Source: a virus
Virus record (IMG/VR): IMGVR_UViG_3300020156_000024
Length of the DNA: 64,000 nt
Strand: one strand, 5' to 3'
Shown here: one piece after another, positions 1 through 64,000 of the stretch
Numbering within the stretch: position 1 is the first letter of the stretch
How the letters are laid out: every line of letters starts with the position of its first letter
The notes under the pieces: generated by a model
What the model saw: the letters and a program-made list of their open reading frames with translations, nothing else
Told to the model about the DNA's origin: nothing
The model's database searches: none
Translations under genes and position numbers: made by a program

Positions 1-374
1 CAGCCGGGCCGGGCCCCGGCAGCGACCGGGAGCGCCCGTACGAAGGGGCGGTTGATGTCGGGGACGCGGAGGTCGTTGAGTTCGAGGTTCCGCGCCAGCC
101 GGTCGAACGATGCCGGATTGGGTTCGAGCGCGACCACATTCAAGCGCATCGCCAGCGCGAACCACAGGGTGTGGGTACCGATGTGCGCGCCGACATCGAC
201 GGCCGTGCCAGGCTCGAACGCGGTGATGCGGTGGCGGGCGTCGTCGAGGAGGTCCTTCTCGTACCAGGTGCCGCGGGAGATGATGCGGCCGATGTGGTCG
301 GTCTCATCGACCTCGATGCGCGCGGCAGGTGCGCCTTCGGCAGAGCGGCCGGCGGGGAGCGTGATCGTCTTCAT
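1..374 (-). CDS. FkbM-family SAM-dependent methyltransferase (3' end truncated by window)
   Basis: Manual translation MKTITLPAG...GTWYEKDLLD...AVDVGAHIGTHTLWFA...VVALEPNPASFDRLARNLELN; DVGAHIG and EPN motifs; ATGA overlap with upstream gene at 371-374; absent from the ORF track because no stop lies in the window. Confidence 0.85.
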   Translation of the reverse strand, partial: MKTITLPAGRSAEGAPAARIEVDETDHIGRIISRGTWYEKDLLDDARHRITAFEPGTAVDVGAHIGTHTLWFALAMRLNVVALEPNPASFDRLARNLELNDLRVPDINRPFVRALPVAAGARPG

Positions 375-1018
375 GACCGCCCCCGGGCGAGGGTGCGGCG
401 GCGGTTGGCCCAGTGGTGTACGGCCAGCGCGCCCGGGAACGGGCCGCGCTCGCGCGGCGTGCCGACATCGCTGTAGGAGTACGGGTAGAACAGGGCCTGC
501 GGCAGGACGGTGAGTTCGTCGCGGTGGCGGCGCCACAACCCGGTCAGGTACTGCGGGCCGGTCGAGACGTTGGGGCGCAGGCCACGGTGGTGCTCGACGG
601 AAGCGGGGAGGCCGGTGATGAGCCGGTCGATGAACGGGTGGCCCGGTTCGGTGCCGAGGATCGCGTTGTTCACCCACCGGTCCTGGGTCTCCCACGCGGC
701 GAACGCTTCGAGGCCCTTGATGGTGTCTTCGATGCTGGTGAGGCATTCGAAGTCGACGTCGACGTAGATGCCGCCGAACGCCCAGAGGATCTCGTAGCGG
801 AGCACGTCGGAGCGGAACTGCCACACCGAGGGAGCAGGGACGAGCTCCTCGGCGCGGTCGTACAGGTCGCGGTTGCGCATGACCGGGAGGCGGTCCTCGG
901 TCCACATGCGGTGCTCCCAGCCGGGGTGCGCTGCCTGCCACGTCTGGGTGTAGGCGGCGTACTCGGCGGGGAGCGGGTCGGGCCCGATCCATATCTGGTG
1001 CAGGACAGCGGGAATCAC
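371..1018 (-). CDS. Glycosyltransferase, GT32/OCH1-like (DXD sugar-binding)
   Basis: IPAVLHQIW N-terminus, SDVLRYEILWAFGGIYVDVD (DxD), NNAILG, STGPQYLT, AVHHWA motifs. Confidence 0.9.
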   Translation of the reverse strand: MIPAVLHQIWIGPDPLPAEYAAYTQTWQAAHPGWEHRMWTEDRLPVMRNRDLYDRAEELVPAPSVWQFRSDVLRYEILWAFGGIYVDVDFECLTSIEDTIKGLEAFAAWETQDRWVNNAILGTEPGHPFIDRLITGLPASVEHHRGLRPNVSTGPQYLTGLWRRHRDELTVLPQALFYPYSYSDVGTPRERGPFPGALAVHHWANRRRTLARGRS

Positions 1019-1212
1019 AGGACTGCCGCCCCCCGTCGACTCGCCTCGTCCAGGAGCTCGCGCATCCTCTCCTGGCTGACGGTTCCTGTTGCGGGGACCT
1101 CGAACGAGGCCACGGTGGACTGGCCGAGCTTCGCGTTGATGCTGCGGAGCTCGGCCAGGATCTCGGTGAGGATGTCCTCTGCGCCCTCGGGCGCCCCTGG
1201 CCGGGCGGACAT
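1015..1212 (-). CDS. Small hypothetical protein (65 aa) between capsid and glycosyltransferase
   Basis: ATG two nt after the capsid stop, GTGA overlap with the GT gene. Confidence 0.7.
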   Translation of the reverse strand: MSARPGAPEGAEDILTEILAELRSINAKLGQSTVASFEVPATGTVSQERMRELLDEASRRGAAVL

Positions 1213-1214
1213 CG

Positions 1215-2396
1215 TTACGAACCCACTCGGTCGCCGGTGGAGGCCACCGCGGACTTCGGGTCCATCAGCGTCCCGCCGAGGATGTGGCGGACCTTCCACT
1301 CGACGCTGTCGGAGTCGAAGTCGCCGTCAGTGGCGTCGATGAGCCCGCCGCCGACCCTCGTGGCGTTGGGGCTCTTCTGAAAGAGCTGCGGCGCTTCGTG
1401 CCCGATGAGCCGGCCGATCTCCATCGCCGGACGGCCGGAGTTCGGGTTGGCGAACAGGTACCAGGCCGTCGAGCCCGTGGCGGTGTCGATGGTCGGCAGC
1501 CACGGGTTGACGATCAGCGAGACCTTGTTCCGCATCCAGTTCGAGACCCGCAGTTGGTCGTTCTCGACGCCGTTCCCGCCGCCGTCCGCAGCGAGGATCT
1601 CGATGGCGTTGAGGATGTTCAGCGCCTTGACCTCGAGCGCCGGCGGGACCACGAGGGTCGCCGCGGAGACGAAGATCGGGTTGCCGTCGGCGTCGAGCTG
1701 CTCGCCGAAGATCGTCATGGCCTCCTGCAGGCCCGAGACGGTCAGCTGCGCGTCGGTCAGGTTGCCGTTCGGGGCGCCGAAGAACGGCGACGCGGGCCCG
1801 GTAGCGGTGGCGTACAGGGCGGTCGCGAAGCGCTCCTCGGAGCGGCGCGCGGCGTTGCCCAGCCGCTCGGGGATCGACGCGAACGCGTCCAGGTCGTCGT
1901 TGACCAACGTCTCCCAGCTGAGCGGGATGCGGCGGCCGAACTTGCGGACCTGGTACTCGTAGAAGCCGTCCGCGAGGGACGCGGCGGGGTACTCGGACTG
2001 CTCCGGGACCTCTGCGAGGACCGATTCGCCGCCGTCCAGAGTGAACCGCTTGACGCGACGGAAGTCGCGGACCCGGCCGGCCCGTGCCAGCGACGTCCAC
2101 TGGACGGGCATCTGCGCGTACTGCGCGAGCAGCTGGCGGTCGATGATGTCGCCGAAGAGGAACGAGAAGTCGGACCGGGTCATGTTCTCCTTGAAGGAGA
2201 GCGCGGCGTAGCTGTCTCCTTTGAGGACCTGGCGGTAAAGGTTGAACACCTCCATGAACGCCTTCTGGTAGCGCGGGTCCGCGCTGGCGCGCGGGCGGCG
2301 CTGGGTGAACGTCTTCGGGTCGCCCTTGAACAGCTCAGTCTCGTCGGCTTTCGCCTGGGAGTACGTGGCCACCTCAGGCAGCATGGTGTCGAGCAT
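1215..2396 (-). CDS. Major capsid protein (Mu gpT-like)
   Basis: Position after protease and DUF2190; MTRSDFSFLFGDIIDRQLLAQY, VRKFGRRIPLSWETLVNDDL motifs; ends ...STGDRVGS. Confidence 0.88.
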   Translation of the reverse strand: MLDTMLPEVATYSQAKADETELFKGDPKTFTQRRPRASADPRYQKAFMEVFNLYRQVLKGDSYAALSFKENMTRSDFSFLFGDIIDRQLLAQYAQMPVQWTSLARAGRVRDFRRVKRFTLDGGESVLAEVPEQSEYPAASLADGFYEYQVRKFGRRIPLSWETLVNDDLDAFASIPERLGNAARRSEERFATALYATATGPASPFFGAPNGNLTDAQLTVSGLQEAMTIFGEQLDADGNPIFVSAATLVVPPALEVKALNILNAIEILAADGGGNGVENDQLRVSNWMRNKVSLIVNPWLPTIDTATGSTAWYLFANPNSGRPAMEIGRLIGHEAPQLFQKSPNATRVGGGLIDATDGDFDSDSVEWKVRHILGGTLMDPKSAVASTGDRVGS

Positions 2397-2408
2397 CTGG
2401 GTGGCTCC

Positions 2409-2771
2409 TTAGTAACCGAGCTTGACGGGGATGATGGTGGTCGCGGCGTTGGCGACCGCGGCGAGCGCGTAGCCGAAGCGGACGCCGCCCGCCGCGGTGT
2501 TGGACAGCGCGCCGTCTGCGGTGGCGATGTGGACGATGTGCCCGACCGCGATCGCGCCGGCGTTGGCGTTGACCGGGAGGTCCCAGACGCCGTCGGTCTG
2601 GATCGAGACGCGGGAGACGCCGTCAGCGCCGACGAGCGGGTCGGTCTGCGCGACGGCGGGCAGCTGGTTGACCAGCACGGCGTCGCCGGACTCCGGCGCT
2701 GCCGGGGCGGTGATGGAAGCGGTGGGCACGGCGAACTTGCGGCCGTACTGGTAGACCTGGTTGAGCGCCAT
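2409..2771 (-). CDS. DUF2190-family capsid cement/decoration protein
   Basis: 120 aa, GVWDLP...AIAVG...GYALAA pattern; usual neighbour of gpT-like capsids. Confidence 0.8.
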   Translation of the reverse strand: MALNQVYQYGRKFAVPTASITAPAAPESGDAVLVNQLPAVAQTDPLVGADGVSRVSIQTDGVWDLPVNANAGAIAVGHIVHIATADGALSNTAAGGVRFGYALAAVANAATTIIPVKLGY

Positions 2772-2774
2772 TGG

Positions 2775-4604
2775 TTAGCGTCCCTTCACAGCGATGCGGG
2801 CGGAGTTCTCGTCGAGGCCGAGCTCGGCGAAGCCCTCGGCGAGCTGGACGTCGAAGTCGGGCACGCCCTCGCCCTCGACGAAGCCGCCGAGACCGGAGGG
2901 GCGGCCCGCGCCCTGGGATTCCAGGACCGCCGCGGCGTAGCCCGCTTCGGACTTGATCGAGGCGGCGACGAGCGCGGTGAGTGCCTCGGCGTTGACCTGG
3001 CCGTCCTCGGTGAAGGGGACGCGGCCGTTGACCGCGGCGTGGACGCGCGGCGTGATGGCGGTGATGAGCGAGTCGGGCATGCCGGAGGCGTTCTCGGCGA
3101 GCGTCTTGTCGACGGCGGCGCGGCCGGCTTCGTTGCCTTCCATGAGCTGGAGGCGCGCGAGCGCTTCCTTCATGCGGGCCTCGGCGGTGCGCTGCGCGGA
3201 CTGCGACTCGGACAGCGCCTCGGTCAGGGCCGTGCAGCGGGTGCGGAACTGGTCGCGTTCGGCGGCGACGACGGCGACCTCTTCGGCAACGGGGGTGCCG
3301 TTCGGGGTCCCCGCCGGGCCGGGCTGGACGCCCTCAGCAGTGGTAGATCCACTCATCGTGGACTCTCCTTCTTGGATTGGGTGGAGTGCGGTCGGCGGGG
3401 AGCCGTCCGCGTTGGCCGTCGCCGCGGTGGGCGAGTTCTTGAGCGCCTGGTCGGCGCGGTCGAGGTCGGCGGCCATCTCGGTGACGGCCAGCCGGGCGGG
3501 AGCAGTGAGGGCCGCGGCTTCCTCGGCGGGGGTGTCGACGGGGACGTACGTGGTGCGGCGGTCGACTTCGACGGGGTCGCCGGTGAGGGCGATGCCGTCC
3601 TCGTCGGTGTAGGCCTGCCGCCAGGTCCCGTCGTCGTTGCCGTAGATGACGAAGCTCTCGTCGGGGTCGTAGTCCCACACCCAGGAGCCGTCTTCGTCGT
3701 CGCTGCCGTGCGCGGCGGCGACGGCTCGCTGGATCCGGGCGCGGGTGTCGCCGGTGAGGGCTTCATCGGCGGCGATCTCGCCGTCGGGGGCGTCGTCCCA
3801 GGGGCCGCGCTGGAACAGCTGCGGCGCATCGGCTTCGACACGGGCGGTCCACGCTTGGAGTCCGTCGCCGATCGCGGAGGACAGGGTGATGCGCTCGGCG
3901 CGGGTGAGGCGGCCGTCGCCGTACATGTCGTCGGCGTACTGCGTGAGCGCGAGGTGGAGCCGGGATTCGAGCCAGGTCCCGACGGAGCGGGCCTCGGTGA
4001 CCTTTCCGGCCTGGATCGATTCGAGGACGTCCAGGAGGGCGCCGCCGGCGGCGGGCTTGGTCACGAAATCCACGGACCGGCCCTGCTCGATGGTGTTGAC
4101 GATGTTGCCCTTGCGGCCTTCGCGCTCACCGTGTTCGGCGGTGACGTAGGCGCGGATGGACATGCCGATGACGGGGATGCCTTCCTCGGCTTCGGCTTTC
4201 GCCATCTCGATCAGGGGGGTCCGCCAGGGCTCGAACAGGCGCGTCCATGCGACGAGCGACTTCGTGTCTTCGTCCCAGCGGGCGTCCTCGGTCTGGATCG
4301 CGGCGAGCTTCTCCACCGATCCGGCGGGGCGCTCGTAGTCCTCTTGCTCGGTGGCGTGGTCGATGAACGCCTGCATGCCCTTCGGCCAGGCGGCCGCGCC
4401 GTCGCGCTTCAAGACCTCGGCGGGGTAGTAGTTCCCGTTGAGGGACCACCCGGCTTTAATGAGGCGGATCAGCATGCGGCCGGGCCGTGTCTTGGAGACT
4501 TCGGCGACGCCGGCTTCGGCGATGGTGAGGCGTTCGGGTGCGGCCACGGACTCGGAGACGGCACGGCGTCGCTGCGTCCCCATAGGGCTGCGCTTACGCG
4601 ACAT
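2775..4604 (-). CDS. Capsid maturation protease fused to scaffolding region
   Basis: N-terminal GWSLNGNYYPAEVL...FIDH...SVDFVTKPAAGG protease-like domain, acidic/coiled-coil C-terminus; position between MuF and capsid. Confidence 0.8.
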   Translation of the reverse strand: MSRKRSPMGTQRRRAVSESVAAPERLTIAEAGVAEVSKTRPGRMLIRLIKAGWSLNGNYYPAEVLKRDGAAAWPKGMQAFIDHATEQEDYERPAGSVEKLAAIQTEDARWDEDTKSLVAWTRLFEPWRTPLIEMAKAEAEEGIPVIGMSIRAYVTAEHGEREGRKGNIVNTIEQGRSVDFVTKPAAGGALLDVLESIQAGKVTEARSVGTWLESRLHLALTQYADDMYGDGRLTRAERITLSSAIGDGLQAWTARVEADAPQLFQRGPWDDAPDGEIAADEALTGDTRARIQRAVAAAHGSDDEDGSWVWDYDPDESFVIYGNDDGTWRQAYTDEDGIALTGDPVEVDRRTTYVPVDTPAEEAAALTAPARLAVTEMAADLDRADQALKNSPTAATANADGSPPTALHPIQEGESTMSGSTTAEGVQPGPAGTPNGTPVAEEVAVVAAERDQFRTRCTALTEALSESQSAQRTAEARMKEALARLQLMEGNEAGRAAVDKTLAENASGMPDSLITAITPRVHAAVNGRVPFTEDGQVNAEALTALVAASIKSEAGYAAAVLESQGAGRPSGLGGFVEGEGVPDFDVQLAEGFAELGLDENSARIAVKGR

Positions 4605-5805
4605 GGGATACCTCCTGGGACTGGTTGCGGTCGGCGAGTACGCGGAGGTCCCGCACGGGTGTCGGTTGGTTGGAGCGGCGCCATTGGGGGGTGTCGCGCC
4701 AGGTGGCGAGCTGGTCCCATGTGACGGAGCCGGAGCGGTACAGCTCGAGGCGTCCGGGGCCCATGACCTGGAGTTGGTCGGCGGCCGAGAGCTTGTTGAA
4801 GGAGGCCTCGCCGTTCGGAAGCAGACTGGGCGGTTCGGGTGCGGTGATCCCGAGTTCTTTCCAGGACGCGAGCTTCGGCAGGCGCGTGCACCGGCCGCGG
4901 GGGTGGTCGTCGGGGCCGGGCTCGGACGTGGGGTAGGTGCGGCCGTGCCGTGACCAGCAAGCCGGACAACAGGTTGAGTCGAGGCGGGCGTACCACTGCC
5001 AGGCGGTCACCAGATCGCTGTTGGCGCGGTGGATGTACGCCGACGCGGCACGGTAGGCGTCGAGCATCTCCGTGCGGGAGATCGTGAGCGCCCGGGTGAG
5101 TCCGCCGTTGAAGGCGCCTTCGACCCGGTTGACCATGTCGCGGGCGACGGGGATCGGGTTGTCGCCGACGATGATGCCCTCGATCAGCGCGGCCCGCATC
5201 GCGGCGACGGCTTCGTCGGAGAGGGGGATCGTGTCGGCGTGGATCTGCCCAGCAGCTCTCGCGATGATCGCGGCGAGGGCTGAGGGTTCGAACCGTCCGG
5301 CGACGATCCCGGCAACAACCGCGGGGCCGAGAAGGTCAGCGGCTGTAGGTGGGGGGACCATGCCGCCGTCGGTGACGTCCGGCGGTACTTCGTCGGCTTC
5401 GGCGAGGCGACGCAGAACGTGCCCGGCCAGCGCTTCCGCTTTGGTCTCGGGCGCTTGGGAGCCGATGATCCGCGGCTCGTACTCCGCGTCAGCCTCGACG
5501 ACTCGTCCGGCGCCGGCGCTGGCGGTCGTATCGGTCTCGGCGGCGAGCGCCGTGAGTGCGGTGCTGGAGGCGTCGAGGGCGTTCATCGCGGCTTCGTTGC
5601 GCGCGATCTGGTGCACGGTCGGCCAGCGCCCGTCCTTGACGGCGAGCGCGGCGAGTTGGGTCATGGCCCGTTCCCAGGCGGGGGCGAGCTTGTCCCAGGC
5701 GGTCACCCACTGGGTGGTGAGGTGCCGGTCGGCGTTGTCGGTCTCGGTGCCGATGTCGGCCCGGAGCTTCCGGGTAAGGGCGAGGGTGGAGCGGGTGACG
5801 GCCAT
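4594..5805 (-). CDS. Head morphogenesis / minor capsid protein (MuF, SPP1 gp7-like)
   Basis: RALTISRTE...WQWYARLDSTCCPACW...DHPRGRC motifs; follows portal. Confidence 0.88.
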   Translation of the reverse strand: MAVTRSTLALTRKLRADIGTETDNADRHLTTQWVTAWDKLAPAWERAMTQLAALAVKDGRWPTVHQIARNEAAMNALDASSTALTALAAETDTTASAGAGRVVEADAEYEPRIIGSQAPETKAEALAGHVLRRLAEADEVPPDVTDGGMVPPPTAADLLGPAVVAGIVAGRFEPSALAAIIARAAGQIHADTIPLSDEAVAAMRAALIEGIIVGDNPIPVARDMVNRVEGAFNGGLTRALTISRTEMLDAYRAASAYIHRANSDLVTAWQWYARLDSTCCPACWSRHGRTYPTSEPGPDDHPRGRCTRLPKLASWKELGITAPEPPSLLPNGEASFNKLSAADQLQVMGPGRLELYRSGSVTWDQLATWRDTPQWRRSNQPTPVRDLRVLADRNQSQEVSHVA

Positions 5806-5808
5806 CGC

Positions 5809-7524
5809 CTACCCGTCCTCGTCGTCCTCTTCGTCGGCAGGCGGGCCGTTCTCGGCGGGGTCGTCGTCAGGAGGATCTTCGGCGTCTTCCATCGGGCCGG
5901 GGCCCGCTGCTGTCGGGTCTTGGCCGCGGCGGGCGAGCGCCGCAGCTTCAGCGCCAGGGCCGAGCGGTGGACCCTTGGGCCACTGGAACTCACCGGTGTC
6001 GTCATCGAGCATCTGCTCAACGAGCTCGTCGACGTCCTTGACGCCGAGTGCGATCAGCACCATGCGCAAGATCAGCTCAGGCGGGACCGTGTTCGTGGAC
6101 GACGCGTCAACAATCGCCTTCACGATCACGCCGACGTCCGTGTCCGTCAGGTCCGGCCAGTCGATGTCGATCTGCGTGGACGTGTCTCCGTCGAGGGTGA
6201 CGGTCTCCAATGACGTGTAGGGGTCCCGCGTGATCGTGCCCTTCAGCGGTCCCTGCGGTGCACGGACGGCCTCGGTGATCATGTAGGAGAGGATTCGCAG
6301 GAGCATCGCCGTGTGCAGCTGGCGGCGCTGGCCCATGACGAGCTCAGTCGGCTTGTCGAGGGTCTCGGCGGTGGCGCGGTTGCCTGTCGTGCCGGGGTCG
6401 CCGAGGAGTGCCACAACCGAGAGGCTGAGCGCGGCGGCGACCATCGCGGCCATCGGCCGGCCGGATTCGGCATCGATCGTCGCCCCGGTCTTCGGGATAG
6501 CTTCGAGGACAGCGTCCATTGGGGTGACCGCGGTGCCGCCGACGTCGAGCGCGCGACGCGAACCCGGGTCGAGCGGTGCCGCTGCGGCGAGCGCCTGGCG
6601 GGCCTGCGCCCGGGCCGAGCCCTTCGAGGTGAGCTTCCACGCGAACTTCGACAGGCTCTTCATGAGCGTCGCCCAGTCCTCGAGGAACACCTTGTAGGCG
6701 TGCGCCCAGTCGATCGCCGCATACGCGTCGGGGACGCCTCGGTCCCACTCGGCGGGCTTGTTCACGGCCTCGTGGTAGACCGGCGCATCCCACCGGACCT
6801 TGATGCCGGCGTAGGTGCCGCGTCGGGTGGCGGGGCGGTAGTCGATCGCGGGGTACAGCTCGTCGCGGACCTCGGTGACCTGGGAGCCGTCGGCCATGGG
6901 GGTGACCTGCGTCCACCGGCGGCGGTAGAACCACGGCTCCGAGTTGTCCTCGGGGTTGTTCAGGACCTCATAGATCTCGTCAGCGGGGAGAGATCGGACC
7001 TGCACGTAACCAGTGCGGGGGTTGGTGAACAGGGCGAGGAACTTCTCACCGTCATGGAACAGGGTGTGCTCGAGCTCGTTCTGCGCCTGCGCCGACGTCA
7101 GCACACGCTGGTTCCCGGGGTCGTTGAGGAACGCCGCGACGACCGCCTGGACGTCCTGCTCGCCCTGCTGTTTGCCGTTGGCGCGCGCCGTGATCTCCAC
7201 GCCCTGGCCCCACACGTACGCGGAGCGGAGCGCCGCACCGCGTTTCAGCAGCGGGTTCTTCAGGGTGAAGAGGCGGCAGATCATGCGCATCTGCCGCAGG
7301 CCCTCAGGAGAGAACTCCTGCTCGGCCGCGGCGACATAGTTGACCCACCCGGGTTCGTACAGCTGCCGTTGCAGGTCGGCGACGGACTCGGCGAGGAGCT
7401 CGTTCTGGTTGCGTTCGAGGGTGAGCTGCTCCCGGATGGGGGCGATGATGCGGTCCCGGATCGGGTAGACCACACGGGTCTGTACAGCCTCGACAGCGCG
7501 CTGGACGGGGACCGGCAGGCCCAT
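5809..7524 (-). CDS. Portal protein
   Basis: 571 aa directly after terL; GVPD...GNRATAETLD motifs; acidic tail. Confidence 0.82.
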   Translation of the reverse strand: MGLPVPVQRAVEAVQTRVVYPIRDRIIAPIREQLTLERNQNELLAESVADLQRQLYEPGWVNYVAAAEQEFSPEGLRQMRMICRLFTLKNPLLKRGAALRSAYVWGQGVEITARANGKQQGEQDVQAVVAAFLNDPGNQRVLTSAQAQNELEHTLFHDGEKFLALFTNPRTGYVQVRSLPADEIYEVLNNPEDNSEPWFYRRRWTQVTPMADGSQVTEVRDELYPAIDYRPATRRGTYAGIKVRWDAPVYHEAVNKPAEWDRGVPDAYAAIDWAHAYKVFLEDWATLMKSLSKFAWKLTSKGSARAQARQALAAAAPLDPGSRRALDVGGTAVTPMDAVLEAIPKTGATIDAESGRPMAAMVAAALSLSVVALLGDPGTTGNRATAETLDKPTELVMGQRRQLHTAMLLRILSYMITEAVRAPQGPLKGTITRDPYTSLETVTLDGDTSTQIDIDWPDLTDTDVGVIVKAIVDASSTNTVPPELILRMVLIALGVKDVDELVEQMLDDDTGEFQWPKGPPLGPGAEAAALARRGQDPTAAGPGPMEDAEDPPDDDPAENGPPADEEDDEDG

Positions 7525-7536
7525 GCTCGCCCCCTT

Positions 7537-9042
7537 CTAATAGAGGCTGATGGACTGCTCGGCGTCGTCGTCTTCGAACACGTCGCTCTCCAGGAGCAGC
7601 GGGTTGATGAGCAGCCGGTTCAAGGCCTGCGACATGGCGTCGACCCGGTCATCGTGTTTCGCGCGCGGGAAGCCGATCGATTCTTCGATGAGGTCGTCGA
7701 CCCACGGCGCCAGTTCAACGGCGGGGACGTGGACGTTCCCGGCTTCCAGGAGCGGCGACACGGCGGCGGCCCGCGCCACTTTGGAGCCTTCGGGCTCGAC
7801 CGGGATCAGCCCGGCAACGGTGCGTTTCAGCATGTTGATGACCGCGGTCCCGTTCGCTTTGTCCTCGACGTACTTCGCGGTCGCCTGCGGCCAGCGTGCC
7901 GCCAGGGCCCGGACCGCCGAGCAGGTGCCGACGAAGTCCATGTGCCCATGGGATTGATCGAGGAGGTATGCGTCGATGCCGCGTCGGCCCCAGATCTGCC
8001 CGCACACGTAGTCGGAGCCGTCCGTGCCCTTGAACGCCATATCCCAGGACGCAACGATCTCGTCGAAGCCGAGCGCGACCCGGCTCCCATCGGCCTGTTC
8101 GATCCATTGAGGTTGTTCGTAGGCGTGTTCGGTGAACCATTCGCGTTGGAAGACGTTCCCCGACTCGGGGGTGGGGCGGCCCTGATAGAGCGCATTCCAG
8201 GAGCGGGAGCCGACCTCGCGCTTGGTTTGCTGCCAGTCGGCCTCGGATCGTTCACGCGCCGAGAGCATGAACTCGCCGACGTCGCGGCCGAGAGGGTCCG
8301 TCTCGCCTTCAGCGGGCTTGTGGTCGGCCTGGGCGGGGATGTTGATGACGCGCCAGTCGATCCCGTCGTCGCGTTCTTGGAGCCACCCGGTGAGGTCGTC
8401 GTGGCGCCAGCGGGTCTGGATGATGACCACGGCGACACCGGGACCGAGTCGGGGAATTGCAACCTTGGTCCACCACTGCTCGACGGTCTCGCGCCAGGCG
8501 TCGGAGTCGGCCTGCTCGGCGTCCTTGTACGGGTCGTCCACGATGAGCAGGTCGACTGGCTTGCCCGTGAGCGAACCCCTGATGCCCGCGCAGTAGACCG
8601 AGCCGCGGTGACCGGCGAGCTTCCATTCGTGGGCGGCCGAGGAGTTCTGGCGGACGTTGATGCCGAGCGTTTCGGTGTGGTTGGTGATGTCGTCGCGGAT
8701 GGCCTGGCCCCACCGGCGGGCGATGGTGTGGATGTAGGAAACGATCGCGATCCGCAGCCACGGGTACCGCGCGAGCATCCAGGTCGGGAACCGGCGGCTG
8801 GTGCGTTCGGACTTGCCTTCCTGCGGGGCCATGGAGATCATGAGGCGCTTGCAGCGGCCTTCGGCGACGTCGACGAGCGCGGAGTCGATGAGGTCGAGGG
8901 CGGGTGTCTGGTTGGTGGAGGGGTCGAGGTCGAGCGCCATGTCACCGGGTGTGGCCCAGGGGATGTCGCGCGGCACGGGCGGCTCGAAGTGCTGGACGGC
9001 CGCTGCGATGACGTCGGGGTCGAAACCGAGGGTGTCCATCAC
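7537..9042 (-). CDS. terL: Terminase large subunit
   Basis: MAPQEGKS Walker A, LLIVDDP Walker B, IQTRW, SWDMAF, VEDKANG, HDDRVDA nuclease motifs. Confidence 0.95.
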   Translation of the reverse strand: MMDTLGFDPDVIAAAVQHFEPPVPRDIPWATPGDMALDLDPSTNQTPALDLIDSALVDVAEGRCKRLMISMAPQEGKSERTSRRFPTWMLARYPWLRIAIVSYIHTIARRWGQAIRDDITNHTETLGINVRQNSSAAHEWKLAGHRGSVYCAGIRGSLTGKPVDLLIVDDPYKDAEQADSDAWRETVEQWWTKVAIPRLGPGVAVVIIQTRWRHDDLTGWLQERDDGIDWRVINIPAQADHKPAEGETDPLGRDVGEFMLSARERSEADWQQTKREVGSRSWNALYQGRPTPESGNVFQREWFTEHAYEQPQWIEQADGSRVALGFDEIVASWDMAFKGTDGSDYVCGQIWGRRGIDAYLLDQSHGHMDFVGTCSAVRALAARWPQATAKYVEDKANGTAVINMLKRTVAGLIPVEPEGSKVARAAAVSPLLEAGNVHVPAVELAPWVDDLIEESIGFPRAKHDDRVDAMSQALNRLLINPLLLESDVFEDDDAEQSISLY

Positions 9043-9061
9043 CCTCTCCTGGCCGGTAGGT

Positions 9062-9688
9062 CTAGTTGAGGCTCATGGTGACCGCGCCACGGAGCCGGTC
9101 GGCGACGATGCGCGGTGCGGCGGCGGCTTGCGCGGGTGTGAGCTGGAGGTCGCCGAGGATGCCCTTGATGACGGAGGCGAGGAGCGCGCCTTGCTGCTCG
9201 GCGAGGAGCACGCGGCGCTCTTCGATGCCCGCCGAGATCGCGGCCTTGGAGACGGCGACGAGGTGCTTTCGCTCTTCCTGCCAGAGCTGCACCCAGACGT
9301 TGACGGCGGCGGCCTTGGTGGTGTTCTTGCCCTTCCACTCGCCGGAGCCGACGTGCTCCTCCTGGGTGGTGCCCCAGGTGATGTCCTCCTTGGGGAGGGC
9401 GAGGACTTGGGCGTGGAGCCAGTCGACCGCGCCAGCGGTGCGGTACAGCTCTTCGAGGAGGGCGTCCTTCGCGTCGATCTCGCGGGAGAGCCCGAAGTTG
9501 TCGACGGCTTCGAGCGCGCGGATCTCGGCCATGCGCCGTTCGGCGGCGGCGAGGTTCTGGGGGGCTTTCCCGCCGTGGGTGCCGCACACTTGCTGGCCTT
9601 GCATCGGCCGCCGCTTGCACGGGGCGCCGGTGCGCGAGGACCGGGCTTTGCACTTGGGGGGCTCGGGGGGTGTCTCCGGGGGAACCAT
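9062..9688 (-). CDS. terS: Terminase small subunit
   Basis: CKARS...C...CGTHGG N-terminal motif; GGAGG RBS before ATG 9688; directly upstream of terL. Confidence 0.8.
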   Translation of the reverse strand: MVPPETPPEPPKCKARSSRTGAPCKRRPMQGQQVCGTHGGKAPQNLAAAERRMAEIRALEAVDNFGLSREIDAKDALLEELYRTAGAVDWLHAQVLALPKEDITWGTTQEEHVGSGEWKGKNTTKAAAVNVWVQLWQEERKHLVAVSKAAISAGIEERRVLLAEQQGALLASVIKGILGDLQLTPAQAAAAPRIVADRLRGAVTMSLN

Positions 9689-9716
9689 GTAGACACCTCC
9701 CGAGCTGGTGTGTGGG

Positions 9717-9792
9717 TGCCGCACCCGGGATTCGAACCCGGACTGGACTGGTTTTTGAAGCCAGCGCGTCTGCCAAGTTGCGCCAGAGCGGC
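9717..9792 (-). tRNA. tRNA-Leu(CAA), 76 nt, short variable loop, CCA not encoded
   Basis: Cloverleaf: acceptor GCCGCTC/GTGCGGC, D-arm with TTGGCAGAC, anticodon loop TTCAAAA, T-arm CCGGG-TTCGAAT-CCCGG, discriminator A. Confidence 0.88.
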
Positions 9793-9815
9793 GGGTGGTT
9801 AAGCGGCGGTTACGT

Positions 9816-10055
9816 CTATTCCAGGCCGTCGACGATGGGGATGACGATCTGGTGGGAGACGTTGGTGCCGCTGTCGATGACCGGGTGACCGTCCGTGTCG
9901 AAGGCGGGGATCTCGGCGCGGATGCAGTCGTAGTGGAACTCGAGGCTCCGGATCACATTGGGGTCGATGCCGAGTGTCTGGATGAGGGCGCAGACGAGTT
10001 CGCGGCTGATGGCGGGTGGGATGCCGGTTGCGGTCACAGTGGGTTTCGCGATCAT
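9816..10055 (-). CDS. Small hypothetical phage protein
   Basis: ATGA overlap with upstream HTH gene; similar to ORF 20551..20808. Confidence 0.7.
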   Translation of the reverse strand: MIAKPTVTATGIPPAISRELVCALIQTLGIDPNVIRSLEFHYDCIRAEIPAFDTDGHPVIDSGTNVSHQIVIPIVDGLE

Positions 10056-10330
10056 GCGTGGACCAGTTCCTTGGCGCGGCCTCGGCCGGGGGTCTTCGGG
10101 TTGCGGCGGGTGGCGCGTTCGGCGTCGAGGAGATCGGACCAGCGGTAGCGGGCTGCCCTGCGGGGCCCGCCGTAGTCGACCGGTTCGAGTCTGCGGCGTT
10201 GCCCGTCGATGTCCTTGTACCCGCGGTGCGTCCACTTGTGGATCATCGCGCTGGTGACCCGACCGGGTGTGCGTGCAGTGAAGTACACGGCGGCGTCGGG
10301 GCCGGAAACGAGGGCGTCAGAGTCGACCAT
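10052..10330 (-). CDS. Small winged-HTH (MerR/Xis-like) DNA-binding protein
   Basis: MIHKWTHRG...ARYRWSDLLDAE pattern; first gene after predicted late promoter. Confidence 0.65.
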   Translation of the reverse strand: MVDSDALVSGPDAAVYFTARTPGRVTSAMIHKWTHRGYKDIDGQRRRLEPVDYGGPRRAARYRWSDLLDAERATRRNPKTPGRGRAKELVHA

Positions 10331-10361
10331 GGGACGGTCCCGTCCGGGGGTGGACGTGCGA

Positions 10362-10456
10362 AGAGCCCCACCGGCGAGGGTGAGGCTCTAAGGAGTATGT
10401 GGGCATAGATGTACTAGCTGAGGCCCAGTCTGACACATGAGATTCGGGGGCGTCAA
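10362..10456 (-). promoter_or_regulatory. Predicted late promoter (TTGACG-N18-CAGACT) followed by an untranslated hairpin
   Basis: -35 at 10451-10456, -10 at 10427-10432, hairpin at 10362-10389 upstream of the late operon. Confidence 0.55.
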
Positions 10457-10478
10457 CCGGAACCGTCAATGAGGTTGT

Positions 10479-10697
10479 CTAGATCTCCGACGATGGCGTG
10501 TGCCGCTGCCAGTTGAGGACGTCGCCAAGGCGTTCGAGTTCGTCGATTGCAAGGTCATCGACGGGGAGGCGACGCACGGTCTTGCCGCTGACGGTGATGA
10601 CCAGCTCGGTGTCGGTGAGAGCGGCGCGGGCGTGCGGGGAGTAGATGCCATACGACGCGAAGAACGGCGCGGGGTCGAACGGGTGAGGTAAAGGCAT
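10479..10697 (-). CDS. Hypothetical phage protein
   Basis: Last ORF of the early operon; GC-biased codon usage. Confidence 0.6.
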   Translation of the reverse strand: MPLPHPFDPAPFFASYGIYSPHARAALTDTELVITVSGKTVRRLPVDDLAIDELERLGDVLNWQRHTPSSEI

Positions 10698-10706
10698 TCG
10701 ACCAGG

Positions 10707-11030
10707 TTACCGAATCGTTCTCGTGTGGGCATCATCCGAACGGTCGTCGTGGGCGAAGGGGAAGACGCCTCGGGCCTTCAGGTTTTCCGCGAGCTGCTGC
10801 GATGTCTCCAGTGCTGCTGCGAGGCCTGGCGCGCGTTTCTCCACCTCTGCGTCCACGTGCCGCTGGTGGGCGGCCATCATCGCGTCTCTGGCCTCGGCGG
10901 TGCCGGTGTGCTTCCATCCTCGGCAGGAGCATTCCATCACCAGGAGGGGGCGGTCGCGGTGGTCGATGATCCACTGGTGCGCTGATCGGATCGCGGTGTC
11001 GGCGACTTCGGCGGGGCTCGGTTGGTTCAT
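10707..11030 (-). CDS. Hypothetical phage protein
   Basis: ATGA coupling with upstream gene. Confidence 0.65.
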   Translation of the reverse strand: MNQPSPAEVADTAIRSAHQWIIDHRDRPLLVMECSCRGWKHTGTAEARDAMMAAHQRHVDAEVEKRAPGLAAALETSQQLAENLKARGVFPFAHDDRSDDAHTRTIR

Positions 11031-11476
11031 GCGGCCCATTCCTCTCTGAAGTCCTTATGGTCGGCGTACACCGAGGCAAGGTCCCGGAGCTCTTCGCAGT
11101 CCTCCAGGTCGACGTTCGGGTGCCAGTTGTCGTCACGACCGAGGTAGACGCCGCATCCGGCGCAACCGCCTCCTTGGGAGGGCTCGTGCCGTTCCAGGAT
11201 GCGCCGCTTGGCGGCGACCTCACGGAGGACACGGATGGGCTGCTGGCGGGCGATGTGCTCTCCGTAGGAGTCCGTCATGTGGATCTCGCGGCCGTCGGCA
11301 GGGTCGTCACGGCGGGTTGCTACGTTCCACCTGCCGTGCGTGGCGCGAACGGCGAACCCCTGGCGGTCGTAGGCCCAGACTTCCCGATCGCCTCCGACGA
11401 ACCCCATGCTTGCGTTGCGGGCAATCTGCTCGTCCTCGTCGAGGCGGGCGGCGATGAAGTCGCGGAGGTCGGTCAC
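11027..11476 (-). CDS. DUF6221-family protein
   Basis: LRDFIAARLDED...HIAR..P.RVLREVAAKRRIL...LASVYADH.DF..EW. Confidence 0.8.
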   Translation of the reverse strand: MTDLRDFIAARLDEDEQIARNASMGFVGGDREVWAYDRQGFAVRATHGRWNVATRRDDPADGREIHMTDSYGEHIARQQPIRVLREVAAKRRILERHEPSQGGGCAGCGVYLGRDDNWHPNVDLEDCEELRDLASVYADHKDFREEWAA

Positions 11477-11967
11477 CGCTGCTCCCGGTTTGCGGTCGGA
11501 TCTGTTGGCGGCGGCATCCACGGGTCAGTCAGCACGCCACCGCGAGCGTCGATGAGGTCCTGCGCGAGGATCGCGATCCGGTCCCACTGCTCCGCGACGT
11601 AGGCGACGGGAGCTTCTTGACCCGGGCCACCGTAGGGGGCGAGGCCGATATCTCTCCATGCCCCATCGGTGAGGACGCCTGTGCTCTTGAGGTGGCGGAC
11701 GTAGGCGCGCGCAGCGGCCATGGTGACCGCCTTCGCCTGATCGAGGACCGTCTCGCGGCGGCCTTGGGGCCAGCCCGGCGGGAACGTGCCACTGCGGAAC
11801 GGCGGCAGCACACCGGTGTCGATCGAGGCAACGGTTCCGCCATGGTCGCTGAGGAACAGTGCGTCAGAGGCGGTCTGAACCACGGCCATGCCTCGGTTGA
11901 CGCTGTCGGTGTCGAACGGCTGGAACAGGTTGAACTGCACGTGCAGCCACGGGGACGGGGTACTCAT
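11473..11967 (-). CDS. Hypothetical phage protein
   Basis: 4-nt overlaps at both ends. Confidence 0.7.
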   Translation of the reverse strand: MSTPSPWLHVQFNLFQPFDTDSVNRGMAVVQTASDALFLSDHGGTVASIDTGVLPPFRSGTFPPGWPQGRRETVLDQAKAVTMAAARAYVRHLKSTGVLTDGAWRDIGLAPYGGPGQEAPVAYVAEQWDRIAILAQDLIDARGGVLTDPWMPPPTDPTANREQR

Positions 11968-12500
11968 GCTGCCTCTCCGATCGCGCTGGCGGTGACACCC
12001 TGCTGCCCTTGGTAGTGGGAGCCGAGCCCCGCAGTCCCGTACGGCCGTTCAGCGGGAGACGTGAGTTGGGTGAGCACGAGCTGGCAGATGCGGTCCCCGA
12101 CCGGCAACCACAACGGCGTGTGCCCGATGTTCTTCAACTCCAGGGTGATCTGGCCGGTGAAGCCGGGGTCGACGAGTCCGGCGTTCTCAATGATGAGACC
12201 CTCGCGGGCCCAGCTGGAGCGTCCGACAGCGTGGCCGACGAGGTGGTCGGGGATAGTGACGGTCTCGATCGTGGTGCCAAGCATGAACTGGCCCGGTTCG
12301 ATGGTGATGCCGTCGACCACGGTCGTCTTGTGCTGCTTCATGGGTCCGCTCCGGCCCCAGTCCTCGGTGCCGACCCAGATGATGAACTGGTCGCCGAGCC
12401 GCAGGTCGATGGACGCGGGCTGGACGTGCTCGTCGCGCCACGGCTCGACGATGCCGTGGTTCGCTTGCGCCTTGCGGAGATCACGGTCAGACAAGATCAC
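11964..12500 (-). CDS. dcd: dCTP deaminase
   Basis: ILSDRDL, QPASIDLRLG, GRSSWAREG, VDPGFTGQITLEL, RICQLV, YQGQ motifs. Confidence 0.93.
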   Translation of the reverse strand: MILSDRDLRKAQANHGIVEPWRDEHVQPASIDLRLGDQFIIWVGTEDWGRSGPMKQHKTTVVDGITIEPGQFMLGTTIETVTIPDHLVGHAVGRSSWAREGLIIENAGLVDPGFTGQITLELKNIGHTPLWLPVGDRICQLVLTQLTSPAERPYGTAGLGSHYQGQQGVTASAIGEAA

Positions 12501-12557
12501 GGCTGCTCCAGGTACTGGGAATCGCGGGCTTTATGATTACGAAGAGTCATACGGACA

Positions 12558-12788
12558 TCACTTGCCCTCCGCAGAATCGATGCGGAATCCCGCCGCGGCC
12601 TCGATCACGTCGTGCTGTGCAGGCGTCAGATCCTTTGTCCGCCAGACGTACTCGGTTGCGAACCGGATCGTGTCCCCGTTCCATGACACGGCGGCGTTGT
12701 CGACGAGGTTCTCCGTGGAGATCCCGAAGCCCTCTAGCAGGGCTTTCGTCTTGGCCCGCTGCGCTTCGATGTGGTCATGTCCAAGCAT
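12558..12788 (-). CDS. Small hypothetical phage protein
   Basis: RBS GAGAGG; operon context. Confidence 0.6.
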   Translation of the reverse strand: MLGHDHIEAQRAKTKALLEGFGISTENLVDNAAVSWNGDTIRFATEYVWRTKDLTPAQHDVIEAAAGFRIDSAEGK

Positions 12789-12799
12789 GGTTCATCCTC

Positions 12800-13072
12800 T
12801 CACTGCTCGGCGGTGTTGGGCTTGACACGCAACGCCTTCGCGCGCGCCTCCAGCTCCCGGGCGTCCACCGTGGCAGGCACACCCCGCAAGGCAGGGCGCC
12901 GGCGAAGCTCCGCCGCGAGCTCCTCGATCGCGTCGGCCTTGATCGAGTTCGCCACCGTCGCCACGCCCTGCCAGAACGCGGTCATGGTGTCGGCCGAGAC
13001 TCTGGCGGTCACGTTCTCCGAGTTGACGGGGAGCTCGTTCAGGCCGGTGGTGTACAGGATTTCGGCGCTCAC
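12800..13072 (-). CDS. Hypothetical phage protein
   Basis: GTGA coupling with upstream ORF. Confidence 0.65.
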   Translation of the reverse strand: MSAEILYTTGLNELPVNSENVTARVSADTMTAFWQGVATVANSIKADAIEELAAELRRRPALRGVPATVDARELEARAKALRVKPNTAEQ

Positions 13073-13362
13073 TGGGAGCCTCCTTCGATGGGTTCGTGCT
13101 GGTCAGGGGAATCGATGGGTTCGGACTTGACGGGCGCGGGCCAGATCAGGCCGACTCCGGGCCCGCAGATCTCGCAGAAGGTGCCGTACGGGTTCCAATG
13201 GGTGCGGTGGGTCCAGCGCGGGTTGCACTGGCGTCGGTGGAGTTCCCACTTCCTGCCGCAGGTGTCGCATGCCCATTGCGAGTTGTGGCCGTGGTGGCGG
13301 GTGGTTCGTGGTTTGCGGCAGCGGTGCGGCTTCTCGCGGGTCGTGGTCTTGGTCCAGCCCAT
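13069..13362 (-). CDS. Cys/His-rich small protein
   Basis: HRC, CDTC and CEIC motifs; operon context. Confidence 0.55.
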   Translation of the reverse strand: MGWTKTTTREKPHRCRKPRTTRHHGHNSQWACDTCGRKWELHRRQCNPRWTHRTHWNPYGTFCEICGPGVGLIWPAPVKSEPIDSPDQHEPIEGGSQ

Positions 13363-13364
13363 GG

Positions 13365-13745
13365 TCAGTCCCCCTCCCCCTCGCTCGTGTTGGCTGTAAC
13401 GAGGTCTTCGGCGGTGGCCTCGTCAGCGACTTCGAGCGCCCGAAGGTAGGCGCTGAGGTTGGCGCGGGGCAGTCGGCCGGGGCCGCCAGGCCCTTCCATG
13501 ATGCGGATGGCCTCGTCGTTCCAGCCGTACCAGACCCCGGTGCCGTCGGAGTCGATGAGGCAGGAGGAGCCGTTCTGGTCGGCGCGGGCAAGGCGCTCAT
13601 CCGGCTTGCCGTTGATGCCGTCCTGGTGGAGGAGGTGTTGGCGGGTTTCGCCGCGGGGGCCGATGAAGACGATGGCGTCGACGATCGTCGAGTAGATGGC
13701 GTAAAGGTCCTCGTCGGGTGAGGCCTTCAGCACGTAGCTGGGCAT
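13365..13745 (-). CDS. Hypothetical phage protein
   Basis: GAGGAG RBS before ATG 13745 (MPSYVLKASPDEDLYAIYSTIVD). Confidence 0.7.
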   Translation of the reverse strand: MPSYVLKASPDEDLYAIYSTIVDAIVFIGPRGETRQHLLHQDGINGKPDERLARADQNGSSCLIDSDGTGVWYGWNDEAIRIMEGPGGPGRLPRANLSAYLRALEVADEATAEDLVTANTSEGEGD

Positions 13746-13756
13746 GTCGGTGCTCC

Positions 13757-14476
13757 TCAGTGCTTGGTGAGGGCGGCATTGAGGCCGACCCAGCGGTGGT
13801 ATTCGTCGAGGTCCATGCGGACCTTGCAGTCGTTGGCCGTGCAGTGGACCTCTCCCTTGTGGCGGGCGAGGGAGTAGCGGTCGCATTCGCGGCAGGCGAC
13901 GCCGTCGATGGGTTCGGGTTTGTCGCTCCCGGGGTCGTTGAGGCGGTCGAGGCGGTGGGCGAGAGCGGAGAGGTAGCCGGCGTGGTCGCCGATGGTCGCT
14001 TCGAGGGTGTTGCAGGCCCAGTCGACGCGGTGCTCGATCCATGCGGCGAGCTTGGCGACGGTGGGGGCGGGGAGCTGCTCGCGGGGGTGGGACTCGCGCC
14101 AGGCGGGGAGCCAGTCGTTCGCGATGTGCCAGAGGATGCGGGCCGCCGGGAGGACGCCGTCTTGGTCGGCGCCGGCGGGGAGGACACGCATGGTGGTGGC
14201 GGGCCCGGTGGTGATCTGGTCGAGGACGGCGATGCTCACACCGAGGGGAATCGAGACGGAACCGGAGACGTGTTCTTGGTGGCTGCTGGAGGGGGTCGCG
14301 TCGAGGTCCTGGAAGGAGCGGGGGATGCGGTTGAGGATGCCGTGGAGTTGGGGTCGGCATTCCTCGCAGGCGTGCTTCCAGTCGTAGTAGTTCGGGGCGG
14401 GCCTTCCGTCGACGCCGTCGCGGCCGAGGCCAGGGCAGGTGAGGCAGACGCGTTCGGTGCGGGTGGTGTGTTCCAT
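13757..14476 (-). CDS. Zinc-binding protein, candidate late-gene regulator
   Basis: CxxC pairs at both ends (CLTC, CEEC, CREC, C-x4-C); GGAGGA RBS; resembles actinophage genes near the end of early regions. Confidence 0.55.
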   Translation of the reverse strand: MEHTTRTERVCLTCPGLGRDGVDGRPAPNYYDWKHACEECRPQLHGILNRIPRSFQDLDATPSSSHQEHVSGSVSIPLGVSIAVLDQITTGPATTMRVLPAGADQDGVLPAARILWHIANDWLPAWRESHPREQLPAPTVAKLAAWIEHRVDWACNTLEATIGDHAGYLSALAHRLDRLNDPGSDKPEPIDGVACRECDRYSLARHKGEVHCTANDCKVRMDLDEYHRWVGLNAALTKH

Positions 14477-14533
14477 GGTTTCCTCCTCCAGTGGTGTGAG
14501 GGGTGGATGTTCGGTCGTGAGGGGTTGAGGGGT

Positions 14534-14656
14534 CTACATGAGGGTGTCGGCCCAGTTGATAGCGATGACCCAGAGCCAGAAGGCGAGCACGGCCAAGACG
14601 ATGAACGCGAGGGTGATGGCGGTGATGGTGAGGGTTTCGCGGAGTCGCTTTTTCAC
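14534..14656 (-). CDS. Small single-TM membrane peptide (40 aa)
   Basis: MKKRLRETLTITAITLAFIVLAVLAFWLWVIAINWADTLM; GTGA overlap and GAAGGGA RBS; below ORF-track cutoff. Confidence 0.7.
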   Translation of the reverse strand: MKKRLRETLTITAITLAFIVLAVLAFWLWVIAINWADTLM

Positions 14657-15198
14657 TGCGGGTTCCCTTCGGTGGGTTCGAGGTTGTAGGAGCCGTCATC
14701 GTTCGCGGTCGTGACGACGCTGTGGGTGGTGTGCCCGTCGGGGTCGGTGATGGTGACGTGGTCGCCGACGAGTAGGGCCGGGTGGCGGGTGGTGAACTCC
14801 ATGTCGGTGATGAACGGTGTGAGGTCGACGCCGGCGGCGAGTTCGATGGGCTCGCTGGGGCGGGGGCTCGGAAAGAACTCCACGCGAGGCGAGGAGCCGC
14901 GCGGCACGCCGAGCTCGTCGTGGTAGGTGGTGCTGGCGCTCGACCAGTTCAGTTCGGGGCGAGCTTCGCTCGACTCCTGGAACCAGTGGTTGACGTGCTC
15001 GTTGATGGTGCGGCCGTCGGGTGTGCCGGTGTCGTAGTGGCTCTCGTAGCCCGAGGCGGTGGGACCGGCGAAGAACCGGTTCTGGCAGGGCAGGGAGCAA
15101 TAATCGAGGCTCGGACCGTTCGTGGGGATCGCCCGGCCGCAGATGCACTTCGTCAGCTCGGTGTCGATGCGGTGCAGGACCGCGTCAGGATCAGTCAC
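14653..15198 (-). CDS. Hypothetical phage protein
   Basis: CIC...YCS..C N-terminus; coupled at both ends. Confidence 0.65.
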   Translation of the reverse strand: MTDPDAVLHRIDTELTKCICGRAIPTNGPSLDYCSLPCQNRFFAGPTASGYESHYDTGTPDGRTINEHVNHWFQESSEARPELNWSSASTTYHDELGVPRGSSPRVEFFPSPRPSEPIELAAGVDLTPFITDMEFTTRHPALLVGDHVTITDPDGHTTHSVVTTANDDGSYNLEPTEGNPQ

Positions 15199-15569
15199 CG
15201 GGACACCTGCACGATCAGGTGCGGGTTCCCTTGGAACGCATCGAGGAGTTTCTTCAGGGCTTCAACGAGTGAGTCGTAGTCGCCCCAGCCGTTCGTGGGG
15301 TTAAGGGCCCGGTAGGTGTCGGGTTCGGATTCCATCGCTGTGATGGCGGCGGCGAGGGGCATGGCGCATTCGCCAGCGGGTTTGCCGTCGAACTCGGCGA
15401 GGTCGGCTCCGGCTTTGCGCCACATGCGGGCGCAGTTGGAGGTGTAGTTCCAGTCGAGGGGGCTGCCGGACCAGCCGCTGTCCTCGCTTGCGGGTTCCTT
15501 TCCGGTGCCGCCGCAGTGCCCGCAGGGGCCGTCCGGGGCCGGGTTCTTCAGCCAGAGGTCGTAGCTCAT
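15195..15569 (-). CDS. Conserved hypothetical actinophage protein
   Basis: MSYDLWL...WNYTSN...LNPTNGWGDYD pattern. Confidence 0.75.
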   Translation of the reverse strand: MSYDLWLKNPAPDGPCGHCGGTGKEPASEDSGWSGSPLDWNYTSNCARMWRKAGADLAEFDGKPAGECAMPLAAAITAMESEPDTYRALNPTNGWGDYDSLVEALKKLLDAFQGNPHLIVQVSR

Positions 15570-15617
15570 GTCATGCCTTTCGGTGTGGCGGCGCGGGTGC
15601 CGTACCCGCGCCGCAGG

Positions 15618-15716
15618 TCAGAGGACGAAGAGGTCGATGGCCACCATGACGAGGACGCCGATAGCCATGACGCCCTGGATGAACATCAGGACGGTGAGGT
15701 AGGTGCCGATCTTCAT
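15618..15716 (-). CDS. Small hydrophobic peptide (32 aa)
   Basis: MKIGTYLTVLMFIQGVMAIGVLVMVAIDLFVL; ATGA overlap, GGAAGG RBS. Confidence 0.6.
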   Translation of the reverse strand: MKIGTYLTVLMFIQGVMAIGVLVMVAIDLFVL

Positions 15717-15955
15717 GTCGTGGCCTTCCTGTTCGGGAGCCGGTCGCCGCCGCCGGGTGGCGGTGCCGGGTCAGGGTCGGTGTCGTCGATCCACCTCGCT
15801 ACGGGATCGCAGTGGGTGCAGCCGGTGACACCGCATTCGCGGAGGTCGGGTTCGTTCCGCGTGACCACAGGGAGCGGCCACACGTCCGGGTCGACCAGGA
15901 CGCCGCAGGTGCAGTCGGGTCCGCACTCGGGTTGCGGTTCAGGACGCCACGTCAC
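15713..15955 (-). CDS. Cys-rich small protein
   Basis: CGPDCTCG and CGVTGCTHC motifs. Confidence 0.5.
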   Translation of the reverse strand: MTWRPEPQPECGPDCTCGVLVDPDVWPLPVVTRNEPDLRECGVTGCTHCDPVARWIDDTDPDPAPPPGGGDRLPNRKATT

Positions 15956-16112
15956 GAGACACCCCCGACCAGCTCGGAGCATCGAATCTGTCGGTGCAGG
16001 GTTCGCAGCGGCATTCCCCGTCGTGTCCAGCCGGGAGCGTGCACCAGCAGTCGCCCCACGTGCCGTCCTGCGGCGGCTCGGCGAGACACCGCGCCTCGGT
16101 CTGCTCAGGCAT
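15939..16112 (-). CDS. Cys-rich small protein
   Basis: RC...CWCTLPAGHDGECRCEPC. Confidence 0.55.
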   Translation of the reverse strand: MPEQTEARCLAEPPQDGTWGDCWCTLPAGHDGECRCEPCTDRFDAPSWSGVSRDVAS

Positions 16113-16497
16113 TGGTCTGCCCCCGATCGGACAGCGGTTCCCACCAGGCATTCAGCGTCGCCCAGCACGTTGTGAGCCAGGCGCGGACCGCGGGCTCGTC
16201 CTCGTCGGTGACGGCGATGTGGACGGAGCAGGCGATGGCCTTGCGCGGCAGGATGAAGAACAGCGCCAGGTAGTCGTCCTCGTCGTCGGGTTCGGTGTCG
16301 TCGGCGGGGCGGCGGGGCGAGACCCAGTCCCACCGGTACAGGAGGTTCTGGTCGCGGTCGCCGTGGTGGAAGAACGTCTGCTCGGCGAACTCAGCCCACG
16401 AGGCGTATTCCTCGTGGCAGGGGTCTTGGCGGGAGTAGTAGTTCCCGGTCGAGGCGTAGTAGGGGTGGTCGACCTCCCACAGATGCGGTGTGCTCAT
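16105..16497 (-). CDS. Conserved hypothetical actinophage protein
   Basis: HLWEVDHPYY...NLLYRWDW...WWEP; ATGA coupling. Confidence 0.75.
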   Translation of the reverse strand: MSTPHLWEVDHPYYASTGNYYSRQDPCHEEYASWAEFAEQTFFHHGDRDQNLLYRWDWVSPRRPADDTEPDDEDDYLALFFILPRKAIACSVHIAVTDEDEPAVRAWLTTCWATLNAWWEPLSDRGQTNA

Positions 16498-17051
16498 GCC
16501 TGCCCCTCCCCGGACTGGTCGAGAGCGGGGTGGGTCATCTGCTCCCACTGATTGGCCTGGGCTTTGATGCCCATGAGGTCGTTGACCAGGCGGCGCGCGG
16601 TCAACATTCCCGCCGCTTGTTCTGGCGTGGTCGGCTCGTTGACGAACGACACGATCACGTCGAGCTTGGCGGCCATGGCGGTGTTCTCGGCGCGGAGCCG
16701 GGAGGCCTCATCAGCCTGGATCATCTTGTTGGAGTCACCGACATGATGCTGAGCTGCGAGGTCGTCACGTTCGGCCTTCACCTCGGCCAGCTCCCGGCGG
16801 AGGCGGATGTTCCATCGCAGCAGCGACAGGATGCGCGGGCCCGGGTCGCGGGCGGTGTCGTCCTCGCGGGTCGGGAAGATGTCCTCGGGCCACTTCTCGT
16901 CCATCAGCTCCATGAGGCCGTTCCAGGTGCGGAGGTGGTCGAGCGTGGTAAGGAGCGCGCCAACTCTGCGGTCTCGGGTCTTGTTGTGCCAGTCGCGGAT
17001 GTCCTCGAGTTGCTCGTCGGTGAGCGGCTGGGTGGGTTCGGGGGCGGTCAT
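16494..17051 (-). CDS. Coiled-coil hypothetical protein (Ead/Ea22-like position)
   Basis: LTDEQLEDIR N-terminus, heptad-rich middle. Confidence 0.65.
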   Translation of the reverse strand: MTAPEPTQPLTDEQLEDIRDWHNKTRDRRVGALLTTLDHLRTWNGLMELMDEKWPEDIFPTREDDTARDPGPRILSLLRWNIRLRRELAEVKAERDDLAAQHHVGDSNKMIQADEASRLRAENTAMAAKLDVIVSFVNEPTTPEQAAGMLTARRLVNDLMGIKAQANQWEQMTHPALDQSGEGQA

Positions 17052-17067
17052 CGGCTCGCCTTTCGGT

Positions 17068-17370
17068 TCAGTAGCCACGGCGGCCACGCTGGAGACCGGC
17101 AGAGAAGCCGATCGCGAAGTTGTCGACGGTGGAGCCGTTGGAGGCGGGCTGCACGTTCATCACGATGCCGCCGCGCGACTCAGGAAGGACCGCCTTCGCG
17201 TCGGTGGCTGCGGCGACCAGTTCACGGGCGAGAGTGGCGTGGTCGAGCAGGGCGGCTTCGTGGCCGCCGTCCTCGGGGTCGTGGTCCTCGCCGTCCAGCT
17301 CGCGCCAGAGGATCTCGGCAACGGCGCGTTCGGCGGCCGTCAGTTCGGTGGGTTCGGGGTTACTCGGCAT
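17068..17370 (-). CDS. Hypothetical phage protein
   Basis: Operon context, RBS. Confidence 0.6.
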   Translation of the reverse strand: MPSNPEPTELTAAERAVAEILWRELDGEDHDPEDGGHEAALLDHATLARELVAAATDAKAVLPESRGGIVMNVQPASNGSTVDNFAIGFSAGLQRGRRGY

Positions 17371-17875
17371 GGCCGGACTCCAGGATCTTGTTGAGGCGGT
17401 AGGAGAGCGCCCACTCCATGAGCGGCGTCGTCCCCTCGTGCAAGTGGCGGATGATCTGCTCGTCCTGGCCTCGCTGCCGTCGCAGGCTGACCAGCTCGAA
17501 GCACTCGAAGTGGAAGGACCGCCGCTGCACCCTGAACCACTTCCCGGCGGGCTCGTCCCAGCCGTTGGAGACGGGCGCATACCCCCACGAGTAGCGGCGC
17601 CCGCATTCGGTGCAGCGCTCGAACAAGCTCCGCTTGAGCTTCTGGAGCGGCCACACCTGAATGCGCCAGTGCCAGAAGTGCGCCTTCCAGCGGTCGTTGT
17701 GCGACCGGTCGGGGTTACGGCCGCACACAGTCAGGGCGTCTTTGCCGCCGGGCTCGACGTGCCAGACGTCGATCAGGCCGGGCCATGCGAGGCGGCGGCG
17801 GCCAGTGCGGTGGTGCTTTGCCAACCTCGGCCAGGGCCTGGGGATCGTGAACGCGAGGACGTCGGGGTCATGCAC
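17360..17875 (-). CDS. Conserved hypothetical actinophage protein
   Basis: MHDPDVLAF...VWHVEPGGKDALTVC...HWRIQVWP...RCTECGR. Confidence 0.75.
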   Translation of the reverse strand: MHDPDVLAFTIPRPWPRLAKHHRTGRRRLAWPGLIDVWHVEPGGKDALTVCGRNPDRSHNDRWKAHFWHWRIQVWPLQKLKRSLFERCTECGRRYSWGYAPVSNGWDEPAGKWFRVQRRSFHFECFELVSLRRQRGQDEQIIRHLHEGTTPLMEWALSYRLNKILESGHAE

Positions 17876-18053
17876 GGCGGTGCTCCCCTTCCCCGTAGAA
17901 CTCCAGCGCCTCGGCGTCGGCCGGGCGGTCGGAGCATCGCTGCCAGGTCTGCCCGTAGTCGCCGTGCTTGACCCGGCCCTCTTCGCGGACGAGCATGTAT
18001 CCGCAGTTCAGGCACGTGTCCACGTACTCGGACTTGCGCTTACGCGTTGCCAT
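17868..18053 (-). CDS. Small Zn-ribbon protein
   Basis: CLNCG...HG...C. Confidence 0.55.
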   Translation of the reverse strand: MATRKRKSEYVDTCLNCGYMLVREEGRVKHGDYGQTWQRCSDRPADAEALEFYGEGEHRRA

Positions 18054-18258
18054 CGGTGTCCTCCTGTGTGGTGGTTCGGGTATCGGTGGGACGGGCAGGG
18101 ACGTGCGGCGCCCACTTGCAGCGCGAGCAGCGGAGGGCGCCGTTGTTCAACGGCTGCCAGGAGTGTTCGTGCGCGAGGCAGTCCGGATTCTGGGTGGCCT
18201 GGTAGCCGGCCTCGATCAGGTCCTCGAGAACGTCGTTCGAGTCGTGGATGGTGTTCAT
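18040..18258 (-). CDS. Small Zn-ribbon protein
   Basis: C..H.HSW...CSRC. Confidence 0.6.
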   Translation of the reverse strand: MNTIHDSNDVLEDLIEAGYQATQNPDCLAHEHSWQPLNNGALRCSRCKWAPHVPARPTDTRTTTQEDTDGNA

Positions 18259-18770
18259 CAGTGGGACCTTTCTGGTTTCGGGCTGAGCGCCTTGTAGGCG
18301 GCGAGGGCGTTGCGGGCCTGGTCGCGTTCGGTCTCGGCTGCGATGAGCCGCTGCTGAAGGTCGGTGCGAGGAGCAAGTTCGCCTTCGGACGCATCGCTCG
18401 GATCGCGTAGGTCAGTCGCGACAATCAGCTCGCAGCCACGGCAGTCGCATTGCGTGCCGTCGGTGTGCCCGAACTGGCGGTGGAGTGCCCGACCGGCTTG
18501 AGTGATGTGGAGGCGCAGCCACTGGATCTCGCCGATCAGCGACTGGTTGAACACGTCTGTGCTGTGGACGGCGGCCCATGCCTCTCTGCGGAGCGTGGCG
18601 CGGGTCCGGTCAGTGAGGCCGGAGGCTTCTTTTTGGTACCTGACGTACAGGTCGTTCAGCCGGGTCGCCTCCGACCGTGCAGATTCCAGGTCGGCCTCCA
18701 ATTCCTCCACTCGCGCCTGGAGCTTCTCGGCATCCGAGTCGAACAGGGTTGGGGTGGTGTCAGCGCTCAT
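18258..18770 (-). CDS. Coiled-coil hypothetical protein
   Basis: Heptad repeats, CDCRGC; start refined to MSADTT. Confidence 0.65.
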   Translation of the reverse strand: MSADTTPTLFDSDAEKLQARVEELEADLESARSEATRLNDLYVRYQKEASGLTDRTRATLRREAWAAVHSTDVFNQSLIGEIQWLRLHITQAGRALHRQFGHTDGTQCDCRGCELIVATDLRDPSDASEGELAPRTDLQQRLIAAETERDQARNALAAYKALSPKPERSH

Positions 18771-19212
18771 CACGAGCTCTCTTTCTTGCCCGTTGTTCTC
18801 GGAGCTTCCGGTTGCGGCAGGTCCTGCAGCTCTTCTCCGTTCCGGGCCTGTTGTTGCGTCGCCGCAGGATCGTGTTTTCCGTCGTGTATTCATGACCCTC
18901 CGGGCAATGTGACGGCCGCGGCTTCCGCCGAATGTTTTCCGTGTGGGTGACCGCTTCCAGGTGCGAAGGTTCGATGCAGTCGCGGTACCGGCAGCCCTTG
19001 GCATAGACGTGATCGACCTCCAGGCCATCGGGTATCGGGCCGATCCACACCTCGTACGCCACGCGATGCGCGCGCAGGTACTTGCCCGCGTTGTAAATGT
19101 CGCCATAACCTTTGGAGTTATGCGATCCGCGCCACCTGAGGCACCCGGTTTCTGTGGGTTCGCTGTTGGCAAGGAGTTTCGCGGCAAGCTTGTCCTTCAG
19201 TTCGGGGTTCAT
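18760..19212 (-). CDS. HNH endonuclease with C-terminal Zn-finger
   Basis: GCLRWRG, RAHRVAYEVWIGPIPDGLEVDH, C...SHLEAVTHTEN, HCPEGHEY..EN...CRTC. Confidence 0.88.
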   Translation of the reverse strand: MNPELKDKLAAKLLANSEPTETGCLRWRGSHNSKGYGDIYNAGKYLRAHRVAYEVWIGPIPDGLEVDHVYAKGCRYRDCIEPSHLEAVTHTENIRRKPRPSHCPEGHEYTTENTILRRRNNRPGTEKSCRTCRNRKLREQRARKRARDER

Positions 19213-19997
19213 CGGCCCGCCTCCTCGTCGAGGTCGACGGTTTCCCACGGTCCGATGTAGCGGTGGACGGTCACTGCCGTTGTGGATCGGCCCATGTGGC
19301 GGGACTGCTCGACGAAGGCGGTGCGGAACTCTTCTGCGGTGTCGCGAGCGTCGGGGCCTTGGATCGGGACGACGCTTCCGCCGCCGATCTGCACGCCCCA
19401 TTCCTCGACCGCCTGTGCGGCTTCAGGCGTCTTCAGTTCACCCGTACCCCTCCCCGAACCCGTCCCGGAGGTTTCAGGCCCGGAGGCGCCCGGCTGGGCG
19501 GCTTCCCGGGGCGCTTCCGGCACAGGGATGGACGGGTAGGTCTCCCGCACCTGATCCCAAGTGGCCCCGTCCTCCAGGAGCGTCGCCACCAGGTACGCCT
19601 GCACTCGGGTGCCCTTCATGCACGGCTCGCCGCCCTGCACGTCAGGATCGACGGTCACCAGGTCGGCCGGGATCACCTCCGACACAAGGGCTTCCGTGTA
19701 GGTCTTGATGTCCTTGGGCGGCCTCCAACCGCCTCGGCATTCGCTCCAGTACTCGTTGTGCTTGTGGTGGCCGGTGTGCCAGGGCTGGCCGCCGATGGTC
19801 GTGGTGGGCACTTCGCAGAGGGCGCAGTAGTCGTCCGTTTCGGGACGTTCCAGCGGCGAGTCCGCGCCCTGGGCGGGCATGTGAGGCATCCCAGAGGCGG
19901 GGGCGGAGTACTCGTCGATCAGGGCTTTAGTCTCGTCGATGAGCGCCTTGGCCTTGGCGAGCTCGTCCCGGACGTATTCGAAGCGTTCGGTGCTCAC
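19209..19997 (-). CDS. Mosaic protein with central DUF433 domain
   Basis: VDPDVQGGEPCMKGTRVQAYLVATLLEDGATWDQVRETYPSI is a typical DUF433 signature. Confidence 0.75.
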   Translation of the reverse strand: MSTERFEYVRDELAKAKALIDETKALIDEYSAPASGMPHMPAQGADSPLERPETDDYCALCEVPTTTIGGQPWHTGHHKHNEYWSECRGGWRPPKDIKTYTEALVSEVIPADLVTVDPDVQGGEPCMKGTRVQAYLVATLLEDGATWDQVRETYPSIPVPEAPREAAQPGASGPETSGTGSGRGTGELKTPEAAQAVEEWGVQIGGGSVVPIQGPDARDTAEEFRTAFVEQSRHMGRSTTAVTVHRYIGPWETVDLDEEAGR

Positions 19998-20554
19998 TGT
20001 CCGTCTCCCTCGCCCAGACCGAGAGCCACGGCGTCAGCGCAAGGCCACAGGGATTCCTTGTAGTCGTGCTCGCAGCCCTCGGCCATCTCGATCGACGCGC
20101 AGTGCGAGCAGACCTCGAAGAACGTCACCGATCGCGGAGTGCCGACACCGTCAAAGCTCGCGTCGGCGGCTTCGGAGTACGTGGCGTAGGAGGTCTCGCC
20201 GTCGTCCGGCGTGTAGCGGCGCTCGGGCTGGTGCAGTGCCCGCGCCTTGTCGAGCTGCCCCTGGAGGTCCCCGACGAGCCCCAGCAGGAACTCGATGTCA
20301 TCCCGGGCGTGCAGCGCGAGGGTCGCGTCCTGGCCGTCCTCGTCGTCAGCCGTGGTGACCGTGAGCGGGCCCGTGCCGCCGACTGTGGCGGCCACGAGGT
20401 CGCCCATGCTGTTCACGAAGCGCCCACGGTCGCCGCCGGAGACGGAGGCGCGGAGCGTCGAGCCGCCTTCATGGACATTCAAGGTGGTGCCAGTCGAGGC
20501 GGCGGCCAGGCGCGCGCGGATCTCCTCGACGCGCTCGGTGGACGGGACCGTCAT
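19994..20554 (-). CDS. Hypothetical phage protein with C-terminal Cys motif
   Basis: ALH.P...CSHCAS...WPC...ALG, shared with 63210..63788. Confidence 0.7.
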   Translation of the reverse strand: MTVPSTERVEEIRARLAAASTGTTLNVHEGGSTLRASVSGGDRGRFVNSMGDLVAATVGGTGPLTVTTADDEDGQDATLALHARDDIEFLLGLVGDLQGQLDKARALHQPERRYTPDDGETSYATYSEAADASFDGVGTPRSVTFFEVCSHCASIEMAEGCEHDYKESLWPCADAVALGLGEGDGQ

Positions 20555-20808
20555 CGCGACACCCCAGATTCGTTGGCGGCCAGCGCCTCGTCATCGACGA
20601 TCACGGGGATCGTCGAGCTCGTCGTCACCCATCCGTCGCAGACGTACAGCCGCTTGCCCTTCTCCAGGGCGTACCGGATCACCGTGATCTTGTCGGCGGC
20701 GACGCGGACTTCCTTGACGTGGGTGAGGTCGGTGATGCCGAGCGCTTGGATTGCGGCCTGCGCCTGTTCGAACCCGATCACGATCGGGTCGTTGTCTTCG
20801 GTGGTCAC
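20551..20808 (-). CDS. Small hypothetical phage protein
   Basis: Coupled; similar to 9816..10055. Confidence 0.7.
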   Translation of the reverse strand: MTTEDNDPIVIGFEQAQAAIQALGITDLTHVKEVRVAADKITVIRYALEKGKRLYVCDGWVTTSSTIPVIVDDEALAANESGVSR

Positions 20809-20809
20809 G

Positions 20810-21142
20810 TCAGTGCTCCTCAGAGGTGGGACGGGACAGGGACTGGCGGGCGCGGATCATGTTGCGGACATGGAGGGCGGCACCCTGGACCCCGGCGGCG
20901 ATCCAAGGCCCCTCAGCGGTTCCACGGCCCACGCGGGCGTTGGTCGCGGCGAGCTCGTCGAGAGCGGTAGCGGCCGATTCGAGAGCAGCGACGGTGAGCA
21001 GCGACTCGACGGCGGCCACGACAGCGCGGGCGACTTTCTCGCGCGAGCCCTCGTTGATCAGGGTGAGTTCCGAGTCGAACTCAGCGGCGTCGAGCGCTTC
21101 GGCAGCGGCCCGTTCGGCCGGGTTCAGCGGTTGGGTGGACAT
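20810..21142 (-). CDS. Hypothetical phage protein
   Basis: Starts MSTQP within a 19-bp repeat, TGATG coupling. Confidence 0.65.
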   Translation of the reverse strand: MSTQPLNPAERAAAEALDAAEFDSELTLINEGSREKVARAVVAAVESLLTVAALESAATALDELAATNARVGRGTAEGPWIAAGVQGAALHVRNMIRARQSLSRPTSEEH

Positions 21143-21594
21143 CAGCACGGCTCCTGGTCTGCGGTCTGGGTCTTGCGGACCTCGGCGAGATATGCCATCA
21201 GCACGGGGTGGGGGATGCGCTCACGGCAGTCCGGGCCGATCCCCAGGACTCGTGAAGCGCCGTCCTTGAGGGCTCGCCCGCAGTTGCAGCAGTGGCCCGT
21301 GGCCTTCGCGAACTCGTGCTGGGCGGTGAGCGGGCTCACGGCGATCGCGTCCTGGACGCGGCGCGCCCAACCGGTCCACTCGTCGAAGTAGGCGCGCATC
21401 CACTCCTGGAATTCGGGCCCGCCCTTCGGGCTCGGTGCGTCCTTCCGGAGCGGGCGGGGCGGGCCGTACCAGGCCGTCTTCGGGTGCGGGTGGACGCCAC
21501 CGTTCTTCACGCGCCAGCAGGTCATCGTCGAGTCGTCGTCCGGGTCGAGTACGGCGTAATAGCCGTCAGCGAGCTGCGGTTGGGTGGACATCAG
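21127..21594. repeat. 19-bp perfect direct repeat GCGGTTGGGTGGACATCAG at 21127-21145 and 21576-21594
   Basis: Read directly; each copy spans a stop/start junction (TGATG) and the codons for MSTQP. Confidence 0.9.
21142..21591 (-). CDS. DUF6011-domain protein
   Basis: GHCCNCGRALKDGASRVLGIGPDC motif. Confidence 0.75.
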   Translation of the reverse strand: MSTQPQLADGYYAVLDPDDDSTMTCWRVKNGGVHPHPKTAWYGPPRPLRKDAPSPKGGPEFQEWMRAYFDEWTGWARRVQDAIAVSPLTAQHEFAKATGHCCNCGRALKDGASRVLGIGPDCRERIPHPVLMAYLAEVRKTQTADQEPC

Positions 21595-22073
21595 GCACCA
21601 CCCTCGGACTCGGCTCCGGGGCCGTACGTGTGCCACGCGAACGACAGGGCCATGCAGATCTCGTCCTTCATGTGCCAGACCGCTTCGTTCCAGCCGCGGG
21701 CCGCGTCGTTGTCGGCCTCGTTGTCGGTCTTCGCGTCGACGCCCTTCACTGCGAGCGCCGCGGCGAGCGCCTTGATCACCTCGCCGACAGGGACGAGGTC
21801 GATCTGAGTGGCGCCGTTGTGGCCGTGGACGGTCTTGACGTCCTGGATGCTGTCCCACACGCAGGTCTGCGCGACGCCGGTCGTGCCGCCGCGCCAGCGG
21901 GTCACGGTCTTGCCGCCGACGAAGCGGACGCCGTCGGCGACGATCCCGGTGCCGGAGACGCCGGTGATGTCCTCGGTGCGGCGCAGCACGAACGGCATCA
22001 CGGTGTTGGTGAAGTCGGCGATCCACGCGGACGCCTGCTCGGGGGTCGGGTTGTCGCTGTTGTCGTAGGTCAT
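21591..22073 (-). CDS. Conserved hypothetical actinophage protein
   Basis: FVLRRTEDITGVSGTGIVADGVRF...HGHNGATQI. Confidence 0.75.
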   Translation of the reverse strand: MTYDNSDNPTPEQASAWIADFTNTVMPFVLRRTEDITGVSGTGIVADGVRFVGGKTVTRWRGGTTGVAQTCVWDSIQDVKTVHGHNGATQIDLVPVGEVIKALAAALAVKGVDAKTDNEADNDAARGWNEAVWHMKDEICMALSFAWHTYGPGAESEGGA

Positions 22074-22086
22074 GGGTTGTTACTCC

Positions 22087-22437
22087 TTACGGGAACGGGA
22101 CAGGGGTGGAGGCGCCGTCGAAGTCGTCGGCGACATGCCGCAGCAGGGTCGCGGCCCCGGTGTATCCGGTCGCTTCGATCCGGTCAGCGAACCACCGGGC
22201 GTACGCGGCGGAAGCGTGGTCGAGCATCCCGGCGGACGGGGCGGCAGCAACCTCGTCGCGCCGGGCACGGAGGCGGGCGATAGCGTCGTCGGCCGTCAGG
22301 CCGTCCAGGTCCGAGTCGAACGCGGACAGGTAGTCCACGGCCTCGCTGTAGACCTCGGGCCGGAACACCGCCATTGCCGTGTCGTGCGGGTTCGGGGCCG
22401 GTCGGGTGGTGGGTTCGGTCGCGTAGCGGTCGCTCAT
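22087..22437 (-). CDS. Hypothetical phage protein
   Basis: ATGA coupling; start refined to MSDRY. Confidence 0.6.
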   Translation of the reverse strand: MSDRYATEPTTRPAPNPHDTAMAVFRPEVYSEAVDYLSAFDSDLDGLTADDAIARLRARRDEVAAAPSAGMLDHASAAYARWFADRIEATGYTGAATLLRHVADDFDGASTPVPFP

Positions 22438-22655
22438 CGGGGGTTCCCTTCGTTGGTGGAGAGGTTGGCGAGGAAGTCGGCGGCGAGACCGCCGAAGTCC
22501 GTGGGTTCGACCGCGGCGCCGGCGTGCTCCCACCACGTCGCCCACGCGTGCCCGCAGTAGCAGCGGTACGTCGCCTTCCCAGTCGACTCGTCCCACGACG
22601 TGGCTTCGTTGTCCCGGCGCAGGCAGCGCGGGCACCCGTCCTTGCGGCCGGTCAT
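22434..22655 (-). CDS. Small Zn-ribbon protein
   Basis: CPRC...YRCYCGHAWATWW. Confidence 0.65.
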   Translation of the reverse strand: MTGRKDGCPRCLRRDNEATSWDESTGKATYRCYCGHAWATWWEHAGAAVEPTDFGGLAADFLANLSTNEGNPR

Positions 22656-24061
22656 CGGGTCGCTCCGAAGTCATCGAAGTGCGCCATGGACGCGAACCGG
22701 GCGACGTGCAGCTGCGCGGCGAGCGGGATGGTGCCCTGCGCGCCGTGGCGGTGCTTGGCGACGATGAGGTCCGCTTCGCCTTTGCGGACGGTGTTCTGGT
22801 TGGTGGCCTCCTCGCGGTGCAGGAGGAAGATCACGGCGGCGTCAGCTTCGAGCGCCCCGGATTCGCGCAGGTCGGAGATTTGCGGCAGCTTGTCGGCGCG
22901 CTGCGTCGGGCCCCGGTTGAGCTGCGCGGCCACCAGGATCGGAATGTCTAGCTGGGACGCGAGGACTTTCAGGCCGCGAGAGATCGCGGCGATTTCGTTC
23001 TCACGAGACTGGGACTTCGGGCCCTTCACGAGCTGCAAATAGTCGATGACGAGGAGCCGGAGGCCATGGCGGCGCTTCCACCGGCGGGCGAGTGCCTGGA
23101 TGGACGCGAGCGACTGGTCGGTGTTGTGGTCGACCCAGAAGGGCGCGTCGGCGGACATGCCGGCCTGCTGCGCGAGTTTCGACCAAGCGTGGTCGGTGAG
23201 TTTCCCGGTGTTTAGTTCCTTCAAGGGGATCGCCAGGCGGGAGGAGATGACCCGGTTGTAGATCTCGGGGCGTTTCATCTCCAACGACGCCACCAGGGTC
23301 GGCATGTTGAGGTCGAGGCCGACGTGCGCGGCGATCTGCATCGAGAGGGTCGACTTGCCGTCGCCGGGGCGGCCGCCGACGATGACGAGGTCGCCAGGGC
23401 GGAGCCCGTGGATGAGCCCGTCCAGGTCCCCGAGGCCGGTGGGGATCGCACGTATCGCGGCGGGGTCGTCGGCGGCTTCGATAGCTTCCATGCCTTCGGT
23501 AACCATGTCGGCCCACCGGACCGGGCCGTCGTCGGTGTCGGGTTCGTCGAGGCTGTCGAGGCGGCGGCGGATCTCGTCGAGCTTCGTGTCGGCGTCGGTG
23601 GGGGTGGCGACGACCTGCGCGACGCCGGCTGCGAACGCGGCGAGACCGCGGCGGCGCGCCATCTCGGCAACTCGGAGCGCGTACCAGGTGGCGGAAGGCC
23701 CGGCGGGTGCTTCCGCGAGGAGGTGCGCGATGTACTCGCCGCCGCCGGCGCGGATGAGCTCGTTCGAGTCGACGAGTTTCGACACCACGGAAGCGGGACT
23801 GACCGGGGCGCCTGCCGCGTGGAGCGTGTGGAGGGCACTCCAGATCAGGCCGTGGCGGTGGGCATCGAAGTCGTTGGCGGTCAGCTGGATCTCGTCGAGG
23901 AGCGAGCCGTTCGCGATGCACGCTCCGAGGACCGCGGACTCAGCGCCGTGGTCGGCGAGGGTGGGCTTCTCGGCGCCGCGGTCGCCGATTGGGCGGCCGT
24001 CAGCGAGGATGCCGTTGGCGGGCTGCTTTTCGAAGTCGCCCCACACGTCGGTGTCGGTCAT
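22652..24061 (-). CDS. dnaB: Replicative DNA helicase (DnaB family)
   Basis: AESAVLG N-domain, GGRPGDGKST Walker A, VIDYLQL, AAQLNRG, SDLRESGALEADA, VAKHRHG. Confidence 0.95.
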   Translation of the reverse strand: MTDTDVWGDFEKQPANGILADGRPIGDRGAEKPTLADHGAESAVLGACIANGSLLDEIQLTANDFDAHRHGLIWSALHTLHAAGAPVSPASVVSKLVDSNELIRAGGGEYIAHLLAEAPAGPSATWYALRVAEMARRRGLAAFAAGVAQVVATPTDADTKLDEIRRRLDSLDEPDTDDGPVRWADMVTEGMEAIEAADDPAAIRAIPTGLGDLDGLIHGLRPGDLVIVGGRPGDGKSTLSMQIAAHVGLDLNMPTLVASLEMKRPEIYNRVISSRLAIPLKELNTGKLTDHAWSKLAQQAGMSADAPFWVDHNTDQSLASIQALARRWKRRHGLRLLVIDYLQLVKGPKSQSRENEIAAISRGLKVLASQLDIPILVAAQLNRGPTQRADKLPQISDLRESGALEADAAVIFLLHREEATNQNTVRKGEADLIVAKHRHGAQGTIPLAAQLHVARFASMAHFDDFGATR

Positions 24062-24648
24062 TGCTTCCTCCGGTCGGTGCCGTTGAGCACGACCACACGG
24101 CACATACCGAACAGTCGTGACGGGATGCGGGGGTCCATGCGCTCGGCCATGTCGTCGGGGCCGAGGTTCGAGGTGAAGATCGTGGGGAGCAGGTTGTCCC
24201 AGCGGGTGTTGATGAGGTCTTCGATGACACCGGAGTTCCACGACGTGATGTGGGTGGCGCCGAGGTCGTCGAGGACGAGGAGATCGGCGGTGAAGAACCG
24301 GTCGGTGCCGTCCCCGCCGGGGCGGGCGTCGTTGAGGAGCCGCGCGTGCGTAGTGGTGGCGACCTGCTTCAGGACGCCCCGGGCGGCGAGTCCGCGGACG
24401 ACGTACTGCAGGGCGGCGTAGGCGTTCCCGGTCTTGCCGGTGCCGACCTCACCCCCGAGGAGCAGCGAGCCGGAGGAGCCGTCGATCGCGTCGTCAGCCC
24501 AAGCTTTGACGGCCGGGTGTTCGATCTGGTAGCCGCGGTAGCGGGCCGGGATGTGGTTGGCGACGATGTGCTCGGCCTGCTCCAAGCGGAGCGCGGCCAT
24601 GTCGGCGTGGTGCACCGACGTCGGTTCGTTGGTGGGTTCGCTGGTCAT
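24058..24648 (-). CDS. DnaC/IstB-like ATPase (helicase loader)
   Basis: GEVGTGKT Walker A, LLVLDDLG Walker B, TIFTSNL, RIPSRLF. Confidence 0.88.
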   Translation of the reverse strand: MTSEPTNEPTSVHHADMAALRLEQAEHIVANHIPARYRGYQIEHPAVKAWADDAIDGSSGSLLLGGEVGTGKTGNAYAALQYVVRGLAARGVLKQVATTTHARLLNDARPGGDGTDRFFTADLLVLDDLGATHITSWNSGVIEDLINTRWDNLLPTIFTSNLGPDDMAERMDPRIPSRLFGMCRVVVLNGTDRRKQ

Positions 24649-25562
24649 GAGGTTCCCTTCAGGTCCCACTTGTTGATCTGCTCGGGGGCCGAGACCTTGC
24701 TCGCCCCGACAGCGGGCTTCGCGGCGTGGGTCTTCGGGCGGTATCCGGATTCGGAGAGGAAGCTGTCGAGCTGGGCCGGGTTGCCGGTCATGCCCTTGTC
24801 GAGCATTCGAGTGAGGGCGGCCTGGATTTCGGTGGCCGTGTACTTGTCATCGAGCGCCTTCGCGATGGCTTTGCCCCAGCGGGCTTTGACGCTGGAGGCG
24901 AGCTTGATTTCGGCCTGCGTGCACTGGTCGATCCAGTTGCGGTTGATCTGGCCGCCGTTCAGCGGCGGCGGCGGGGGCATCTCCACGTCGAACAGCGCTT
25001 CGGCCTCAGGTGGCGGCGCGTCAGCGACGCCCCCCGTAGGGGGAAGGTGAGCTTGATAAGTAGATGAACTCTTGTGTCCGCCACGCGGACTGTCACTGTC
25101 CGCCACGCGGACACCTGACTGTCCGCCACGCGGACCCTCAGGGGCGGATGACTGTCCGCCACGCGGACTGTCCGCCACGCGGACACCAGTGTCAGTGGAG
25201 TGCTCGCTACCGTCTGTGACTTTCGGACGGGCCTTGCGCACCCGCTGCGGCTTCGGCGAGTGCTCCAGGTCGCCGATCGCGAGCTGATAGCGGGTACGGC
25301 GACCCGACCCCAGGGACTCGGCGGTCGTGGGGCGGTCGCGTTTGATCCAGCCCGACTCCTCCAGGACCGTGAGCCACTCGGCCACGGCTGATTTCGACAG
25401 GCCGGAGCGGCGCACGAGGTCGTCCAGGGACGGCGTGAACCGTTCGGGGATCTCTGCGGTCTCGGCGTCCGCGGCGCTAATGAGCACGAACATCACCAGC
25501 CTCGCGTTCGGGGCCATGTGCGAGGCCTGGATCGCGTCGTTGACTTCCCACTTCGATGGCAC
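24645..25562 (-). CDS. Phage replication initiator (N-terminal wHTH, internal iterons)
   Basis: PSLDDLVRRSGLSKSAVAEWLTVLEESGWIKR wHTH; upstream of loader and helicase; internal repeats as in lambda O. Confidence 0.8.
   Translation of the reverse strand: MPSKWEVNDAIQASHMAPNARLVMFVLISAADAETAEIPERFTPSLDDLVRRSGLSKSAVAEWLTVLEESGWIKRDRPTTAESLGSGRRTRYQLAIGDLEHSPKPQRVRKARPKVTDGSEHSTDTGVRVADSPRGGQSSAPEGPRGGQSGVRVADSDSPRGGHKSSSTYQAHLPPTGGVADAPPPEAEALFDVEMPPPPPLNGGQINRNWIDQCTQAEIKLASSVKARWGKAIAKALDDKYTATEIQAALTRMLDKGMTGNPAQLDSFLSESGYRPKTHAAKPAVGASKVSAPEQINKWDLKGTS
25075..25184. repeat. Five 16-bp iterons TGTCCGCCACGCGGAC (putative replication origin)
   Basis: Copies at 25075, 25097, 25120, 25153, 25169; each has internal symmetry GTCCGC-CAC-GCGGAC. 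Confidence 0.9.
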
Positions 25563-25700
25563 TCAGCCCTCCCCCGCCGCTTGTCGGTACAACATGATGC
25601 AGACAGTGTATGCCGAAAGAGTCTGCCGAAGCAAGCGGCATACTGATTCTGCTTTGAGCAGGGCTTCCGTGTATGCATTCGCATGTGGCATACTGTGTCC

Positions 25701-25922
25701 ATGGACAGCACCGAGCTGAAAGACGTCGCAGACGCCTACCACCGCGCCAAAAAGCGGTACGAGGAGCGTCGTGACGTGCTGCGGGACGCCGTCCGAGCCG
25801 CCGACAAGGCAGGGCTGAGGCAATTCGAGATCGTCGCTGCGACAGGTCTCACGCGCGACTACATCCGCAAGATCATCAACCCCGAGCTCGTCAAGCCGAA
25901 GTCGAAGCGCGCCGCCTCCTAG
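25701..25922 (+). CDS. Small HTH protein, inverted within the early operon
   Basis: AGLRQFEIVAATGLTRDYIRKII HTH; CATACT 6 nt before ATG 25701. Confidence 0.7.
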   Translation: MDSTELKDVADAYHRAKKRYEERRDVLRDAVRAADKAGLRQFEIVAATGLTRDYIRKIINPELVKPKSKRAAS

Positions 25923-26365
25923 CCCCATCCCGACTCCCCAATGTCGGTGATAAGCAGCTGCACGAGACCGCGCGGGTACCGCTTCTTGTCGACGGGCTCC
26001 CCGATCTGGAGGAACGGCCCGTCCAGGTACGTCGGTTCGTCATCCCAGACCAGCCCGTACCCCGGGGCGTCGACCTCCTTGCCGCGCTTGTTGATGTGGG
26101 TCTTGTCCCGGCACAAGCCGTCCATGACGCCTTTCATCGTGGGCTCGTAATTGAGCGCGTCGCGGTGGTGGCGAGTGGTGAACCGGAGCATGGCGTCGAC
26201 GCGGACCCGGCCGAGACCCTTGGGTAGGTTCGCCTGACGGGCTCGGAGCACGGTCGTCCTCCGCCACTCCTTGACGAGCTTCGCCTTCGGCGCCCAATGC
26301 ATCCGGGAGTTCGAGTTCACCCAGTCGCAGGGCGCGGGAATGAGGAGCGTCCAACGTTCAGCCAT
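25919..26365 (-). CDS. RusA-like Holliday junction resolvase
   Basis: NSNSRMHW, RDALNYEPTMKGVMDGL, GLVWDD motifs. Confidence 0.8.
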   Translation of the reverse strand: MAERWTLLIPAPCDWVNSNSRMHWAPKAKLVKEWRRTTVLRARQANLPKGLGRVRVDAMLRFTTRHHRDALNYEPTMKGVMDGLCRDKTHINKRGKEVDAPGYGLVWDDEPTYLDGPFLQIGEPVDKKRYPRGLVQLLITDIGESGWG

Positions 26366-26747
26366 GGGACGACTCCTTGACGTCGATGACGGGAATGTGG
26401 GCGGCCAGCGCGAGACGGCGGCAGTGCGCGGTGCCGGACCCGCCGGCGAAGGCGACGAGGTAGTGCCCGCCGAGCGACACCATGTGCTTGTTCCGGATTG
26501 GGCCCGCGGCGTTGCCGTGCGTGTCCCAGTCAGCGGGGTGGGCTTCGGTGCGCCAGCCGAGCTTCACGGCCTCCTCAGTGGCGAGCGTGTCGGCTCCCGT
26601 GGCGGCACCGTGCACGAGGACGATCTGCTCAGGTGCGACGCCGAAGATGAAGTGCGCGCCGAGGTGGGAGAGTGCGCGGGCGACGGCGGCGCGGTTGGTG
26701 TAGTCGCGGCCGCCGGTCACCAGGACACGGATCAGAGGCTCAGCCAC
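26358..26747 (-). CDS. SLOG/YspA-like (DUF2493) protein
   Basis: VLVTGGRDY, LVHGAATGAD, ADW...AAGPIRN, AFAGGSGT. Confidence 0.85.
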   Translation of the reverse strand: MAEPLIRVLVTGGRDYTNRAAVARALSHLGAHFIFGVAPEQIVLVHGAATGADTLATEEAVKLGWRTEAHPADWDTHGNAAGPIRNKHMVSLGGHYLVAFAGGSGTAHCRRLALAAHIPVIDVKESSHG

Positions 26748-26982
26748 GGTGCACCGCCGGGTCTTTCGGGCAGCAGACGCTGATGTCTTGGTAGTGCTCG
26801 TACAGGTCGACGCAGACGACGCACAGCCGCCACTCCTCGTCGTCCGCGACCCACTCGGCCGCGGCGATGTTGGTGCCGCAGAACGCGGTGTCGAAGTCGC
26901 AGCAGCACGCGACGTGGTCGAGCCCTTCGGGCCCGGTGCCTGTGGCCTCGGGCGACGCGGCGGTGAAGATCTCAACGGTCAC
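26740..26982 (-). CDS. Small Cys-rich protein
   Basis: HVACCCD...FCG...CVVC. Confidence 0.6.
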   Translation of the reverse strand: MTVEIFTAASPEATGTGPEGLDHVACCCDFDTAFCGTNIAAAEWVADDEEWRLCVVCVDLYEHYQDISVCCPKDPAVHRG

Positions 26983-27355
26983 CGGGCACCTCCTGGGCGG
27001 CCTGGTCCATGAGGACCCTGGCGTGGCAGTGGTCGACCTCGCCTGGTTCAGGTATCGGGCACGGACACGCGAGGTCGCGGCCGGCGAGCTCGACGCGGAT
27101 CTGTTCGTCAGTGGGGTAGTTCGAGCCCAGGCGCATCATCACCAGGGCCGCGGCGGGGTCGATGACGGTCGCGGAGACGATGCGGCGCACCGCGAGCCCG
27201 ACCGCGAACTGGGCTGCCGCCGCGGCGCGGTCGGGGATGCCGGGCTCGCCGACCTTCCACGGGTTCCCATAGGTCGAGGTGCGGTCGACGATGACGGCGT
27301 CGCCCTTGCGCCAGTCCTTCTGGCGGAGGCGTCGGATCCGCTTCGGGGTGCTCAT
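26972..27355 (-). CDS. DUF4326-family protein
   Basis: VDRTSTYGNPW...ELAGRDLACPC...CHARVL. Confidence 0.85.
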   Translation of the reverse strand: MSTPKRIRRLRQKDWRKGDAVIVDRTSTYGNPWKVGEPGIPDRAAAAAQFAVGLAVRRIVSATVIDPAAALVMMRLGSNYPTDEQIRVELAGRDLACPCPIPEPGEVDHCHARVLMDQAAQEVPGDR

Positions 27356-29013
27356 GCTGCAAGCACCATCCGATCGAGGTCGGCGCCGGTGATGGCCTCG
27401 ACGAGTGCGGACATGATCAGCTCGGCGACAGGCGGTGTGACGGCGTTTCCGTACTGGCGGACACGGTCGCGTTTGGAGCCGAGCACGATGTAGTCGGAGC
27501 CGAAGGCCATGGCCGCGCCGATCTCGTGCGGTTCGAGCATCCGGAACAGGACGTCGTTGATGTCGACGTCGCCGGTGACCAGCGCGTACCGGTCGCGGGT
27601 CGACAGGGTGCCGACCGGCTCATGGACGGTGCGGGCGTTCCCGTTGCCGTAGTAGGGCACCAGGAGGTGTTCCCAGGTGACGAGCGACTGCTTCCCGGAC
27701 GCGGTCAGGGTCCGCATGGGCTCCTGAACCGACGTGGACATGCGGGCGCTGTTGCCCTCGGTCGTGTTGTTGCGCACGACCATCGCCGGCCAGTCGGCGG
27801 CGGCGACGCCGAGGTGGTTGCCGGACGCCGTCACCGATGCGGTCGGGTCGAGGATGCTGCGCGAGGCCGAGGAGCCGCCGCGGAGTTCGACCATCCACGG
27901 CATCCACGCCAAGCCGGTCTCGTTGCGCGCGGTCTGGGTGCGCAGCGGGTTGTTCGCCGTCCCCGCTTCCTTCCCCACTCGGCCCTCGACCGGCACCAGG
28001 AGCGGGGGAATGGCGAGCGCCTTGGTGGCGGTGGTCGTCTGGGTGGTGAGCGGCGCGTCGGCGGGCCAGGTGCGGACGCCGGGCCGCCGCTCGAAGGTGT
28101 TGCCCGCGGCTTCGAGGGTGATGGGCCGCGCGAACTTCTCGAGCCCAGCCTCGATCCGGGCGAGGGTCTTCGCCGCGAGCGGCTTCTCGCGGTCGCCGAT
28201 CCGCGTTCCCGGGAGCGCCCAGTCGATGGCGACGGCAGCGGGCAGCGTCTCGGGTTCGACGGCGGTGCCGCGGCAGGACGTCCTCGGGCAGCGCCACACG
28301 TACTGGCTGCGGTACCGGCCCATGTCGGCGCCTTGACGCTTGAACGACTGGACCGCTTCGACGGTCTGCTCGCACGAGGGGCACCAGGCTTCGGGCCGCA
28401 GCCACTTGTCCCAGTCCGGGGTGCGGCCCAGGCTGTTGTGCCAGTACGCGACGTACAGGCGGTCGCGGGACTGAGGTGCGCGCGCCGAGCGCGTCCCGGC
28501 GGCGTGCATCGAGTTGAACGCGATCGTGCGGGTCCGGTACCCGAGCTTGTGAAGGTCGCCCAGCCACCGGTCCCAGTCCTTCCAGGCCCGGACCTCAACG
28601 ACGTTCTCCACGACGCCGGCCAAGACCAGGCCGCCGCGCCGCTGCACGCCCGAAAGGTAGAGCGGGACTTCGTCCATGAGGGCCCTGGACCGTTCGGCTT
28701 CCTCGTCGCGCTTGGGCTCCATGCCCGGAAGGGTGGCCGCTGACCATTCGAAGTCGCGGCGCTTTCCGCGCGCGCTGCTCCACTGCGGGCACTCCGGTGA
28801 GGCCCAGAAGATGTCGCACGTCGGCCAGGTGTCGACCGGCGCGAGCCGGATGTCGCCCTGGTAGTGGTCGGCGCCCGGGAAGTTCGCGGCATGGGTCTCA
28901 ATGGCCCGCTGCCAGTGGTTCGCCGCTCGAGCGACGGTGACGCCGGGGACGGAGTCAATCCCTTGGCTGCTACCGCCGGCGCCGCAGAACCAGTCCATAA
29001 CAGTGAGGGTCAC
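27352..29013 (-). CDS. DNA (cytosine-5)-methyltransferase
   Basis: DWFCGAGG (I), ASPEC (IV), VENV (VI), PQSRDRLY (VIII), RQYGNAV (X). Confidence 0.92.
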   Translation of the reverse strand: MTLTVMDWFCGAGGSSQGIDSVPGVTVARAANHWQRAIETHAANFPGADHYQGDIRLAPVDTWPTCDIFWASPECPQWSSARGKRRDFEWSAATLPGMEPKRDEEAERSRALMDEVPLYLSGVQRRGGLVLAGVVENVVEVRAWKDWDRWLGDLHKLGYRTRTIAFNSMHAAGTRSARAPQSRDRLYVAYWHNSLGRTPDWDKWLRPEAWCPSCEQTVEAVQSFKRQGADMGRYRSQYVWRCPRTSCRGTAVEPETLPAAVAIDWALPGTRIGDREKPLAAKTLARIEAGLEKFARPITLEAAGNTFERRPGVRTWPADAPLTTQTTTATKALAIPPLLVPVEGRVGKEAGTANNPLRTQTARNETGLAWMPWMVELRGGSSASRSILDPTASVTASGNHLGVAAADWPAMVVRNNTTEGNSARMSTSVQEPMRTLTASGKQSLVTWEHLLVPYYGNGNARTVHEPVGTLSTRDRYALVTGDVDINDVLFRMLEPHEIGAAMAFGSDYIVLGSKRDRVRQYGNAVTPPVAELIMSALVEAITGADLDRMVLAA

Positions 29014-29237
29014 CAGCGGTACTCCTTCACTTCAGATGCTTTGGCGGCGTTGCTCTTCGCGACGATCTCGGCAAGAACCTCGGCGGCCTCGCTGAGAATC
29101 GGGCCGCGGGCATCGTGAACGATCGCCCTTGCAAGGTCTTCACCGTCGAAGCCGGCGAGCTGGTCCGTGATCGAGACTCCAGCGGTCCGCATGATCGCGT
29201 CGTAGACAGCCTGTTCAGGCTGGGAGAGGTCAGCCAC
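29010..29237 (-). CDS. Hypothetical phage protein
   Basis: GTGA coupling to the methyltransferase. Confidence 0.6.
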   Translation of the reverse strand: MADLSQPEQAVYDAIMRTAGVSITDQLAGFDGEDLARAIVHDARGPILSEAAEVLAEIVAKSNAAKASEVKEYRW

Positions 29238-29601
29238 GGTGGGCCTCCAGTTCGAAGAGAGGGGACATGCCGGTCGCGGCTTCCAGCGCACGGCTGTGGC
29301 TCGCGGTCTCGGCGTGGTGGTCGCGGTCGTAGTGCAGGTGGCAGCCCTGGCACATCGCGCGCAGGTTCTCGGGGTCGCAGTTCTCCGGCGTGTGGTCCAG
29401 ATGCGCGGTCGTCAGCACGACCTTCGACCCGGTGCCGTACGCGGCACCGCCGTGCAGGTTCGGGCAGCGCCCCGCATGGGTGCCGCGGCCGCATTCACCG
29501 AGGCATTCGCAGCGGCCCTCGGCGCGCACGAACCTGATCGACTCGGAGATCTCGTCCCAGTCGTCGGGGTAGCGGGCCTTGTTCTCAGGACGGATCGGCA
29601 C
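29230..29601 (-). CDS. HNH-like Zn-binding endonuclease
   Basis: MPIRPENKARYP..W, RCEC, LTTAHLDHTPENCDPENLRAMCQGCHLHYD. Confidence 0.82.
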   Translation of the reverse strand: MPIRPENKARYPDDWDEISESIRFVRAEGRCECLGECGRGTHAGRCPNLHGGAAYGTGSKVVLTTAHLDHTPENCDPENLRAMCQGCHLHYDRDHHAETASHSRALEAATGMSPLFELEAHRG

Positions 29602-30055
29602 CGACGCCACCCCCGTGCTGAACTGTCGTAAGCGTGGCCGCGTACCGGGCGCACTTGCCCGTGTGCGCCGACGTGCAAGGGGTGCAGCGGCAGCCATAGT
29701 TGCCGTAGCCGTTGGGAGTGCCGTGCGGCGCCCGCGGGTGGAACGGGCGCCCGTCGACCTCGATGCGCTCGGCGAAGCGGCGGGCGCGCGCAGCTTTCAC
29801 ACCGCGTGACGGCCGGGCCGGGCGCTGCACGGTGGCAGCGGGCCGACCGCCAAGGAGTTCGATGACGTCGGTGGAGTGCAGCCCGGTGGCGTGTGCGATC
29901 CGCTCAGGCGTCCAACCCTCGTCGGCGAGCGCCAGCGCCGCGGGCTTCCGCTCCCAGGTGCGGATCTCAACGTCCTTGTCGCCGGCGTCGCGCCGACGGA
30001 ACGGCTCCAGATCTGCGGCGCCGAGCCGGGTGCGGGCGGTAGCGGTGGGGAACAT
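29585..30055 (-). CDS. HTH protein with C-terminal HGT..GY...GCRC..C motif
   Basis: GWTPERIAHATGL HTH; HGTPNGYGNYGCRCTPC. Confidence 0.7.
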   Translation of the reverse strand: MFPTATARTRLGAADLEPFRRRDAGDKDVEIRTWERKPAALALADEGWTPERIAHATGLHSTDVIELLGGRPAATVQRPARPSRGVKAARARRFAERIEVDGRPFHPRAPHGTPNGYGNYGCRCTPCTSAHTGKCARYAATLTTVQHGGGVGADPS

Positions 30056-30468
30056 CAGGCCGCCACCGCCCCGTACTTGCGCAGGCGACGGCAGGTCTTG
30101 CAGATGCGGCGGCCCCGGTAGATCCGGGTGTTGCGCTCGTCGAACGGGTGGTTGTTCACGCAGTGCGTCGGCACTGCCTTCACCGTCCTTGCCCGCTCCT
30201 GCTCAAGCACCTCATCCACAGACGACCGCTCCGCCTGCCGCCGAAGGATCGTGCGCCGCCGCTTCGTAGTGCCGCCCCAGATCCCGTCCGGGTTGTAGTC
30301 CTGCTCCAGCGCGTCCCGCAGGCATGCGAGTTGGACTGGGCAGCCCTTGCAGACTTTCAGCGCCGGGCCGTTGTCGATGGCCTTCTCGGGGAAGAACACT
30401 TCGGTATTGACGGCCCGGCACGCTGAGCTCACGACCCACTCGGGGTAGAGGCTGAACACATCACGCAT
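30055..30468 (-). CDS. whiB: WhiB-family Fe-S regulator with C-terminal Zn-finger extension
   Basis: W..SSAC...FFPE...VCKGCPV...C...GIWGGTT; tail HCVNNHPF..RN...CKTC. Confidence 0.88.
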   Translation of the reverse strand: MRDVFSLYPEWVVSSACRAVNTEVFFPEKAIDNGPALKVCKGCPVQLACLRDALEQDYNPDGIWGGTTKRRRTILRRQAERSSVDEVLEQERARTVKAVPTHCVNNHPFDERNTRIYRGRRICKTCRRLRKYGAVAA

Positions 30469-30790
30469 TGCCCACCGCCTCGTAGCCGCCCTTGCTGTCG
30501 AGGGACACCAGCCCGTAGTGCGTCCGGACGGGCACCTTGGCCTCGTCCGCCCACGACTGGACCGACCAGCCGGCGGCGTACGCCTTCGTGGGGCTGGAGT
30601 GGATGTCACCGTGGCAGCCCGTGGTCCCGGAGCCGCACACGTCCAAGCCGTTAGCGGCCGACCAGCGCCCGCCCTGTGAGCGGTTCTTGCGGTGCTGGAA
30701 GTTCGTGGCCCGCTGCTCGCCGCAGACCTCGCAGATGCCGCCGGAGCGTTCCCGGACCAGGCGGCGGGCGGTCTGCTCGGCGGTTACCAT
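30461..30790 (-). CDS. HNH-like endonuclease
   Basis: RSGGICEVC, QHRKNRSQGG, CGSGTTGCHG. Confidence 0.78.
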   Translation of the reverse strand: MVTAEQTARRLVRERSGGICEVCGEQRATNFQHRKNRSQGGRWSAANGLDVCGSGTTGCHGDIHSSPTKAYAAGWSVQSWADEAKVPVRTHYGLVSLDSKGGYEAVGNA

Positions 30791-31722
30791 CCCGGCTCCT
30801 CGATGCCCTCGTCGACGATCTCCGCGTCGACGATCTCGGCCTCGGCGTCGATCTCCGCGGCGGCGTCGACGCGGGCGCCGGCCTCTTTGAACGCGGTCTC
30901 CAGCTCGGGCGTGAGGGTCATCTCCGGGTCGGCCTTGAACCGATCCCAGAGCTCCTGGAGCTCGGGGCGCGTCTTGCAGGCATGCACCTGGGCGACCGGG
31001 TCAGGAGCCGCGGCGATCGCGGCCGCCGCGGTGGCCGTATCGACCGCGGCGGCGAGGCGCTGCCGGGCCAGTTCGGGCGCGCGGCCCGAGACGAGCTCGG
31101 CGGCGGTGAAGCCCTGCACGTCGAGCGTGACGACCGCGAAGTTCCGAGTCTCGTTGTTGCGGGTGACGGTCCGCTGGTCGAGGCGCAGGACGCCGGGGAT
31201 GATGCCCTGAGAAGCGGCGAGGACCTTCGTGATCCCCGGGAGTTCGGTCGCGGCGTAGTACGAGCTGGTGTCGATCAGCCAGACGCCAGCGGATTCGACG
31301 TGCGTCAACATGACCGTGATGCGGGTGTGCATCTTGCACTGCCGCCGGGCCGGATCGGGGTCGCACATGCACGGCTTCCCCGACAGCTTCTCGGTGACGC
31401 CGTCACAGCGGCGCTTGCACCCGCCCGCGGTCCAGTCCTCGAACCATTGGGACTCGCCGGGATCCTGCGGGGGCACCAGCACCGGAACCTCGTCGGTCTC
31501 GGTGATGACCTCCCACTGCGCGTTCCCGCGCTTGGGCTCCCACAACTGGACCTCGCCGCCGTAGAGCCCGGCGATCTGCTCGATGTGCGCCCGTCGGGGG
31601 CTGGTGAACCGGAGCGTGTCGAGCTTGACCGGGAACTCCTTCCCGTTCTTCCCGATCTTCTTCTCGCCGGCGCGGATCCGGCCGACCTGCGTCTGTCGCT
31701 TCTGGAGCGTGAGGATCGCCAT
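30784..31722 (-). CDS. Gp3-like recombination directionality factor / recombination protein
   Basis: GRIRAG...KLDTLRFTS...LYGGEV..W...W..GGC.RRCDG...C..HTR; beside an exonuclease in a serine-integrase phage. Confidence 0.72.
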   Translation of the reverse strand: MAILTLQKRQTQVGRIRAGEKKIGKNGKEFPVKLDTLRFTSPRRAHIEQIAGLYGGEVQLWEPKRGNAQWEVITETDEVPVLVPPQDPGESQWFEDWTAGGCKRRCDGVTEKLSGKPCMCDPDPARRQCKMHTRITVMLTHVESAGVWLIDTSSYYAATELPGITKVLAASQGIIPGVLRLDQRTVTRNNETRNFAVVTLDVQGFTAAELVSGRAPELARQRLAAAVDTATAAAAIAAAPDPVAQVHACKTRPELQELWDRFKADPEMTLTPELETAFKEAGARVDAAAEIDAEAEIVDAEIVDEGIEEPGW

Positions 31723-32586
31723 CTACTTCGCCTCCTTGGGGGCGGTGAAACGCTGGGGCCGGGACAGGGACTCGCCCAGCGGCGAGCCCATCGCTTCGGC
31801 GATCCGCAGCGCGTGAATGAAACGGGAGAAAGCGCGGGTGTCGAGGTGTGCCTCGCGCATGGCGACGCCGCCCTCAGATTCGGGCCGGACGTGCAGAACC
31901 ATGCCCGCGCCGATGCGCGGGAGCTTGACCTCGGTGCCGTCGGGCATGAGGACGTGCTCGGCCGCCCGGTAGGCCGCGAGCTGCCAGGCGGCCGGGGCCC
32001 CAACGGACTTCCCGGTCTTGTAGTCGACGAGTACGCTGCGGCGTTTCAGGTGCTTGAGCTGCTTCGGCAGTTCGGACTTGACACCGAAGAACATGACGGC
32101 ATCGAGCGTTCCGGCATAGCCGTACTTCCTGTTGATGACGGTGACCTCGGCGGCTCGGAGCTTCGGCTTCGCGCGCTCAGCCCACGCGAGGTAGGCGTTG
32201 AAGAACGGCCGGACGTCGGCATCGACGTATCCGCCGGGGCCGAACACGGTGTAGTGCTCGACGGCCTGGTGGAATCGGGAACCGATGTCCGAGGCGGTGT
32301 CGCGGACGACGTTGTGACGATTCGACAGCCACTCGGTGACGCACGCGCGGCATTTCCCGCACCCGTTGTCGCCCTTGCGCCCGCACGGTTCGATTGCGGC
32401 GGCGTCGCGAAGTCGCGCCCAGGCGTCGATCGCGGCCTTCGCCGAGAGTGTCGCTGCCCACCTGGGCAGTTCGAACTTCGCGACGTGCGAGAGCGCGGCG
32501 GTCACGGACATGAACCGTTCCCCGGTGATCGGGTGGACGTACCAGCGGAACGTCCCGGAGTCCACGGCGTTGACGGGTGTTGTCAC
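31723..32586 (-). CDS. PD-(D/E)XK exonuclease (RecB/Cas4-like)
   Basis: SVTAAL..K..L..WAA, IGSRFH, YAGTLD, VDYKTG, QLAAY. Confidence 0.85.
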   Translation of the reverse strand: MTTPVNAVDSGTFRWYVHPITGERFMSVTAALSHVAKFELPRWAATLSAKAAIDAWARLRDAAAIEPCGRKGDNGCGKCRACVTEWLSNRHNVVRDTASDIGSRFHQAVEHYTVFGPGGYVDADVRPFFNAYLAWAERAKPKLRAAEVTVINRKYGYAGTLDAVMFFGVKSELPKQLKHLKRRSVLVDYKTGKSVGAPAAWQLAAYRAAEHVLMPDGTEVKLPRIGAGMVLHVRPESEGGVAMREAHLDTRAFSRFIHALRIAEAMGSPLGESLSRPQRFTAPKEAK

Positions 32587-33320
32587 GGCGTCACCTCCGC
32601 GTATGGGCGCAGCGGCCAGGACCGGTCGACGACCGCGTCCTTGTCCTTGCGGCGCAGGTACTCCTCGAAACCCTCGGCCCACTCGTGGTGGGATTCGACC
32701 TGGAACTCGTGCAGCGCGGCCAGCTCCATCGCGGCGACCTTCGGGTAGGTCGACGCGAGCTTGTAGGCGACGCGGGCGGTCGCGAGGCAGTCACCAGCGG
32801 CGGTGTGCGCCTCCTCCTCCGACAGGGCCACGTTGTAATGCGCGGCGACGGCCGAGAGCGTCCGCTTCCCCTTCCGCCACTTGTCCACCTTCCGGTCCAG
32901 GACGAACGGGTCCACGACGAACACCTCGGCGCCCTCATCCGCGGCGAGCTCGTGAAGCGTCGGCAGGTCGTAACGGCGGCACTCCCGGTCCAGCAAGGTG
33001 AGGTCGTAGGGCGCGTTGTAGACGATCAGCGGCAAGCCTTCGACCACGGCTTCGGAGAGGGCCTCGCAGATCGCCGCGATCGCGCCCATGGCCGGCAGGC
33101 CCTCGGTACGGGCCTGCTCGGTGGTGATGCCGTGGACCTCAGCGGCCGCCTCGGGGATCTCTACCCCTGGGTTGATCAGCCAGTTCAGGACCTTCTTCGG
33201 CTCGCCGGGCCGAATCGTGACCACGGCGGCCGAGACGATCCGGTCGACACTGACCTTCGTGCCAGTGGTCTCGGTGTCGAACGCGCACATCGGGCCCAGA
33301 GCCCAGGACTTCGCGGTCAC
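32583..33320 (-). CDS. DnaQ-like 3'-5' exonuclease
   Basis: FDTETTG (ExoI), YNAPYD (ExoII), HTAAGD (ExoIII). Confidence 0.92.
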   Translation of the reverse strand: MTAKSWALGPMCAFDTETTGTKVSVDRIVSAAVVTIRPGEPKKVLNWLINPGVEIPEAAAEVHGITTEQARTEGLPAMGAIAAICEALSEAVVEGLPLIVYNAPYDLTLLDRECRRYDLPTLHELAADEGAEVFVVDPFVLDRKVDKWRKGKRTLSAVAAHYNVALSEEEAHTAAGDCLATARVAYKLASTYPKVAAMELAALHEFQVESHHEWAEGFEEYLRRKDKDAVVDRSWPLRPYAEVTP

Positions 33321-33943
33321 CGGCGCTCCTCCGCCCAGTCCGTGAGCAGCCCGCGCGCAAGCTCGGGGAGCTCGCAGAACGACATGCGCCCGCGGTTGTC
33401 CATGAGCGTCTCGACGACCGACTCCATGACCGGGCCGGGAACGTCGTCGGCGTCGACGCCGTCACCGACCGATTCGAGAACGCCCGCGGCGTCCTCGGCG
33501 ATCATCTCGACCGCCAGCGTCCACATCGGCAGGTCGGCGAGCTGGTCCCCGCCCGCGATGCGCTCTTCGACAACCTTGGCGAGTCGGGAGATCTCGCCCG
33601 AGCTCAAGTCCAAGCCCTCCCGGTGGGTCCAGCGCTCCACGAGCATCGACGACCCGCCCGGGTACGTGAGCGACTCGACCTCCTGGTGCGCCGCGGTGTC
33701 GTCCTCATAGGCGCCGATCGCGACCAGGATGTGCACCAGGGCTTCAACGGCCTGCGAGTACTCGTGGGCGGCGTCGCCGTGCGGGTAGCCGGTCTCCTCG
33801 AACGCCGTACGGGCGTCGAGGTACTTCGGAGTGAGGCGGCGCAGCTCGGTCGAGAGATCGGTCTCGTCGGCGAGCACCGCGTTCATCGCGCGCCAGTTGG
33901 GGCGCGTCTCGATCGCGGTGGGCCGGTTGATGGTGTCGGTCAT
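33317..33943 (-). CDS. Hypothetical phage protein
   Basis: GAGGAG RBS; GTGA coupling. Confidence 0.7.
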   Translation of the reverse strand: MTDTINRPTAIETRPNWRAMNAVLADETDLSTELRRLTPKYLDARTAFEETGYPHGDAAHEYSQAVEALVHILVAIGAYEDDTAAHQEVESLTYPGGSSMLVERWTHREGLDLSSGEISRLAKVVEERIAGGDQLADLPMWTLAVEMIAEDAAGVLESVGDGVDADDVPGPVMESVVETLMDNRGRMSFCELPELARGLLTDWAEERR

Positions 33944-34055
33944 TGCTGCTCCTCAGAGTCGGTGTGGGGCTTGGGGGTGGTGTCCTGCGGCGGCGGGGGA
34001 GGCGTGTGCTTGCGTCCTCCCCTGCGGCCCGGACGGCGTCGGCGCGGCGGGACCA

Positions 34056-34658
34056 TCAAGAGGTCTCCTCGACGCGCAGGACTTCCCGCGTGTACTCCCC
34101 GGAACGGATGCGGTCGCGGTAGTCGGCCAGGTAACCCACGACGCCCTCGTAGGTGTCGAGGGATTCGTCACGACCGGTGGCCGGGTTGTTGTAGTCGTGG
34201 TCCTCGGCGAGGTCGTGCAGGGCCGCTGTGAGGCCTTCCGAGGCGAACACGGCGTAGACGGCATCGGTGATGGCGCGAGCGTCCTCGATGTGGTCGCGCC
34301 AGTCGCCGTGCCACGCCCCGGTCATGATGTGGGTGTACTTGCTGCGGGGCCTGGCGGAAGCCCGAGCCCGCAGTGCCTCGGCGACGGCGAGCACCACCGC
34401 CGGAGGAGTCGGCTCGGGGTCGATCTCCAAGTTCTCCAGGCTGACCGGGAACGAGTGGGTGTCGACGCGGACGCAGGCCCCGCCGCGCTGATCGTGGAGG
34501 ACGAACGCGGGCTCAGTCGTGAGTCCCTTGTGGTCGCGGGGGTCGACGGAGTTGATGCCGTACAGGACCGGGGTGCCTACCGGGTGGGCGGTGTTCCACT
34601 CCTCGACCTGCTTGATGTGCTGCTTGGTCAGGTCCGCGTTGATGAAAATGCTGGTCAT
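34056..34658 (-). CDS. Hypothetical phage protein
   Basis: WNTAHPVGTPV motif; GGAG RBS. Confidence 0.7.
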   Translation of the reverse strand: MTSIFINADLTKQHIKQVEEWNTAHPVGTPVLYGINSVDPRDHKGLTTEPAFVLHDQRGGACVRVDTHSFPVSLENLEIDPEPTPPAVVLAVAEALRARASARPRSKYTHIMTGAWHGDWRDHIEDARAITDAVYAVFASEGLTAALHDLAEDHDYNNPATGRDESLDTYEGVVGYLADYRDRIRSGEYTREVLRVEETS

Positions 34659-34713
34659 GTCGTGCTCCTAAGATGGGGTGGCGGGCCCGGCCTGGGGACG
34701 GGGCCCGCCGAAA

Positions 34714-34995
34714 TCAGGTCTGGTCGGGCCACTCGCGGCCGATGAGGTCGTCGAAGTGCTCGCGCGTCTCAGAGAGCTCGGGAGCGGTCATGCCGTGGAT
34801 CTCACGGTCCGACCGGTCCCAGCGGCCGTCAATGAGGTCGGCCAGATCAGCGCCGGAGGCCGCGAAGGTGTCCCGGAGGAGCTGCTCCGTCTCGTCCCGC
34901 TCGGCGACGATGCGTGCACGGCGGTCCTGCAGGCGCTTCCACTCCCGACGAGCGCCGCCGAGCAACAGCGCCACGACACGCGCCAGTGCGTTCAC
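34714..34995 (-). CDS. Hypothetical phage protein
   Basis: GGAGG RBS, operon context. Confidence 0.6.
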   Translation of the reverse strand: MNALARVVALLLGGARREWKRLQDRRARIVAERDETEQLLRDTFAASGADLADLIDGRWDRSDREIHGMTAPELSETREHFDDLIGREWPDQT

Positions 34996-35346
34996 CGCTG
35001 CACCTCCAGGTACTCACAGGGCGTGCCAGCGGCGGGGAACGTCTCCTGGTCAACCTCGGCGCCCTCACTGTGGAGGTCACCGAGCGTCGGCGCCAGGTGC
35101 GGACCGCATGAGCACCGCTGCGCGCCGCCCTTCGTGGTCACCCAGTAGAGGCCGTTCGACAGGCACGCCTTCGGCATCGGCGGGGCTACCGCCGGGCGCC
35201 TGTGGGGGAGGAGAACCATCACGACCGCCCGCCATTCACCGAGGAAGCCGGCTTGTTGCCCTGGGGTTCCGCTGGCGCGGGTGTCTTCGGGTGCGTGATG
35301 ACCGGGGCAGGATTGAAGTGGCCCTTGTTCGGGTTCATCGAGTTCG

Positions 35347-35886
35347 TCACTGGGACACACCGCCCTTGAGCGCGCGGTGCTTGCGCGTCGACGCGGCGAC
35401 CTGAGCGCGTCGCCTGGCGGCGTACTCGGGGTCTGAGTCCATCCGCTCCGCCGCGCGGACCGCTTTGCACGCCCGGCACGTCCGGCTGCCATTCCGGTTC
35501 ACGTATGTGTTCTCGGGAGTGAACTCGTGGTTCCGCTTGCAGTGCGTCTTGCGGGAGTTGACTGACGCGGGAGCGATCGGAGACCGCAACAGGTTCTCCC
35601 GGCAGGTGACCGGCTCGAGGTGCGAGGGGTTGCAGCAAGGCCTGTTGCGGCAAAGGTGGTCAACGTGACCACCGTCGAAGATCGGCCCCACGAGAGCCTC
35701 GTAGGCCCACCGGTGGGTGTAGACCTTCGTGCCCTGCTCCTTGACGTACGGAAAGCCGTACCCCTCGGGCGTCTTCGGGCCGGTCCACTCCCAGCAGCCG
35801 GAGGCCTGGTTGACGGTGACCTGGTGCCAGAAGTTCTCCGGCAACGCTTGGTCTCCGAACCTTGGTGTGGAAGACTCTTCTTTCAT
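35347..35886 (-). CDS. HNH endonuclease with C-terminal Zn-finger
   Basis: GCWEWTG, THRWAYEALVGPI...VDHLCRNRPCCNPSHLEPVT..EN, THCKRNHEF.PEN...CRAC. Confidence 0.88.
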   Translation of the reverse strand: MKEESSTPRFGDQALPENFWHQVTVNQASGCWEWTGPKTPEGYGFPYVKEQGTKVYTHRWAYEALVGPIFDGGHVDHLCRNRPCCNPSHLEPVTCRENLLRSPIAPASVNSRKTHCKRNHEFTPENTYVNRNGSRTCRACKAVRAAERMDSDPEYAARRRAQVAASTRKHRALKGGVSQ

Positions 35887-36115
35887 GGGCTTCTCCTAAT
35901 CGCGTTGCCCTGTCGAAGCCCTGGCCCTGTCCGGCCGGGGCTTCCTTGTCGTGCGTCTCCGGGTGTTGATCCCGGCACTGCCCCGCTGGGGGAGAAGCAG
36001 GGGTGGTTGTGGTGGGCTGGCCCCGCACCCCTCAGGCGGAGCCAGCCCTGGTGGTCAGGCCCGAAGGCCCTCCCTTTCCCTCCCGCGCCACCCCTCGTCA
36101 CGCGGTCGGGAAGAT

Positions 36116-36319
36116 CTACGCCGCCCTGACGTGCTCGGCGGCTTTCGCCTTTTCACGAGCGGCGAGACGTTCGGCGGCCTTGGGAAGTTCGAGGCGCATC
36201 ATGGCGACGATGCGACGCTCGACCTCGGGGGATAGGGCCGGATACGAGTCCACATCGGTCTCGCGGGCGGGGGCGCCCACCATGCCCGGGTAGGTTGTCG
36301 CGGATTCACTCGCTTTCAT
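36116..36319 (-). CDS. Small early protein downstream of cro
   Basis: GGAGGAG RBS before MKASES. Confidence 0.65.
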   Translation of the reverse strand: MKASESATTYPGMVGAPARETDVDSYPALSPEVERRIVAMMRLELPKAAERLAAREKAKAAEHVRAA

Positions 36320-36557
36320 CGCGGGACTCCTCCTTCGCGAGGGGGAAGAGGCGCGTATAGGCCCTAATCCCAAACAGTTGTCGACATGCGTTGGCGAAGC
36401 GAAGCCCTGGGTGTCGCTGCCCGGTGCGAACGCGGTAGACCGTTGTCCCCTCGACGCCGAGCGCGCGGGCGCGCTCGGCGTCAGTGGTGAGCTGCTTGCC
36501 GTCGCACAGCTCGTTGAAGAGCTCTCGGTTGAAAAACGGCTCGGAATCAATCGGCAT
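36306..36557 (-). CDS. Cro-like HTH regulator
   Basis: ERARALGVEGTTVYRVRTGQRHPG XRE-type HTH; divergent from repressor. Confidence 0.8.
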   Translation of the reverse strand: MPIDSEPFFNRELFNELCDGKQLTTDAERARALGVEGTTVYRVRTGQRHPGLRFANACRQLFGIRAYTRLFPLAKEESRDESE

Positions 36558-36778
36558 AGGGAGAACCATACACTCCTGCCTGTCCGCAGGCAAGTGAGCC
36601 GAAAGGTTGACAGTGCGGGGTACTTTCAGGGAGAGTACTGCCTACAGGCAGACGACCAGAGGAGTGAACATGCCGCTGACGGCAATGGCGAGCAGCAGAA
36701 CGTCATCTCAACCACTTGCCCGCAGGCAGATGCCAGGAATGCTGAAGTCAGATACGGTCCTGCCTATGAGCAGGCAGG
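36558..36778. promoter_or_regulatory. Lysis/lysogeny control region: divergent promoters and TGCCT-Nx-AGGCA operators
   Basis: Palindromes at 36577-36592 and 36761-36776 (N6), 36638-36651 and 36717-36728 (N2); minus-strand TTGCCT-N17-TATGGT; plus-strand ATGCCA-N17-TACGGT. Confidence 0.75.
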
Positions 36779-37287
36779 AGCGCCGCGCACGATGGCCCTA
36801 CCAGGATTTCAGCAGCCTCCTGGATCGGAAGATGATCCAGGCGGGCATCCCGCTGACGAGCAAGGGCAGGCCGAACACGATGGTCTTTGAGGACATCACC
36901 GGGATCGGCAGCGACCGTGTCTCCCGATGGCGGAGTGGATACCAGCAACCCACCATCGACAGCCTCCGCGATGTCGCCAACGCGCTCGCGCCCCGCACCG
37001 GCGACGATCCGGCACATCTGCAATGGGAGCTGGAGATCGCCGCGGGCAGGCGCTCCCGAGTAGAGCAACGGGAACCGTCGTCGGCGTCCCGCGCAGGGCC
37101 CGACCTCGACCTGATCATCCGGCGCATCAAACTCCGTCTCGATCAGAAGCCTCCGACACCGGAGCGGCAGGAACTCGAGCTGAAGCTTGTGCGGGCCCGG
37201 CGCGCGCGCGACGCGAAGCGGCTCGCTGACGAACTCATTGCTGAGATCGAGACGGAACTGGACCGGACGACAGGCGAAGGATCCTGA
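36766..37287 (+). CDS. Immunity repressor (XRE-type HTH); start uncertain (36670, 36739 or 36766)
   Basis: ITGIGSDRVSRWRSGYQQPTIDSLRDVANAL HTH; divergent from cro, next to integrase. Confidence 0.8.
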   Translation: MSRQERRARWPYQDFSSLLDRKMIQAGIPLTSKGRPNTMVFEDITGIGSDRVSRWRSGYQQPTIDSLRDVANALAPRTGDDPAHLQWELEIAAGRRSRVEQREPSSASRAGPDLDLIIRRIKLRLDQKPPTPERQELELKLVRARRARDAKRLADELIAEIETELDRTTGEGS

Positions 37288-37463
37288 CAGGTTCACCTGA
37301 TCGTGTGACCACGCGACACGTTTACCCCACGAGGTCGGTTGCGACCCAGCAGTATTCAAATCGGTGAACGAACGGGCTATTGATTGTCAGCTATCCGACA
37401 CGTAGCGTTCCCTTTACGGTGCTGGCACACTCACATTCACATAGGCCCAACGGAGCGCCGCCG

Positions 37464-37916
37464 ATGACCGAACAGGAACCAACCGCCAAGCCATTCCCTA
37501 CCAAGAAGTTCATTCTCAGCGCGCTGCCGGCACTCGGCGCGACCATCTTCATCCTCATCCACCTGCGAGACGCGGTCGTCCCCCACGTCTACCAGTCCGT
37601 CCTCATGAACGCCTGGCTCGGGCTGCTCTGCGGCACACTGGCGTACTGGCTGTACCTCGCGCTCTTCCGCGTCGCCGACCGCATCTGCGACAAATTCGAC
37701 GCACGCCACGATGCAATCGTCAAGCTGATCGAAGCCCACACCGAAGCCAGCGCACGAGACTTCAGGCTGGCGATGGCGAAGCTCGCCAAGGCATGTAAGC
37801 GCGTGGAAACGATCGAGCGCCAGAACAAGGAGATGGCAGAGGAGATCGCGCACCTACGCGGACTCCTCATCGAGTCCGACCCGAGCTCGCTCACCGGTCC
37901 GGCACCGTTCTCCTAG
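37464..37916 (+). CDS. Membrane protein (2 TM plus coiled coil), lysogen-expressed orientation
   Basis: Hydrophobic FILSALPALGATIFILI and VLMNAWLGLLCGTLAYWLYLALF segments. Confidence 0.75.
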   Translation: MTEQEPTAKPFPTKKFILSALPALGATIFILIHLRDAVVPHVYQSVLMNAWLGLLCGTLAYWLYLALFRVADRICDKFDARHDAIVKLIEAHTEASARDFRLAMAKLAKACKRVETIERQNKEMAEEIAHLRGLLIESDPSSLTGPAPFS

Positions 37917-37924
37917 GAAAGCAG

Positions 37925-37964
37925 CGACCCCGGGCCAGTGGGGACCGGCCCGGGGTCGTTCTTT
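37925..37964 (+). terminator. Intrinsic terminator between convergent genes
   Basis: CGACCCCGGGCC/GGCCCGGGGTCG stem followed by TTCTTT. Confidence 0.8.
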
Positions 37965-37971
37965 CGTGATA

Positions 37972-39552
37972 TCAACTCTCAGACGGTGCCCACCGCCGCC
38001 ATTCAAGCCCCACTCGCTCCGGATCGAACTGGCGCGTCCCCCGGATTCCCCGCTTGAGCTTGAGCTCGGAGAACAGCGACCGGATGACGTCCCGCCGGCC
38101 TGAAACCGGGAACCCGGCCCACATCTCGCGGACCAGGGCCTCTGCCGTCGCTCGGTCTGACGCCCCCAGCATGCCGGTGAACGTCCTGAGAATGGGCGGG
38201 ATGCCGATGTTGCGCGCCGCGGCTTCGGCTGCTTCGATCTGCGAGGTGAGCTCCAGCTTCCGCTCACCGTATTGATCGAGGGTCAAGATCTTCCGCTTGT
38301 ACCCCTCATACGCCTCATCGAGCGTTGCTCGGAGCGCATCCGCCTCGGCCTGGGCGATGATCACCACCGCGTCATCTTGTACGACTGCTTGCGACAGCAG
38401 GTCGGGTTGGCTGAGGCGATGCACGACCATGTCGGTGATGTAGTCGTCAACCCAGTCCTGCCGCACCGACACGCACCCGCTCTTGCCTGTCGCCGCGCCG
38501 CCGGCGTCCAGCCCGGAGCAGTGGTAGCGCGGGCTCTGTTTCTTCAAGGGCTGGTGGGCGATTACGGCCCCACATTCACCGCAGGTCATGAAACGCGTCA
38601 ACAAGTGGACTGCCTTCCCAGGGCTCTGGCTGGCGTGAGCTTTTGAGCGTTCGTTCATCACGCGCTGCGCAGCCCAGTACAGCATCGGCAGCGTCTCGGA
38701 CAGGGGCGGCCACTGGGCGTCTAGGAGCTCATTGGAATGCGGGTCGCGGCGCTTCCCAATGTGCGCGGGGTTCTTGAGCGTGCGGCGAAGGGCCTCAGTC
38801 GACCACGTCGCGCCGCGGCGCAGGACAGGAACTCGTCGGGGGTCATCCTGGGGAAGGTCGATGCGCGAGTTCAGATCGCGCATGATCGCGGTCAACGCTT
38901 CACCACCGGCCACGAACCGTTCGAAGATCTCGACGACCACCCTGCTCTCCTGCGGCTCGGGGATCTGGCGGAGGAGATCACCGGTGTCCGGGTCGTACTC
39001 TCGCTTGTGGCCGTAGCAGAGAGGCCCGTCGGGCCGGCCGAGCTCTCGAATCGCCTTCTTGTCGCGCTTGTTGCGCAGCGAGGTCTTCGCCGACTCCATC
39101 TCGGCATCCACGCCCTCATCCGCAAGGGTCTTCCAGTCCCGAGGGTTGCGGACATCGTAGGTGCGCCCGTGTGTGACCACCCGGATCGGCACGGCCAGAT
39201 CGCGGCACAGGGCGAGAAACTGGAGCCACTCGACGCTTTCACGGGACCCGCGCGAGGACTCCCAGAAGACCACGAAGTTGATCTTCCCGTCCTCGACATC
39301 GCGAACGAACCGGGGCCAGTCGACGCGGACCACCGTCGAGTGGCGGGAGGCCGGCATGTTGTTGTCGTGGTCGTAGACCTCTTTGATGAGCACTGGGCGG
39401 CCTTCATGGCTGCCGAGCTCTGCAATGTCGATACGGGCGTCGCTGACCTGCTGGTCGACGGAGGCTCGCTCGCGGAGCATGCGCTTCCGCGTGTCCTTGG
39501 AAACCCGGGCGTAGATGCCTGCCTGCCACGCTGCGAGCAGAAGATCACTCAT
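37972..39552 (-). CDS. int: Large serine recombinase (phage integrase)
   Basis: YARVS catalytic motif, WESSRGSR, LCYGH, recombinase domain, CGECG Zn ribbon, coiled coil. Confidence 0.95.
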   Translation of the reverse strand: MSDLLLAAWQAGIYARVSKDTRKRMLRERASVDQQVSDARIDIAELGSHEGRPVLIKEVYDHDNNMPASRHSTVVRVDWPRFVRDVEDGKINFVVFWESSRGSRESVEWLQFLALCRDLAVPIRVVTHGRTYDVRNPRDWKTLADEGVDAEMESAKTSLRNKRDKKAIRELGRPDGPLCYGHKREYDPDTGDLLRQIPEPQESRVVVEIFERFVAGGEALTAIMRDLNSRIDLPQDDPRRVPVLRRGATWSTEALRRTLKNPAHIGKRRDPHSNELLDAQWPPLSETLPMLYWAAQRVMNERSKAHASQSPGKAVHLLTRFMTCGECGAVIAHQPLKKQSPRYHCSGLDAGGAATGKSGCVSVRQDWVDDYITDMVVHRLSQPDLLSQAVVQDDAVVIIAQAEADALRATLDEAYEGYKRKILTLDQYGERKLELTSQIEAAEAAARNIGIPPILRTFTGMLGASDRATAEALVREMWAGFPVSGRRDVIRSLFSELKLKRGIRGTRQFDPERVGLEWRRWAPSES

Positions 39553-39994
39553 AGCCCTAAATATAGTTGGCCCGCACGACCACGGGGGCATCGGGGTCCT
39601 ACCCCTATATTACGAATGCACGGAAACCCGCCTGGTTCAGTCGTGAGCCTAAGTCGCCCCGGTGGGTGACCCACCGGGGCGGCCCGCCATTGCCGCAGTG
39701 CTGGCACGCCACGACCCAGGCCCTTCCAGTTTCGACCCGGCCCCCCGAGGTGCATATCGGCCGATCGGATGACAAGGGAGCCCGACCGCCGGTGCTGGCA
39801 CACGCGTGCGGTCGGGCTCGCTCCTTGAGGGTGCCCTTCAAGATCAACTCTCAGGCGCTGGCTTGTTTACATAGGGTGACGGCCTGGCCGCGGTCCTGGG
39901 GAGGCGCGACCAGGCCGGGCCCCGGCCCCCCACCAGCCGGCCGGGGAGGGCCGCCGCCCCGCCCCACAGGACGGCGGCCCCTCGGGAGGCAGGT

Positions 39995-40255
39995 TTATGA
40001 CGCCAGCTCCGACACCTCGGCGCGGAACGCATCGAACGCCGCCCGCAGTTGGATGATTGCGAGGTCGTCGGTCGGCGCGAACGTCATCAGATACAGACGG
40101 CCGCTGCGGATGATTCCGACCGGCGTGGCTGAACCGTTCGCGATGTCGTTCAACCAGATCGCCTCACCGAACTTCTCGTTCGCGATCATGTCGGCCTCGA
40201 TCTGCATGTGGCGCCAAGGGAACGTCCCGAGGATCATCGCGGCCCTCGCAGCCAC
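39995..40255 (-). CDS. Small hypothetical protein (start uncertain)
   Basis: Overlaps upstream ORF; followed by GC hairpin 39948-39980. Confidence 0.5.
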   Translation of the reverse strand: MAARAAMILGTFPWRHMQIEADMIANEKFGEAIWLNDIANGSATPVGIIRSGRLYLMTFAPTDDLAIIQLRAAFDAFRAEVSELAS

Positions 40256-40524
40256 TGGACGATCTCCGAGTAGATCTTGGTGTCGAGGGCGTCCCGCCTG
40301 TACTGCTCAAGCGTGCCTAGGCCGGTGTCGTTCCACTGGACGGTGGCAGTGGCCGCATACGACCCGTAGGGGACGCGCGCGAGTTCGCGCCAGAACCCCT
40401 CCCGCAGCATGAGGACGGCGGCGATGCCGGCGCCGCGGTCGACGAGCCGGAGTCCGGCTCCCCATGACGCGATCACGCGGTCTTGCTCTGGCGGTCTGGT
40501 GGTCCGTACGATGGGTGTGGTCAT
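40234..40524 (-). CDS. Small hypothetical protein divergent from XRE gene
   Basis: AGGGA RBS before MTTPIV. Confidence 0.55.
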   Translation of the reverse strand: MTTPIVRTTRPPEQDRVIASWGAGLRLVDRGAGIAAVLMLREGFWRELARVPYGSYAATATVQWNDTGLGTLEQYRRDALDTKIYSEIVQWLRGPR

Positions 40525-40741
40525 CAGAGGTTCCCTCTCTGGTGTCTGAGTCGGAGCCCCGCCCGGGCCTAACGGGCGGGGCTCCGGGCGTTCCGGCGTA
40601 GATGCGCGGTAGGAACGCCCAGACCTGCGATGCAGGTCATATATCGAAGGTAAGACGGTGTGCGGCCCCATGGGAAGAGGCGCGGCCCGAGACACAATGT
40701 CGGCCTGTTTTGTGTCCACGTCGATCATGGACTAGGCGCTG

Positions 40742-41596
40742 ATGTCGTGGGACACTACGTGCATGAGCGAAGCGCAACCCACACTCGCCAGGCGTGACCT
40801 CGGCATTCGCCTCAAAGGACACCGCGAACGCAAGGGCCTCACCGAGAAGGAAGCCGCCGACCTTCTCGGCTACACCGTCAAGACCATCCAACGCATCGAA
40901 GCGGGGACCCACGGCACCCGGCGGCCGGTCGTCGAGTCCCTCGTCGGCCACTACGGCATCAACCAGGACGAGGCCTCGTACCTGCTCGGTCTCGTCGTCC
41001 GAGGCGCTGAGCGCGGCTGGTGGGAGGACTACGTCGACAAGGGAACCAAGCAGGGAACCCGGCCCGACTTTCCACTGTTCCTGGAATCCGAGCAGATCGC
41101 CACGCTCATCCAAGTGCTGGAAACCGAGGTCATTCCCGGGCTGCTCCAGACGCCTGAGTACCTCCTGGCCCTCCAGGATGCGCAACTCCCGATCCCCGCC
41201 GAAGTCGCCGAAGCGGTCCGCGGCCTGAGGACGATCCGGCAGAAGCTCATCTACAGCCGCACCGCCCCGCCGCGCATGGAGTTCTGCATCGGCGAGGGCG
41301 CGTTCCGGTACCTCACCCGGCTCCCGGGCCCGGTGCGCGACGGCCAGATCAACCGCATCCTCGAAGTGTCGGCGATGCCGAACGTGGACCTGCGGGTCAT
41401 AACTCAGCTGCACGCCGGGGCTGCGGGCGCGTTCAATATCATCACGGCCTCTGATGGCGTGGACCCGTTCGTATTCGTTGACCTCATGGACGGGTGCCGC
41501 TACGTCGAGGACGACCACATAGTGTCGTTGTACGGGCGGGGATTCCGTGCCGCCCGTGACGACAAAACCGTAACGGTAGAGGAGTATCTACGATGA
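40742..41596 (+). CDS. XRE-family regulator (HTH + DUF5753; WhiJ/Scr1-like)
   Basis: ARRDLG.RL...RE.KGLT...AA, GWW, ESE, VIPGLLQTPEY, R..RQ, LYGR.F motifs. Confidence 0.92.
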   Translation: MSWDTTCMSEAQPTLARRDLGIRLKGHRERKGLTEKEAADLLGYTVKTIQRIEAGTHGTRRPVVESLVGHYGINQDEASYLLGLVVRGAERGWWEDYVDKGTKQGTRPDFPLFLESEQIATLIQVLETEVIPGLLQTPEYLLALQDAQLPIPAEVAEAVRGLRTIRQKLIYSRTAPPRMEFCIGEGAFRYLTRLPGPVRDGQINRILEVSAMPNVDLRVITQLHAGAAGAFNIITASDGVDPFVFVDLMDGCRYVEDDHIVSLYGRGFRAARDDKTVTVEEYLR

Positions 41597-41766
41597 AGAC
41601 CAGGTGGCGGAAGTCGAGCCGCTCCCAAGGCAACGGCGGAAGCTGCGTCGAGCTGCGGGTCAGCGACGACGACTTCCAGGTCCGTGACTCGAAGCTCGGG
41701 GACTCTTCCCCGATCTTCGATCTCGACCCGAAGGATCTCACAAGTTTGCTGCGCGCCGCCCGCTGA
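41593..41766 (+). CDS. DUF397 protein (57 aa)
   Basis: MKTRWRKSSRSQGNGGSCVEL...VRDSK; ATGA overlap with XRE gene; below ORF-track cutoff. Confidence 0.93.
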   Translation: MKTRWRKSSRSQGNGGSCVELRVSDDDFQVRDSKLGDSSPIFDLDPKDLTSLLRAAR

Positions 41767-41832
41767 TACTTCCGGCGCCCCCGGCAGGATCAACTGAGCG
41801 ACGGCAACAACCACGCATCTCTACACAGGGTA

Positions 41833-41870
41833 GCGGCCTTCCCGACATTCCGGGGAGGCCGCTTCATTCT
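41833..41870 (+). terminator. Terminator of XRE-DUF397 operon
   Basis: GCGGCCTTCCC...GGGGAGGCCGC stem then TTCATTCT. Confidence 0.65.
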
Positions 41871-42185
41871 GTGCCGGGGCGTCCGCAGGACCGGACCTCG
41901 CCGCCGGGGAGGCGGCGTTCGGACACGGCGGCCGGATCGGCCGAGGCGGCCCACCCGAATAGGGGTTGCGACTCCCCAACGTCTTCGCCTACTCTGGACC
42001 GTGGCTGCGTATCCGGTTCGATCCCGGCTCCCTCGTCCATGGGGGGAGGCGTGAAGGTACGCCGCGTCAACCGCCTGCCGACTCGGGGATGCCTGGGAAG
42101 GGTGGCACCTGACGCAAAATAGGAGACATCCGCGCCGCCAACGTAGAGAGGCCCCGCTCCCTGACGAGGGAGCGGGGTTTTTCGT
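41871..42185 (+). ncRNA. Candidate structured non-coding RNA or attenuator leader (unclassified)
   Basis: No convincing ORF; several hairpins, a T-arm-like CCGG-TTCGATC-CCGG, ends in a strong U-tailed terminator. Confidence 0.3.
42151..42185 (+). terminator. Strong intrinsic terminator
   Basis: CCCCGCTCCCT-GACG-AGGGAGCGGGG then TTTTTCGTT. Confidence 0.85.
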
Positions 42186-42203
42186 TGTGCGGCAAGCACT
42201 TCA

Positions 42204-42267
42204 AAATAGACGATATCGCTTATTGACATCTCCTCGATACTGCCCTACTCTCGAATAAACGATATCG
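42204..42267 (+). promoter_or_regulatory. Consensus promoter TTGACA-N17-TACTCT flanked by two CGATATCG palindromes
   Basis: -35 42223-42228, -10 42246-42251; AATA(G/A)ACGATATCG at 42205-42218 and 42254-42267. Confidence 0.8.
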
Positions 42268-42291
42268 GAAACTCGATTGAAGGAGCCCCCC

Positions 42292-42906
42292 ATGACCGCA
42301 GGACGACCCAGCACCGGCACCCCCGTCCACGTCCGCCTCGACGACGACACCCTCGCCAGCCTCGAAGCCTGGCGGTCGCGCCAGGGCATGAACCGGGCCG
42401 AAGCCGTCCGATACCTCCTCAGCCAGGCGCTGAAGATCGGCAGCATCGACGACACCTTGAATACCCTCCAGAACCTGACCGTCGAGGCGCTGTTCCACGA
42501 GGCCGAGGGCGACCCGGAGGCCATGTACGACCTCCTCATGGAAGAGCAGTTCGAGTCCATCGCCGGCATCGAGTCCGACCCCGACCGCCCGACCGTCCTC
42601 TGCATGGGCGTCCACCTCGCGCGCGGCCAGTGGATCGTGATCGAGGAGCGGTGGAGCACCAGCAAGACCAAGATGTGCGGCCTCGACAAGCTCGAGACGC
42701 GGCGGATGGCCGTCGGCAAGGACAAGGCCGACGCGATCCGGATCTACAAGGACTGGATGGCCGAGGTGACCGCGATCTACTGGAACGAGGGCGAAGAGCC
42801 GCTGTGGTCCGGCGAAGGCGTCGACGGGGACTACGTCGGCTACGGCGACAAGGAGATCAAGTGGCGCGGCCTGATCCCGGACGGCTCGATCTGGCAAGGC
42901 GAGTAG
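42292..42906 (+). CDS. Ribbon-helix-helix (CopG-like) domain fused to an unknown acidic domain
   Basis: PVHVRLDDDTLASLEAWRSRQGMNRAEAVRYLLSQAL; GAAGGAG RBS. Confidence 0.8.
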   Translation: MTAGRPSTGTPVHVRLDDDTLASLEAWRSRQGMNRAEAVRYLLSQALKIGSIDDTLNTLQNLTVEALFHEAEGDPEAMYDLLMEEQFESIAGIESDPDRPTVLCMGVHLARGQWIVIEERWSTSKTKMCGLDKLETRRMAVGKDKADAIRIYKDWMAEVTAIYWNEGEEPLWSGEGVDGDYVGYGDKEIKWRGLIPDGSIWQGE

Positions 42907-42914
42907 CGTACAAG

Positions 42915-42950
42915 GAAGCGCCCCCGCTCCGACTGGAGTGGGGGCGTTCT
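42915..42950. terminator. Hairpin between convergent morons
   Basis: GCGCCCCCGCTCC-GACT-GGAGTGGGGGCGT. Confidence 0.75.
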
Positions 42951-42957
42951 GCATGCA

Positions 42958-43596
42958 CTACTTCGGGGTGATCGTCCAGTCCCCATCGGCCTGGACGACG
43001 ACCAGTGAGGGCCCGGCCTTGGCCGCGACCTCCCCGTCATAGGCGCCGACCTCGGTGGCGAGCAGGCCGACCTCGAAGTCCGCCCCTGTGTACGCCGACA
43101 AGGAGAAGTAGTGCTCGCCATCGTGCTTGACTGCCCACGTGGCCGCGTCACCCTCGTACGTGAACACCCCGTCCCCAGTGCCACCCTCAGGCAACACGGG
43201 GGCGCTGGCGAGCGGCGCGAGGGTGATCGTCCACGCCCCGTCCGCGGTGATCTCGAGGGAGGTCGTGCCGGAGTCGTTGACGCCGATGGTCGTGACTCCG
43301 TCGTAGGCGCCCACGGCGTTGACGGGGAGTTCCGCGGTGGGCTCGTTGGCGTCGTCGAGGCCGGAGATGGAGAAGTAGTGCTCACCGGTGTGGCTTGCGG
43401 TGAGCATGGCCTGGGTGATGCCGTCGAGCGCGATCACGCTATCCCCCTCCCCGGAGTGCTCGACGGGCTCGAACGTGGGCAGGGAGGCAAGGTAGCTGTC
43501 GCCGGTGTCCTCGCCGGCGTCGTCCGTGCCGGGGCTGGAGCAGGCGAGGGCGACGAGTGCCGCGGTGCCGAGCGCGATCAAGTGGGTGCGGTTCAT
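42958..43596 (-). CDS. Lipoprotein with internal domain duplication
   Basis: Signal peptide and lipobox LVALAC; two repeats GEHYFS...GAYDG...ADG.WTIT. Confidence 0.85.
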   Translation of the reverse strand: MNRTHLIALGTAALVALACSSPGTDDAGEDTGDSYLASLPTFEPVEHSGEGDSVIALDGITQAMLTASHTGEHYFSISGLDDANEPTAELPVNAVGAYDGVTTIGVNDSGTTSLEITADGAWTITLAPLASAPVLPEGGTGDGVFTYEGDAATWAVKHDGEHYFSLSAYTGADFEVGLLATEVGAYDGEVAAKAGPSLVVVQADGDWTITPK

Positions 43597-43711
43597 GGGC
43601 GGGCCTTCCGTTCGGGGGCGGAACGGGGCCAACACGTTCGGTGGAGCGCGCGAGGTTGCACGGTCGGTCCACTCTCACCCGATCGGGTGACGGACTGTGT
43701 CCGTACGGGCA

Positions 43712-43744
43712 CGACGAAACGCCCCGCCTCCGAAGGGGCGGGGC
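43712..43744 (-). terminator. Late-operon terminator of prophage 2
   Basis: GCCCCGCC stem, GTTTC tail on minus strand after the holin. Confidence 0.7.
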
Positions 43745-43786
43745 AGGGGTCCGTTCTAGAACGGACCCCTCGTGGGCGCTGCCGGG

Positions 43787-43972
43787 CTACTGGGCCTTGG
43801 TCGGCGTGTGCCGGGCGGCGGTGATCAGGGGCGGCTCGGCCACGGCGAAGGCCGCGGCGACGAGTGCCAGGACGGGGCCGGACATCTCGAGCGTGAGGAC
43901 GCCGAGGAGGACGAGGAGCGGCACCAGGGTGGCGGCGATCCGGTAGAAGTAGGCGCGCTGGGACTGGGACAT
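43787..43972 (-). CDS. Holin
   Basis: 61 aa, two TM segments, RAYFYRIAATLVPLLV; in lysis cassette. Confidence 0.8.
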   Translation of the reverse strand: MSQSQRAYFYRIAATLVPLLVLLGVLTLEMSGPVLALVAAAFAVAEPPLITAARHTPTKAQ

Positions 43973-43974
43973 GG

Positions 43975-44334
43975 TCAGTTCTCCTCAGGTTGCGGCGCAG
44001 GCGCGCCATGGTCGCGGATCAGGTGCTCGTCGAGTCGGCGTCCTACCGCGTTGGCGAGCGTCAACGCGGCCGTGGCCGTCTCCCGGTTGGTGGCCGCCTT
44101 CGAGTGCAGGTCGGTGATTTCGCGGTCGATGTTGGCGAGGGTCGCCGTGGTGTTCTGCACGTGGTCGGCAATCGTCAAGTCGTCGGATGTTTCGAGCTGC
44201 GCGGCAGTTGCCTTCGACGACTTCGCGACGTCGGCGACCCACTTCTTGATGCGCAGGAACGCGGCCACGAATGCCCCGATGAGGCCGCACAGCAGCAGCA
44301 GGAGCGTCAGCAAGGCATTGAGGTCGACGGTCAT
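43975..44334 (-). CDS. Membrane-anchored coiled-coil lysis accessory protein
   Basis: N-terminal TM, C-terminal RLDEHLIRDH; between endolysin and holin. Confidence 0.7.
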   Translation of the reverse strand: MTVDLNALLTLLLLLCGLIGAFVAAFLRIKKWVADVAKSSKATAAQLETSDDLTIADHVQNTTATLANIDREITDLHSKAATNRETATAALTLANAVGRRLDEHLIRDHGAPAPQPEEN

Positions 44335-45164
44335 CAGCGCACCGGGTTCTCGAACGCCGCCCGCCAGGTCGCGGGCCCCAGCTTGCCGTCCTGACGGAGT
44401 CCCTGGTCGGCCTGGAACTTCTTCACGAACCGCGCGTACTCGGGGCCGAAGAACCCGTCGTTCCCGCTGGGCAGGTTGGCCTTGAGGTTCCAGCCGCGCT
44501 TGCCCATCTGGACGCCCCAGCGCTTCAGCCAGTCGCGGTCCTTGACCCCCTTGAAGGAGCGGCCGTAGTAGCCCGACACGGACTCCTTGGGGCCGCCCTT
44601 GGGACCGAAGTAGTAGCCGGAGGGCAGCGGGAAGGAGTAGTGCGGTGTCGGCGCAGGCTTCGAGGTCGGCTTGGAGGGCTTGGGGGTCGAGGGCTTGGAC
44701 GGGACGTTCTCGAAGAACCGGCGGAACAGGCCGTTCTTGTCGCGGCCCGAGGAGTCCCGGAAGTAGGAGATGTGCGTGTGCTTCAGGTGCGACTTGTCGC
44801 CCGAGGAGCGCTTGCCGAGGCGGTCCCAGCGCTTGACGGTCTTGCCGTCCGGCGAGTAGATGACCTCTCGGATGTCCTTCGTGTCCTCAGCGCCCTTCAC
44901 GCACTCGGCAACGAGCCACTTCGAGAACTCGCGGAGGCGGTTGAAGTTGCCGACGTCGAGGGCGCTGGCGTAGTCAGAGAGGCCGTTCTTGTCGCGCGAG
45001 GACTCGTCCACGGAGTAGTCGTCGGCGTCGACGCGGTCCTCACCGCAGTGGTAGCCGCCGTCGTGGTCGTCGTCGCCGACGATGCCGAGGGAGACCCACG
45101 GGAGGTCGGTGACGTCGTGCAGGTAGGCCTGGGCCTTCTTCAGGGACGCGGGTGCGCGGGTCAT
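44334..45164 (-). CDS. Endolysin (M15-like Zn peptidase-type domain plus PG-binding domain)
   Basis: GIVGDDDH..GYH...SALDV...HLKHTHIS; C-terminal VKKFQADQGL.QDGKLGPATW. Confidence 0.8.
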   Translation of the reverse strand: MTRAPASLKKAQAYLHDVTDLPWVSLGIVGDDDHDGGYHCGEDRVDADDYSVDESSRDKNGLSDYASALDVGNFNRLREFSKWLVAECVKGAEDTKDIREVIYSPDGKTVKRWDRLGKRSSGDKSHLKHTHISYFRDSSGRDKNGLFRRFFENVPSKPSTPKPSKPTSKPAPTPHYSFPLPSGYYFGPKGGPKESVSGYYGRSFKGVKDRDWLKRWGVQMGKRGWNLKANLPSGNDGFFGPEYARFVKKFQADQGLRQDGKLGPATWRAAFENPVR

Positions 45165-45224
45165 GGTGTCCTCCTGGTTTCTGGGCACGCCGAGGGGCCG
45201 GACGGGCCGGTGAGTGAGTAGGGG

Positions 45225-46193
45225 CTAGGACTGGGTGCCGTAGCACTTGTCGACCTGGCACCACGAGACGCTGCCGGTCGTGTTGCGGACTTCGACCTGG
45301 ATGACCTTCTCGTGGCCGGGCAGGATGCTCGATCCCCAGCCAGGAATCGAATAGGTGCCCTGCGTGTCGCCGGACCCTGAGGCGATGAGGGCACCGGAGA
45401 TCAGCAGCCGCCACTCGGTGGAGCCACCGGACGCCGTGGTGTCCATGCCGAATGTCAACCGCGGATGCCACATGGTGGTGAACCCGTGGAACAGCTCCAC
45501 GTAGCTCGTGGAGTTCGTCGCCGGCCAGAACGGACCCGCAGTCTGATGCGTCGAGGCGACGGAGGGGTACATGGGGATGTTCAGGTAGGGCCTGGCGAGC
45601 CCGTTTCCTGAGGCCGCGTCGTTCGAGACGACGATGTTGTTGGCGTTGTCCCGCAGGGACCAGAACTGCGACCCCGGCGCCCCCGCGAGCGAGAAGGCGG
45701 TGCTCGAGCTGTCGCCGTTGTCGAAGGAGAAGATGAACCCACGGGACTCGTCCGTGCCCTGGAGGATCGTGCCGATCAGGACCAGTCCGTGCCCGGTCTC
45801 GGAGAACATCCGGAAGGTGCCGCCGTTGACGTTGATGCCGCCGCCGTCGTTGAGGGCGATGGAGGCCCCGCCGGTGACGTTGATGCCGCCGGCAGAGCCG
45901 AGGTTCATCTCCACGCTGGCGGGGTCGGCGGTGTCGACGGCGAAGACGGTCTCGCCGTTGATGTCGCGGGCGACGAGTTTGCCGCCGGTGATGATGATGT
46001 CGCCTTCGTCGTCAACGATGATGTCGCCGCCGCCTTCGACAGTGAGGGTGCCGCCGCCGAAGATTCGGACGCCGCGGGCGCCGATGGACGCGTCCTCGAG
46101 GCGCCGGCCGGAGGTGAGGTTGCGCAGCTGCCGTTCCAGGGCGGTGATCCGCTGGTTGACGTCGCCGGAGAACATCGGATCGGAAATGCCCAC
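45225..46193 (-). CDS. Minor tail protein
   Basis: RITALERQLRNL N-terminus, beta-rich; last tail gene. Confidence 0.75.
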   Translation of the reverse strand: MGISDPMFSGDVNQRITALERQLRNLTSGRRLEDASIGARGVRIFGGGTLTVEGGGDIIVDDEGDIIITGGKLVARDINGETVFAVDTADPASVEMNLGSAGGINVTGGASIALNDGGGINVNGGTFRMFSETGHGLVLIGTILQGTDESRGFIFSFDNGDSSSTAFSLAGAPGSQFWSLRDNANNIVVSNDAASGNGLARPYLNIPMYPSVASTHQTAGPFWPATNSTSYVELFHGFTTMWHPRLTFGMDTTASGGSTEWRLLISGALIASGSGDTQGTYSIPGWGSSILPGHEKVIQVEVRNTTGSVSWCQVDKCYGTQS

Positions 46194-46202
46194 TCGTCCT
46201 CC

Positions 46203-47345
46203 TCAGAGTCGCAGGGTGGGGATGAATTCGGCTTTCTCGGTGTTGAACTTCCAGCCGATGAGGCGGCCGATGCCGTAGATCCCGGTCGGGTGCATGTGGC
46301 CTGTCATTGCGAACTCGGTGTCGTCGCCGAGGTCCAGATCGATGCCGAGGCGGGCGGGGAAGACGTCCCACCGGGCGGTGACGTCGATGGTGGTGGTGCC
46401 GCCATCGAGCCGCGCCAGATCGGATTTCGCGTGCCCGTTCAGGACCAAGGGGTCTTTGATCGAGGAGGAGGGCGAGCGGCGGTTCTCCACCCGCGGGACG
46501 CCGGAGGCCAAGGCGATCTCGTTGCGATAGTGGAGCGAATGCGGCCGGTCCTCCCCTTCACCGGAGGAGTACGTGAACGCATCGTTGGCGCCCATGCCCT
46601 TGCCGTAGTCGTAGGAGACGCTGTAGCCAGTGACCGACTCGGCATCAGTCGAGAGCGGTCCCCGGGGGGTGGTGGAGCCGATCCGGTCCCTCACCTTGAA
46701 GATCAGCCGCACCGACTGCTGCTTGAACGACCGCCAGTCGGGGTCGATCGTCCATTCTGGTCCGCCGTCGACATCCATGAGTTCCTGGAGCCGCTGGTAG
46801 TAGGTGGCGTCCTCGTCGTCCCAGTAGGTGCGGGAGCGGTTCCGCGGCCCTGAAGGGATCGCGTCGATGTCGAGGTTGATGCCCTCGGTGTTGGTCAACC
46901 TCGCGAGGTTCGCGGCGATCGTCGCCAAGTCGAGGTTGCTGTACGAGACGTCGCCGACGTAGCGGCGGTCCAAGTAGCTCTCGGGGGTGGCGCAGCCCAG
47001 CTCTACAAGCCCATCGGAGCCGCCGCGGACTTTCCAGATGATCCCGGCCCACGCGGGCCGGTCGTTGACGAGCGCGACCATCATCCGGGTCGGGAGCTCG
47101 TCGGGGCCGACGGCCTGGTTCAGCAGGCCCCCCATGGCCAGGTTCCCCACCAGGGGCGCGGGAATCGTCAGCGTGGAGGACGTGTACGCCCCCAGGGCCC
47201 TGGAAATGGACCCTTCGGTGCCGGGCATGTAGGCGACCTTGTCGCCCGAGACCAGGTCGCAGGCGATCCACTCCAGGAGTGCCCTGACCTGCGCAATCGA
47301 GTTAGGATTGTTGAACGGACTCCAATGCGGACTCGACAGCGGCAA
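46203..47345 (-). CDS. Minor tail / baseplate hub protein (start uncertain)
   Basis: WIACDLVSG, AWAGIIW, DGGPEWTID, LGIDLDLGD patterns of actinophage minor tail proteins. Confidence 0.8.
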   Translation of the reverse strand: MPLSSPHWSPFNNPNSIAQVRALLEWIACDLVSGDKVAYMPGTEGSISRALGAYTSSTLTIPAPLVGNLAMGGLLNQAVGPDELPTRMMVALVNDRPAWAGIIWKVRGGSDGLVELGCATPESYLDRRYVGDVSYSNLDLATIAANLARLTNTEGINLDIDAIPSGPRNRSRTYWDDEDATYYQRLQELMDVDGGPEWTIDPDWRSFKQQSVRLIFKVRDRIGSTTPRGPLSTDAESVTGYSVSYDYGKGMGANDAFTYSSGEGEDRPHSLHYRNEIALASGVPRVENRRSPSSSIKDPLVLNGHAKSDLARLDGGTTTIDVTARWDVFPARLGIDLDLGDDTEFAMTGHMHPTGIYGIGRLIGWKFNTEKAEFIPTLRL

Positions 47346-47847
47346 GGCGCTGGTCGAGCTGGGCGAGCAACATCAGCGCCTGGTCGGCTTTCGAGGGGAG
47401 CCCGATGCCGCGGTGCTTCACGTAGTCGACGGTCACCCAGATGTTCGAGTCCGGCCCGGCGACGATGTCCCAGGCGGCCTGCTGCGTGAGGTCGAGCACG
47501 ACCCCGTTCTGCGCGAGCTTGATCGTCAGGGTCCCGTTGCCGCCGGAGACGCCGGCCATGATGCCCAGCCCGGAGAGGGTCTCGTCCTCGTCCGCGTTGA
47601 CCGACCCCACGGACCCCTGGTTGAGGGAGTCGGTGGTGATGACCAGCCTGCCGGAGGCGTTCACGGAGACGCCGGTGATGCCCACGGCGATGTGCCCGCT
47701 GTTGGCATGGAGGTAGGGGCCGCCGGTGATGAACGCGCCGCCACCGGCGACGGTGCCGGGCTCGAACCGGATGACGCCGGTGATCTTGCCCCATTCGGTG
47801 TCCTCGTTGAGGGACGAGTCCATGAACGCGCCGTATTCGTCAGCCAT
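47302..47847 (-). CDS. Hypothetical beta-rich protein with C-terminal coiled coil, within tail module
   Basis: GGAG RBS; LAQLDQRLAAVESALE tail. Confidence 0.65.
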   Translation of the reverse strand: MADEYGAFMDSSLNEDTEWGKITGVIRFEPGTVAGGGAFITGGPYLHANSGHIAVGITGVSVNASGRLVITTDSLNQGSVGSVNADEDETLSGLGIMAGVSGGNGTLTIKLAQNGVVLDLTQQAAWDIVAGPDSNIWVTVDYVKHRGIGLPSKADQALMLLAQLDQRLAAVESALESVQQS

Positions 47848-47856
47848 GCTGTGCTC

Positions 47857-49428
47857 CTAGACGTAGAGGTCGATGTAGACGCGGCCTGCGCCGCCGAGGC
47901 CGCCGGGCCGGGCCGACTGCGAGTTGCCGTTCCCCGCGCCCGCGCCACCACTGCCCGCGCCTTGGCCTTCCTGGCCGTCGTAGCCGGTGGTCGCGAAGCG
48001 CTGCCGCCCCCCGGAGCCGAAGCGGGAGGAGCCGCCGGCGCCGCCGGAGGCGAACACGGTGACGCCCGTGCCGCCGGACCACATGGGGATGCCGCCGGGC
48101 TGGCCGATGACGACGACGTCGCCGGTGCCGGTGGTGACGTGCGGGGACGCGTTCTGCCCGTTGAAGCCGGTGCTTGCGGTGCCGGTGGGGCCGCCCGCGC
48201 CGCCGGAGGCGGAGCAGTGCGCGCCCACGGAGGAGGTGCCGCCGGTAGACCCGGCGGCACCTGCGGTGACGGCCCCTGCGGCGCCGACGGTGACGGTCTC
48301 GGACGCGGAGAGGGCGGTGGAGAGCGCCCACTTCTCGGCGTAGTTCCCGGCCTGCCCACCGCCCCCGGCGGAGCCTTGGGTCGCGGAGGTCGCTTGCGCC
48401 CCGCCGCCGCCGCCGCCGGCGCCCTGGACGCGCATGCGGACGGCCCGCATGCCGGGGTAGTCGGCTTTCACGAACGTCCCGGACGCGGTGTAGGCGATGG
48501 TCTGCCAGTACTGGTAGCCCAGGGCTGAGGCGACGGTGTCCCAGTTCCCGGCCCCGTCCTGCCGGACCAGGGCTTTGATGTCCTCGACGTCGGCGTAGTC
48601 GCCCGCCCGCACCGAGACGGTGGGGAGTGCGGACCTGGCGGGGACGGGGAGGATGCCGCCGGCGGCGACGACGAACTCGCCGTCGTAGGTGATCTCGGGC
48701 GCGCCGGTGCCGAACTGGGGGACGTCGAATCTGGCGAGGCGCAGTTCCCCGGCGGGGACGGTGGGTTCGACGGGGATGGCCGCGGGGATGCCGTCGATGA
48801 GGTACGTGTCGACGAGGATGATGCCGCCGACGTTGTCCCGCATGCGGCCGGCGAGGAGGTCGATGCGGTCGTTCGACCCGTCGGCGGCGGTGAGTTCGTG
48901 CGTGGTGGATTCGATCGCGCACAGGTACGGGCCGGGCTGGGAGCCCCCTGGTACGGGGGTGATGACGCAGTTCATGTCCTCGACGGTCACCGTAGAACCC
49001 GCGAGGGTGACTTCGTCGGTGTCGCCGTTGCGGATGATCCCGGCGCGGGTGCCGAACCGGCCCACACTGGGCGCCGAGGCCGCACGGACTTTGGTGATGA
49101 GGCCGCCGAGGGCTTCGCGCACGCCCTGGGCGTCGTAGACGGCCGCGGCCTCGTCCACGACTGCGGTGCCGTCGGCGGTGAACGTCATGACGGGCGCCCC
49201 GGGGGACGGGCGGAGCTGGAATGTGTCGGCGGTGACGTTCGCGGCGTAGTACGGGGCCCCCGCCACGAGCACGCCGACTGCTCCGCCCGTAGGTGTGGAG
49301 GTGACGACCACTTCGCCGTCCGCCAGCCCGTGCGCGGTGAGGGTCAGCAGGTCGTCGGCGGCGGTGATGGTGGCGGTCCCGAGCGCGGCCCCGGAGGCCC
49401 CGGTGGTGGCGAACAGCGCAGTCGTCAC
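47857..49428 (-). CDS. Minor tail protein with C-terminal glycine-rich domain
   Basis: HGLADG...YYAANVTADTFQL N-domain; YTASGTF.K...VQGAGGGGGG...GGAGRVYI Gly-rich domain. Confidence 0.85.
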   Translation of the reverse strand: MTTALFATTGASGAALGTATITAADDLLTLTAHGLADGEVVVTSTPTGGAVGVLVAGAPYYAANVTADTFQLRPSPGAPVMTFTADGTAVVDEAAAVYDAQGVREALGGLITKVRAASAPSVGRFGTRAGIIRNGDTDEVTLAGSTVTVEDMNCVITPVPGGSQPGPYLCAIESTTHELTAADGSNDRIDLLAGRMRDNVGGIILVDTYLIDGIPAAIPVEPTVPAGELRLARFDVPQFGTGAPEITYDGEFVVAAGGILPVPARSALPTVSVRAGDYADVEDIKALVRQDGAGNWDTVASALGYQYWQTIAYTASGTFVKADYPGMRAVRMRVQGAGGGGGGAQATSATQGSAGGGGQAGNYAEKWALSTALSASETVTVGAAGAVTAGAAGSTGGTSSVGAHCSASGGAGGPTGTASTGFNGQNASPHVTTGTGDVVVIGQPGGIPMWSGGTGVTVFASGGAGGSSRFGSGGRQRFATTGYDGQEGQGAGSGGAGAGNGNSQSARPGGLGGAGRVYIDLYV

Positions 49429-49437
49429 GGTGTCTCC

Positions 49438-50292
49438 CTAGTAGGTGTCGCGGTGGCGCACAGTGAGTCGCGCCTCGGTGTTGTAGTCGTCGGCCTCGAA
49501 CCGGATCAACCCTGAGCCGGTGAGCAGCGGCCAGTCGCCGTACGCGTCACGCAGACGTGAGGTGGTGCCGTTGAGGGTCACGAGTTTCCGCTGCGTGTCG
49601 ATGTCGAGCCACTCCCCGACGCCGAGGACGGTGTCGAAGTGGAGGGTCCTTCCCCCGGCGGCGTCGATGACGGTGATGCGGGGGCGGGTGACCGGCCCGT
49701 CGATTCGCAGCAGCAACCGCGCCGGCGTGGTTCCGAGGTTGGTGATGTCGGCTTCGCCGTCGGCAACGATCGAGTAGAACGTCAACCCGCCCATGGTGAA
49801 CGGGGTTGTGAAGCCACCAGACCGCTTGAGGAGGCCGATGGTGGCGGTGTATTCGGTGCCGGAGTAGATCGCCGGGTCGGGGCAGAACAGCTCCGCTTCG
49901 ACCCACGCTTTCCCGGTGCGGGCCCGCTGGTTGCGTAGCCGGGCTTTACGGGGTCGGGCGTACATGAGGTATTCGGTGCCCGCGGCGTTCCAGCGGATCT
50001 CGACCTCGCTGCCGGTGCGGACGGGTGCGAGTGCGGCGTCCAGGGCCCACCAGGCGGCCATCAGCTCCTGCCAGGAACCGGTGTGGATGCCCAGCTTCAT
50101 GGGGACGGCGGTGGCCGCGCGCCATTCGGCACCGGACCATTCCCCGTCACCCCAGGCGATGTCCCCGCCCTGGGAGGCGTTCGTGTCCCGCTCGAACGGC
50201 TCGAACTCGTTCACCCGGTAGACCGTGCCGTGGTGCAAGACCAGGGGGGTGCCGCCGGGGCGGGTGATCGAGATCTGTCCGTCGGTCAGCAT
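49438..50292 (-). CDS. Distal tail protein (Dit)
   Basis: Follows tape measure; CPDPAIYS, NLGTTPA...IDGPVTRPRI motifs. Confidence 0.8.
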   Translation of the reverse strand: MLTDGQISITRPGGTPLVLHHGTVYRVNEFEPFERDTNASQGGDIAWGDGEWSGAEWRAATAVPMKLGIHTGSWQELMAAWWALDAALAPVRTGSEVEIRWNAAGTEYLMYARPRKARLRNQRARTGKAWVEAELFCPDPAIYSGTEYTATIGLLKRSGGFTTPFTMGGLTFYSIVADGEADITNLGTTPARLLLRIDGPVTRPRITVIDAAGGRTLHFDTVLGVGEWLDIDTQRKLVTLNGTTSRLRDAYGDWPLLTGSGLIRFEADDYNTEARLTVRHRDTY

Positions 50293-52559
50293 CAGGCCAC
50301 CGCCATCGCGTTCTCGCGGCGAGCCGCTTCGGTGAGGTTCGCGCCCAGGCGCACATCCACCCGGTTGCGCGCTTCGGCGAGTTCACGCAGGAGCGCCCGG
50401 TCATCCTCGGACAGCGACGCGGTCGCGTCGACCTTGAGGCTCGCCGGGGCCGCGGACCCGTCGACCTGGAGGCCGATGTCCGAGGTGAGACCAGCCAATG
50501 CCCGCTGGACGGTGGGGATCGCGCGTTCGAGGCCGTCGACGAACCCGCCGATGACCATCTCGCCCGCGGGCCCGAGGATGGTCTTGTCGCGCTCAGCGGG
50601 GCCCTTCCAGTCCGGGAGCATGTCGGTCAGGGAGCCGAGGGTGTCCTGGACTTCGCCGAACTTCGCCTTGAGCCCGTCGAGCAGGCCATCGATGATGGCC
50701 TTTCCGGCGTCCTTGAGCAGCGACCCGAGATTGCCGAGGGCGTCCATGATCTTCCCCGGAATGTCCTTGACCCAGTTGACCAGCGAGCTCAGTTTCTCCT
50801 TGGCGGCGTTGTAGACGCCTTGGAACCACCCGGCGACCTTCCCCGGGAGGGAGGCGAGCCAGCCGATGGCGGCGAGGAGGCCGTTGACCTGGTTGCGGGC
50901 GTGGCTGACGATCGCGTTCCAGATGCCCACGAAGAACGCCTTGATCGCGTTCCAGATCCCGACCACCGTGTTCGTGATGGAGTTCCAGACGCCGACGAAG
51001 AAGCCCTTGATCGACTCCCAGATGCCGACGAAGAACCCGGCGACGGTGTCCCACAGGTCCACGAAGAAGTCCGCGATCGCGCCCCAGATCGCAACGGCCT
51101 TCTCCTTGATCCACTCCCAGGCCGAAACCAGGGCGGCAGAGACGGAATCCCAGTTGATGATGATCAGCGCGATCGCCGCGATCAGGGCGAAGATCAGCAT
51201 GATGATCAGCAGGATCGGGTTGGCGTACATTGCGATGTTCAATGCCCACTGCGCGGCAGCCCAGGCGAACAGCACGGCTACGAGGACCGGGACGAGGCCC
51301 TCGATCTGGGAGAACCAGCTGATGATGTTCCCGATCGGCTCGATCAGGGGGATGACGGCGTCGAGGACGTCGGCGAAGCCCTCGGCGAGGGTCTTGACGT
51401 CGATGCCGCCGATCGCGTCGCCGAGTTCGCGGACGAGGTCGCGCAGGGACGGGCCGACCTCCTGCGCGATGGTGGCGATGTGGGGGGCGAGGTCTTCCCC
51501 GAAGGCGCTGGCGAGTTCGAGGATGATCGGGACGACCGCGTCCGCTACCGACGAGAGGGCGGAGAAGAACGAGGAGAGCGCCTCCTGGCCCTTGGCGGAG
51601 TTGAAGAAGTCGGCGAGACGGCCGGTGAGGTTTTCGATGACGCCGAGGAGGCCGCCGCCGGACTCGTTCGCGGCCGAGAACACGGCCCCGAAGACCGCCC
51701 CGATGTTCTGGACGATCCCGCCCAGTGTGGACAGGGTGTCGAGCATCGTCTGGATGATCTCGTTCAACCGGCCGGTGGCCTGTGCCTCCTGCATCCACTC
51801 GCCGAAGTTCTCGCCGAGGTTCGCCACGGCGAGGCCGGCGCGCTCGATCAGGGGCGCGAAGGTCTCCATGAGGACGCCGAAGCCCCGCACGAAGCCGCCC
51901 ATGCCCTCCGCGGCGGTTTTCAGGCCGTCCTCGGTGGACTGGAGGACGGCGTTCATGCCCGCGAGGAACTGCGGCGTGTCCGCGGCGTCCAGGGCGGAGG
52001 CGGCGATCTCGGAGAGGCCGTCGGCGACCCCGGTGAGGCCGGTCTTCAGGTGGGGGAGGACGTTGTTCGCGACCTCCGAGAACGTGCCCGACAGGCCCTC
52101 GAAGAACTTGCCCTGGACGGACTTCTGGAGGTCTTCCCACTCGTCCGAGAGGCCCGAGACCGCCTTCGCGAAGTCCCTGGCGGGCCCAGGAAGGCGCTCC
52201 AGTGCTTCCTCGTCGCCCGCGATCGCATCGCCCATGCCCTGGAATGCGAGGGTGAGCGTGCCGATGACGGCCGCTCCGGCCGCGGCGAACGCGGGGACGG
52301 CCGCGCCGAGGCCCACGATGGCCGTCCCGAGGGTTCCGGCGAGGCTGAGAACCGGTCCGAGTGCTGAGGCGAGCCCGGCCGCACCGGTCGCGAGGGACGC
52401 GAACGCGGTGGTCTTCCCCAACCCGCCGAGTAGGCCGCTCAAGCTGCCCATCTTCTTGCCGGTGCCGTCGAGCTTGTCGTGCACCCGCGCGATGGTGCGG
52501 TTGAAGCCCTTGTCGTCGGCGGTGATGATCGCGTTGAGCTCGCCCAGATTCAGGGCCAT
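50292..52559 (-). CDS. Tape measure protein
   Basis: 755 aa Ala/Gly-rich helical protein with ~11-aa periodic FF..IW repeats, WKGP. Confidence 0.92.
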   Translation of the reverse strand: MALNLGELNAIITADDKGFNRTIARVHDKLDGTGKKMGSLSGLLGGLGKTTAFASLATGAAGLASALGPVLSLAGTLGTAIVGLGAAVPAFAAAGAAVIGTLTLAFQGMGDAIAGDEEALERLPGPARDFAKAVSGLSDEWEDLQKSVQGKFFEGLSGTFSEVANNVLPHLKTGLTGVADGLSEIAASALDAADTPQFLAGMNAVLQSTEDGLKTAAEGMGGFVRGFGVLMETFAPLIERAGLAVANLGENFGEWMQEAQATGRLNEIIQTMLDTLSTLGGIVQNIGAVFGAVFSAANESGGGLLGVIENLTGRLADFFNSAKGQEALSSFFSALSSVADAVVPIILELASAFGEDLAPHIATIAQEVGPSLRDLVRELGDAIGGIDVKTLAEGFADVLDAVIPLIEPIGNIISWFSQIEGLVPVLVAVLFAWAAAQWALNIAMYANPILLIIMLIFALIAAIALIIINWDSVSAALVSAWEWIKEKAVAIWGAIADFFVDLWDTVAGFFVGIWESIKGFFVGVWNSITNTVVGIWNAIKAFFVGIWNAIVSHARNQVNGLLAAIGWLASLPGKVAGWFQGVYNAAKEKLSSLVNWVKDIPGKIMDALGNLGSLLKDAGKAIIDGLLDGLKAKFGEVQDTLGSLTDMLPDWKGPAERDKTILGPAGEMVIGGFVDGLERAIPTVQRALAGLTSDIGLQVDGSAAPASLKVDATASLSEDDRALLRELAEARNRVDVRLGANLTEAARRENAMAVA

Positions 52560-52569
52560 CCCCTACCCC

Positions 52570-53312
52570 CTATCTGCGGCGGACGTGCGGGACAGCGGGC
52601 GTCTTGGGCTTCTTCTCAGGGGGCGCGAGTTTGCGCTGAATCCGCGACTCGCACGTCAGGAGGTTCAGGACGCGGATGCGGAACCAGGACCACGTGCGGT
52701 CGTCGAGGATTCCCGAGCCGGTGTCGATCCCGTACTCGGAGTGGAGGTCGGCGTCGATGAGGTCCGCGTGCTTGCGCACAAGGTCCCCGAACGTCAGCTG
52801 CGGGTCTTCGTACGACTCGTAGAGGCCCGAGGCTTCGTCGTAGTCGCCGACACCCCAACGGTCTTGGTCCGGGAGCCAGACGCGCGGCTCGTCGCCCGCC
52901 GTTCCGCCCGGTTCGCTTTTGGGGCCTCGCCGCCGTTCTCCCAGACTTTCCGGGCGCCCGCCAGGCCCCGCAGCACCCACGCGTACGCAACCTGGCCGAC
53001 GAGCTGGACCTTCTTCCAACGGACGCCGTCGGCTTCCATGTCGTCGTACGTGGAGCCCAGCAGCTCCTCGTAGAGGTCCTTCTCGGCCTCGTCGGACAGG
53101 TGCAGGTCGGCGTCGATGTCCTCGCCGTCCTCGCCCGCGTCGAGGCGGCGCTGGGCCTCCATGGTCTTGTCGGTCAGGCGGGTGACCCACCTGCCGGTGG
53201 TGGCGGAGACGTCGGCGATCACGTACTCGCGGGGGCCGCCGGGGAGGTCGAGGAGCACGACCAAGTCGCCCGCCTCGTCCTCCCAGACGTGCTTTTCAGC
53301 GTCAGTAGCCAT
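52570..53312 (-). CDS. Tail assembly chaperone GT form via -1 frameshift at CCCAAAA (52917-52923)
   Basis: C_CCA_AAA heptamer links G frame (EAPK) to downstream frame (PKSEP...DADLHSEYGID). Confidence 0.75.
52794..53312 (-). CDS. Tail assembly chaperone (G form)
   Basis: Between major tail and tape measure; NRAERRA motif. Confidence 0.85.
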   Translation of the reverse strand: MATDAEKHVWEDEAGDLVVLLDLPGGPREYVIADVSATTGRWVTRLTDKTMEAQRRLDAGEDGEDIDADLHLSDEAEKDLYEELLGSTYDDMEADGVRWKKVQLVGQVAYAWVLRGLAGARKVWENGGEAPKANRAERRATSRASGSRTKTVGVSATTTKPRASTSRTKTRS

Positions 53313-53326
53313 GGGGGACTCCCGTT

Positions 53327-54064
53327 CTAGACGTAGGTGTAGTTGTCGGCGGCGGTGTCCGCAGACACGCCGTTCGGGGTGGTGACCTTGACCTGGACGG
53401 TCGAAGCGGCCACGGCCGGAGCGATGGCGGAGATCTTCGTGGCCGAGATGACCTCGAAGTCCGTCGCAGCGGCGACGCCGAACTCCACGGCGGTCGCGCC
53501 GGTGAAGTGCGCGCCCGTGATCGTGACGAGCGTGCCGCCCGCCTCCGGGCCGGTGGCCGGGGACAGTGCGGTGACGATCGGGACCGGGGCCTCGTTGACC
53601 GGGTTCGGGATGGTGACTAGCGCGGGGCTAGTGGCGGAGGGTGTGACGGTGATCGAGACGCGCTCGAGGTCGGCCATGCCGCCCCCGTCCGGCGCCCACG
53701 TGATCAGCCCGAAGCCCTCGTAGGCCTCGTCCGAACCGAGCTTGTCGAACCAGCGCTGGTGGACCACGCCGTCCTCGGAGTCGATGGCCATCGACGCGAG
53801 CCGGAGCTTCTTGTGGACCGGGTTCTCCACGTGGGTCGTGGAATCCTTGCGATGGGAGATGTTCGCCTCGAGGCCCCACACGAGCATGGTGCGGGTCGAG
53901 CCGCCCCACCCGTCGGACTCGTAGTCGTTGTCCTCCTGGTCGGTGGGTTCCGTGGAGGACGTGAACTCCTGGAGGCCCAGGACGGTCTGGAAGTCGGGGA
54001 CCGCGAGCGTTCCCATGTTGATCTGCCAGCGCCACTTGCGTTGCAGCGCAGTCGATTCAGCCAT
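53327..54064 (-). CDS. Major tail protein with C-terminal IPT/TIG domain
   Basis: LQRKWRWQIN N-terminus; PIVTALSPATGPEAGGTLVTITGAHF IPT motif. Confidence 0.9.
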   Translation of the reverse strand: MAESTALQRKWRWQINMGTLAVPDFQTVLGLQEFTSSTEPTDQEDNDYESDGWGGSTRTMLVWGLEANISHRKDSTTHVENPVHKKLRLASMAIDSEDGVVHQRWFDKLGSDEAYEGFGLITWAPDGGGMADLERVSITVTPSATSPALVTIPNPVNEAPVPIVTALSPATGPEAGGTLVTITGAHFTGATAVEFGVAAATDFEVISATKISAIAPAVAASTVQVKVTTPNGVSADTAADNYTYV

Positions 54065-54075
54065 TGCTGATGCTC

Positions 54076-54531
54076 CTATTCGGTGAGGAGCGCGGACGTG
54101 CGCCGCGCCAAGATCTCGTAGTTGTCGGACCGCTCGTGCCGCTGATTCGCGTCGATACCCATGGGGGTCCCGGTCAGGTGGTTGATGCCGGAGACGGTGA
54201 CCGCGCCGAACTGGACGGCGTCGAGGCCTTCGAGTGCCAAGCGGACGGCGTCCTTGATGGCGATGGCGGACAGCGGGTCGTTGCGGAGCCCGCGGCAGCG
54301 GACCTGGAGGCGCATGGAGGTGTCGCCGCCGGTGGTGCCGCCGTTCGGGTCGTAGTCGGTGAGCACGATCGCCCGGTCATGGCTCGAACTCGTGGTGGAC
54401 CCGGGCGGCATGACCGCGATGTAGATCCCGGTCTGCCCCGACGCGTACACGCCCGTGGGAGTCCAGGTGCCGACGCCCTCAGCGTGGAGGTGCTCGGCGA
54501 TGCCGATGAGAAGGTCCGAGGTCCAGCTCAT
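54076..54531 (-). CDS. Tail terminator / minor capsid-type connector
   Basis: MSWTSDLLIGIAEHL...LQVRCRG...GIDANQRHERSDNY. Confidence 0.78.
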   Translation of the reverse strand: MSWTSDLLIGIAEHLHAEGVGTWTPTGVYASGQTGIYIAVMPPGSTTSSSHDRAIVLTDYDPNGGTTGGDTSMRLQVRCRGLRNDPLSAIAIKDAVRLALEGLDAVQFGAVTVSGINHLTGTPMGIDANQRHERSDNYEILARRTSALLTE

Positions 54532-54872
54532 CGCAGGCTCCGGCGGATCTGCGCGGCGATGATGCCGTTCATGACCTCGGCCTCGGCGACGTACGGCGTT
54601 TCGAGGTACTTGGCCTGGCGGCCGGGGTCGTGCCGCCAGGTCAGCTCCTCGTGCTGCCGGACGGCGTAGACGGTGTCGTAGGAGACCGCGGCCTGCCCCG
54701 CCGATTCGTCCACGCTCGCGACGCCGGAGCGCTCCAAGGTGGCCTCCTCGATGGGGACGATCCGCTGGGACTCGGCGAGGAGGTGTTCGGCGGCGAGCCG
54801 CAGGCCCCTGTTGCGGCCGGCGCGCTCGCGCTTCTTGACCTCGTCGCCGTTCCAGGTGAACCGGACGCCCAT
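54528..54872 (-). CDS. Neck protein (HK97 gp10-like)
   Basis: VPIEEATLERSG...YDTVYAVRQHE...QAKYLE. Confidence 0.8.
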   Translation of the reverse strand: MGVRFTWNGDEVKKRERAGRNRGLRLAAEHLLAESQRIVPIEEATLERSGVASVDESAGQAAVSYDTVYAVRQHEELTWRHDPGRQAKYLETPYVAEAEVMNGIIAAQIRRSLR

Positions 54873-54882
54873 CAGGACCTCC

Positions 54883-55197
54883 TCACTCGCAAGCGATCTC
54901 GAGGTGGGAGGGGACCGGGAGGGTGCCGCCGTCATGGTCGGAGACGACGATGACGAGCGGCTGCCTGCCCGAAGGGAGGGTGATCCGGGAGCGGTTCGGG
55001 ATCGTGGGCCCGCGGTTGGCGTAGACGGTGGTCTCCGAGATGACCTCGGAGCCGTCGGCGTCGCGGACGAGGCGGCGCTTGTCCTCCACGAAGCACGCCA
55101 TGGTGAACGGTGTCCCCCAGATGTCCCCGTACGCCCCCGAGCCCGACCAGGGTTCGACGGTGACGGTGTGGACGAGCAGCAGCTCAGGGAGGTCCAC
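54883..55197 (-). CDS. Head-to-tail stopper
   Basis: HTVTVEP..GSGAYGD...RRLVRDADG.EVISET; TAGTG coupling. Confidence 0.78.
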   Translation of the reverse strand: MDLPELLLVHTVTVEPWSGSGAYGDIWGTPFTMACFVEDKRRLVRDADGSEVISETTVYANRGPTIPNRSRITLPSGRQPLVIVVSDHDGGTLPVPSHLEIACE

Positions 55198-55601
55198 TAC
55201 GGCACCCACGGCTCGGTCGGTATGAGCCCGGCCCGTTGCAGGATCGAGTACGCCTCGGACGAGTACTTGCCCGGCGAAGCAGTGCCGCCGCCAGTGGACT
55301 GGCCGCGGGAGAGCCTGGCTGAGCCGATGCCCACCGACGCCCACTGCCGTGGTGCGCCCGTCGAGCTCGCGTCGCCGATGGCCCGCTGGTAGTCCGCCTG
55401 CGCGCAGGTGGCCTCCATGAGCGCCTCGATGACGTCCGCTTCGGTCGGTGCCCCGTCGTCGTCGGTGTCGTAGTAGGCGGTGATGAGCAGCTCGTCGACG
55501 CGGCCCGACGCCGCCCGCAGAGCCCGAGCGGACCCTGCGGGGGCGGCGGTGCCGAGCCATGTGGCGTACTCGGCTTCGGTGGCGTAGACGGGCTGCGCCA
55601 T
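55197..55601 (-). CDS. Head-to-tail adaptor
   Basis: YATEAEY...LRAAS..VD...ATCAQA...SVGIGS. Confidence 0.8.
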   Translation of the reverse strand: MAQPVYATEAEYATWLGTAAPAGSARALRAASGRVDELLITAYYDTDDDGAPTEADVIEALMEATCAQADYQRAIGDASSTGAPRQWASVGIGSARLSRGQSTGGGTASPGKYSSEAYSILQRAGLIPTEPWVP

Positions 55602-55604
55602 CGC

Positions 55605-55895
55605 CTACTCCTCGTCGCTCTCGTCGGCCGCGGGGGCGTCGGGGAGCTCCTGGAGTTCGTCCTTCGTCGCGGCTTCCGCGTCATCGGGAGTGAACCCGTG
55701 GACGCGGACCGCCCAGCCGACCCACAGCGCCTTGGCCGCGTTCTTCGCGGGCCGGGCGACACTGTCGGAGGCTTCGGGCTCCTCGTCGACCATGCGCAGG
55801 TGGCCGGAGGTGACGCGCTTGGCGATGTCCTCGGGGAGCGGCAGGTCGAACGTCCAGACGACGCCGCCCTCCCCGCGGATCTTCACGGCGCCCAT
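55605..55895 (-). CDS. Small head-associated protein (HeH/Rho-N-like C-terminus)
   Basis: RPAKNAAKALWVGWAV...ATKDEL. Confidence 0.65.
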   Translation of the reverse strand: MGAVKIRGEGGVVWTFDLPLPEDIAKRVTSGHLRMVDEEPEASDSVARPAKNAAKALWVGWAVRVHGFTPDDAEAATKDELQELPDAPAADESDEE

Positions 55896-56263
55896 CAGGT
55901 GTTCCTCGGGACTCGCAGGGCCGTGATCGTGCCGTCGACGGTCTCGGCCTCGATGAGCATCGACCCGTCGGACTGGACGAACCGGCCCGACTCGAAGGGG
56001 CCGATGAACTGGACACCGGTGGTCGCGGCGACGGTGACGACAAGGTCGCCCTGACCTGCGGCGAGCGCGGGCGGGTTGTCGCCGGCCTTGATGGTGATGT
56101 CCTGCTCGGCACCGGTGTTGACGACCCGGAGCACGGTGAGCTCGGGGACGGCGTTGACGATGCGCAGGTTGTTGGTCGGGGCGACGACGAGCGTGGTCCC
56201 GGCCGGCTGCGCGAGGTTCCCGTTCGGGACCAGGTTGCTGTAGGCGACGTCAGTGGTTGCCAT
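55895..56263 (-). CDS. Head-associated structural protein
   Basis: Directly after capsid; beta-rich; GPFESGRFVQSDG. Confidence 0.7.
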   Translation of the reverse strand: MATTDVAYSNLVPNGNLAQPAGTTLVVAPTNNLRIVNAVPELTVLRVVNTGAEQDITIKAGDNPPALAAGQGDLVVTVAATTGVQFIGPFESGRFVQSDGSMLIEAETVDGTITALRVPRNT

Positions 56264-56275
56264 CGGTCAGTCCTC

Positions 56276-57118
56276 CTAGGTCTGCGACGCGGTGACGACC
56301 GCGATGTGGTCGGGACGGACGAGCTTGGCGCCGTACACGGACAGGCCCTTGACGGCGTCCGAGAACGACGACTCGGGCCGGTAGGCCTCGGTCTGGTTGA
56401 TCTGCGCCGCGAACGAGATGGCCTCAGCGACACCGGCCTGCACGACGTAGTCGTCACCGGTCGGGTTCGGGGCCTGGTTGGTCTGGAGCAGGTCGAAGCC
56501 CAGGACGCGGCCGACGGAGCCGTTGCGCAGCGCCTCGGTGGAGCCCGATGCGGAGGCGTCGAGGAACTTGGTCTCCTCGAGCAGCAGCGAGTAGTACCAG
56601 GGCGGGGCGGCGAGGTAGCGGCCCTCTTCGGTGATGTCCGCTTCGTCGAGCGCGAGCTTGAGCTTGCGGATCTGCGTGTACGCGAGGGCACCCGTGGTCA
56701 CCGAGACGGTGCCGAGGTTGTTCGCGGCGACCACGCCCGTGTACAGGTTCGCGACGAACGTGTCGGCGACCTTCGCGAGCTGGTAGGCGGCGCGGCGCAT
56801 GGCCGTGGACATGACGTCGCCCTTGGCCTGTCGCTTGTCGACGTCGTCGACCTTGAACGCGAAGTACTTGAGCTGGTCGATGACCAGCGTGCGCTGCGCG
56901 TCGGTCAGCTCCTCAGGCGTGATCGAGGTCGAGTTCGGGACGTAGTCGGCGACGGTCGGGTCGCCGATGGAGGTGATGCGGACGGTGTCGCCGGCGTTCT
57001 CGATCTCGCCCTCGTAGTCGCGGTTCACGACACCCGGCTGGGCGTACACGAGTCGCGTTTCGAGAGCGTCGAGAAGGACCGCCGACCAGATTTCCGGGAT
57101 AAACCGGTTGATGGACAT
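56276..57118 (-). CDS. Major capsid protein
   Basis: MSINRFIPEIWSA, NRDYEGEI..AGDTVRI, DAVKGL.VYGAK. Confidence 0.92.
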   Translation of the reverse strand: MSINRFIPEIWSAVLLDALETRLVYAQPGVVNRDYEGEIENAGDTVRITSIGDPTVADYVPNSTSITPEELTDAQRTLVIDQLKYFAFKVDDVDKRQAKGDVMSTAMRRAAYQLAKVADTFVANLYTGVVAANNLGTVSVTTGALAYTQIRKLKLALDEADITEEGRYLAAPPWYYSLLLEETKFLDASASGSTEALRNGSVGRVLGFDLLQTNQAPNPTGDDYVVQAGVAEAISFAAQINQTEAYRPESSFSDAVKGLSVYGAKLVRPDHIAVVTASQT

Positions 57119-57128
57119 TGGTGTTCCT

Positions 57129-57686
57129 CTACATCAGGTGTGACAGTCGGCCTTCGCGCTGCGCTTTCGCAATGTCTGCGGGCGTCATGGAGGCGAGCTG
57201 TTCGCGGGTGATTCGTCCGGCCCCGTTGCCGCCGTCGAAGTCGGCGCCGTTGCGCTTGGCCGAGGGCATCGACTTCGCGAAGTCGGCCACGGCGGCCTTG
57301 ATCGCGTTGTCGTCCACTTCCCCGTCCTCGCCGACGAACATGTCGGCCTTGAGGTACTTGGAGATGGAGGAGAGGTCGACGCCCTTGGCGGATGCGGCGG
57401 CCTTGAGTTCAGCGGCGGCGAGCTTCGACCCGTAGGTCTTGGCGGCCTCGCTGAGCCCGGCGGCCTTCGCCTCGGCGACGGCTTTCTCCTGCTCGGTCAT
57501 GGCGGACTGCTTGAGCTTGTCGCGCTCTTCGGCGGCTTTCGAGTTCTCCTTCGCGAGCTTCTCCCACTTGCGGGCCATCGCCTTCCAGTCGGTCTCCTCG
57601 GCCTTGGGGGCGTCGGGTTCCGGCTGCGGCTCGGGCTGCTGTGCGGGTTCGGCGGGCGTCGGGTTCTCAGTGACGTTGTCGGACAT
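57129..57686 (-). CDS. Scaffolding protein
   Basis: DWKAMARKWEK, MTEQEKAVAEAK; precedes capsid. Confidence 0.85.
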   Translation of the reverse strand: MSDNVTENPTPAEPAQQPEPQPEPDAPKAEETDWKAMARKWEKLAKENSKAAEERDKLKQSAMTEQEKAVAEAKAAGLSEAAKTYGSKLAAAELKAAASAKGVDLSSISKYLKADMFVGEDGEVDDNAIKAAVADFAKSMPSAKRNGADFDGGNGAGRITREQLASMTPADIAKAQREGRLSHLM

Positions 57687-57770
57687 GTGGTGCGCTCCCG
57701 TGCGGGATCGTGCCGTCGTCGTGCGACTCGGGCGGGTGAATGGTGGTGCAGCCTCCATGCGGAGGACGAT

Positions 57771-58958
57771 TTAGCGGGCGGTGCCGATCTGCTCGCGCTG
57801 CGGCTGGCGCTTCGCGGACGTCGTCTTGACGTGCTGGCGGATCTGGCCCTGGAGGGCGCGGACGCGTTGCGCGGCGGCCTGCCTCGCGGCGGGGTCGACG
57901 AGGGCGGCTTCGCGGAGCTTCGCTTTGCGCAGGCGCCGCTCGAGCTCCCGGAGGCGCTGGCGGTCCCCGTCCCCTTGCGGGTCCTGGGTGTGCGTGGGGG
58001 CCTTTGTAACGCCGGGGATGTAGGCGGCGAGGGAGTGCCTACAGTTCGGGTGCAGGAGCCCCGCTGTGGTGGCCTGCGCGAGCGTCCCGACGACGTTGAC
58101 GGTGATCGTGCGGTCCTCGATGCCGTGCTCGACCTCGCGCGGGCCCGCGGGGCCGGTGACGGCGAGGACTTCGCCTTCCCATGGGCGGCAGCGTTCGCAT
58201 TCCTGGGGGGCGTTGGAGACGATGACGAGGCCGATGCCGTTCTGCCGGAACCGGTCGAGCGCCCCTTCGAGGGCAGCGTGCGCGACCGTGGTGCGGGTGG
58301 CCATCTCCACATACGAGGCGAGGTCCCAGTTGCGGCCGCGCTTGTCGGTGAACCCCGAGACGCCCCGTGCGAGCAGGTGCTCCCACGCGACCTGCGCAGC
58401 CCGTAGGCGGGTCTTGGTTCCCAGGAGGACGTCAGCGGCAGGCTGGGCCATGACGTCCCGGTAGGCGTCCTGCTGCCAGCGCAGGACGTTCAGGTGCGTG
58501 CTGCTCATCCGCTGGGTGAGCTCCTGCGCGAGGGCGGTGAGCGCGTCGATGCCGGGCAGGTCTGCTCGGAGCTGCGCCACCGCTTCGGCCAGGCGTGCAT
58601 CCCTGCGCTGCGAGTAGCCGGTCAGCCAGGCGATCGCGCGGACGATGCGGGAGCGACGGGCGAGCCAGTCGGCCCACCGGTCGCCTTCGATGCGGGCCAT
58701 CTCGTCAACGGCCGCGCTGGCGCCCTTCGCGTATGCCTCCATGAGGGCACGCTCGGCAAGGAGGCGCGACGGGCCTTGGAGGGCGGCGAGGACGCTTTCG
58801 GCTTGGCGGCGGAGCGTCGCGATCGCGGTCAGGCGGTCGTTCGTGATGTCGGTGCGGACCTGGCGCGCGAGATTCGCGGCGAGACGGGTCTCGGCGTCCC
58901 TGTACAGGTCGGCGAGATTTTGGGCCAGGCCTTCGGCGAGGGAGCGGTCGACGGGCAT
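57771..58958 (-). CDS. Phage minor capsid protein (Phage_min_cap2-like)
   Basis: DKRGRNW.LASYVEMATRT, ECERCRPWEG, LLHPNCRH. Confidence 0.9.
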   Translation of the reverse strand: MPVDRSLAEGLAQNLADLYRDAETRLAANLARQVRTDITNDRLTAIATLRRQAESVLAALQGPSRLLAERALMEAYAKGASAAVDEMARIEGDRWADWLARRSRIVRAIAWLTGYSQRRDARLAEAVAQLRADLPGIDALTALAQELTQRMSSTHLNVLRWQQDAYRDVMAQPAADVLLGTKTRLRAAQVAWEHLLARGVSGFTDKRGRNWDLASYVEMATRTTVAHAALEGALDRFRQNGIGLVIVSNAPQECERCRPWEGEVLAVTGPAGPREVEHGIEDRTITVNVVGTLAQATTAGLLHPNCRHSLAAYIPGVTKAPTHTQDPQGDGDRQRLRELERRLRKAKLREAALVDPAARQAAAQRVRALQGQIRQHVKTTSAKRQPQREQIGTAR

Positions 58959-60565
58959 TACGCCTCGCCTTCAGGCCCTTCGGGCTCTTCCTCAGGGGGT
59001 ACCTTCTGGTCGGTGCCCTCTGCGCCGAAGGAGCCGCCGGTGAAGGAGCCAGGGTCTTCGGCCGCGCCGACCTGGTTCTCCTCCTTGATGAGCTTGACCT
59101 CTTCGTCGACAGCTTCCTGCTCCCAGTCCGGGTGCAGCTCTTTGACCTTCGTCTCGATCGACGCGGCCTTCGCCGACTCCCAGTTGAGGACCTTCTCCGA
59201 CTCCATCTTCGGGTCGGGGGCGACAGCGTCAGGCCATTCGAGGACGACCTTCACGCCCGCGTGCCCGGCCATCTCGAGGAGGGTCGTGAGCGTCGCGGAC
59301 AGCTCGGGGTCCCAGTAGCAGATCTTGCGGGCCCGCGTGGTGAGCGAGCGGCGAGCCTTCGCAGCCACTTCGGTAGCAGTGATCGCGACGTCGCCTTCCA
59401 AGCCGAACGTCTGCGGGGAATATCCGGCCGAGACGATCGCGTCGGTCTTGAGCCGGTTGATGACCGCTTCGTGCTCCTCGTAGCGGATGTCGAACTGGAC
59501 CATCTCCAGTTGCATGCCCTTGTCCTCGTCGGCCATGGCGTTGACCGGCTCGTACAGTTCCCGGTCGAGGTCGAACGAGGCGCCTTCGCCGCGGCCGTGG
59601 TCGTTCATGTAGGAGCGGGGGACGACGAGTCGGGCCTTGCCGAGGTCCACATCGCGCATGAGCGAGGAGTAGGCGAGGTCGAGCGCGTCCATGAGCAGCT
59701 CGACACCGGAGAAGTCGGAGACGCCGAGGTAGGCGGCTTGGGGGATGTCGCGCCAGATCCTGTTGGGCCGCATGTTGGGCACGTACCGGACGGCGAGGCG
59801 CTGGGACTTGCCCTTGACGATGTTGTTCTCGTCGACTTCGGAGGCGATGCCCGTGAGCCCGGGAAGTTCAGTGAGGGGGACGGAGATGCCGATGGTCTCG
59901 TCGGAGCCTTTGAACAGGCCGTGCTCGGTCTCGCCCTTCGAGTGGTGCTCCAGGTGGCGGAACACGTTGGAGCCTTTGCGAGCCACGACCCGCCACAGAG
60001 TGACCGCGTCGAGCTCTCCGGCCCTCCAGTAGGGGACGGCGCAGTCGGGGCCGACGACGTCGAACCACTGCTTGCGTTCGGTCTCGTCGTCCCACCGTGC
60101 CCGCAGGTACACACCAGAGAGCGCTGCGCAGGTCTCCCCGCCTTCGAGGAGCGTCGCCTGTGAGGCGTCCATGATCGCGTCCAGGACCACCTGGGCCGCC
60201 TCGACCGGCTCGCCCTTCTCGTCAACGGCCTTCGCAACGACTGGTTCAGCGAACAGCAGGTCGGCGGAAGCCGAAGCGATGTCCCCGGCGATCGGGTCGT
60301 GCAGTCTCCGGCGGGGCCGGCCATTCGTGCGCTGGCCCCAGAAGTAGCGGACGACGTTGGACACGAACCGCTTCACGCGGGCCTTGAAGCCACCAGTCTC
60401 GGAGGCGAAGAACCCGGAGGTGTCCGTCTCGGACCCGGTGTAGACCGCGGCGAGCTTGTCGGGGTCGCCTGAGTGCCAGGCCGCCCACGTCTCGATGCGG
60501 TGGAGGATCGGATCCATCCACACGGGAGGCCACTGGGCCTTGGGGTCTTCGGTTCCGGGGATCAA
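58958..60565 (-). CDS. Portal protein (SPP1/A118-like)
   Basis: ASADLLFAEP, YVPN, LMDALDLAYS, GYSPQTFG, TATEV. Confidence 0.9.
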   Translation of the reverse strand: MIPGTEDPKAQWPPVWMDPILHRIETWAAWHSGDPDKLAAVYTGSETDTSGFFASETGGFKARVKRFVSNVVRYFWGQRTNGRPRRRLHDPIAGDIASASADLLFAEPVVAKAVDEKGEPVEAAQVVLDAIMDASQATLLEGGETCAALSGVYLRARWDDETERKQWFDVVGPDCAVPYWRAGELDAVTLWRVVARKGSNVFRHLEHHSKGETEHGLFKGSDETIGISVPLTELPGLTGIASEVDENNIVKGKSQRLAVRYVPNMRPNRIWRDIPQAAYLGVSDFSGVELLMDALDLAYSSLMRDVDLGKARLVVPRSYMNDHGRGEGASFDLDRELYEPVNAMADEDKGMQLEMVQFDIRYEEHEAVINRLKTDAIVSAGYSPQTFGLEGDVAITATEVAAKARRSLTTRARKICYWDPELSATLTTLLEMAGHAGVKVVLEWPDAVAPDPKMESEKVLNWESAKAASIETKVKELHPDWEQEAVDEEVKLIKEENQVGAAEDPGSFTGGSFGAEGTDQKVPPEEEPEGPEGEA

Positions 60566-60574
60566 CGGGACCTC

Positions 60575-61855
60575 CTATGCGGCGAGTTGGAGGTCGGCGC
60601 GGAGCAGGTAGCGCCACGTGGATCGGGTGGTGTGGATGGCGTAGCGGAGCGCGTCGATGCTGTGGTCGTCGGCCTTGATGGGCTTGTCCTCGCCCTTTTC
60701 GGCGGCTTTCTCGTCCCACGAGTAGCCGGGGATTTCGTTGAGGAGCCCCGTGCAGGAGTCGTGGATCTTCAGCGCGTCGAGGGCGAGTAGCGAGGAGACG
60801 GTGCGCAGGCCGTCGACGACGGCGTTGTTGCCCTTCATGACCGGGAACTTCCGGCGTTCCATGACGGTCCGGAACGGCTTCGCGGCCGGGTCGATGATGA
60901 CCAGCTCGGGGTTGATGCCCTTGACCTGCGTGTGCGGGATCGTGACGCCTTGGAGCCAAGTCGTGATGTCGTCGGCGTAGTCCGTGTCCGCTTTCGACAC
61001 GAGCTCGTCCTTCGCTGAGAACCGGTACTCGTTGACCGCGTACAGGAGCCCGTCAACACCGAGGCCGAGCAGGACGGCAGCAAACGGGTTCGTCGAGCCG
61101 TGGTCGACGCCGGCGGCGATCCAGCGCTTGATCGGGGGAAGATCGGAGACGACGTGGCGCCGCTCGTCGAACATGTCGAAGATCGCGCCTTCAGCGAGGC
61201 ACCATTCGCCCAAGATGAAACGGCGGTACCAGAGTCCCTGGTATTCCTTCTTCAGGTCGGCGATGTACGCCTCGGGCAGGCCTGGGTTGTCGTCGATCGT
61301 GAAGTGCCAGTAGCGGAGGTTCAGTTCGCCGGCGCGGAGCAGGAACCGTTTCCGAAGCCAGTGCGCGGGCCCATCCGGGTTCGTGGTGGCGAGGAGTCTC
61401 GCACCGGGGACGGAGAGGCGGGCGAGGAGCTGGATCCAGAACGACTCGGGAACAAGTGTCGCTTCGTCGACGTACGCGATTTGGATGGTGGCGCCGCGGA
61501 TGCGTCCCTCAGCGCGGGCGTCGGAGGCGCCGATCAAGTGGATGACGCGGCCGAGGATGACCGCGGTCGTCGCGCCCCTGGTGTGGTGAATATGCCCGGC
61601 GACGAACCCGAAGAGGGCCCAGTCCTGGAGCGGGTCCAGGATGTTCCGCTCGATCGTCTGGAGCGTGCGGCCGACGATGACGATCAAGCCCTGGTCACCC
61701 GCGGTCGCCACAGCGACGAGGAACGCGATCAAGGAGGCGATGGTCTTACCGGAGCGGACCGCGCCCGTCCAGATCGAGATGCGCGCCTGCGAAGACTCCC
61801 CGATCGAACGGATCTGCTTAGGGGAGAGGAGCGCTGTCGCCGCGGTCAGATTCAT
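60575..61855 (-). CDS. terL: Terminase large subunit (PBSX-like)
   Basis: GAVRSGKT, YVDEA, TTNPDGP.HW, GVDHG.TNP, DDHSIDALRY. Confidence 0.95.
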   Translation of the reverse strand: MNLTAATALLSPKQIRSIGESSQARISIWTGAVRSGKTIASLIAFLVAVATAGDQGLIVIVGRTLQTIERNILDPLQDWALFGFVAGHIHHTRGATTAVILGRVIHLIGASDARAEGRIRGATIQIAYVDEATLVPESFWIQLLARLSVPGARLLATTNPDGPAHWLRKRFLLRAGELNLRYWHFTIDDNPGLPEAYIADLKKEYQGLWYRRFILGEWCLAEGAIFDMFDERRHVVSDLPPIKRWIAAGVDHGSTNPFAAVLLGLGVDGLLYAVNEYRFSAKDELVSKADTDYADDITTWLQGVTIPHTQVKGINPELVIIDPAAKPFRTVMERRKFPVMKGNNAVVDGLRTVSSLLALDALKIHDSCTGLLNEIPGYSWDEKAAEKGEDKPIKADDHSIDALRYAIHTTRSTWRYLLRADLQLAA

Positions 61856-62351
61856 CGGGGAGGTTCGCTGCCGCGATCTGGAAGGCGTCGCCGAGCTGCG
61901 CCATGAGCGAGCGCGCGTTCTCGGCGCCGGTGTCGTGGTCGTGCTTCAGGAGCGCGAGGTGCTTGTCGGTGGCGATGCCGATCGCCGCATACGCGTTCCG
62001 CACTTCACCCAGGGGCGGGAGCGACACGGTGATCGTGTCGAGCTTCTGCCCCACCGGAGCGGTGTGGACGTACTCGGTCCAGGCCCGTTCACGCAGCGCT
62101 TCAGCGTCGTCCAGGAGGCCTTCAGCGAGGAGCGAGCGGCGCTCTTTCAGGTCGGCGAGTCGCGCGCGCGTTGCGCTTTCAGTGCCTTCGCGCGAAAACG
62201 CGTCGACGAGGCCGGCGTCCTTCGCGATGTTGCGGACGGTCGTGTCGGAGACGCCGTGGCGGCCGGCGATCCTGCGCGTTGACAGGTTCTCGTTGGATTG
62301 GATGTCGGCGAGGATCGCGTCGCGCTTGTCGTCGGGGATGCGGGAGGGCAC
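61818..62351 (-). CDS. terS: Terminase small subunit (HTH)
   Basis: N-terminal HTH LSTRRIAGRHGVSDTTVRNI; GGAGG RBS; upstream of terL. Confidence 0.8.
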   Translation of the reverse strand: MPSRIPDDKRDAILADIQSNENLSTRRIAGRHGVSDTTVRNIAKDAGLVDAFSREGTESATRARLADLKERRSLLAEGLLDDAEALRERAWTEYVHTAPVGQKLDTITVSLPPLGEVRNAYAAIGIATDKHLALLKHDHDTGAENARSLMAQLGDAFQIAAANLPDESDRGDSAPLP

Positions 62352-62483
62352 AGTGCACCTCCCGCAAGGAACTGGGGTTGAGGGGAGGCGGGGCGCGGAC
62401 GGGCCCGTGAGGTCCCGCCCGCGTCCGTGCAGTCCCCCGATACACGAATAGGGCCGGAAAGCATGAAGCTCTCGACCCTACGA

Positions 62484-62518
62484 TTGACACCTTCTCACAC
62501 CACTCTTGTCGGTGTCAA
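62484..62518 (-). promoter_or_regulatory. Possible late promoter with 8-bp inverted repeat TTGACACC/GGTGTCAA
   Basis: Minus-strand TTGACA at 62513-62518; -10 weak (GAAGGT at N18). Confidence 0.4.
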
Positions 62519-62530
62519 GATGCCCCGGGG

Positions 62531-62767
62531 CTAAGTTTCGTGGGTCACGTTGGCCATCGCCTCTTCGAGGTCGGAGCGGAGTCGCTTGTTCTCGTTGCGG
62601 ACCTTCTCGAACTCTCCGTCCAGCATGGGGGCGAGAGCGGCGGCGAGGCGGTCGACGCCAGCCGTCCAGTGCTCGTCTCCCGGGCCGGAGAAGTGCTCGG
62701 TCGCGTGTCCGCCCGCGAACGCCCTCCAGAGCTCGAAGCGCTGCTCGTCGGTAAGGCGCTCGATCAT
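62531..62767 (-). CDS. Small hypothetical phage protein
   Basis: ATGA coupling. Confidence 0.6.
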   Translation of the reverse strand: MIERLTDEQRFELWRAFAGGHATEHFSGPGDEHWTAGVDRLAAALAPMLDGEFEKVRNENKRLRSDLEEAMANVTHET

Positions 62768-63213
62768 GTCGTGCTCCAGTTCGGATCGAAGTCGGGGTGA
62801 TCGGAGAATGGGGCGGCGAGGTCTCGGAGCTCGGGGCAGTTCTCGATGTACTCCACATTCCAGACGATGTCGGCAGAGCCGGACTCCCAGTCGCCGCACC
62901 CAACGCAGCCGAGCTCGCCACCGTACTTGGCGCGGTAGTCGTCAGCTTCCGGGGTGCAGTGTCGCGCGAGGACGCGGCGCTTGGCGGCGACCTCGCGGAG
63001 GACACGGGCAGGGTCGTGACGGGCGATGTGGTCCGCCTGCGCCTCAGTCGGTGCGCCCTCGTCGTACACGATGACGTAATCGTTGTAGTCGTCGGCGGAG
63101 TCGTCCCCGACGCGGCCGTGCCCTTCGTGCACCCAGCGGCCGGAACCGGCGGCCGTCGCAACGTCGAAGTCCTCGTCGAGGCGGGCGGCGATGAAGTCGC
63201 GGAGGGAGGTCAC
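62764..63213 (-). CDS. DUF6221-family protein
   Basis: LRDFIAARLDED...HIARHDPARVLREVAAKRRVL; homologous to 11027..11476. Confidence 0.82.
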   Translation of the reverse strand: MTSLRDFIAARLDEDFDVATAAGSGRWVHEGHGRVGDDSADDYNDYVIVYDEGAPTEAQADHIARHDPARVLREVAAKRRVLARHCTPEADDYRAKYGGELGCVGCGDWESGSADIVWNVEYIENCPELRDLAAPFSDHPDFDPNWSTT

Positions 63214-63788
63214 GAGGGGGTTCCTTCCTGGTTGACACCGAGGGCGCGAGCGGTGGCGCAGGGCCACGCGCCGTCCATTGGCTCGTCGCAGCTCATGCCA
63301 CTGGAGGAGTGGCACAGGCTCGCGCAGTGCTCGCAGTAGTTGCCGAACTCCTTGACAACGGTGCCGTCCACTTTGGTCCAGGCGAACATCACGGGCTTGT
63401 GAAGCCCCAAGGCTTCATCGATCCGCTTGGCCTGAGCGGTGTTCTCGGCCCGGAGCTTCTCCAGGTCCTGTCGGTTCCGGGCCCACACCTCGGCGGAGCG
63501 ATCAATGTGGCGCTGGAATCCGGCCATGGCATTGATTGCGGCTTCCACCGCGCCGTAGGAGCCTTTCGGTTCATCGGTGTGCTCGGTCAGCCACTCGGCG
63601 AGCCAGTCGATCTGGCGCTTGAGGCCGTCGCGGTCGCTGACGATGGCGGCGATCTCGGCGTCCTGGCTCGCGATGAACTGGTGGACGTCGCGCGCGAGCA
63701 CGACGTCTCCGGGATTCTTCCCGGCGGCGTCCCGGATTCGGTCGTTGATCGCGTCCGATCCATCGCGGTTCAACTGGGGGTCGGTCAT
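63210..63788 (-). CDS. Coiled-coil protein with C-terminal Cys motif
   Basis: LH.P...CEHCAS...WPCATARALG. Confidence 0.7.
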   Translation of the reverse strand: MTDPQLNRDGSDAINDRIRDAAGKNPGDVVLARDVHQFIASQDAEIAAIVSDRDGLKRQIDWLAEWLTEHTDEPKGSYGAVEAAINAMAGFQRHIDRSAEVWARNRQDLEKLRAENTAQAKRIDEALGLHKPVMFAWTKVDGTVVKEFGNYCEHCASLCHSSSGMSCDEPMDGAWPCATARALGVNQEGTPS

Positions 63789-63824
63789 GGCTCAATCCTA
63801 CTCTCTGCCTTGTGTTTCCGCTGT

Positions 63825-64000
63825 TCAGGCGGCCTGTGATTCGAGGTGGGTGGCTTGCTTCGCGGCCTTGTCGAACAGCCGCTTGACGGCCTTCTCGTGC
63901 ATGGTCCAGGCAACGGCGAGTGAGTATGTGGGCTTCCCGGTGTGGGGGTCAGTGCCGCGCTTCTTCAAGTGCTTGCGCTGCACCCAGTTGTAGACGTGCT
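63825..64000 (-). CDS. C-terminal HTH-like fragment of a gene starting beyond the window
   Basis: HVYNWVQRKHL...GKPTYSLAVAWTMHE...QAA stop. Confidence 0.55.
   Translation of the reverse strand, partial: HVYNWVQRKHLKKRGTDPHTGKPTYSLAVAWTMHEKAVKRLFDKAAKQATHLESQAA

Follow-up and report, generated by a model that had tools for sequence, protein, structure and literature searches.

In a prophage from Glycomyces, a soil actinobacterium, a set of enzyme genes lies directly 3' of the major capsid gene. It is probably a cassette for O-glycosylation and O-methylation of the virion that is expressed together with the late structural genes. Judged from sequence comparison, its targets are most likely the phage's own proteins of capsid and tail tube, and these would receive a methylated sugar chain. 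This reading draws on features that were observed directly, namely the genes present, their homologies, the fold, the way the operon is built and a comparative link between the cassette and a C-terminal serine. It also agrees with a first-pass annotation of this DNA, which had suggested a capsid-coupled glycan and methylation module. A homologue of the mycobacteriophage enzymes gp110 and gp38, a serine at the end of the tail tube, cassettes beside four capsid families, soluble enzymes and a late operon all argue for such a module. In the window, by which we mean the whole 64,000-nucleotide stretch of DNA analysed, the relevant features are:

1-374, minus strand: FkbM-family SAM methyltransferase (PF05050), first 124 codons; the gene continues past the window edge
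371-1018, minus strand: GT32 glycosyltransferase, 215 aa (PF04488 Gly_transf_sug)
1015-1212, minus strand: 65-aa open reading frame between the capsid gene and GT32, starting 2 nt past the capsid stop
1215-2396, minus strand: major capsid protein, 393 aa (PF25209 Phage_capsid_4, E 7.5e-45; PF10124 Mu-like_gpT, E 4.8e-6)
1218-1244, minus strand: codons for the capsid tail ASTGDRVGS, whose terminal serine is the proposed O-glycosylation site (sequence)
2409-2771, minus strand: capsid cement/decoration protein, 120 aa, just 5' of the capsid gene (PF09956 Phage_cement_2, E 3.2e-12)
2775-4604, minus strand: protein of 609 aa whose N-terminal region is of head-maturation-protease type (phrog_15531, E 6.6e-22, residues 42-199); the remainder is probably scaffold

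The annotation had listed the capsid gene, the 65-aa reading frame, a GT32 enzyme with a DxD motif and an FkbM methyltransferase in a row, and Pfam profiles recovered all of them on the minus strand. The translational overlaps it had reported are likewise present, a GTGA at 1018-1015 joining the GTG start of GT32 to the stop of the 65-aa frame, and an ATGA at 374-371 joining the FkbM start to the GT32 stop. The capsid, which is the presumed glycan acceptor, is 99% identical to a protein of Glycomyces sp. NPDC021274 and ends in ...KSAVASTGDRVGS, with the described last residues ASTGDRVGS and terminal serine in place. The 65-aa frame has no family match in Pfam or PHROG; its N-terminal half is recognisably kept 5' of GT32 in Glycomyces tenuis, and it is not present in the other cassette lineages among the metagenome loci compared. 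The window contains a second prophage, which has no such cassette and whose capsid has a last residue other than serine.

The window holds only the first four genes of the module, from the capsid gene to the incomplete FkbM gene. The leftward extension proposed in the annotation was read from a Logan contig (L001) identical to window positions 1-1300, and it revealed a third enzyme gene of 391 aa, head-tail connector genes and a tail-tube gene whose product ends in serine (...AIVAS). The full gene order is thus capsid, 65-aa frame, GT32, FkbM, 391-aa core glycosyltransferase, head-tail adaptor genes and tail-tube gene.

The profile searches that had been recommended placed both GT32 and full-length FkbM above the Pfam cutoffs. 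GT32 scores 48.2 bits against the PF04488 cutoff of 23 over residues 18-100, and its DXD motif is DVD, inside YVDVDFE. The complete FkbM protein (232 aa, L001:10645-11343) reaches 40.8 bits with PF05050 Methyltransf_21 (cutoff 22.7; the window fragment alone, at 16.7 bits, falls under it), matches the phrog_8156 methyltransferase (E 1.8e-18) and has the glycine-rich SAM-binding motif VDVGAHIG.

The N-terminal domain of the 391-aa core enzyme matches phrog_854 'glucosyltransferase' (E 2e-38), and direct BLASTP comparison relates the protein to Che8 gp110 (30%, E 1e-13), Corndog gp38 (35%, E 2e-13) and phiAsp2 Pas35 (39%, E 4e-38), the last being its closest cultured-phage homologue. In a tblastn search it matched 640 phage records, nearly all of them from actinophages. 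No Pfam match was found for it at E <= 0.01, and it falls short of the 24-bit cutoff of PF01755 (glycosyltransferase family 25), which gp110 (32.3 bits) and gp38 (24.5 bits) both pass. Its kinship to gp110 and gp38 is therefore drawn from direct BLASTP, the PHROG profile and a GT-A fold, not from Pfam. The AF2 model of the enzyme (pLDDT 91.7) has this GT-A fold, with POMGnT1, GnT-I, GLT25D1, ppGalNAc-T2 and Mimivirus R655, all protein- or glycoprotein-acting transferases, as nearest folds. The Mimivirus enzymes R655 and R699 are presumably ones that glycosylate the virus's own surface fibrils. As identified by PDB titles (9crz, 9dzs), they share the GT-A fold and rank among the nearest structural matches to the core enzyme, whereas identity is 7-12%, TM is about 0.5, and the virus is eukaryotic with another genetic context and other glycans. 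The QDD of the core enzyme is invariant. In the Glycomyces lineage the enzyme also has a small domain that is conserved, an acidic linker that is disordered and a C-terminal module of three helices, and these extra parts could hold it at particles during assembly. For residues 216-391, an Atlas look-up gave weak matches only, to small viral proteins.

Virion glycosylation genes of this kind are described in mycobacteriophages. According to PMC12363180, Che8 gp110 and Corndog gp38 are the two glycosyltransferases essential for capsid glycosylation, and Che8 gp108-gp110 are given as virion glycosylation genes (Freeman et al. 2023, as cited by PMC11256854 and PMC12363180). For Che8 (Cluster F1), the likeness to the Glycomyces prophage is that the last gene of a tandem set encodes a homologous small GT-A enzyme, gp110, that a further glycosyltransferase and an O-methyltransferase domain belong to the set (in gp108, GT2 is fused to Methyltransf_24/TylF), and that both the capsid and the tail tube terminate in ...GS. 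Unlike the Glycomyces cassette, however, the Che8 set is located at the extreme right of the genome, outside the head operon, its partner enzymes belong to the GT2 and TylF types rather than GT32 and FkbM, gp110 has 211 aa and lacks the 175-aa C-terminal extension, and the host is Mycobacterium. In Corndog (Cluster O), an O-methyltransferase (gp35) and glycosyltransferases (gp36-gp38, with gp38 the core homologue) do lie inside the virion structural operon, and both capsid and tail tube have a terminal serine, although the methyltransferase is of TylF/Methyltransf_24 type, the extra glycosyltransferases are GT2-like, and the phage is lytic with a prolate head.

Similarly, the Actinoplanes phage phiAsp2 (Pas33-Pas35, AY576796) and the Mycobacterium prophage McProf (gp43-gp45) have the order glycosyltransferase, methyltransferase, core glycosyltransferase, and in phiAsp2 the translationally coupled cassette lies a few genes 3' of the major head protein gene. 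Here GT2 and Methyltransf_24 enzymes take the first two places, and pairwise BLASTP showed no similarity between them and GT32 or FkbM; moreover, the phiAsp2 head protein ends in ...QVREL, not serine. As far as records show, these two cassettes are known from genes alone. Set beside the Che8 and Corndog system, the Glycomyces cassette is most likely a version of a known actinophage system in which GT32 and FkbM would replace the GT2 and TylF-type enzymes.

The C-termini of the putative acceptors were compared across these phages. Capsid and tail tube end in ...DRVGS and ...AIVAS in the Glycomyces prophage, in ...KTGS and ...SDGS in Che8, and in ...LVGS and ...KGDS in Corndog, the proteins of the latter two phages being known substrates. 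Within the capsid family, terminal serine was dropped as a marker of the cassette, as 28 of 61 cassette-less relatives have it too; a GS ending occurs in 52 of 120 capsid homologues. The capsid serine alone is thus weak evidence, and the argument rests on the tail-tube terminus and on comparison across families. In the PF25595 tail-tube family, terminal serine occurs only in cassette-bearing loci (the Glycomyces prophage, L007 and L008). The cassette-bearing tail tubes nearest to the Glycomyces copy are one another's closest relatives, and this kinship means that the tail-tube counts (terminal serine in 4/4 Pfam-confirmed tail-tube proteins of cassette loci, p = 1.6e-4, and in 0/24 cassette-less PF25595 relatives) are not phylogenetically independent. 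Two further cassette-bearing cases are the tail tubes of L097/L098 (...VVAAS) and L108 (...IVGGS). Across families, terminal serine was found in seven of the eight capsid lineages that precede a cassette, compared with 32/304 background open reading frames (10.5%; p = 2e-6).

Metagenomes extend the pattern. In 80 metagenome loci the order of GT32, then zero to two methyltransferases, then one to four core glycosyltransferases is nearly constant, with GT32 homologues 5' of the core glycosyltransferase in 34 of them. The genes directly 5' of metagenome cassettes are major capsid genes from four Pfam families (P22_Coat, Phage_capsid_4, HK97 PF05065 and SU10_MCP); in some cassettes (L134, L147 and L164) no recognisable capsid gene adjoins. 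The idea of a distinctive GT32 and FkbM design stood in so far as the pair is present in the structural operon, but the design is not unique, since the structural operons of Cluster O phages are already known to hold methyltransferase and glycosyltransferase cassettes (PMC4351075, PMC11600133), and in metagenomes GT32 often accompanies the core enzyme. The suggested survey of capsid neighbours was similarly mixed: the cassette order recurs in dozens of metagenome contigs, but of 30 genomes that encode capsid relatives, only two, both Glycomyces, have the core glycosyltransferase beside the capsid gene, and the other 28 are without it there. The junction between capsid and adaptor genes is highly variable in relatives, with gaps of 70 to 3800 bp and unrelated inserts. 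The large inserts are mostly non-glycosyltransferase (430-550-aa proteins of unknown function, a lectin, a deacetylase and a fibre-like protein), and GT2 domains occur in the insert of L045 only.

Rather than modifying the virion, the enzymes might alter a cell-envelope glycan of Glycomyces, leading for example to a superinfection block or serotype change. It is established knowledge that temperate phages often carry glycosyltransferases for host surface polysaccharides (PMC12619734), and GT32 and FkbM are families typical of glycan biosynthesis. In addition, both Glycomyces chromosomes encode, in an ordinary host context, a distant core-enzyme paralogue, so the core-enzyme family is not exclusively viral. 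Gene position speaks against a host-surface role, as the genes are flanked by those for the capsid and the head-tail adaptors, in overlapping or nearly abutting frames (spacings of -8 to +9 nt along the operon), and a scan of L001 8000-15200 found no promoter- or terminator-like site, although the E. coli-type consensus used for promoters makes that part weak evidence for an actinobacterium. Located in a late operon without a promoter-like site, the enzyme genes would be silent in the lysogen. Gtr-type serotype-conversion systems consist of the membrane proteins GtrA, GtrB and GtrC, are expressed in the lysogen and lie near the attachment site. Such systems, like O-antigen-modifying systems, resemble the present locus in being phage-encoded glycosyltransferases in a prophage, whereas the Glycomyces enzymes sit in the late head operon, have no membrane segment (maximum 19-residue hydropathy <= 1.43 for the cassette and 1.05 for GT32) and have no flippase or GtrA-like partner at the locus. 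The placement of the cassette 3' of capsid genes from four unrelated families and the homology of the core enzyme to virion-glycosylating enzymes also argue against this explanation, and we regard it as unlikely.

Another late target is conceivable, such as phage DNA bases, a different virion protein (cement, portal or fibres) or a small molecule. Glycosyltransferases of phages that hypermodify DNA are well known (PMC12619734, citing Pyle 2024), McProf gp43 weakly matches TET-associated-glycosyltransferase, and the acceptor residue in the Glycomyces phage is one that we infer. DNA-modification genes, however, are usually found in replication modules and not 3' of a capsid gene, the cassette has no adjacent gene of hydroxymethylase or TET-like type, and the link between cassette and terminal serine on both capsid and tail tube would be hard to account for, which makes these other targets improbable. 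That the cassette is an inert passenger, a moron gained recently at a recombination hot spot and now serving no function, would fit the variable capsid-adaptor junction of relatives but is very doubtful given intact reading frames, GC and GC3 like those of neighbouring genes (GC3 0.86-0.92), enzyme conservation of 61-83% between prophages with 76% capsid identity, catalytic motifs invariant across the family and a gene order kept in dozens of contigs.

If the cassette does glycosylate and methylate the virion, coupled translation 3' of the abundantly translated capsid gene would supply catalytic amounts of three soluble cytoplasmic enzymes. With a nucleotide sugar as donor, the core GT-A enzyme would then glycosylate capsid and tail tube at the serine exposed at their C-terminus, or at nearby Ser/Thr residues, GT32 may add a further sugar and FkbM may O-methylate a sugar hydroxyl, such that released virions would carry short methylated O-glycans. 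In this scheme we infer which residues are the acceptors, in what order the enzymes act, which sugars are used and the benefit, which might lie in virion shielding or surface properties. More tentatively, the C-terminal serine, typically ...Gly-Ser-COOH, might be a portable acceptor tag read by a single widespread GT-A family, that of Che8 gp110/phrog_854, on proteins of no fewer than four families of capsid and three of tail tube. Interchangeable partners (GT32 or GT2, FkbM or TylF-type, and one to four core paralogues) might then diversify the glycan, and virion glycosylation might be common in high-GC soil phages and not a speciality of mycobacteriophages.

Phage virion glycosylation was reportedly first shown in 2023 in a few mycobacteriophages, where it is said to shield particles from antibodies, and such shielding would give virion glycans relevance to phage therapy. 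To our knowledge, experimental proof of such virion glycosylation is so far limited to a few mycobacteriophages. The Glycomyces cassette would now place the system in a different actinobacterial order, and its different enzyme make-up of GT32, FkbM and the conserved core transferase implies a different methylated glycan. In environmental phages, several unrelated capsid families precede the cassette, and their capsid and tail-tube proteins end in serine. This suggests a simple rule, a core transferase together with a C-terminal serine, and if it is true, glycosylated virions could be predictable from sequence alone. No near-identical phage was found in the phage collection searched. A search of sequencing runs located the DNA in one soil metagenome run, possibly its own source, and small shares of it elsewhere.

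The best-supported reading of the genes after the capsid gene of prophage 1 is that they probably form a cassette for virion O-glycosylation and O-methylation during late growth, with the C-terminal Ser region of the capsid and tail-tube subunits as its target. This prophage's late operon occupies the left end of the window and is encoded on the minus strand. ORF coordinates and Pfam profiles bear out the order of capsid gene, 65-aa ORF, GT32 and FkbM given in the first-pass annotation, the GTGA and ATGA overlaps joining the genes after the capsid are present as described there, and the sequence agrees with its capsid C-terminus, ...ASTGDRVGS.

Late genes of prophage 1 in the window
7537-9042, minus strand, large terminase (Pfam Terminase_6N/6C)
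5809-7524, minus strand, portal (assigned by position; Pfam search without match)
4594-5805, minus strand, MuF-like head protein (PF04233)
2775-4604, minus strand, protease/scaffold protein, 609 aa (phrog_15531)
2409-2771, minus strand, cement protein (PF09956)
1215-2396, minus strand, major capsid protein (PF25209, E 7.5e-45)
1015-1212, minus strand, 65-aa ORF
371-1018, minus strand, GT32 glycosyltransferase (PF04488, 48.2 bits against a cutoff of 23; DVD motif)
from 374, minus strand, FkbM methyltransferase (5' part only)

Leftward extension, as the annotation had proposed, yielded one more glycosyltransferase-like gene (391 aa) and a tail-tube gene on L001, a 31.5-kb Logan contig that is identical to window 1-1300 and also encodes the GT32 protein. 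The 391-aa gene lies outside the window and is known from L001, where the complete FkbM protein (232 aa; PF05050, 40.8 bits against a cutoff of 22.7) is encoded by a gene overlapping it by 8 nt. Head-tail connector genes follow (a 122-aa adaptor, DUF6093, an HK97 gp10-like protein and a 146-aa protein), and beyond them the tail-tube protein (PF25595), chaperone genes, tape measure gene and Dit. Intergenic spacing from capsid through adaptor gene is -8 to +9 nt, a search of this interval with an E. coli-like consensus found no promoter- or terminator-like sites, and GC and GC3 of the cassette genes are like those of adjoining genes.

Sequence identity places prophage 1 in Glycomyces: its capsid shares 99% identity with a protein of Glycomyces sp. 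NPDC021274 and 76% with one of Glycomyces tenuis. The cassette recurs in the latter's prophage (GT32 83%, FkbM 61% identity; for the 391-aa protein, 76% N-terminally and 49% C-terminally). There, ~800 bp in which stops interrupt every forward frame (L008:11167-12000) separate the end of the capsid gene from the small ORF preceding GT32; prophage 1 lacks this segment, which may be an insertion or a decayed gene. The window is present complete in a soil metagenome run, possibly its source. Prophage 1 also carries a tRNA-Leu(CAA) gene (9715-9792, minus strand) immediately upstream of the terminase genes, an early region with a DnaB-type helicase and a C-5 cytosine DNA methylase (22652-24241 and 27352-29013), and a large serine recombinase with Resolvase, Recombinase and Zn-ribbon domains (37972-39591), probably the integrase marking its right end.

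By homology, the 391-aa enzyme would be the central transferase. Its N-terminal 215 residues match phrog_854 'glucosyltransferase' (E 2e-38) and, by tblastn, 640 records of the phage collection (614 Mycobacterium, 21 Gordonia, 2 Actinoplanes); BLASTP identities are 30% to Che8 gp110 (E 1e-13), 35% to Corndog gp38 (E 2e-13) and 39% to phiAsp2 Pas35 (E 4e-38). A passage of PMC12363180 describes Che8 gp110 and Corndog gp38 as two essential glycosyltransferases for capsid glycosylation, and one of PMC12619734 locates glycans at the C-termini of both capsid and tail-tube subunits (both citing Freeman et al., 2023). In an AlphaFold model (pLDDT 91.7) these residues adopt a GT-A fold, with an invariant QDD, that is closest among solved structures to POMGnT1, GnT-I, collagen galactosyltransferase, ppGalNAc-T2 and Mimivirus R655. 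The full-length model has three further parts.

Parts of the 391-aa protein beyond the GT-A domain
residues ~225-285, conserved small alpha/beta domain
residues 287-342, disordered acidic Pro/Ala-rich linker
residues 351-390, conserved three-helix C-terminal module

Distant paralogues (~31% identity, 363-444 aa) occur in both Glycomyces chromosomes (L179:8846-10180 in G001; L180:9368-10459 in G002) among ordinary host genes for Kdp ATPase, an MFS transporter and ricin-lectin proteins.

A short Gly/Ser/Thr capsid tail is found family-wide. GS is the ending of 52 of 120 capsid homologues, and Ser that of 28 of 61 relatives lacking the cassette, so the capsid tail alone is not diagnostic and was dropped as a stand-alone cassette marker. 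Judged by sequence, the tail-tube protein is more telling: the copies of three cassette-bearing loci (prophage 1, L007 and L008), which as the cases nearest ours are not phylogenetically independent, end in ...IVAS, and terminal Ser occurs in 0/24 cassette-less relatives. Cassette-bearing metagenome relatives end in ...VVAAS (L097, L098) and ...IVGGS (L108), and Pfam-confirmed tail-tube proteins in cassette loci, from three families, have a Ser end in 4/4 (p = 1.6e-4). Similarly, capsid lineages directly upstream of the cassette, ours included, end in Ser in 7/8 cases versus 32/304 background ORFs (Fisher p = 2e-6).

C-termini of other capsids upstream of the cassette
P22_CoatProtein: L113 ...TLGS, L155 ...LETS, L136 ...PSSA
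Phage_capsid_4: L157 ...RTSS, L126 ...NTGS
HK97 PF05065: L139 ...GSGS
SU10_MCP: L108 ...DSNS

The experimentally studied substrates follow the same Ser rule, in Che8 (capsid ...KTGS, tail tube ...SDGS) and in Corndog (...LVGS, ...KGDS). An internal control is provided by a second, different prophage (42000-64000, minus strand), in which no glycosylation cassette was found; its capsid ends in ...ASQT and its putative tail-tube protein, identified by TIG domain only, in ...YTYV.

Genes of the second prophage
60575-61855, minus strand, terminase
58958-60565, minus strand, SPP1-type portal
57771-58958, minus strand, minor capsid protein
56276-57118, minus strand, PF25209 capsid
50292-52559, minus strand, tail protein, 755 aa

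On the virion reading, GT32 would extend the glycan and FkbM would methylate it; we infer the acceptor residues, sugars and order of enzyme action. Cassettes without an adjoining recognisable capsid gene, seen in some metagenome loci, and the host context of the chromosomal paralogues are caveats. Modification of the host envelope by these enzymes is unlikely given the late-operon position, the solubility of the enzymes (no membrane-spanning segments were found in any of the three) and a capsid linkage that recurs across capsid families. It is similarly improbable that the enzymes act late on something else, for example DNA or other virion proteins, and an inert passenger gene set is less credible still.

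The concept itself has a precedent in Cluster O phages, whose structural operons contain cassettes of methyltransferase and glycosyltransferase genes. By Pfam, Che8 has a GT2 and Methyltransf_24/TylF fusion (gp108), a GT2-like gp109 and a GT25-like core gp110; Corndog has a TylF-type methyltransferase (gp35), a GT2-like gp37 and a GT25-like core gp38; phiAsp2 and McProf have GT2 then Methyltransf_24 beside a core homologue. In the Glycomyces prophage, by contrast, GT32 then FkbM accompany a core homologue with a C-terminal extension. The Glycomyces cassette thus shares architecture and core enzyme with these systems and differs from them in both partners. Few records of the isolated-phage collection carry GT32-like (11) or FkbM-like (5) genes, and none of its actinophages shows the FkbM type. 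New features are the pairing of GT32 with FkbM, a core enzyme with an extension, Glycomyces as host, and evidence that this version occurs widely after capsid genes of diverse kinds, with C-terminal Ser as its signature.

Scanning metagenomes with the core enzyme gave 80 loci, with a GT32 homologue in at least 34, FkbM in at least 31 and Methyltransf_24 in at least 15; these are minimum counts, since short contigs are numerous. Gene order is almost constant (GT32, 0-2 methyltransferases, 1-4 core enzymes), and the directly upstream gene encodes a major capsid protein from four different Pfam families. Some cassettes hold four tandem core paralogues (L122, L130, L131; e.g. L130:8478-11351) and others a single 950-970-aa open frame containing the core domain (L126:6727-9636, L132:7877-10735), which suggests rapid glycan diversification.

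Among 80 genome loci with capsid relatives, the cassette is limited to Glycomyces prophages. Accessory genes associated with the capsid have a hot spot at the capsid-adaptor junction, where the gap varies from 70 to 3800 bp and unrelated inserts, unknown proteins among them, are found. In relatives, junction genes encode 526-548-aa proteins without Pfam match (L013:11557-13167, L020:12316-13896, L034:12196-13842), a ConA-like lectin (L058), a polysaccharide-deacetylase protein (L051), a Gp80 fibre-like protein (L011) and a double-GT2 protein (L045). The capsid homologues (P0003-P0122) have short variable tails after a conserved ...DPKSAVAS core; many read N-G-[ST]-G-[SA], like an N-X-S/T sequon, and others end in PGQ or PGA.

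Follow-up and report, generated by a model that had tools for sequence, protein, structure and literature searches.

The stretch of DNA analysed here, called the window throughout, consists of 64,000 nt of GC-rich, actinobacterial DNA in which two prophages lie side by side (Table 1). The two prophages abut at positions 37972-40740, and no att site was identified around this region. Since the large serine recombinase gene found there adjoins the repressor/cro region of the left prophage, it was assigned to that phage, to which it most likely belongs; the end of the right prophage would therefore fall between ~39600 and 40000. A tRNA-Leu(CAA) gene (9715-9792, minus strand) is located inside the left prophage, just upstream of its terminase region, and appears to be carried by the phage rather than to have served as a target for integration.

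On the plus strand, an XRE-family regulator gene and a DUF397 gene precede a non-coding stretch, which is followed by a gene for an RHH-domain protein. The homologues of the XRE protein came mostly from Glycomyces, as did the closest named ones, and the search of genome_contigs with this protein returned only relatives at 31-33%. Analysis of the neighbouring proteins with PADLOC gave nothing convincing and no link to a defence system.

Table 1. Coordinates of the features discussed, numbered from the first base of the window
Feature	Position	Strand	Remarks
Left prophage: early genes, terminase, portal, head genes	~35.9 kb down to 0.4 kb	minus	
Large serine recombinase gene	37972-39591	minus	
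XRE-family regulator gene (HTH_31 + DUF5753)	40742-41596	plus	Pfam match; upstream neighbour of the RNA, same orientation
DUF397 small protein gene	41593-41766	plus	Pfam PF04149 at 7e-14; translationally coupled to the XRE gene
Non-coding stretch between the DUF397 and RHH genes	41767-42291		525 bases
Terminator hairpin of the XRE-DUF397 operon	41832-41873	plus	13-bp stem, loop ACAUUC, tail UCAUUCUGUG
42-nt GC-rich insertion with nested hairpins	~41893-41934		edges uncertain by a few nt; outside the RNA gene
Promoter-like motif TTGCGA-N18-TACTCT	41966-41995	plus	predicted start ~42002, 0-1 nt before P1
Predicted RNA transcript	42002-42183	plus	~180 nt; six-helix junction domain and terminator
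P1, 5' strand GGCUGCGU	42003-42010	plus	pairs with 42132-42139; two pairs change on both sides (five copies)
H1, CCGG-UUCGAUC-CCGG	42013-42027	plus	T-arm-like hairpin
H2, CUCCCUC-GUCCAUG-GGGGGAG	42028-42048	plus	7/7 pairs change on both sides (five copies)
H3, GCGUG-AAGG-UACGC	42049-42063	plus	U-A to C-G in relatives
H4, long irregular hairpin	42064-42115	plus	base is GCGTCA/TGACGC
Conserved block AAUAGGAGACAUCCGCGCCGC	42118-42139	plus	identical in 4/5 copies; three differences in G169
H5, GGA-GACA-UCC	42122-42131	plus	within AAUAGGAGACAUCCGCGCCGC; GGAGACAUCC core invariant in 5/5 copies
Intrinsic terminator	42146-42183	plus	17-bp stem, loop GACG, then UUUUU; 6 nt after P1
RHH promoter TTGACA-N17-TACTCT flanked by two CGATATCG sites	42211-42267	plus	outside the RNA
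RHH-domain protein gene	42292-42906	plus	Pfam RHH_1, PHROG 4738; downstream neighbour in 3/5 RNA copies
Right prophage late operon: terminase, portal, capsid, tape measure, endolysin	63983 to 42958	minus	

The stretch 41767-42291 carried no coding signature: GC content was flat across the three codon positions, against GC3 values of 0.83-0.95 in the flanking genes, and the ORFs within it had no match in Pfam. A small ORF was rejected on these two grounds and because the one 27-codon frame is not conserved, its counterpart in the related contig L009 reaching a stop after two codons, as read from the alignment. An earlier sequence-only reading had described ~310 nt lacking a credible ORF and bracketed by two hairpin terminators, and both points were borne out, the terminators being those at 41832-41873 and 42146-42183.

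Five copies of the element were collected: the window, two metagenome contigs (L009 and L011) and two Glycomyces genomes (G155 and G169). L009 and L011 are close relatives that keep the entire non-coding region. They are 89% identical to each other while the other pairs range from 52 to 68% identity, and the five sequences amount to about four lineages. To the left of ~42120, L009 resembles L011, and to the right of it the window, a pattern typical of phage mosaicism. Searching 33 Glycomyces genomes with BLAST yielded the G155 copy. A scan of IMG/VR with a 21-mer of the AAUAGGAGACAUCCGCGCCGC block recovered the identical sequence within a provirus whose record ends ~1.2 kb away from it. In the G155 genome (L033; G155:C9, 7126-9810), a gene for a large serine recombinase immediately follows a subtilase (Peptidase_S8) gene that seems to be truncated; the RNA-carrying prophage probably integrated at this split subtilase gene. 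The G169 copy was found by a covariance-model search. The model scored 137-141 bits on the window and 122 bits on G155, and detected copies in prophage context only.

The element is rare. Two of the 33 Glycomyces species genomes were positive with the covariance model and the other 31 negative; over 151 family-level genomes the same search, run with strict filters so that few candidates were scored, returned nothing. Scans of metagenome_contigs with the invariant 21-mer and with the RHH promoter pattern were both empty, no similar DNA was present in phage and plasmid records, and BLAST with the G169 variant within the genus gave only short, chance-level pieces. The element was also absent next to the XRE homologues at 62-90% identity that lack an RHH gene (L013, L016, L018, L034 and L035). 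Two sets of candidates were not retained. A 17-mer pattern matched in 18 of 401 genomes, and the eight loci fetched look unrelated (at most 15 bits, several of them open coding frames). A weak model match in L013 (1536-1698) fell from 20 bits to 11 with a second model.

The RHH protein has seven relatives at 67-100% identity, and the contigs show the order DUF397, gap, RHH recurring in several elements, an XRE-like gene also preceding DUF397 in the P0003 contig. No relatives of this protein were found in IMG/VR. In the distant RHH relatives, only the promoter/operator region (42205-42290) is retained. In five of these loci (L003, L004, L007, L008 and L012), the RHH gene is followed by genes for a PycTM-like protein, an M48 peptidase, a TraG/VirD4-like coupling protein and an ATP-dependent DNA ligase, and not by phage lysis genes. 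Mobile elements of different kinds therefore share the RHH gene, which moves between them.

The functional unit is shorter than the stretch flagged by the sequence-only reading and extends over ~42002-42183 on the plus strand. Its minimum free energy in the window is -100.3 kcal/mol (z = -5.05), and none of 200 shuffles was as stable. The predicted architecture consists of a closing helix, P1 (42003-42010 with 42132-42139), which encloses five hairpins, H1 to H5, and is followed by the intrinsic terminator. The same architecture was obtained from five independent single-sequence folds, with z-scores of -6.92 for L009, -6.64 for L011, -5.05 for G155 and -5.06 for G169; in no case did a shuffle fold as well. 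The minus strand of the region reached a z-score of -1.63 and was 20 kcal/mol weaker than the plus strand. This asymmetry arises from the many G-U pairs of the fold and points to an RNA rather than a DNA structure.

Comparison of the copies showed how the individual helices are maintained. The stem of H1 persists, one C-G pair being replaced by A-U in G169 in a compensatory change, and its loop reads UUCGAUC, UGCGAUG, UUUGAAC or UUCGAUU in the homologues (consensus U-K-N-G-A). The strands of H2 are CTCGGGC/GCCTGAG in L009 and L011 and CCCTC/GAGGG in G155. The base helix of H4 is swapped for GAGCUC/GAGCUC in L009 and L011, and the apical GGGAUGCC of this hairpin (42086-42093) is invariant. The 3' strand of P1 (42132-42139) lies inside the conserved AAUAGGAGACAUCCGCGCCGC block, and no other alternative pairing that involves it was seen. 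The two invariant blocks, GGGAUGCC at the tip of H4 and GGAGACAUCC in H5, carry the mutually complementary strings GGAUG and CAUCC. They could form a tertiary or alternative pairing with each other, on which covariation is uninformative because both blocks are invariant.

In the alignment of the five sequences, both partners change in 23 of 47 pairs and 90.8% of cells are paired, a count that leans toward the model because this alignment was fitted to it. When the registers were slid by 1-3 columns as a control, 3-6 pairs changed on both sides and 36-45% were paired. Because of this leaning, the test was repeated on an alignment made with MAFFT only. The consensus energy was then -46.0, compared with -16.6±3.2 for 300 column shuffles that preserve the gap and conservation patterns (z = -9.3), and the structure conservation index was 0.68 at ~60% identity. 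By comparison of this small set of five sequences, the predicted structure is thus conserved beyond the sequence itself, with compensatory changes.

The part of the flagged stretch that precedes the RNA, 41871-42000, contains the promoter and a strain-specific insertion of 42 nt. This insertion is present only in the spacer copy of the window and missing from L009 and L011; no second copy of it occurs elsewhere in the window, and the sequence around it does not align in the G155 and G169 copies. It is here that three of the hairpins noted in the sequence-only reading are located (GTCCG/CGGAC, CGCCGCC/GGCGGCG and GGCCG/CGGCC), around an insertion that the two closest relatives do not have and outside the RNA. 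The two remaining ones, GGCGT/ACGCC and GCGTCA/TGACGC, are real and conserved, and correspond to H3 and to the base of H4. Further upstream, the terminator hairpin of the XRE-DUF397 operon shows compensatory changes in L009, L011 and G155, and its tail is invariant, together with the bases that follow, across the three closest copies.

Transcription signals were then compared between the copies. The promoter-like motif of the window, which a strict sigma-70 promoter scan did not list, corresponds to TTGCGG-N18-TACTCT in L009, TTGCGG-N17-TACTCT in L011, TTGACC-N17-CATCAT in G155 and TTGACC-N17-TACACT in G169. The G169 motif comes near to the consensus and overlaps the upstream ORF at its end. 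Despite the differences in promoter sequence, the -10 motif ends 6-7 nt ahead of P1 in all five copies. At the other side, the terminator hairpin starts 6-10 nt past P1 in all five; the terminators of G155 and L011 have poor U-tracts, and a simple terminator scan did not list the one at 42146-42183. A predicted promoter and terminator of its own, read as motif matches rather than mapped ends, thus bracket the RNA in every copy, in the manner of an sRNA gene.

Beyond the terminator, the RHH gene has a separate promoter (TTGAC-N18/19-TACTCT) placed between two CGATATCG sites. This arrangement is conserved in nine loci (L003, L004, L005, L006, L007, L008, L009, L011 and L012), which include loci without the RNA, even where the upstream sequence differs, and it is consistent with an autoregulation by the RHH protein. 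The first base of one further contig (L010, a Logan contig of 1021 nt) corresponds to window position 42258, exactly 34 nt ahead of the RHH start codon. It is 7 nt past the -10 hexamer of the RHH promoter, as if at the transcription start.

A promoter and a terminator proper to the RNA, the terminator of the upstream operon and the separate RHH promoter make a self-contained cassette the best reading and an RHH leader or attenuator unlikely. We consider it likely that ~42002-42183 on the plus strand is a stand-alone gene whose product is a structured RNA of ~180 nt, and that Glycomyces prophages carry it close to their end as an accessory cassette. That the segment might encode an unclassified non-coding RNA had been proposed in the sequence-only reading, and a structured RNA on the plus strand is supported by the conserved architecture, the covariation and the strand asymmetry, Rfam 15 giving no match. 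On present comparisons, it is most aptly treated as a new family of structured small RNAs from Glycomyces prophages, unclassified so far.

According to this proposal, the housekeeping-type promoter at 41966-41995 would start transcription 0-1 nt before P1, as judged from its motif. The transcript would fold so that P1 closes a six-helix junction formed with the T-arm-like H1, then H2, H3, the long H4 and the small H5, and the strong intrinsic terminator would end it 6 nt past P1. As no conserved alternative pairing with the terminator was found, termination looks constitutive. The RNA would presumably be made in the lysogen and act in trans, its fold being more likely than a base-pairing seed to be the means by which it works. 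Invariance in the loop of H1, in GGGAUGCC at the apex of H4 and in GGAGACAUCC of H5 suggests that it may bind a protein or another RNA. A bolder proposal, which we regard as rather unlikely, is that the RNA represents a new class of prophage RNA whose T-loop hairpin and invariant loops dock on a tRNA-recognising factor, so that it serves as a decoy or scaffold in phage-host conflict or in lysogeny control. If true, the factor could be a modification enzyme, a nuclease or a tRNA-sensing defence protein, of the host or of the phage.

The domain could also belong to the XRE-DUF397 transcript as its 3' portion, transcribed by read-through of the first hairpin and possibly processed; its role would then be that of a 3' UTR with a stabilising or regulatory effect. 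The RNA does lie downstream of a co-oriented XRE-type HTH gene wherever the upstream gene is visible (the L011 contig starts before any), the U-tract of the first terminator, UCAUUCUGUG, is weak, and the promoter of the RNA is a motif match only. However, the -35/-10 motif stays at a fixed distance from P1 even where the sequence has diverged and is near-consensus in G169, the first terminator is itself maintained by compensatory changes, and close XRE-DUF397 homologues (L013 at 90% XRE identity, L016 and L018) are found without the RNA. A 3' UTR therefore seems unlikely.

The layout of the stand-alone gene, namely a promoter, a P1-closed multi-helix junction with invariant junction and loop bases, and a terminator 6-10 nt after P1, is also that of a cis-acting riboswitch or attenuator. 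Its junction would be a sensor whose state determines formation of the terminator at 42146-42183, thereby gating read-through into the RHH gene or into transcription antisense to a convergent gene. A related proposal of the sequence-only reading was that bases 42023-42037 pair with 42163-42177 at 14 of 15 positions, in exclusion of the terminator, and thereby gate read-through into the RHH gene, which is next and co-oriented in three of the five copies. The complementarity is real, since 14/15 was reached in none of 100 dinucleotide shuffles of the 315-nt stretch, but a conserved antiterminator role did not survive comparison with the relatives. The pairing exists in the window only: ~9/15 positions remain in L009 and L011 and ~8/15 in G155 (counts read from the alignments and sequence), although the terminator is nearly identical in these three copies. 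It is therefore not under selection. The upstream strand covaries instead with its local partner in H2, and no conserved, mutually exclusive pairing that involves the terminator was found among the copies. A conditional attenuator of the RHH gene is further contradicted by G155, in which the next gene after the terminator is a convergent HTH_17 gene, so that a co-oriented gene directly downstream is not common to all copies. Moreover, the RHH gene has its own promoter and operators past the terminator, RHH homologues at 67-71% identity lack the RNA altogether, and no Rfam riboswitch model matched any copy at E values up to 10. We consider a riboswitch or attenuator to be quite unlikely.

The T-arm-like string CCGGTTCGATCCCGG followed by CTCCCTCGTCCA at 42013-42039 had been read as a T-arm with acceptor strand and CCA, which raises the possibility that the segment acts as DNA, either as the remnant of a tRNA 3' end that marks an att site or as inverted repeats for recombination or regulatory proteins. 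The hairpin CCGG-TTCGATC-CCGG (42013-42027) is indeed present and conserved as H1, but the acceptor strand and CCA are not conserved. The proposed acceptor strand, TCCCTCG-T-CCA, is part of H2, in which CTCCCTC pairs locally with GGGGGAG and covaries with it, and CCA is lost in all four relatives. Neither ARAGORN nor the Rfam tRNA model detected anything in the segment, tRNA-Leu being the only tRNA detected in the window. The Rfam comparison that had been suggested gave no match in the segment with Rfam 15, at gathering scores or at E values up to 10, and the same search on the window and the four homologous loci gave none that overlapped the RNA. The exact 21-mer across the T-arm and the supposed acceptor occurred in 0 of 185,579 species genomes and nowhere in IMG/VR, and the exact 25-mer used in the same test had no match in genome_contigs or IMG/VR. 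With no cloverleaf, the CCA lost and the 21-mer absent, a tRNA gene or a tRNA-derived att fragment was discarded.

The position of the element bears on the same question. In favour of a DNA element are the T-arm-like sequence a few kb from the prophage end, the large serine recombinase gene 2.4 kb from the RNA, and the G155 module, with a serine integrase ~3.5 kb away that lies in a split subtilase gene. An inverted repeat linked to the att site had been suggested, but the XRE-DUF397-RNA block lies inside the prophage and has the same synteny in other elements. Both flanks of L009 are syntenic with the window, and in Glycomyces sp. NPDC021274 (L016) the XRE-DUF397 pair occupies the same prophage end, next to lysis genes. 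The syntenic flanks and the position in G155 therefore place the RNA inside the mosaic accessory region of the prophage and not at an attachment junction. Furthermore, ARAGORN found no tRNA gene within 20 kb around the G155 copy, and the fold is G-U-rich and strongly strand-asymmetric, which duplex DNA or cruciform sites would not show. A DNA-level element is thus very improbable. Finally, that the hairpins are chance products of GC-rich intergenic DNA is hardly credible: many hairpins are expected at ~66% GC, and the part that held the first three of those originally noted is built around a non-conserved insertion, but z-scores of -5 to -7 in five copies and an architecture conserved at 52-68% identity argue against it.

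The reading as a tRNA remnant with an antiterminator was attractive but wrong, and it left a coincidental 14/15 complementarity that is beyond chance in shuffles and yet not under selection. Structured RNAs built on multi-helix junctions are rare finds, and most of the known bacterial ones are riboswitches, ribozymes or protein-sequestering RNAs. The RNA described here combines clear covariation with transcription signals of its own, on temperate phages of a little-studied actinobacterial genus. Should lysogens express it, the accessory genes supplied to hosts by actinobacteriophages would come to include an RNA-only cassette. Structural studies would also gain a tractable RNA of small size that contains a T-loop-type hairpin.

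T-loops follow a pentanucleotide pattern in which the first base is U, the fourth a purine and the fifth A. H1 has a stem of 4-6 bp and a loop of 7 nt whose first five bases are UUCGA, UGCGA, UUUGA or UUCGA in the copies; U1, G4 and A5 do not vary and the second base is either U or G, so that H1 conforms to this pattern at the sequence level. The T-loop motif, whose general role has been reviewed (PMC4919913), also occurs in RNase P, the T-box stem I, the ribosomal L1 stalk and several riboswitches. Unlike tRNA, the RNA has no D-arm, anticodon arm, acceptor register or CCA, in agreement with the negative results of ARAGORN and the Rfam tRNA model.

Among actinobacterial prophages, the parABS cluster A mycobacteriophages express during lysogeny a non-coding RNA needed for extrachromosomal replication of the prophage (Wetzel et al. 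2020, PMC7157519). That study demonstrates both the existence and the importance of such RNAs. The likeness is that of an intergenic, actinobacterial prophage RNA close to lysogeny functions. The mycobacteriophage RNAs, however, adjoin parABS in non-integrating phages and act as replication initiators (PMC7157519), whereas the prophage carrying the RNA in G155 is integrated at a serine-integrase site, and that of the window abuts a second chromosomal prophage. No parABS was seen near the RNA, which ends at a strong terminator. It is thus set apart from those RNAs by its context, and the search of phage records returned no similar DNA.

Two Rfam families resemble the RNA in plan. None of the FMN, T-box, cobalamin, Y RNA/YrlA and tmRNA models of Rfam 15 was at or near its gathering score. 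The FMN riboswitch (RFN element) is a P1-closed six-helix junction that is often followed by a terminator, a plan that recalls P1 with five hairpins in ~140 nt and then a terminator. In contrast to it, the RNA had no RF00050 match at E values up to 10 in any copy, no conserved antiterminator, and no riboflavin-related or consistently co-oriented downstream gene. YrlA (Bacterial Y RNA-like) is a tRNA-mimicking RNA bound by Ro60/Rsr and also occurs in some phages; common to both are the 5' and 3' ends paired in a closing stem and a T-arm-like hairpin. A Y RNA-like identity was rejected, as the Rfam Y RNA/YrlA models matched no copy and TROVE/Ro60 (PF05731) had no match in G155, G169 or G001, while control genomes matched.

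The last comparison is with the stand-alone sRNAs of prophages, which are promoter-RNA-terminator 'moron' cassettes and include the prophage sRNAs known from enterobacteria. Enterobacterial prophage sRNAs are mostly short base-pairing regulators with a single-stranded seed, whereas the RNA described here is predicted to be a six-helix junction of 140 nt with little conserved single strand. With these sRNAs it shares a compact cassette with its own promoter and intrinsic terminator, a place in the accessory region near the prophage end, and a mosaic distribution among related phages.
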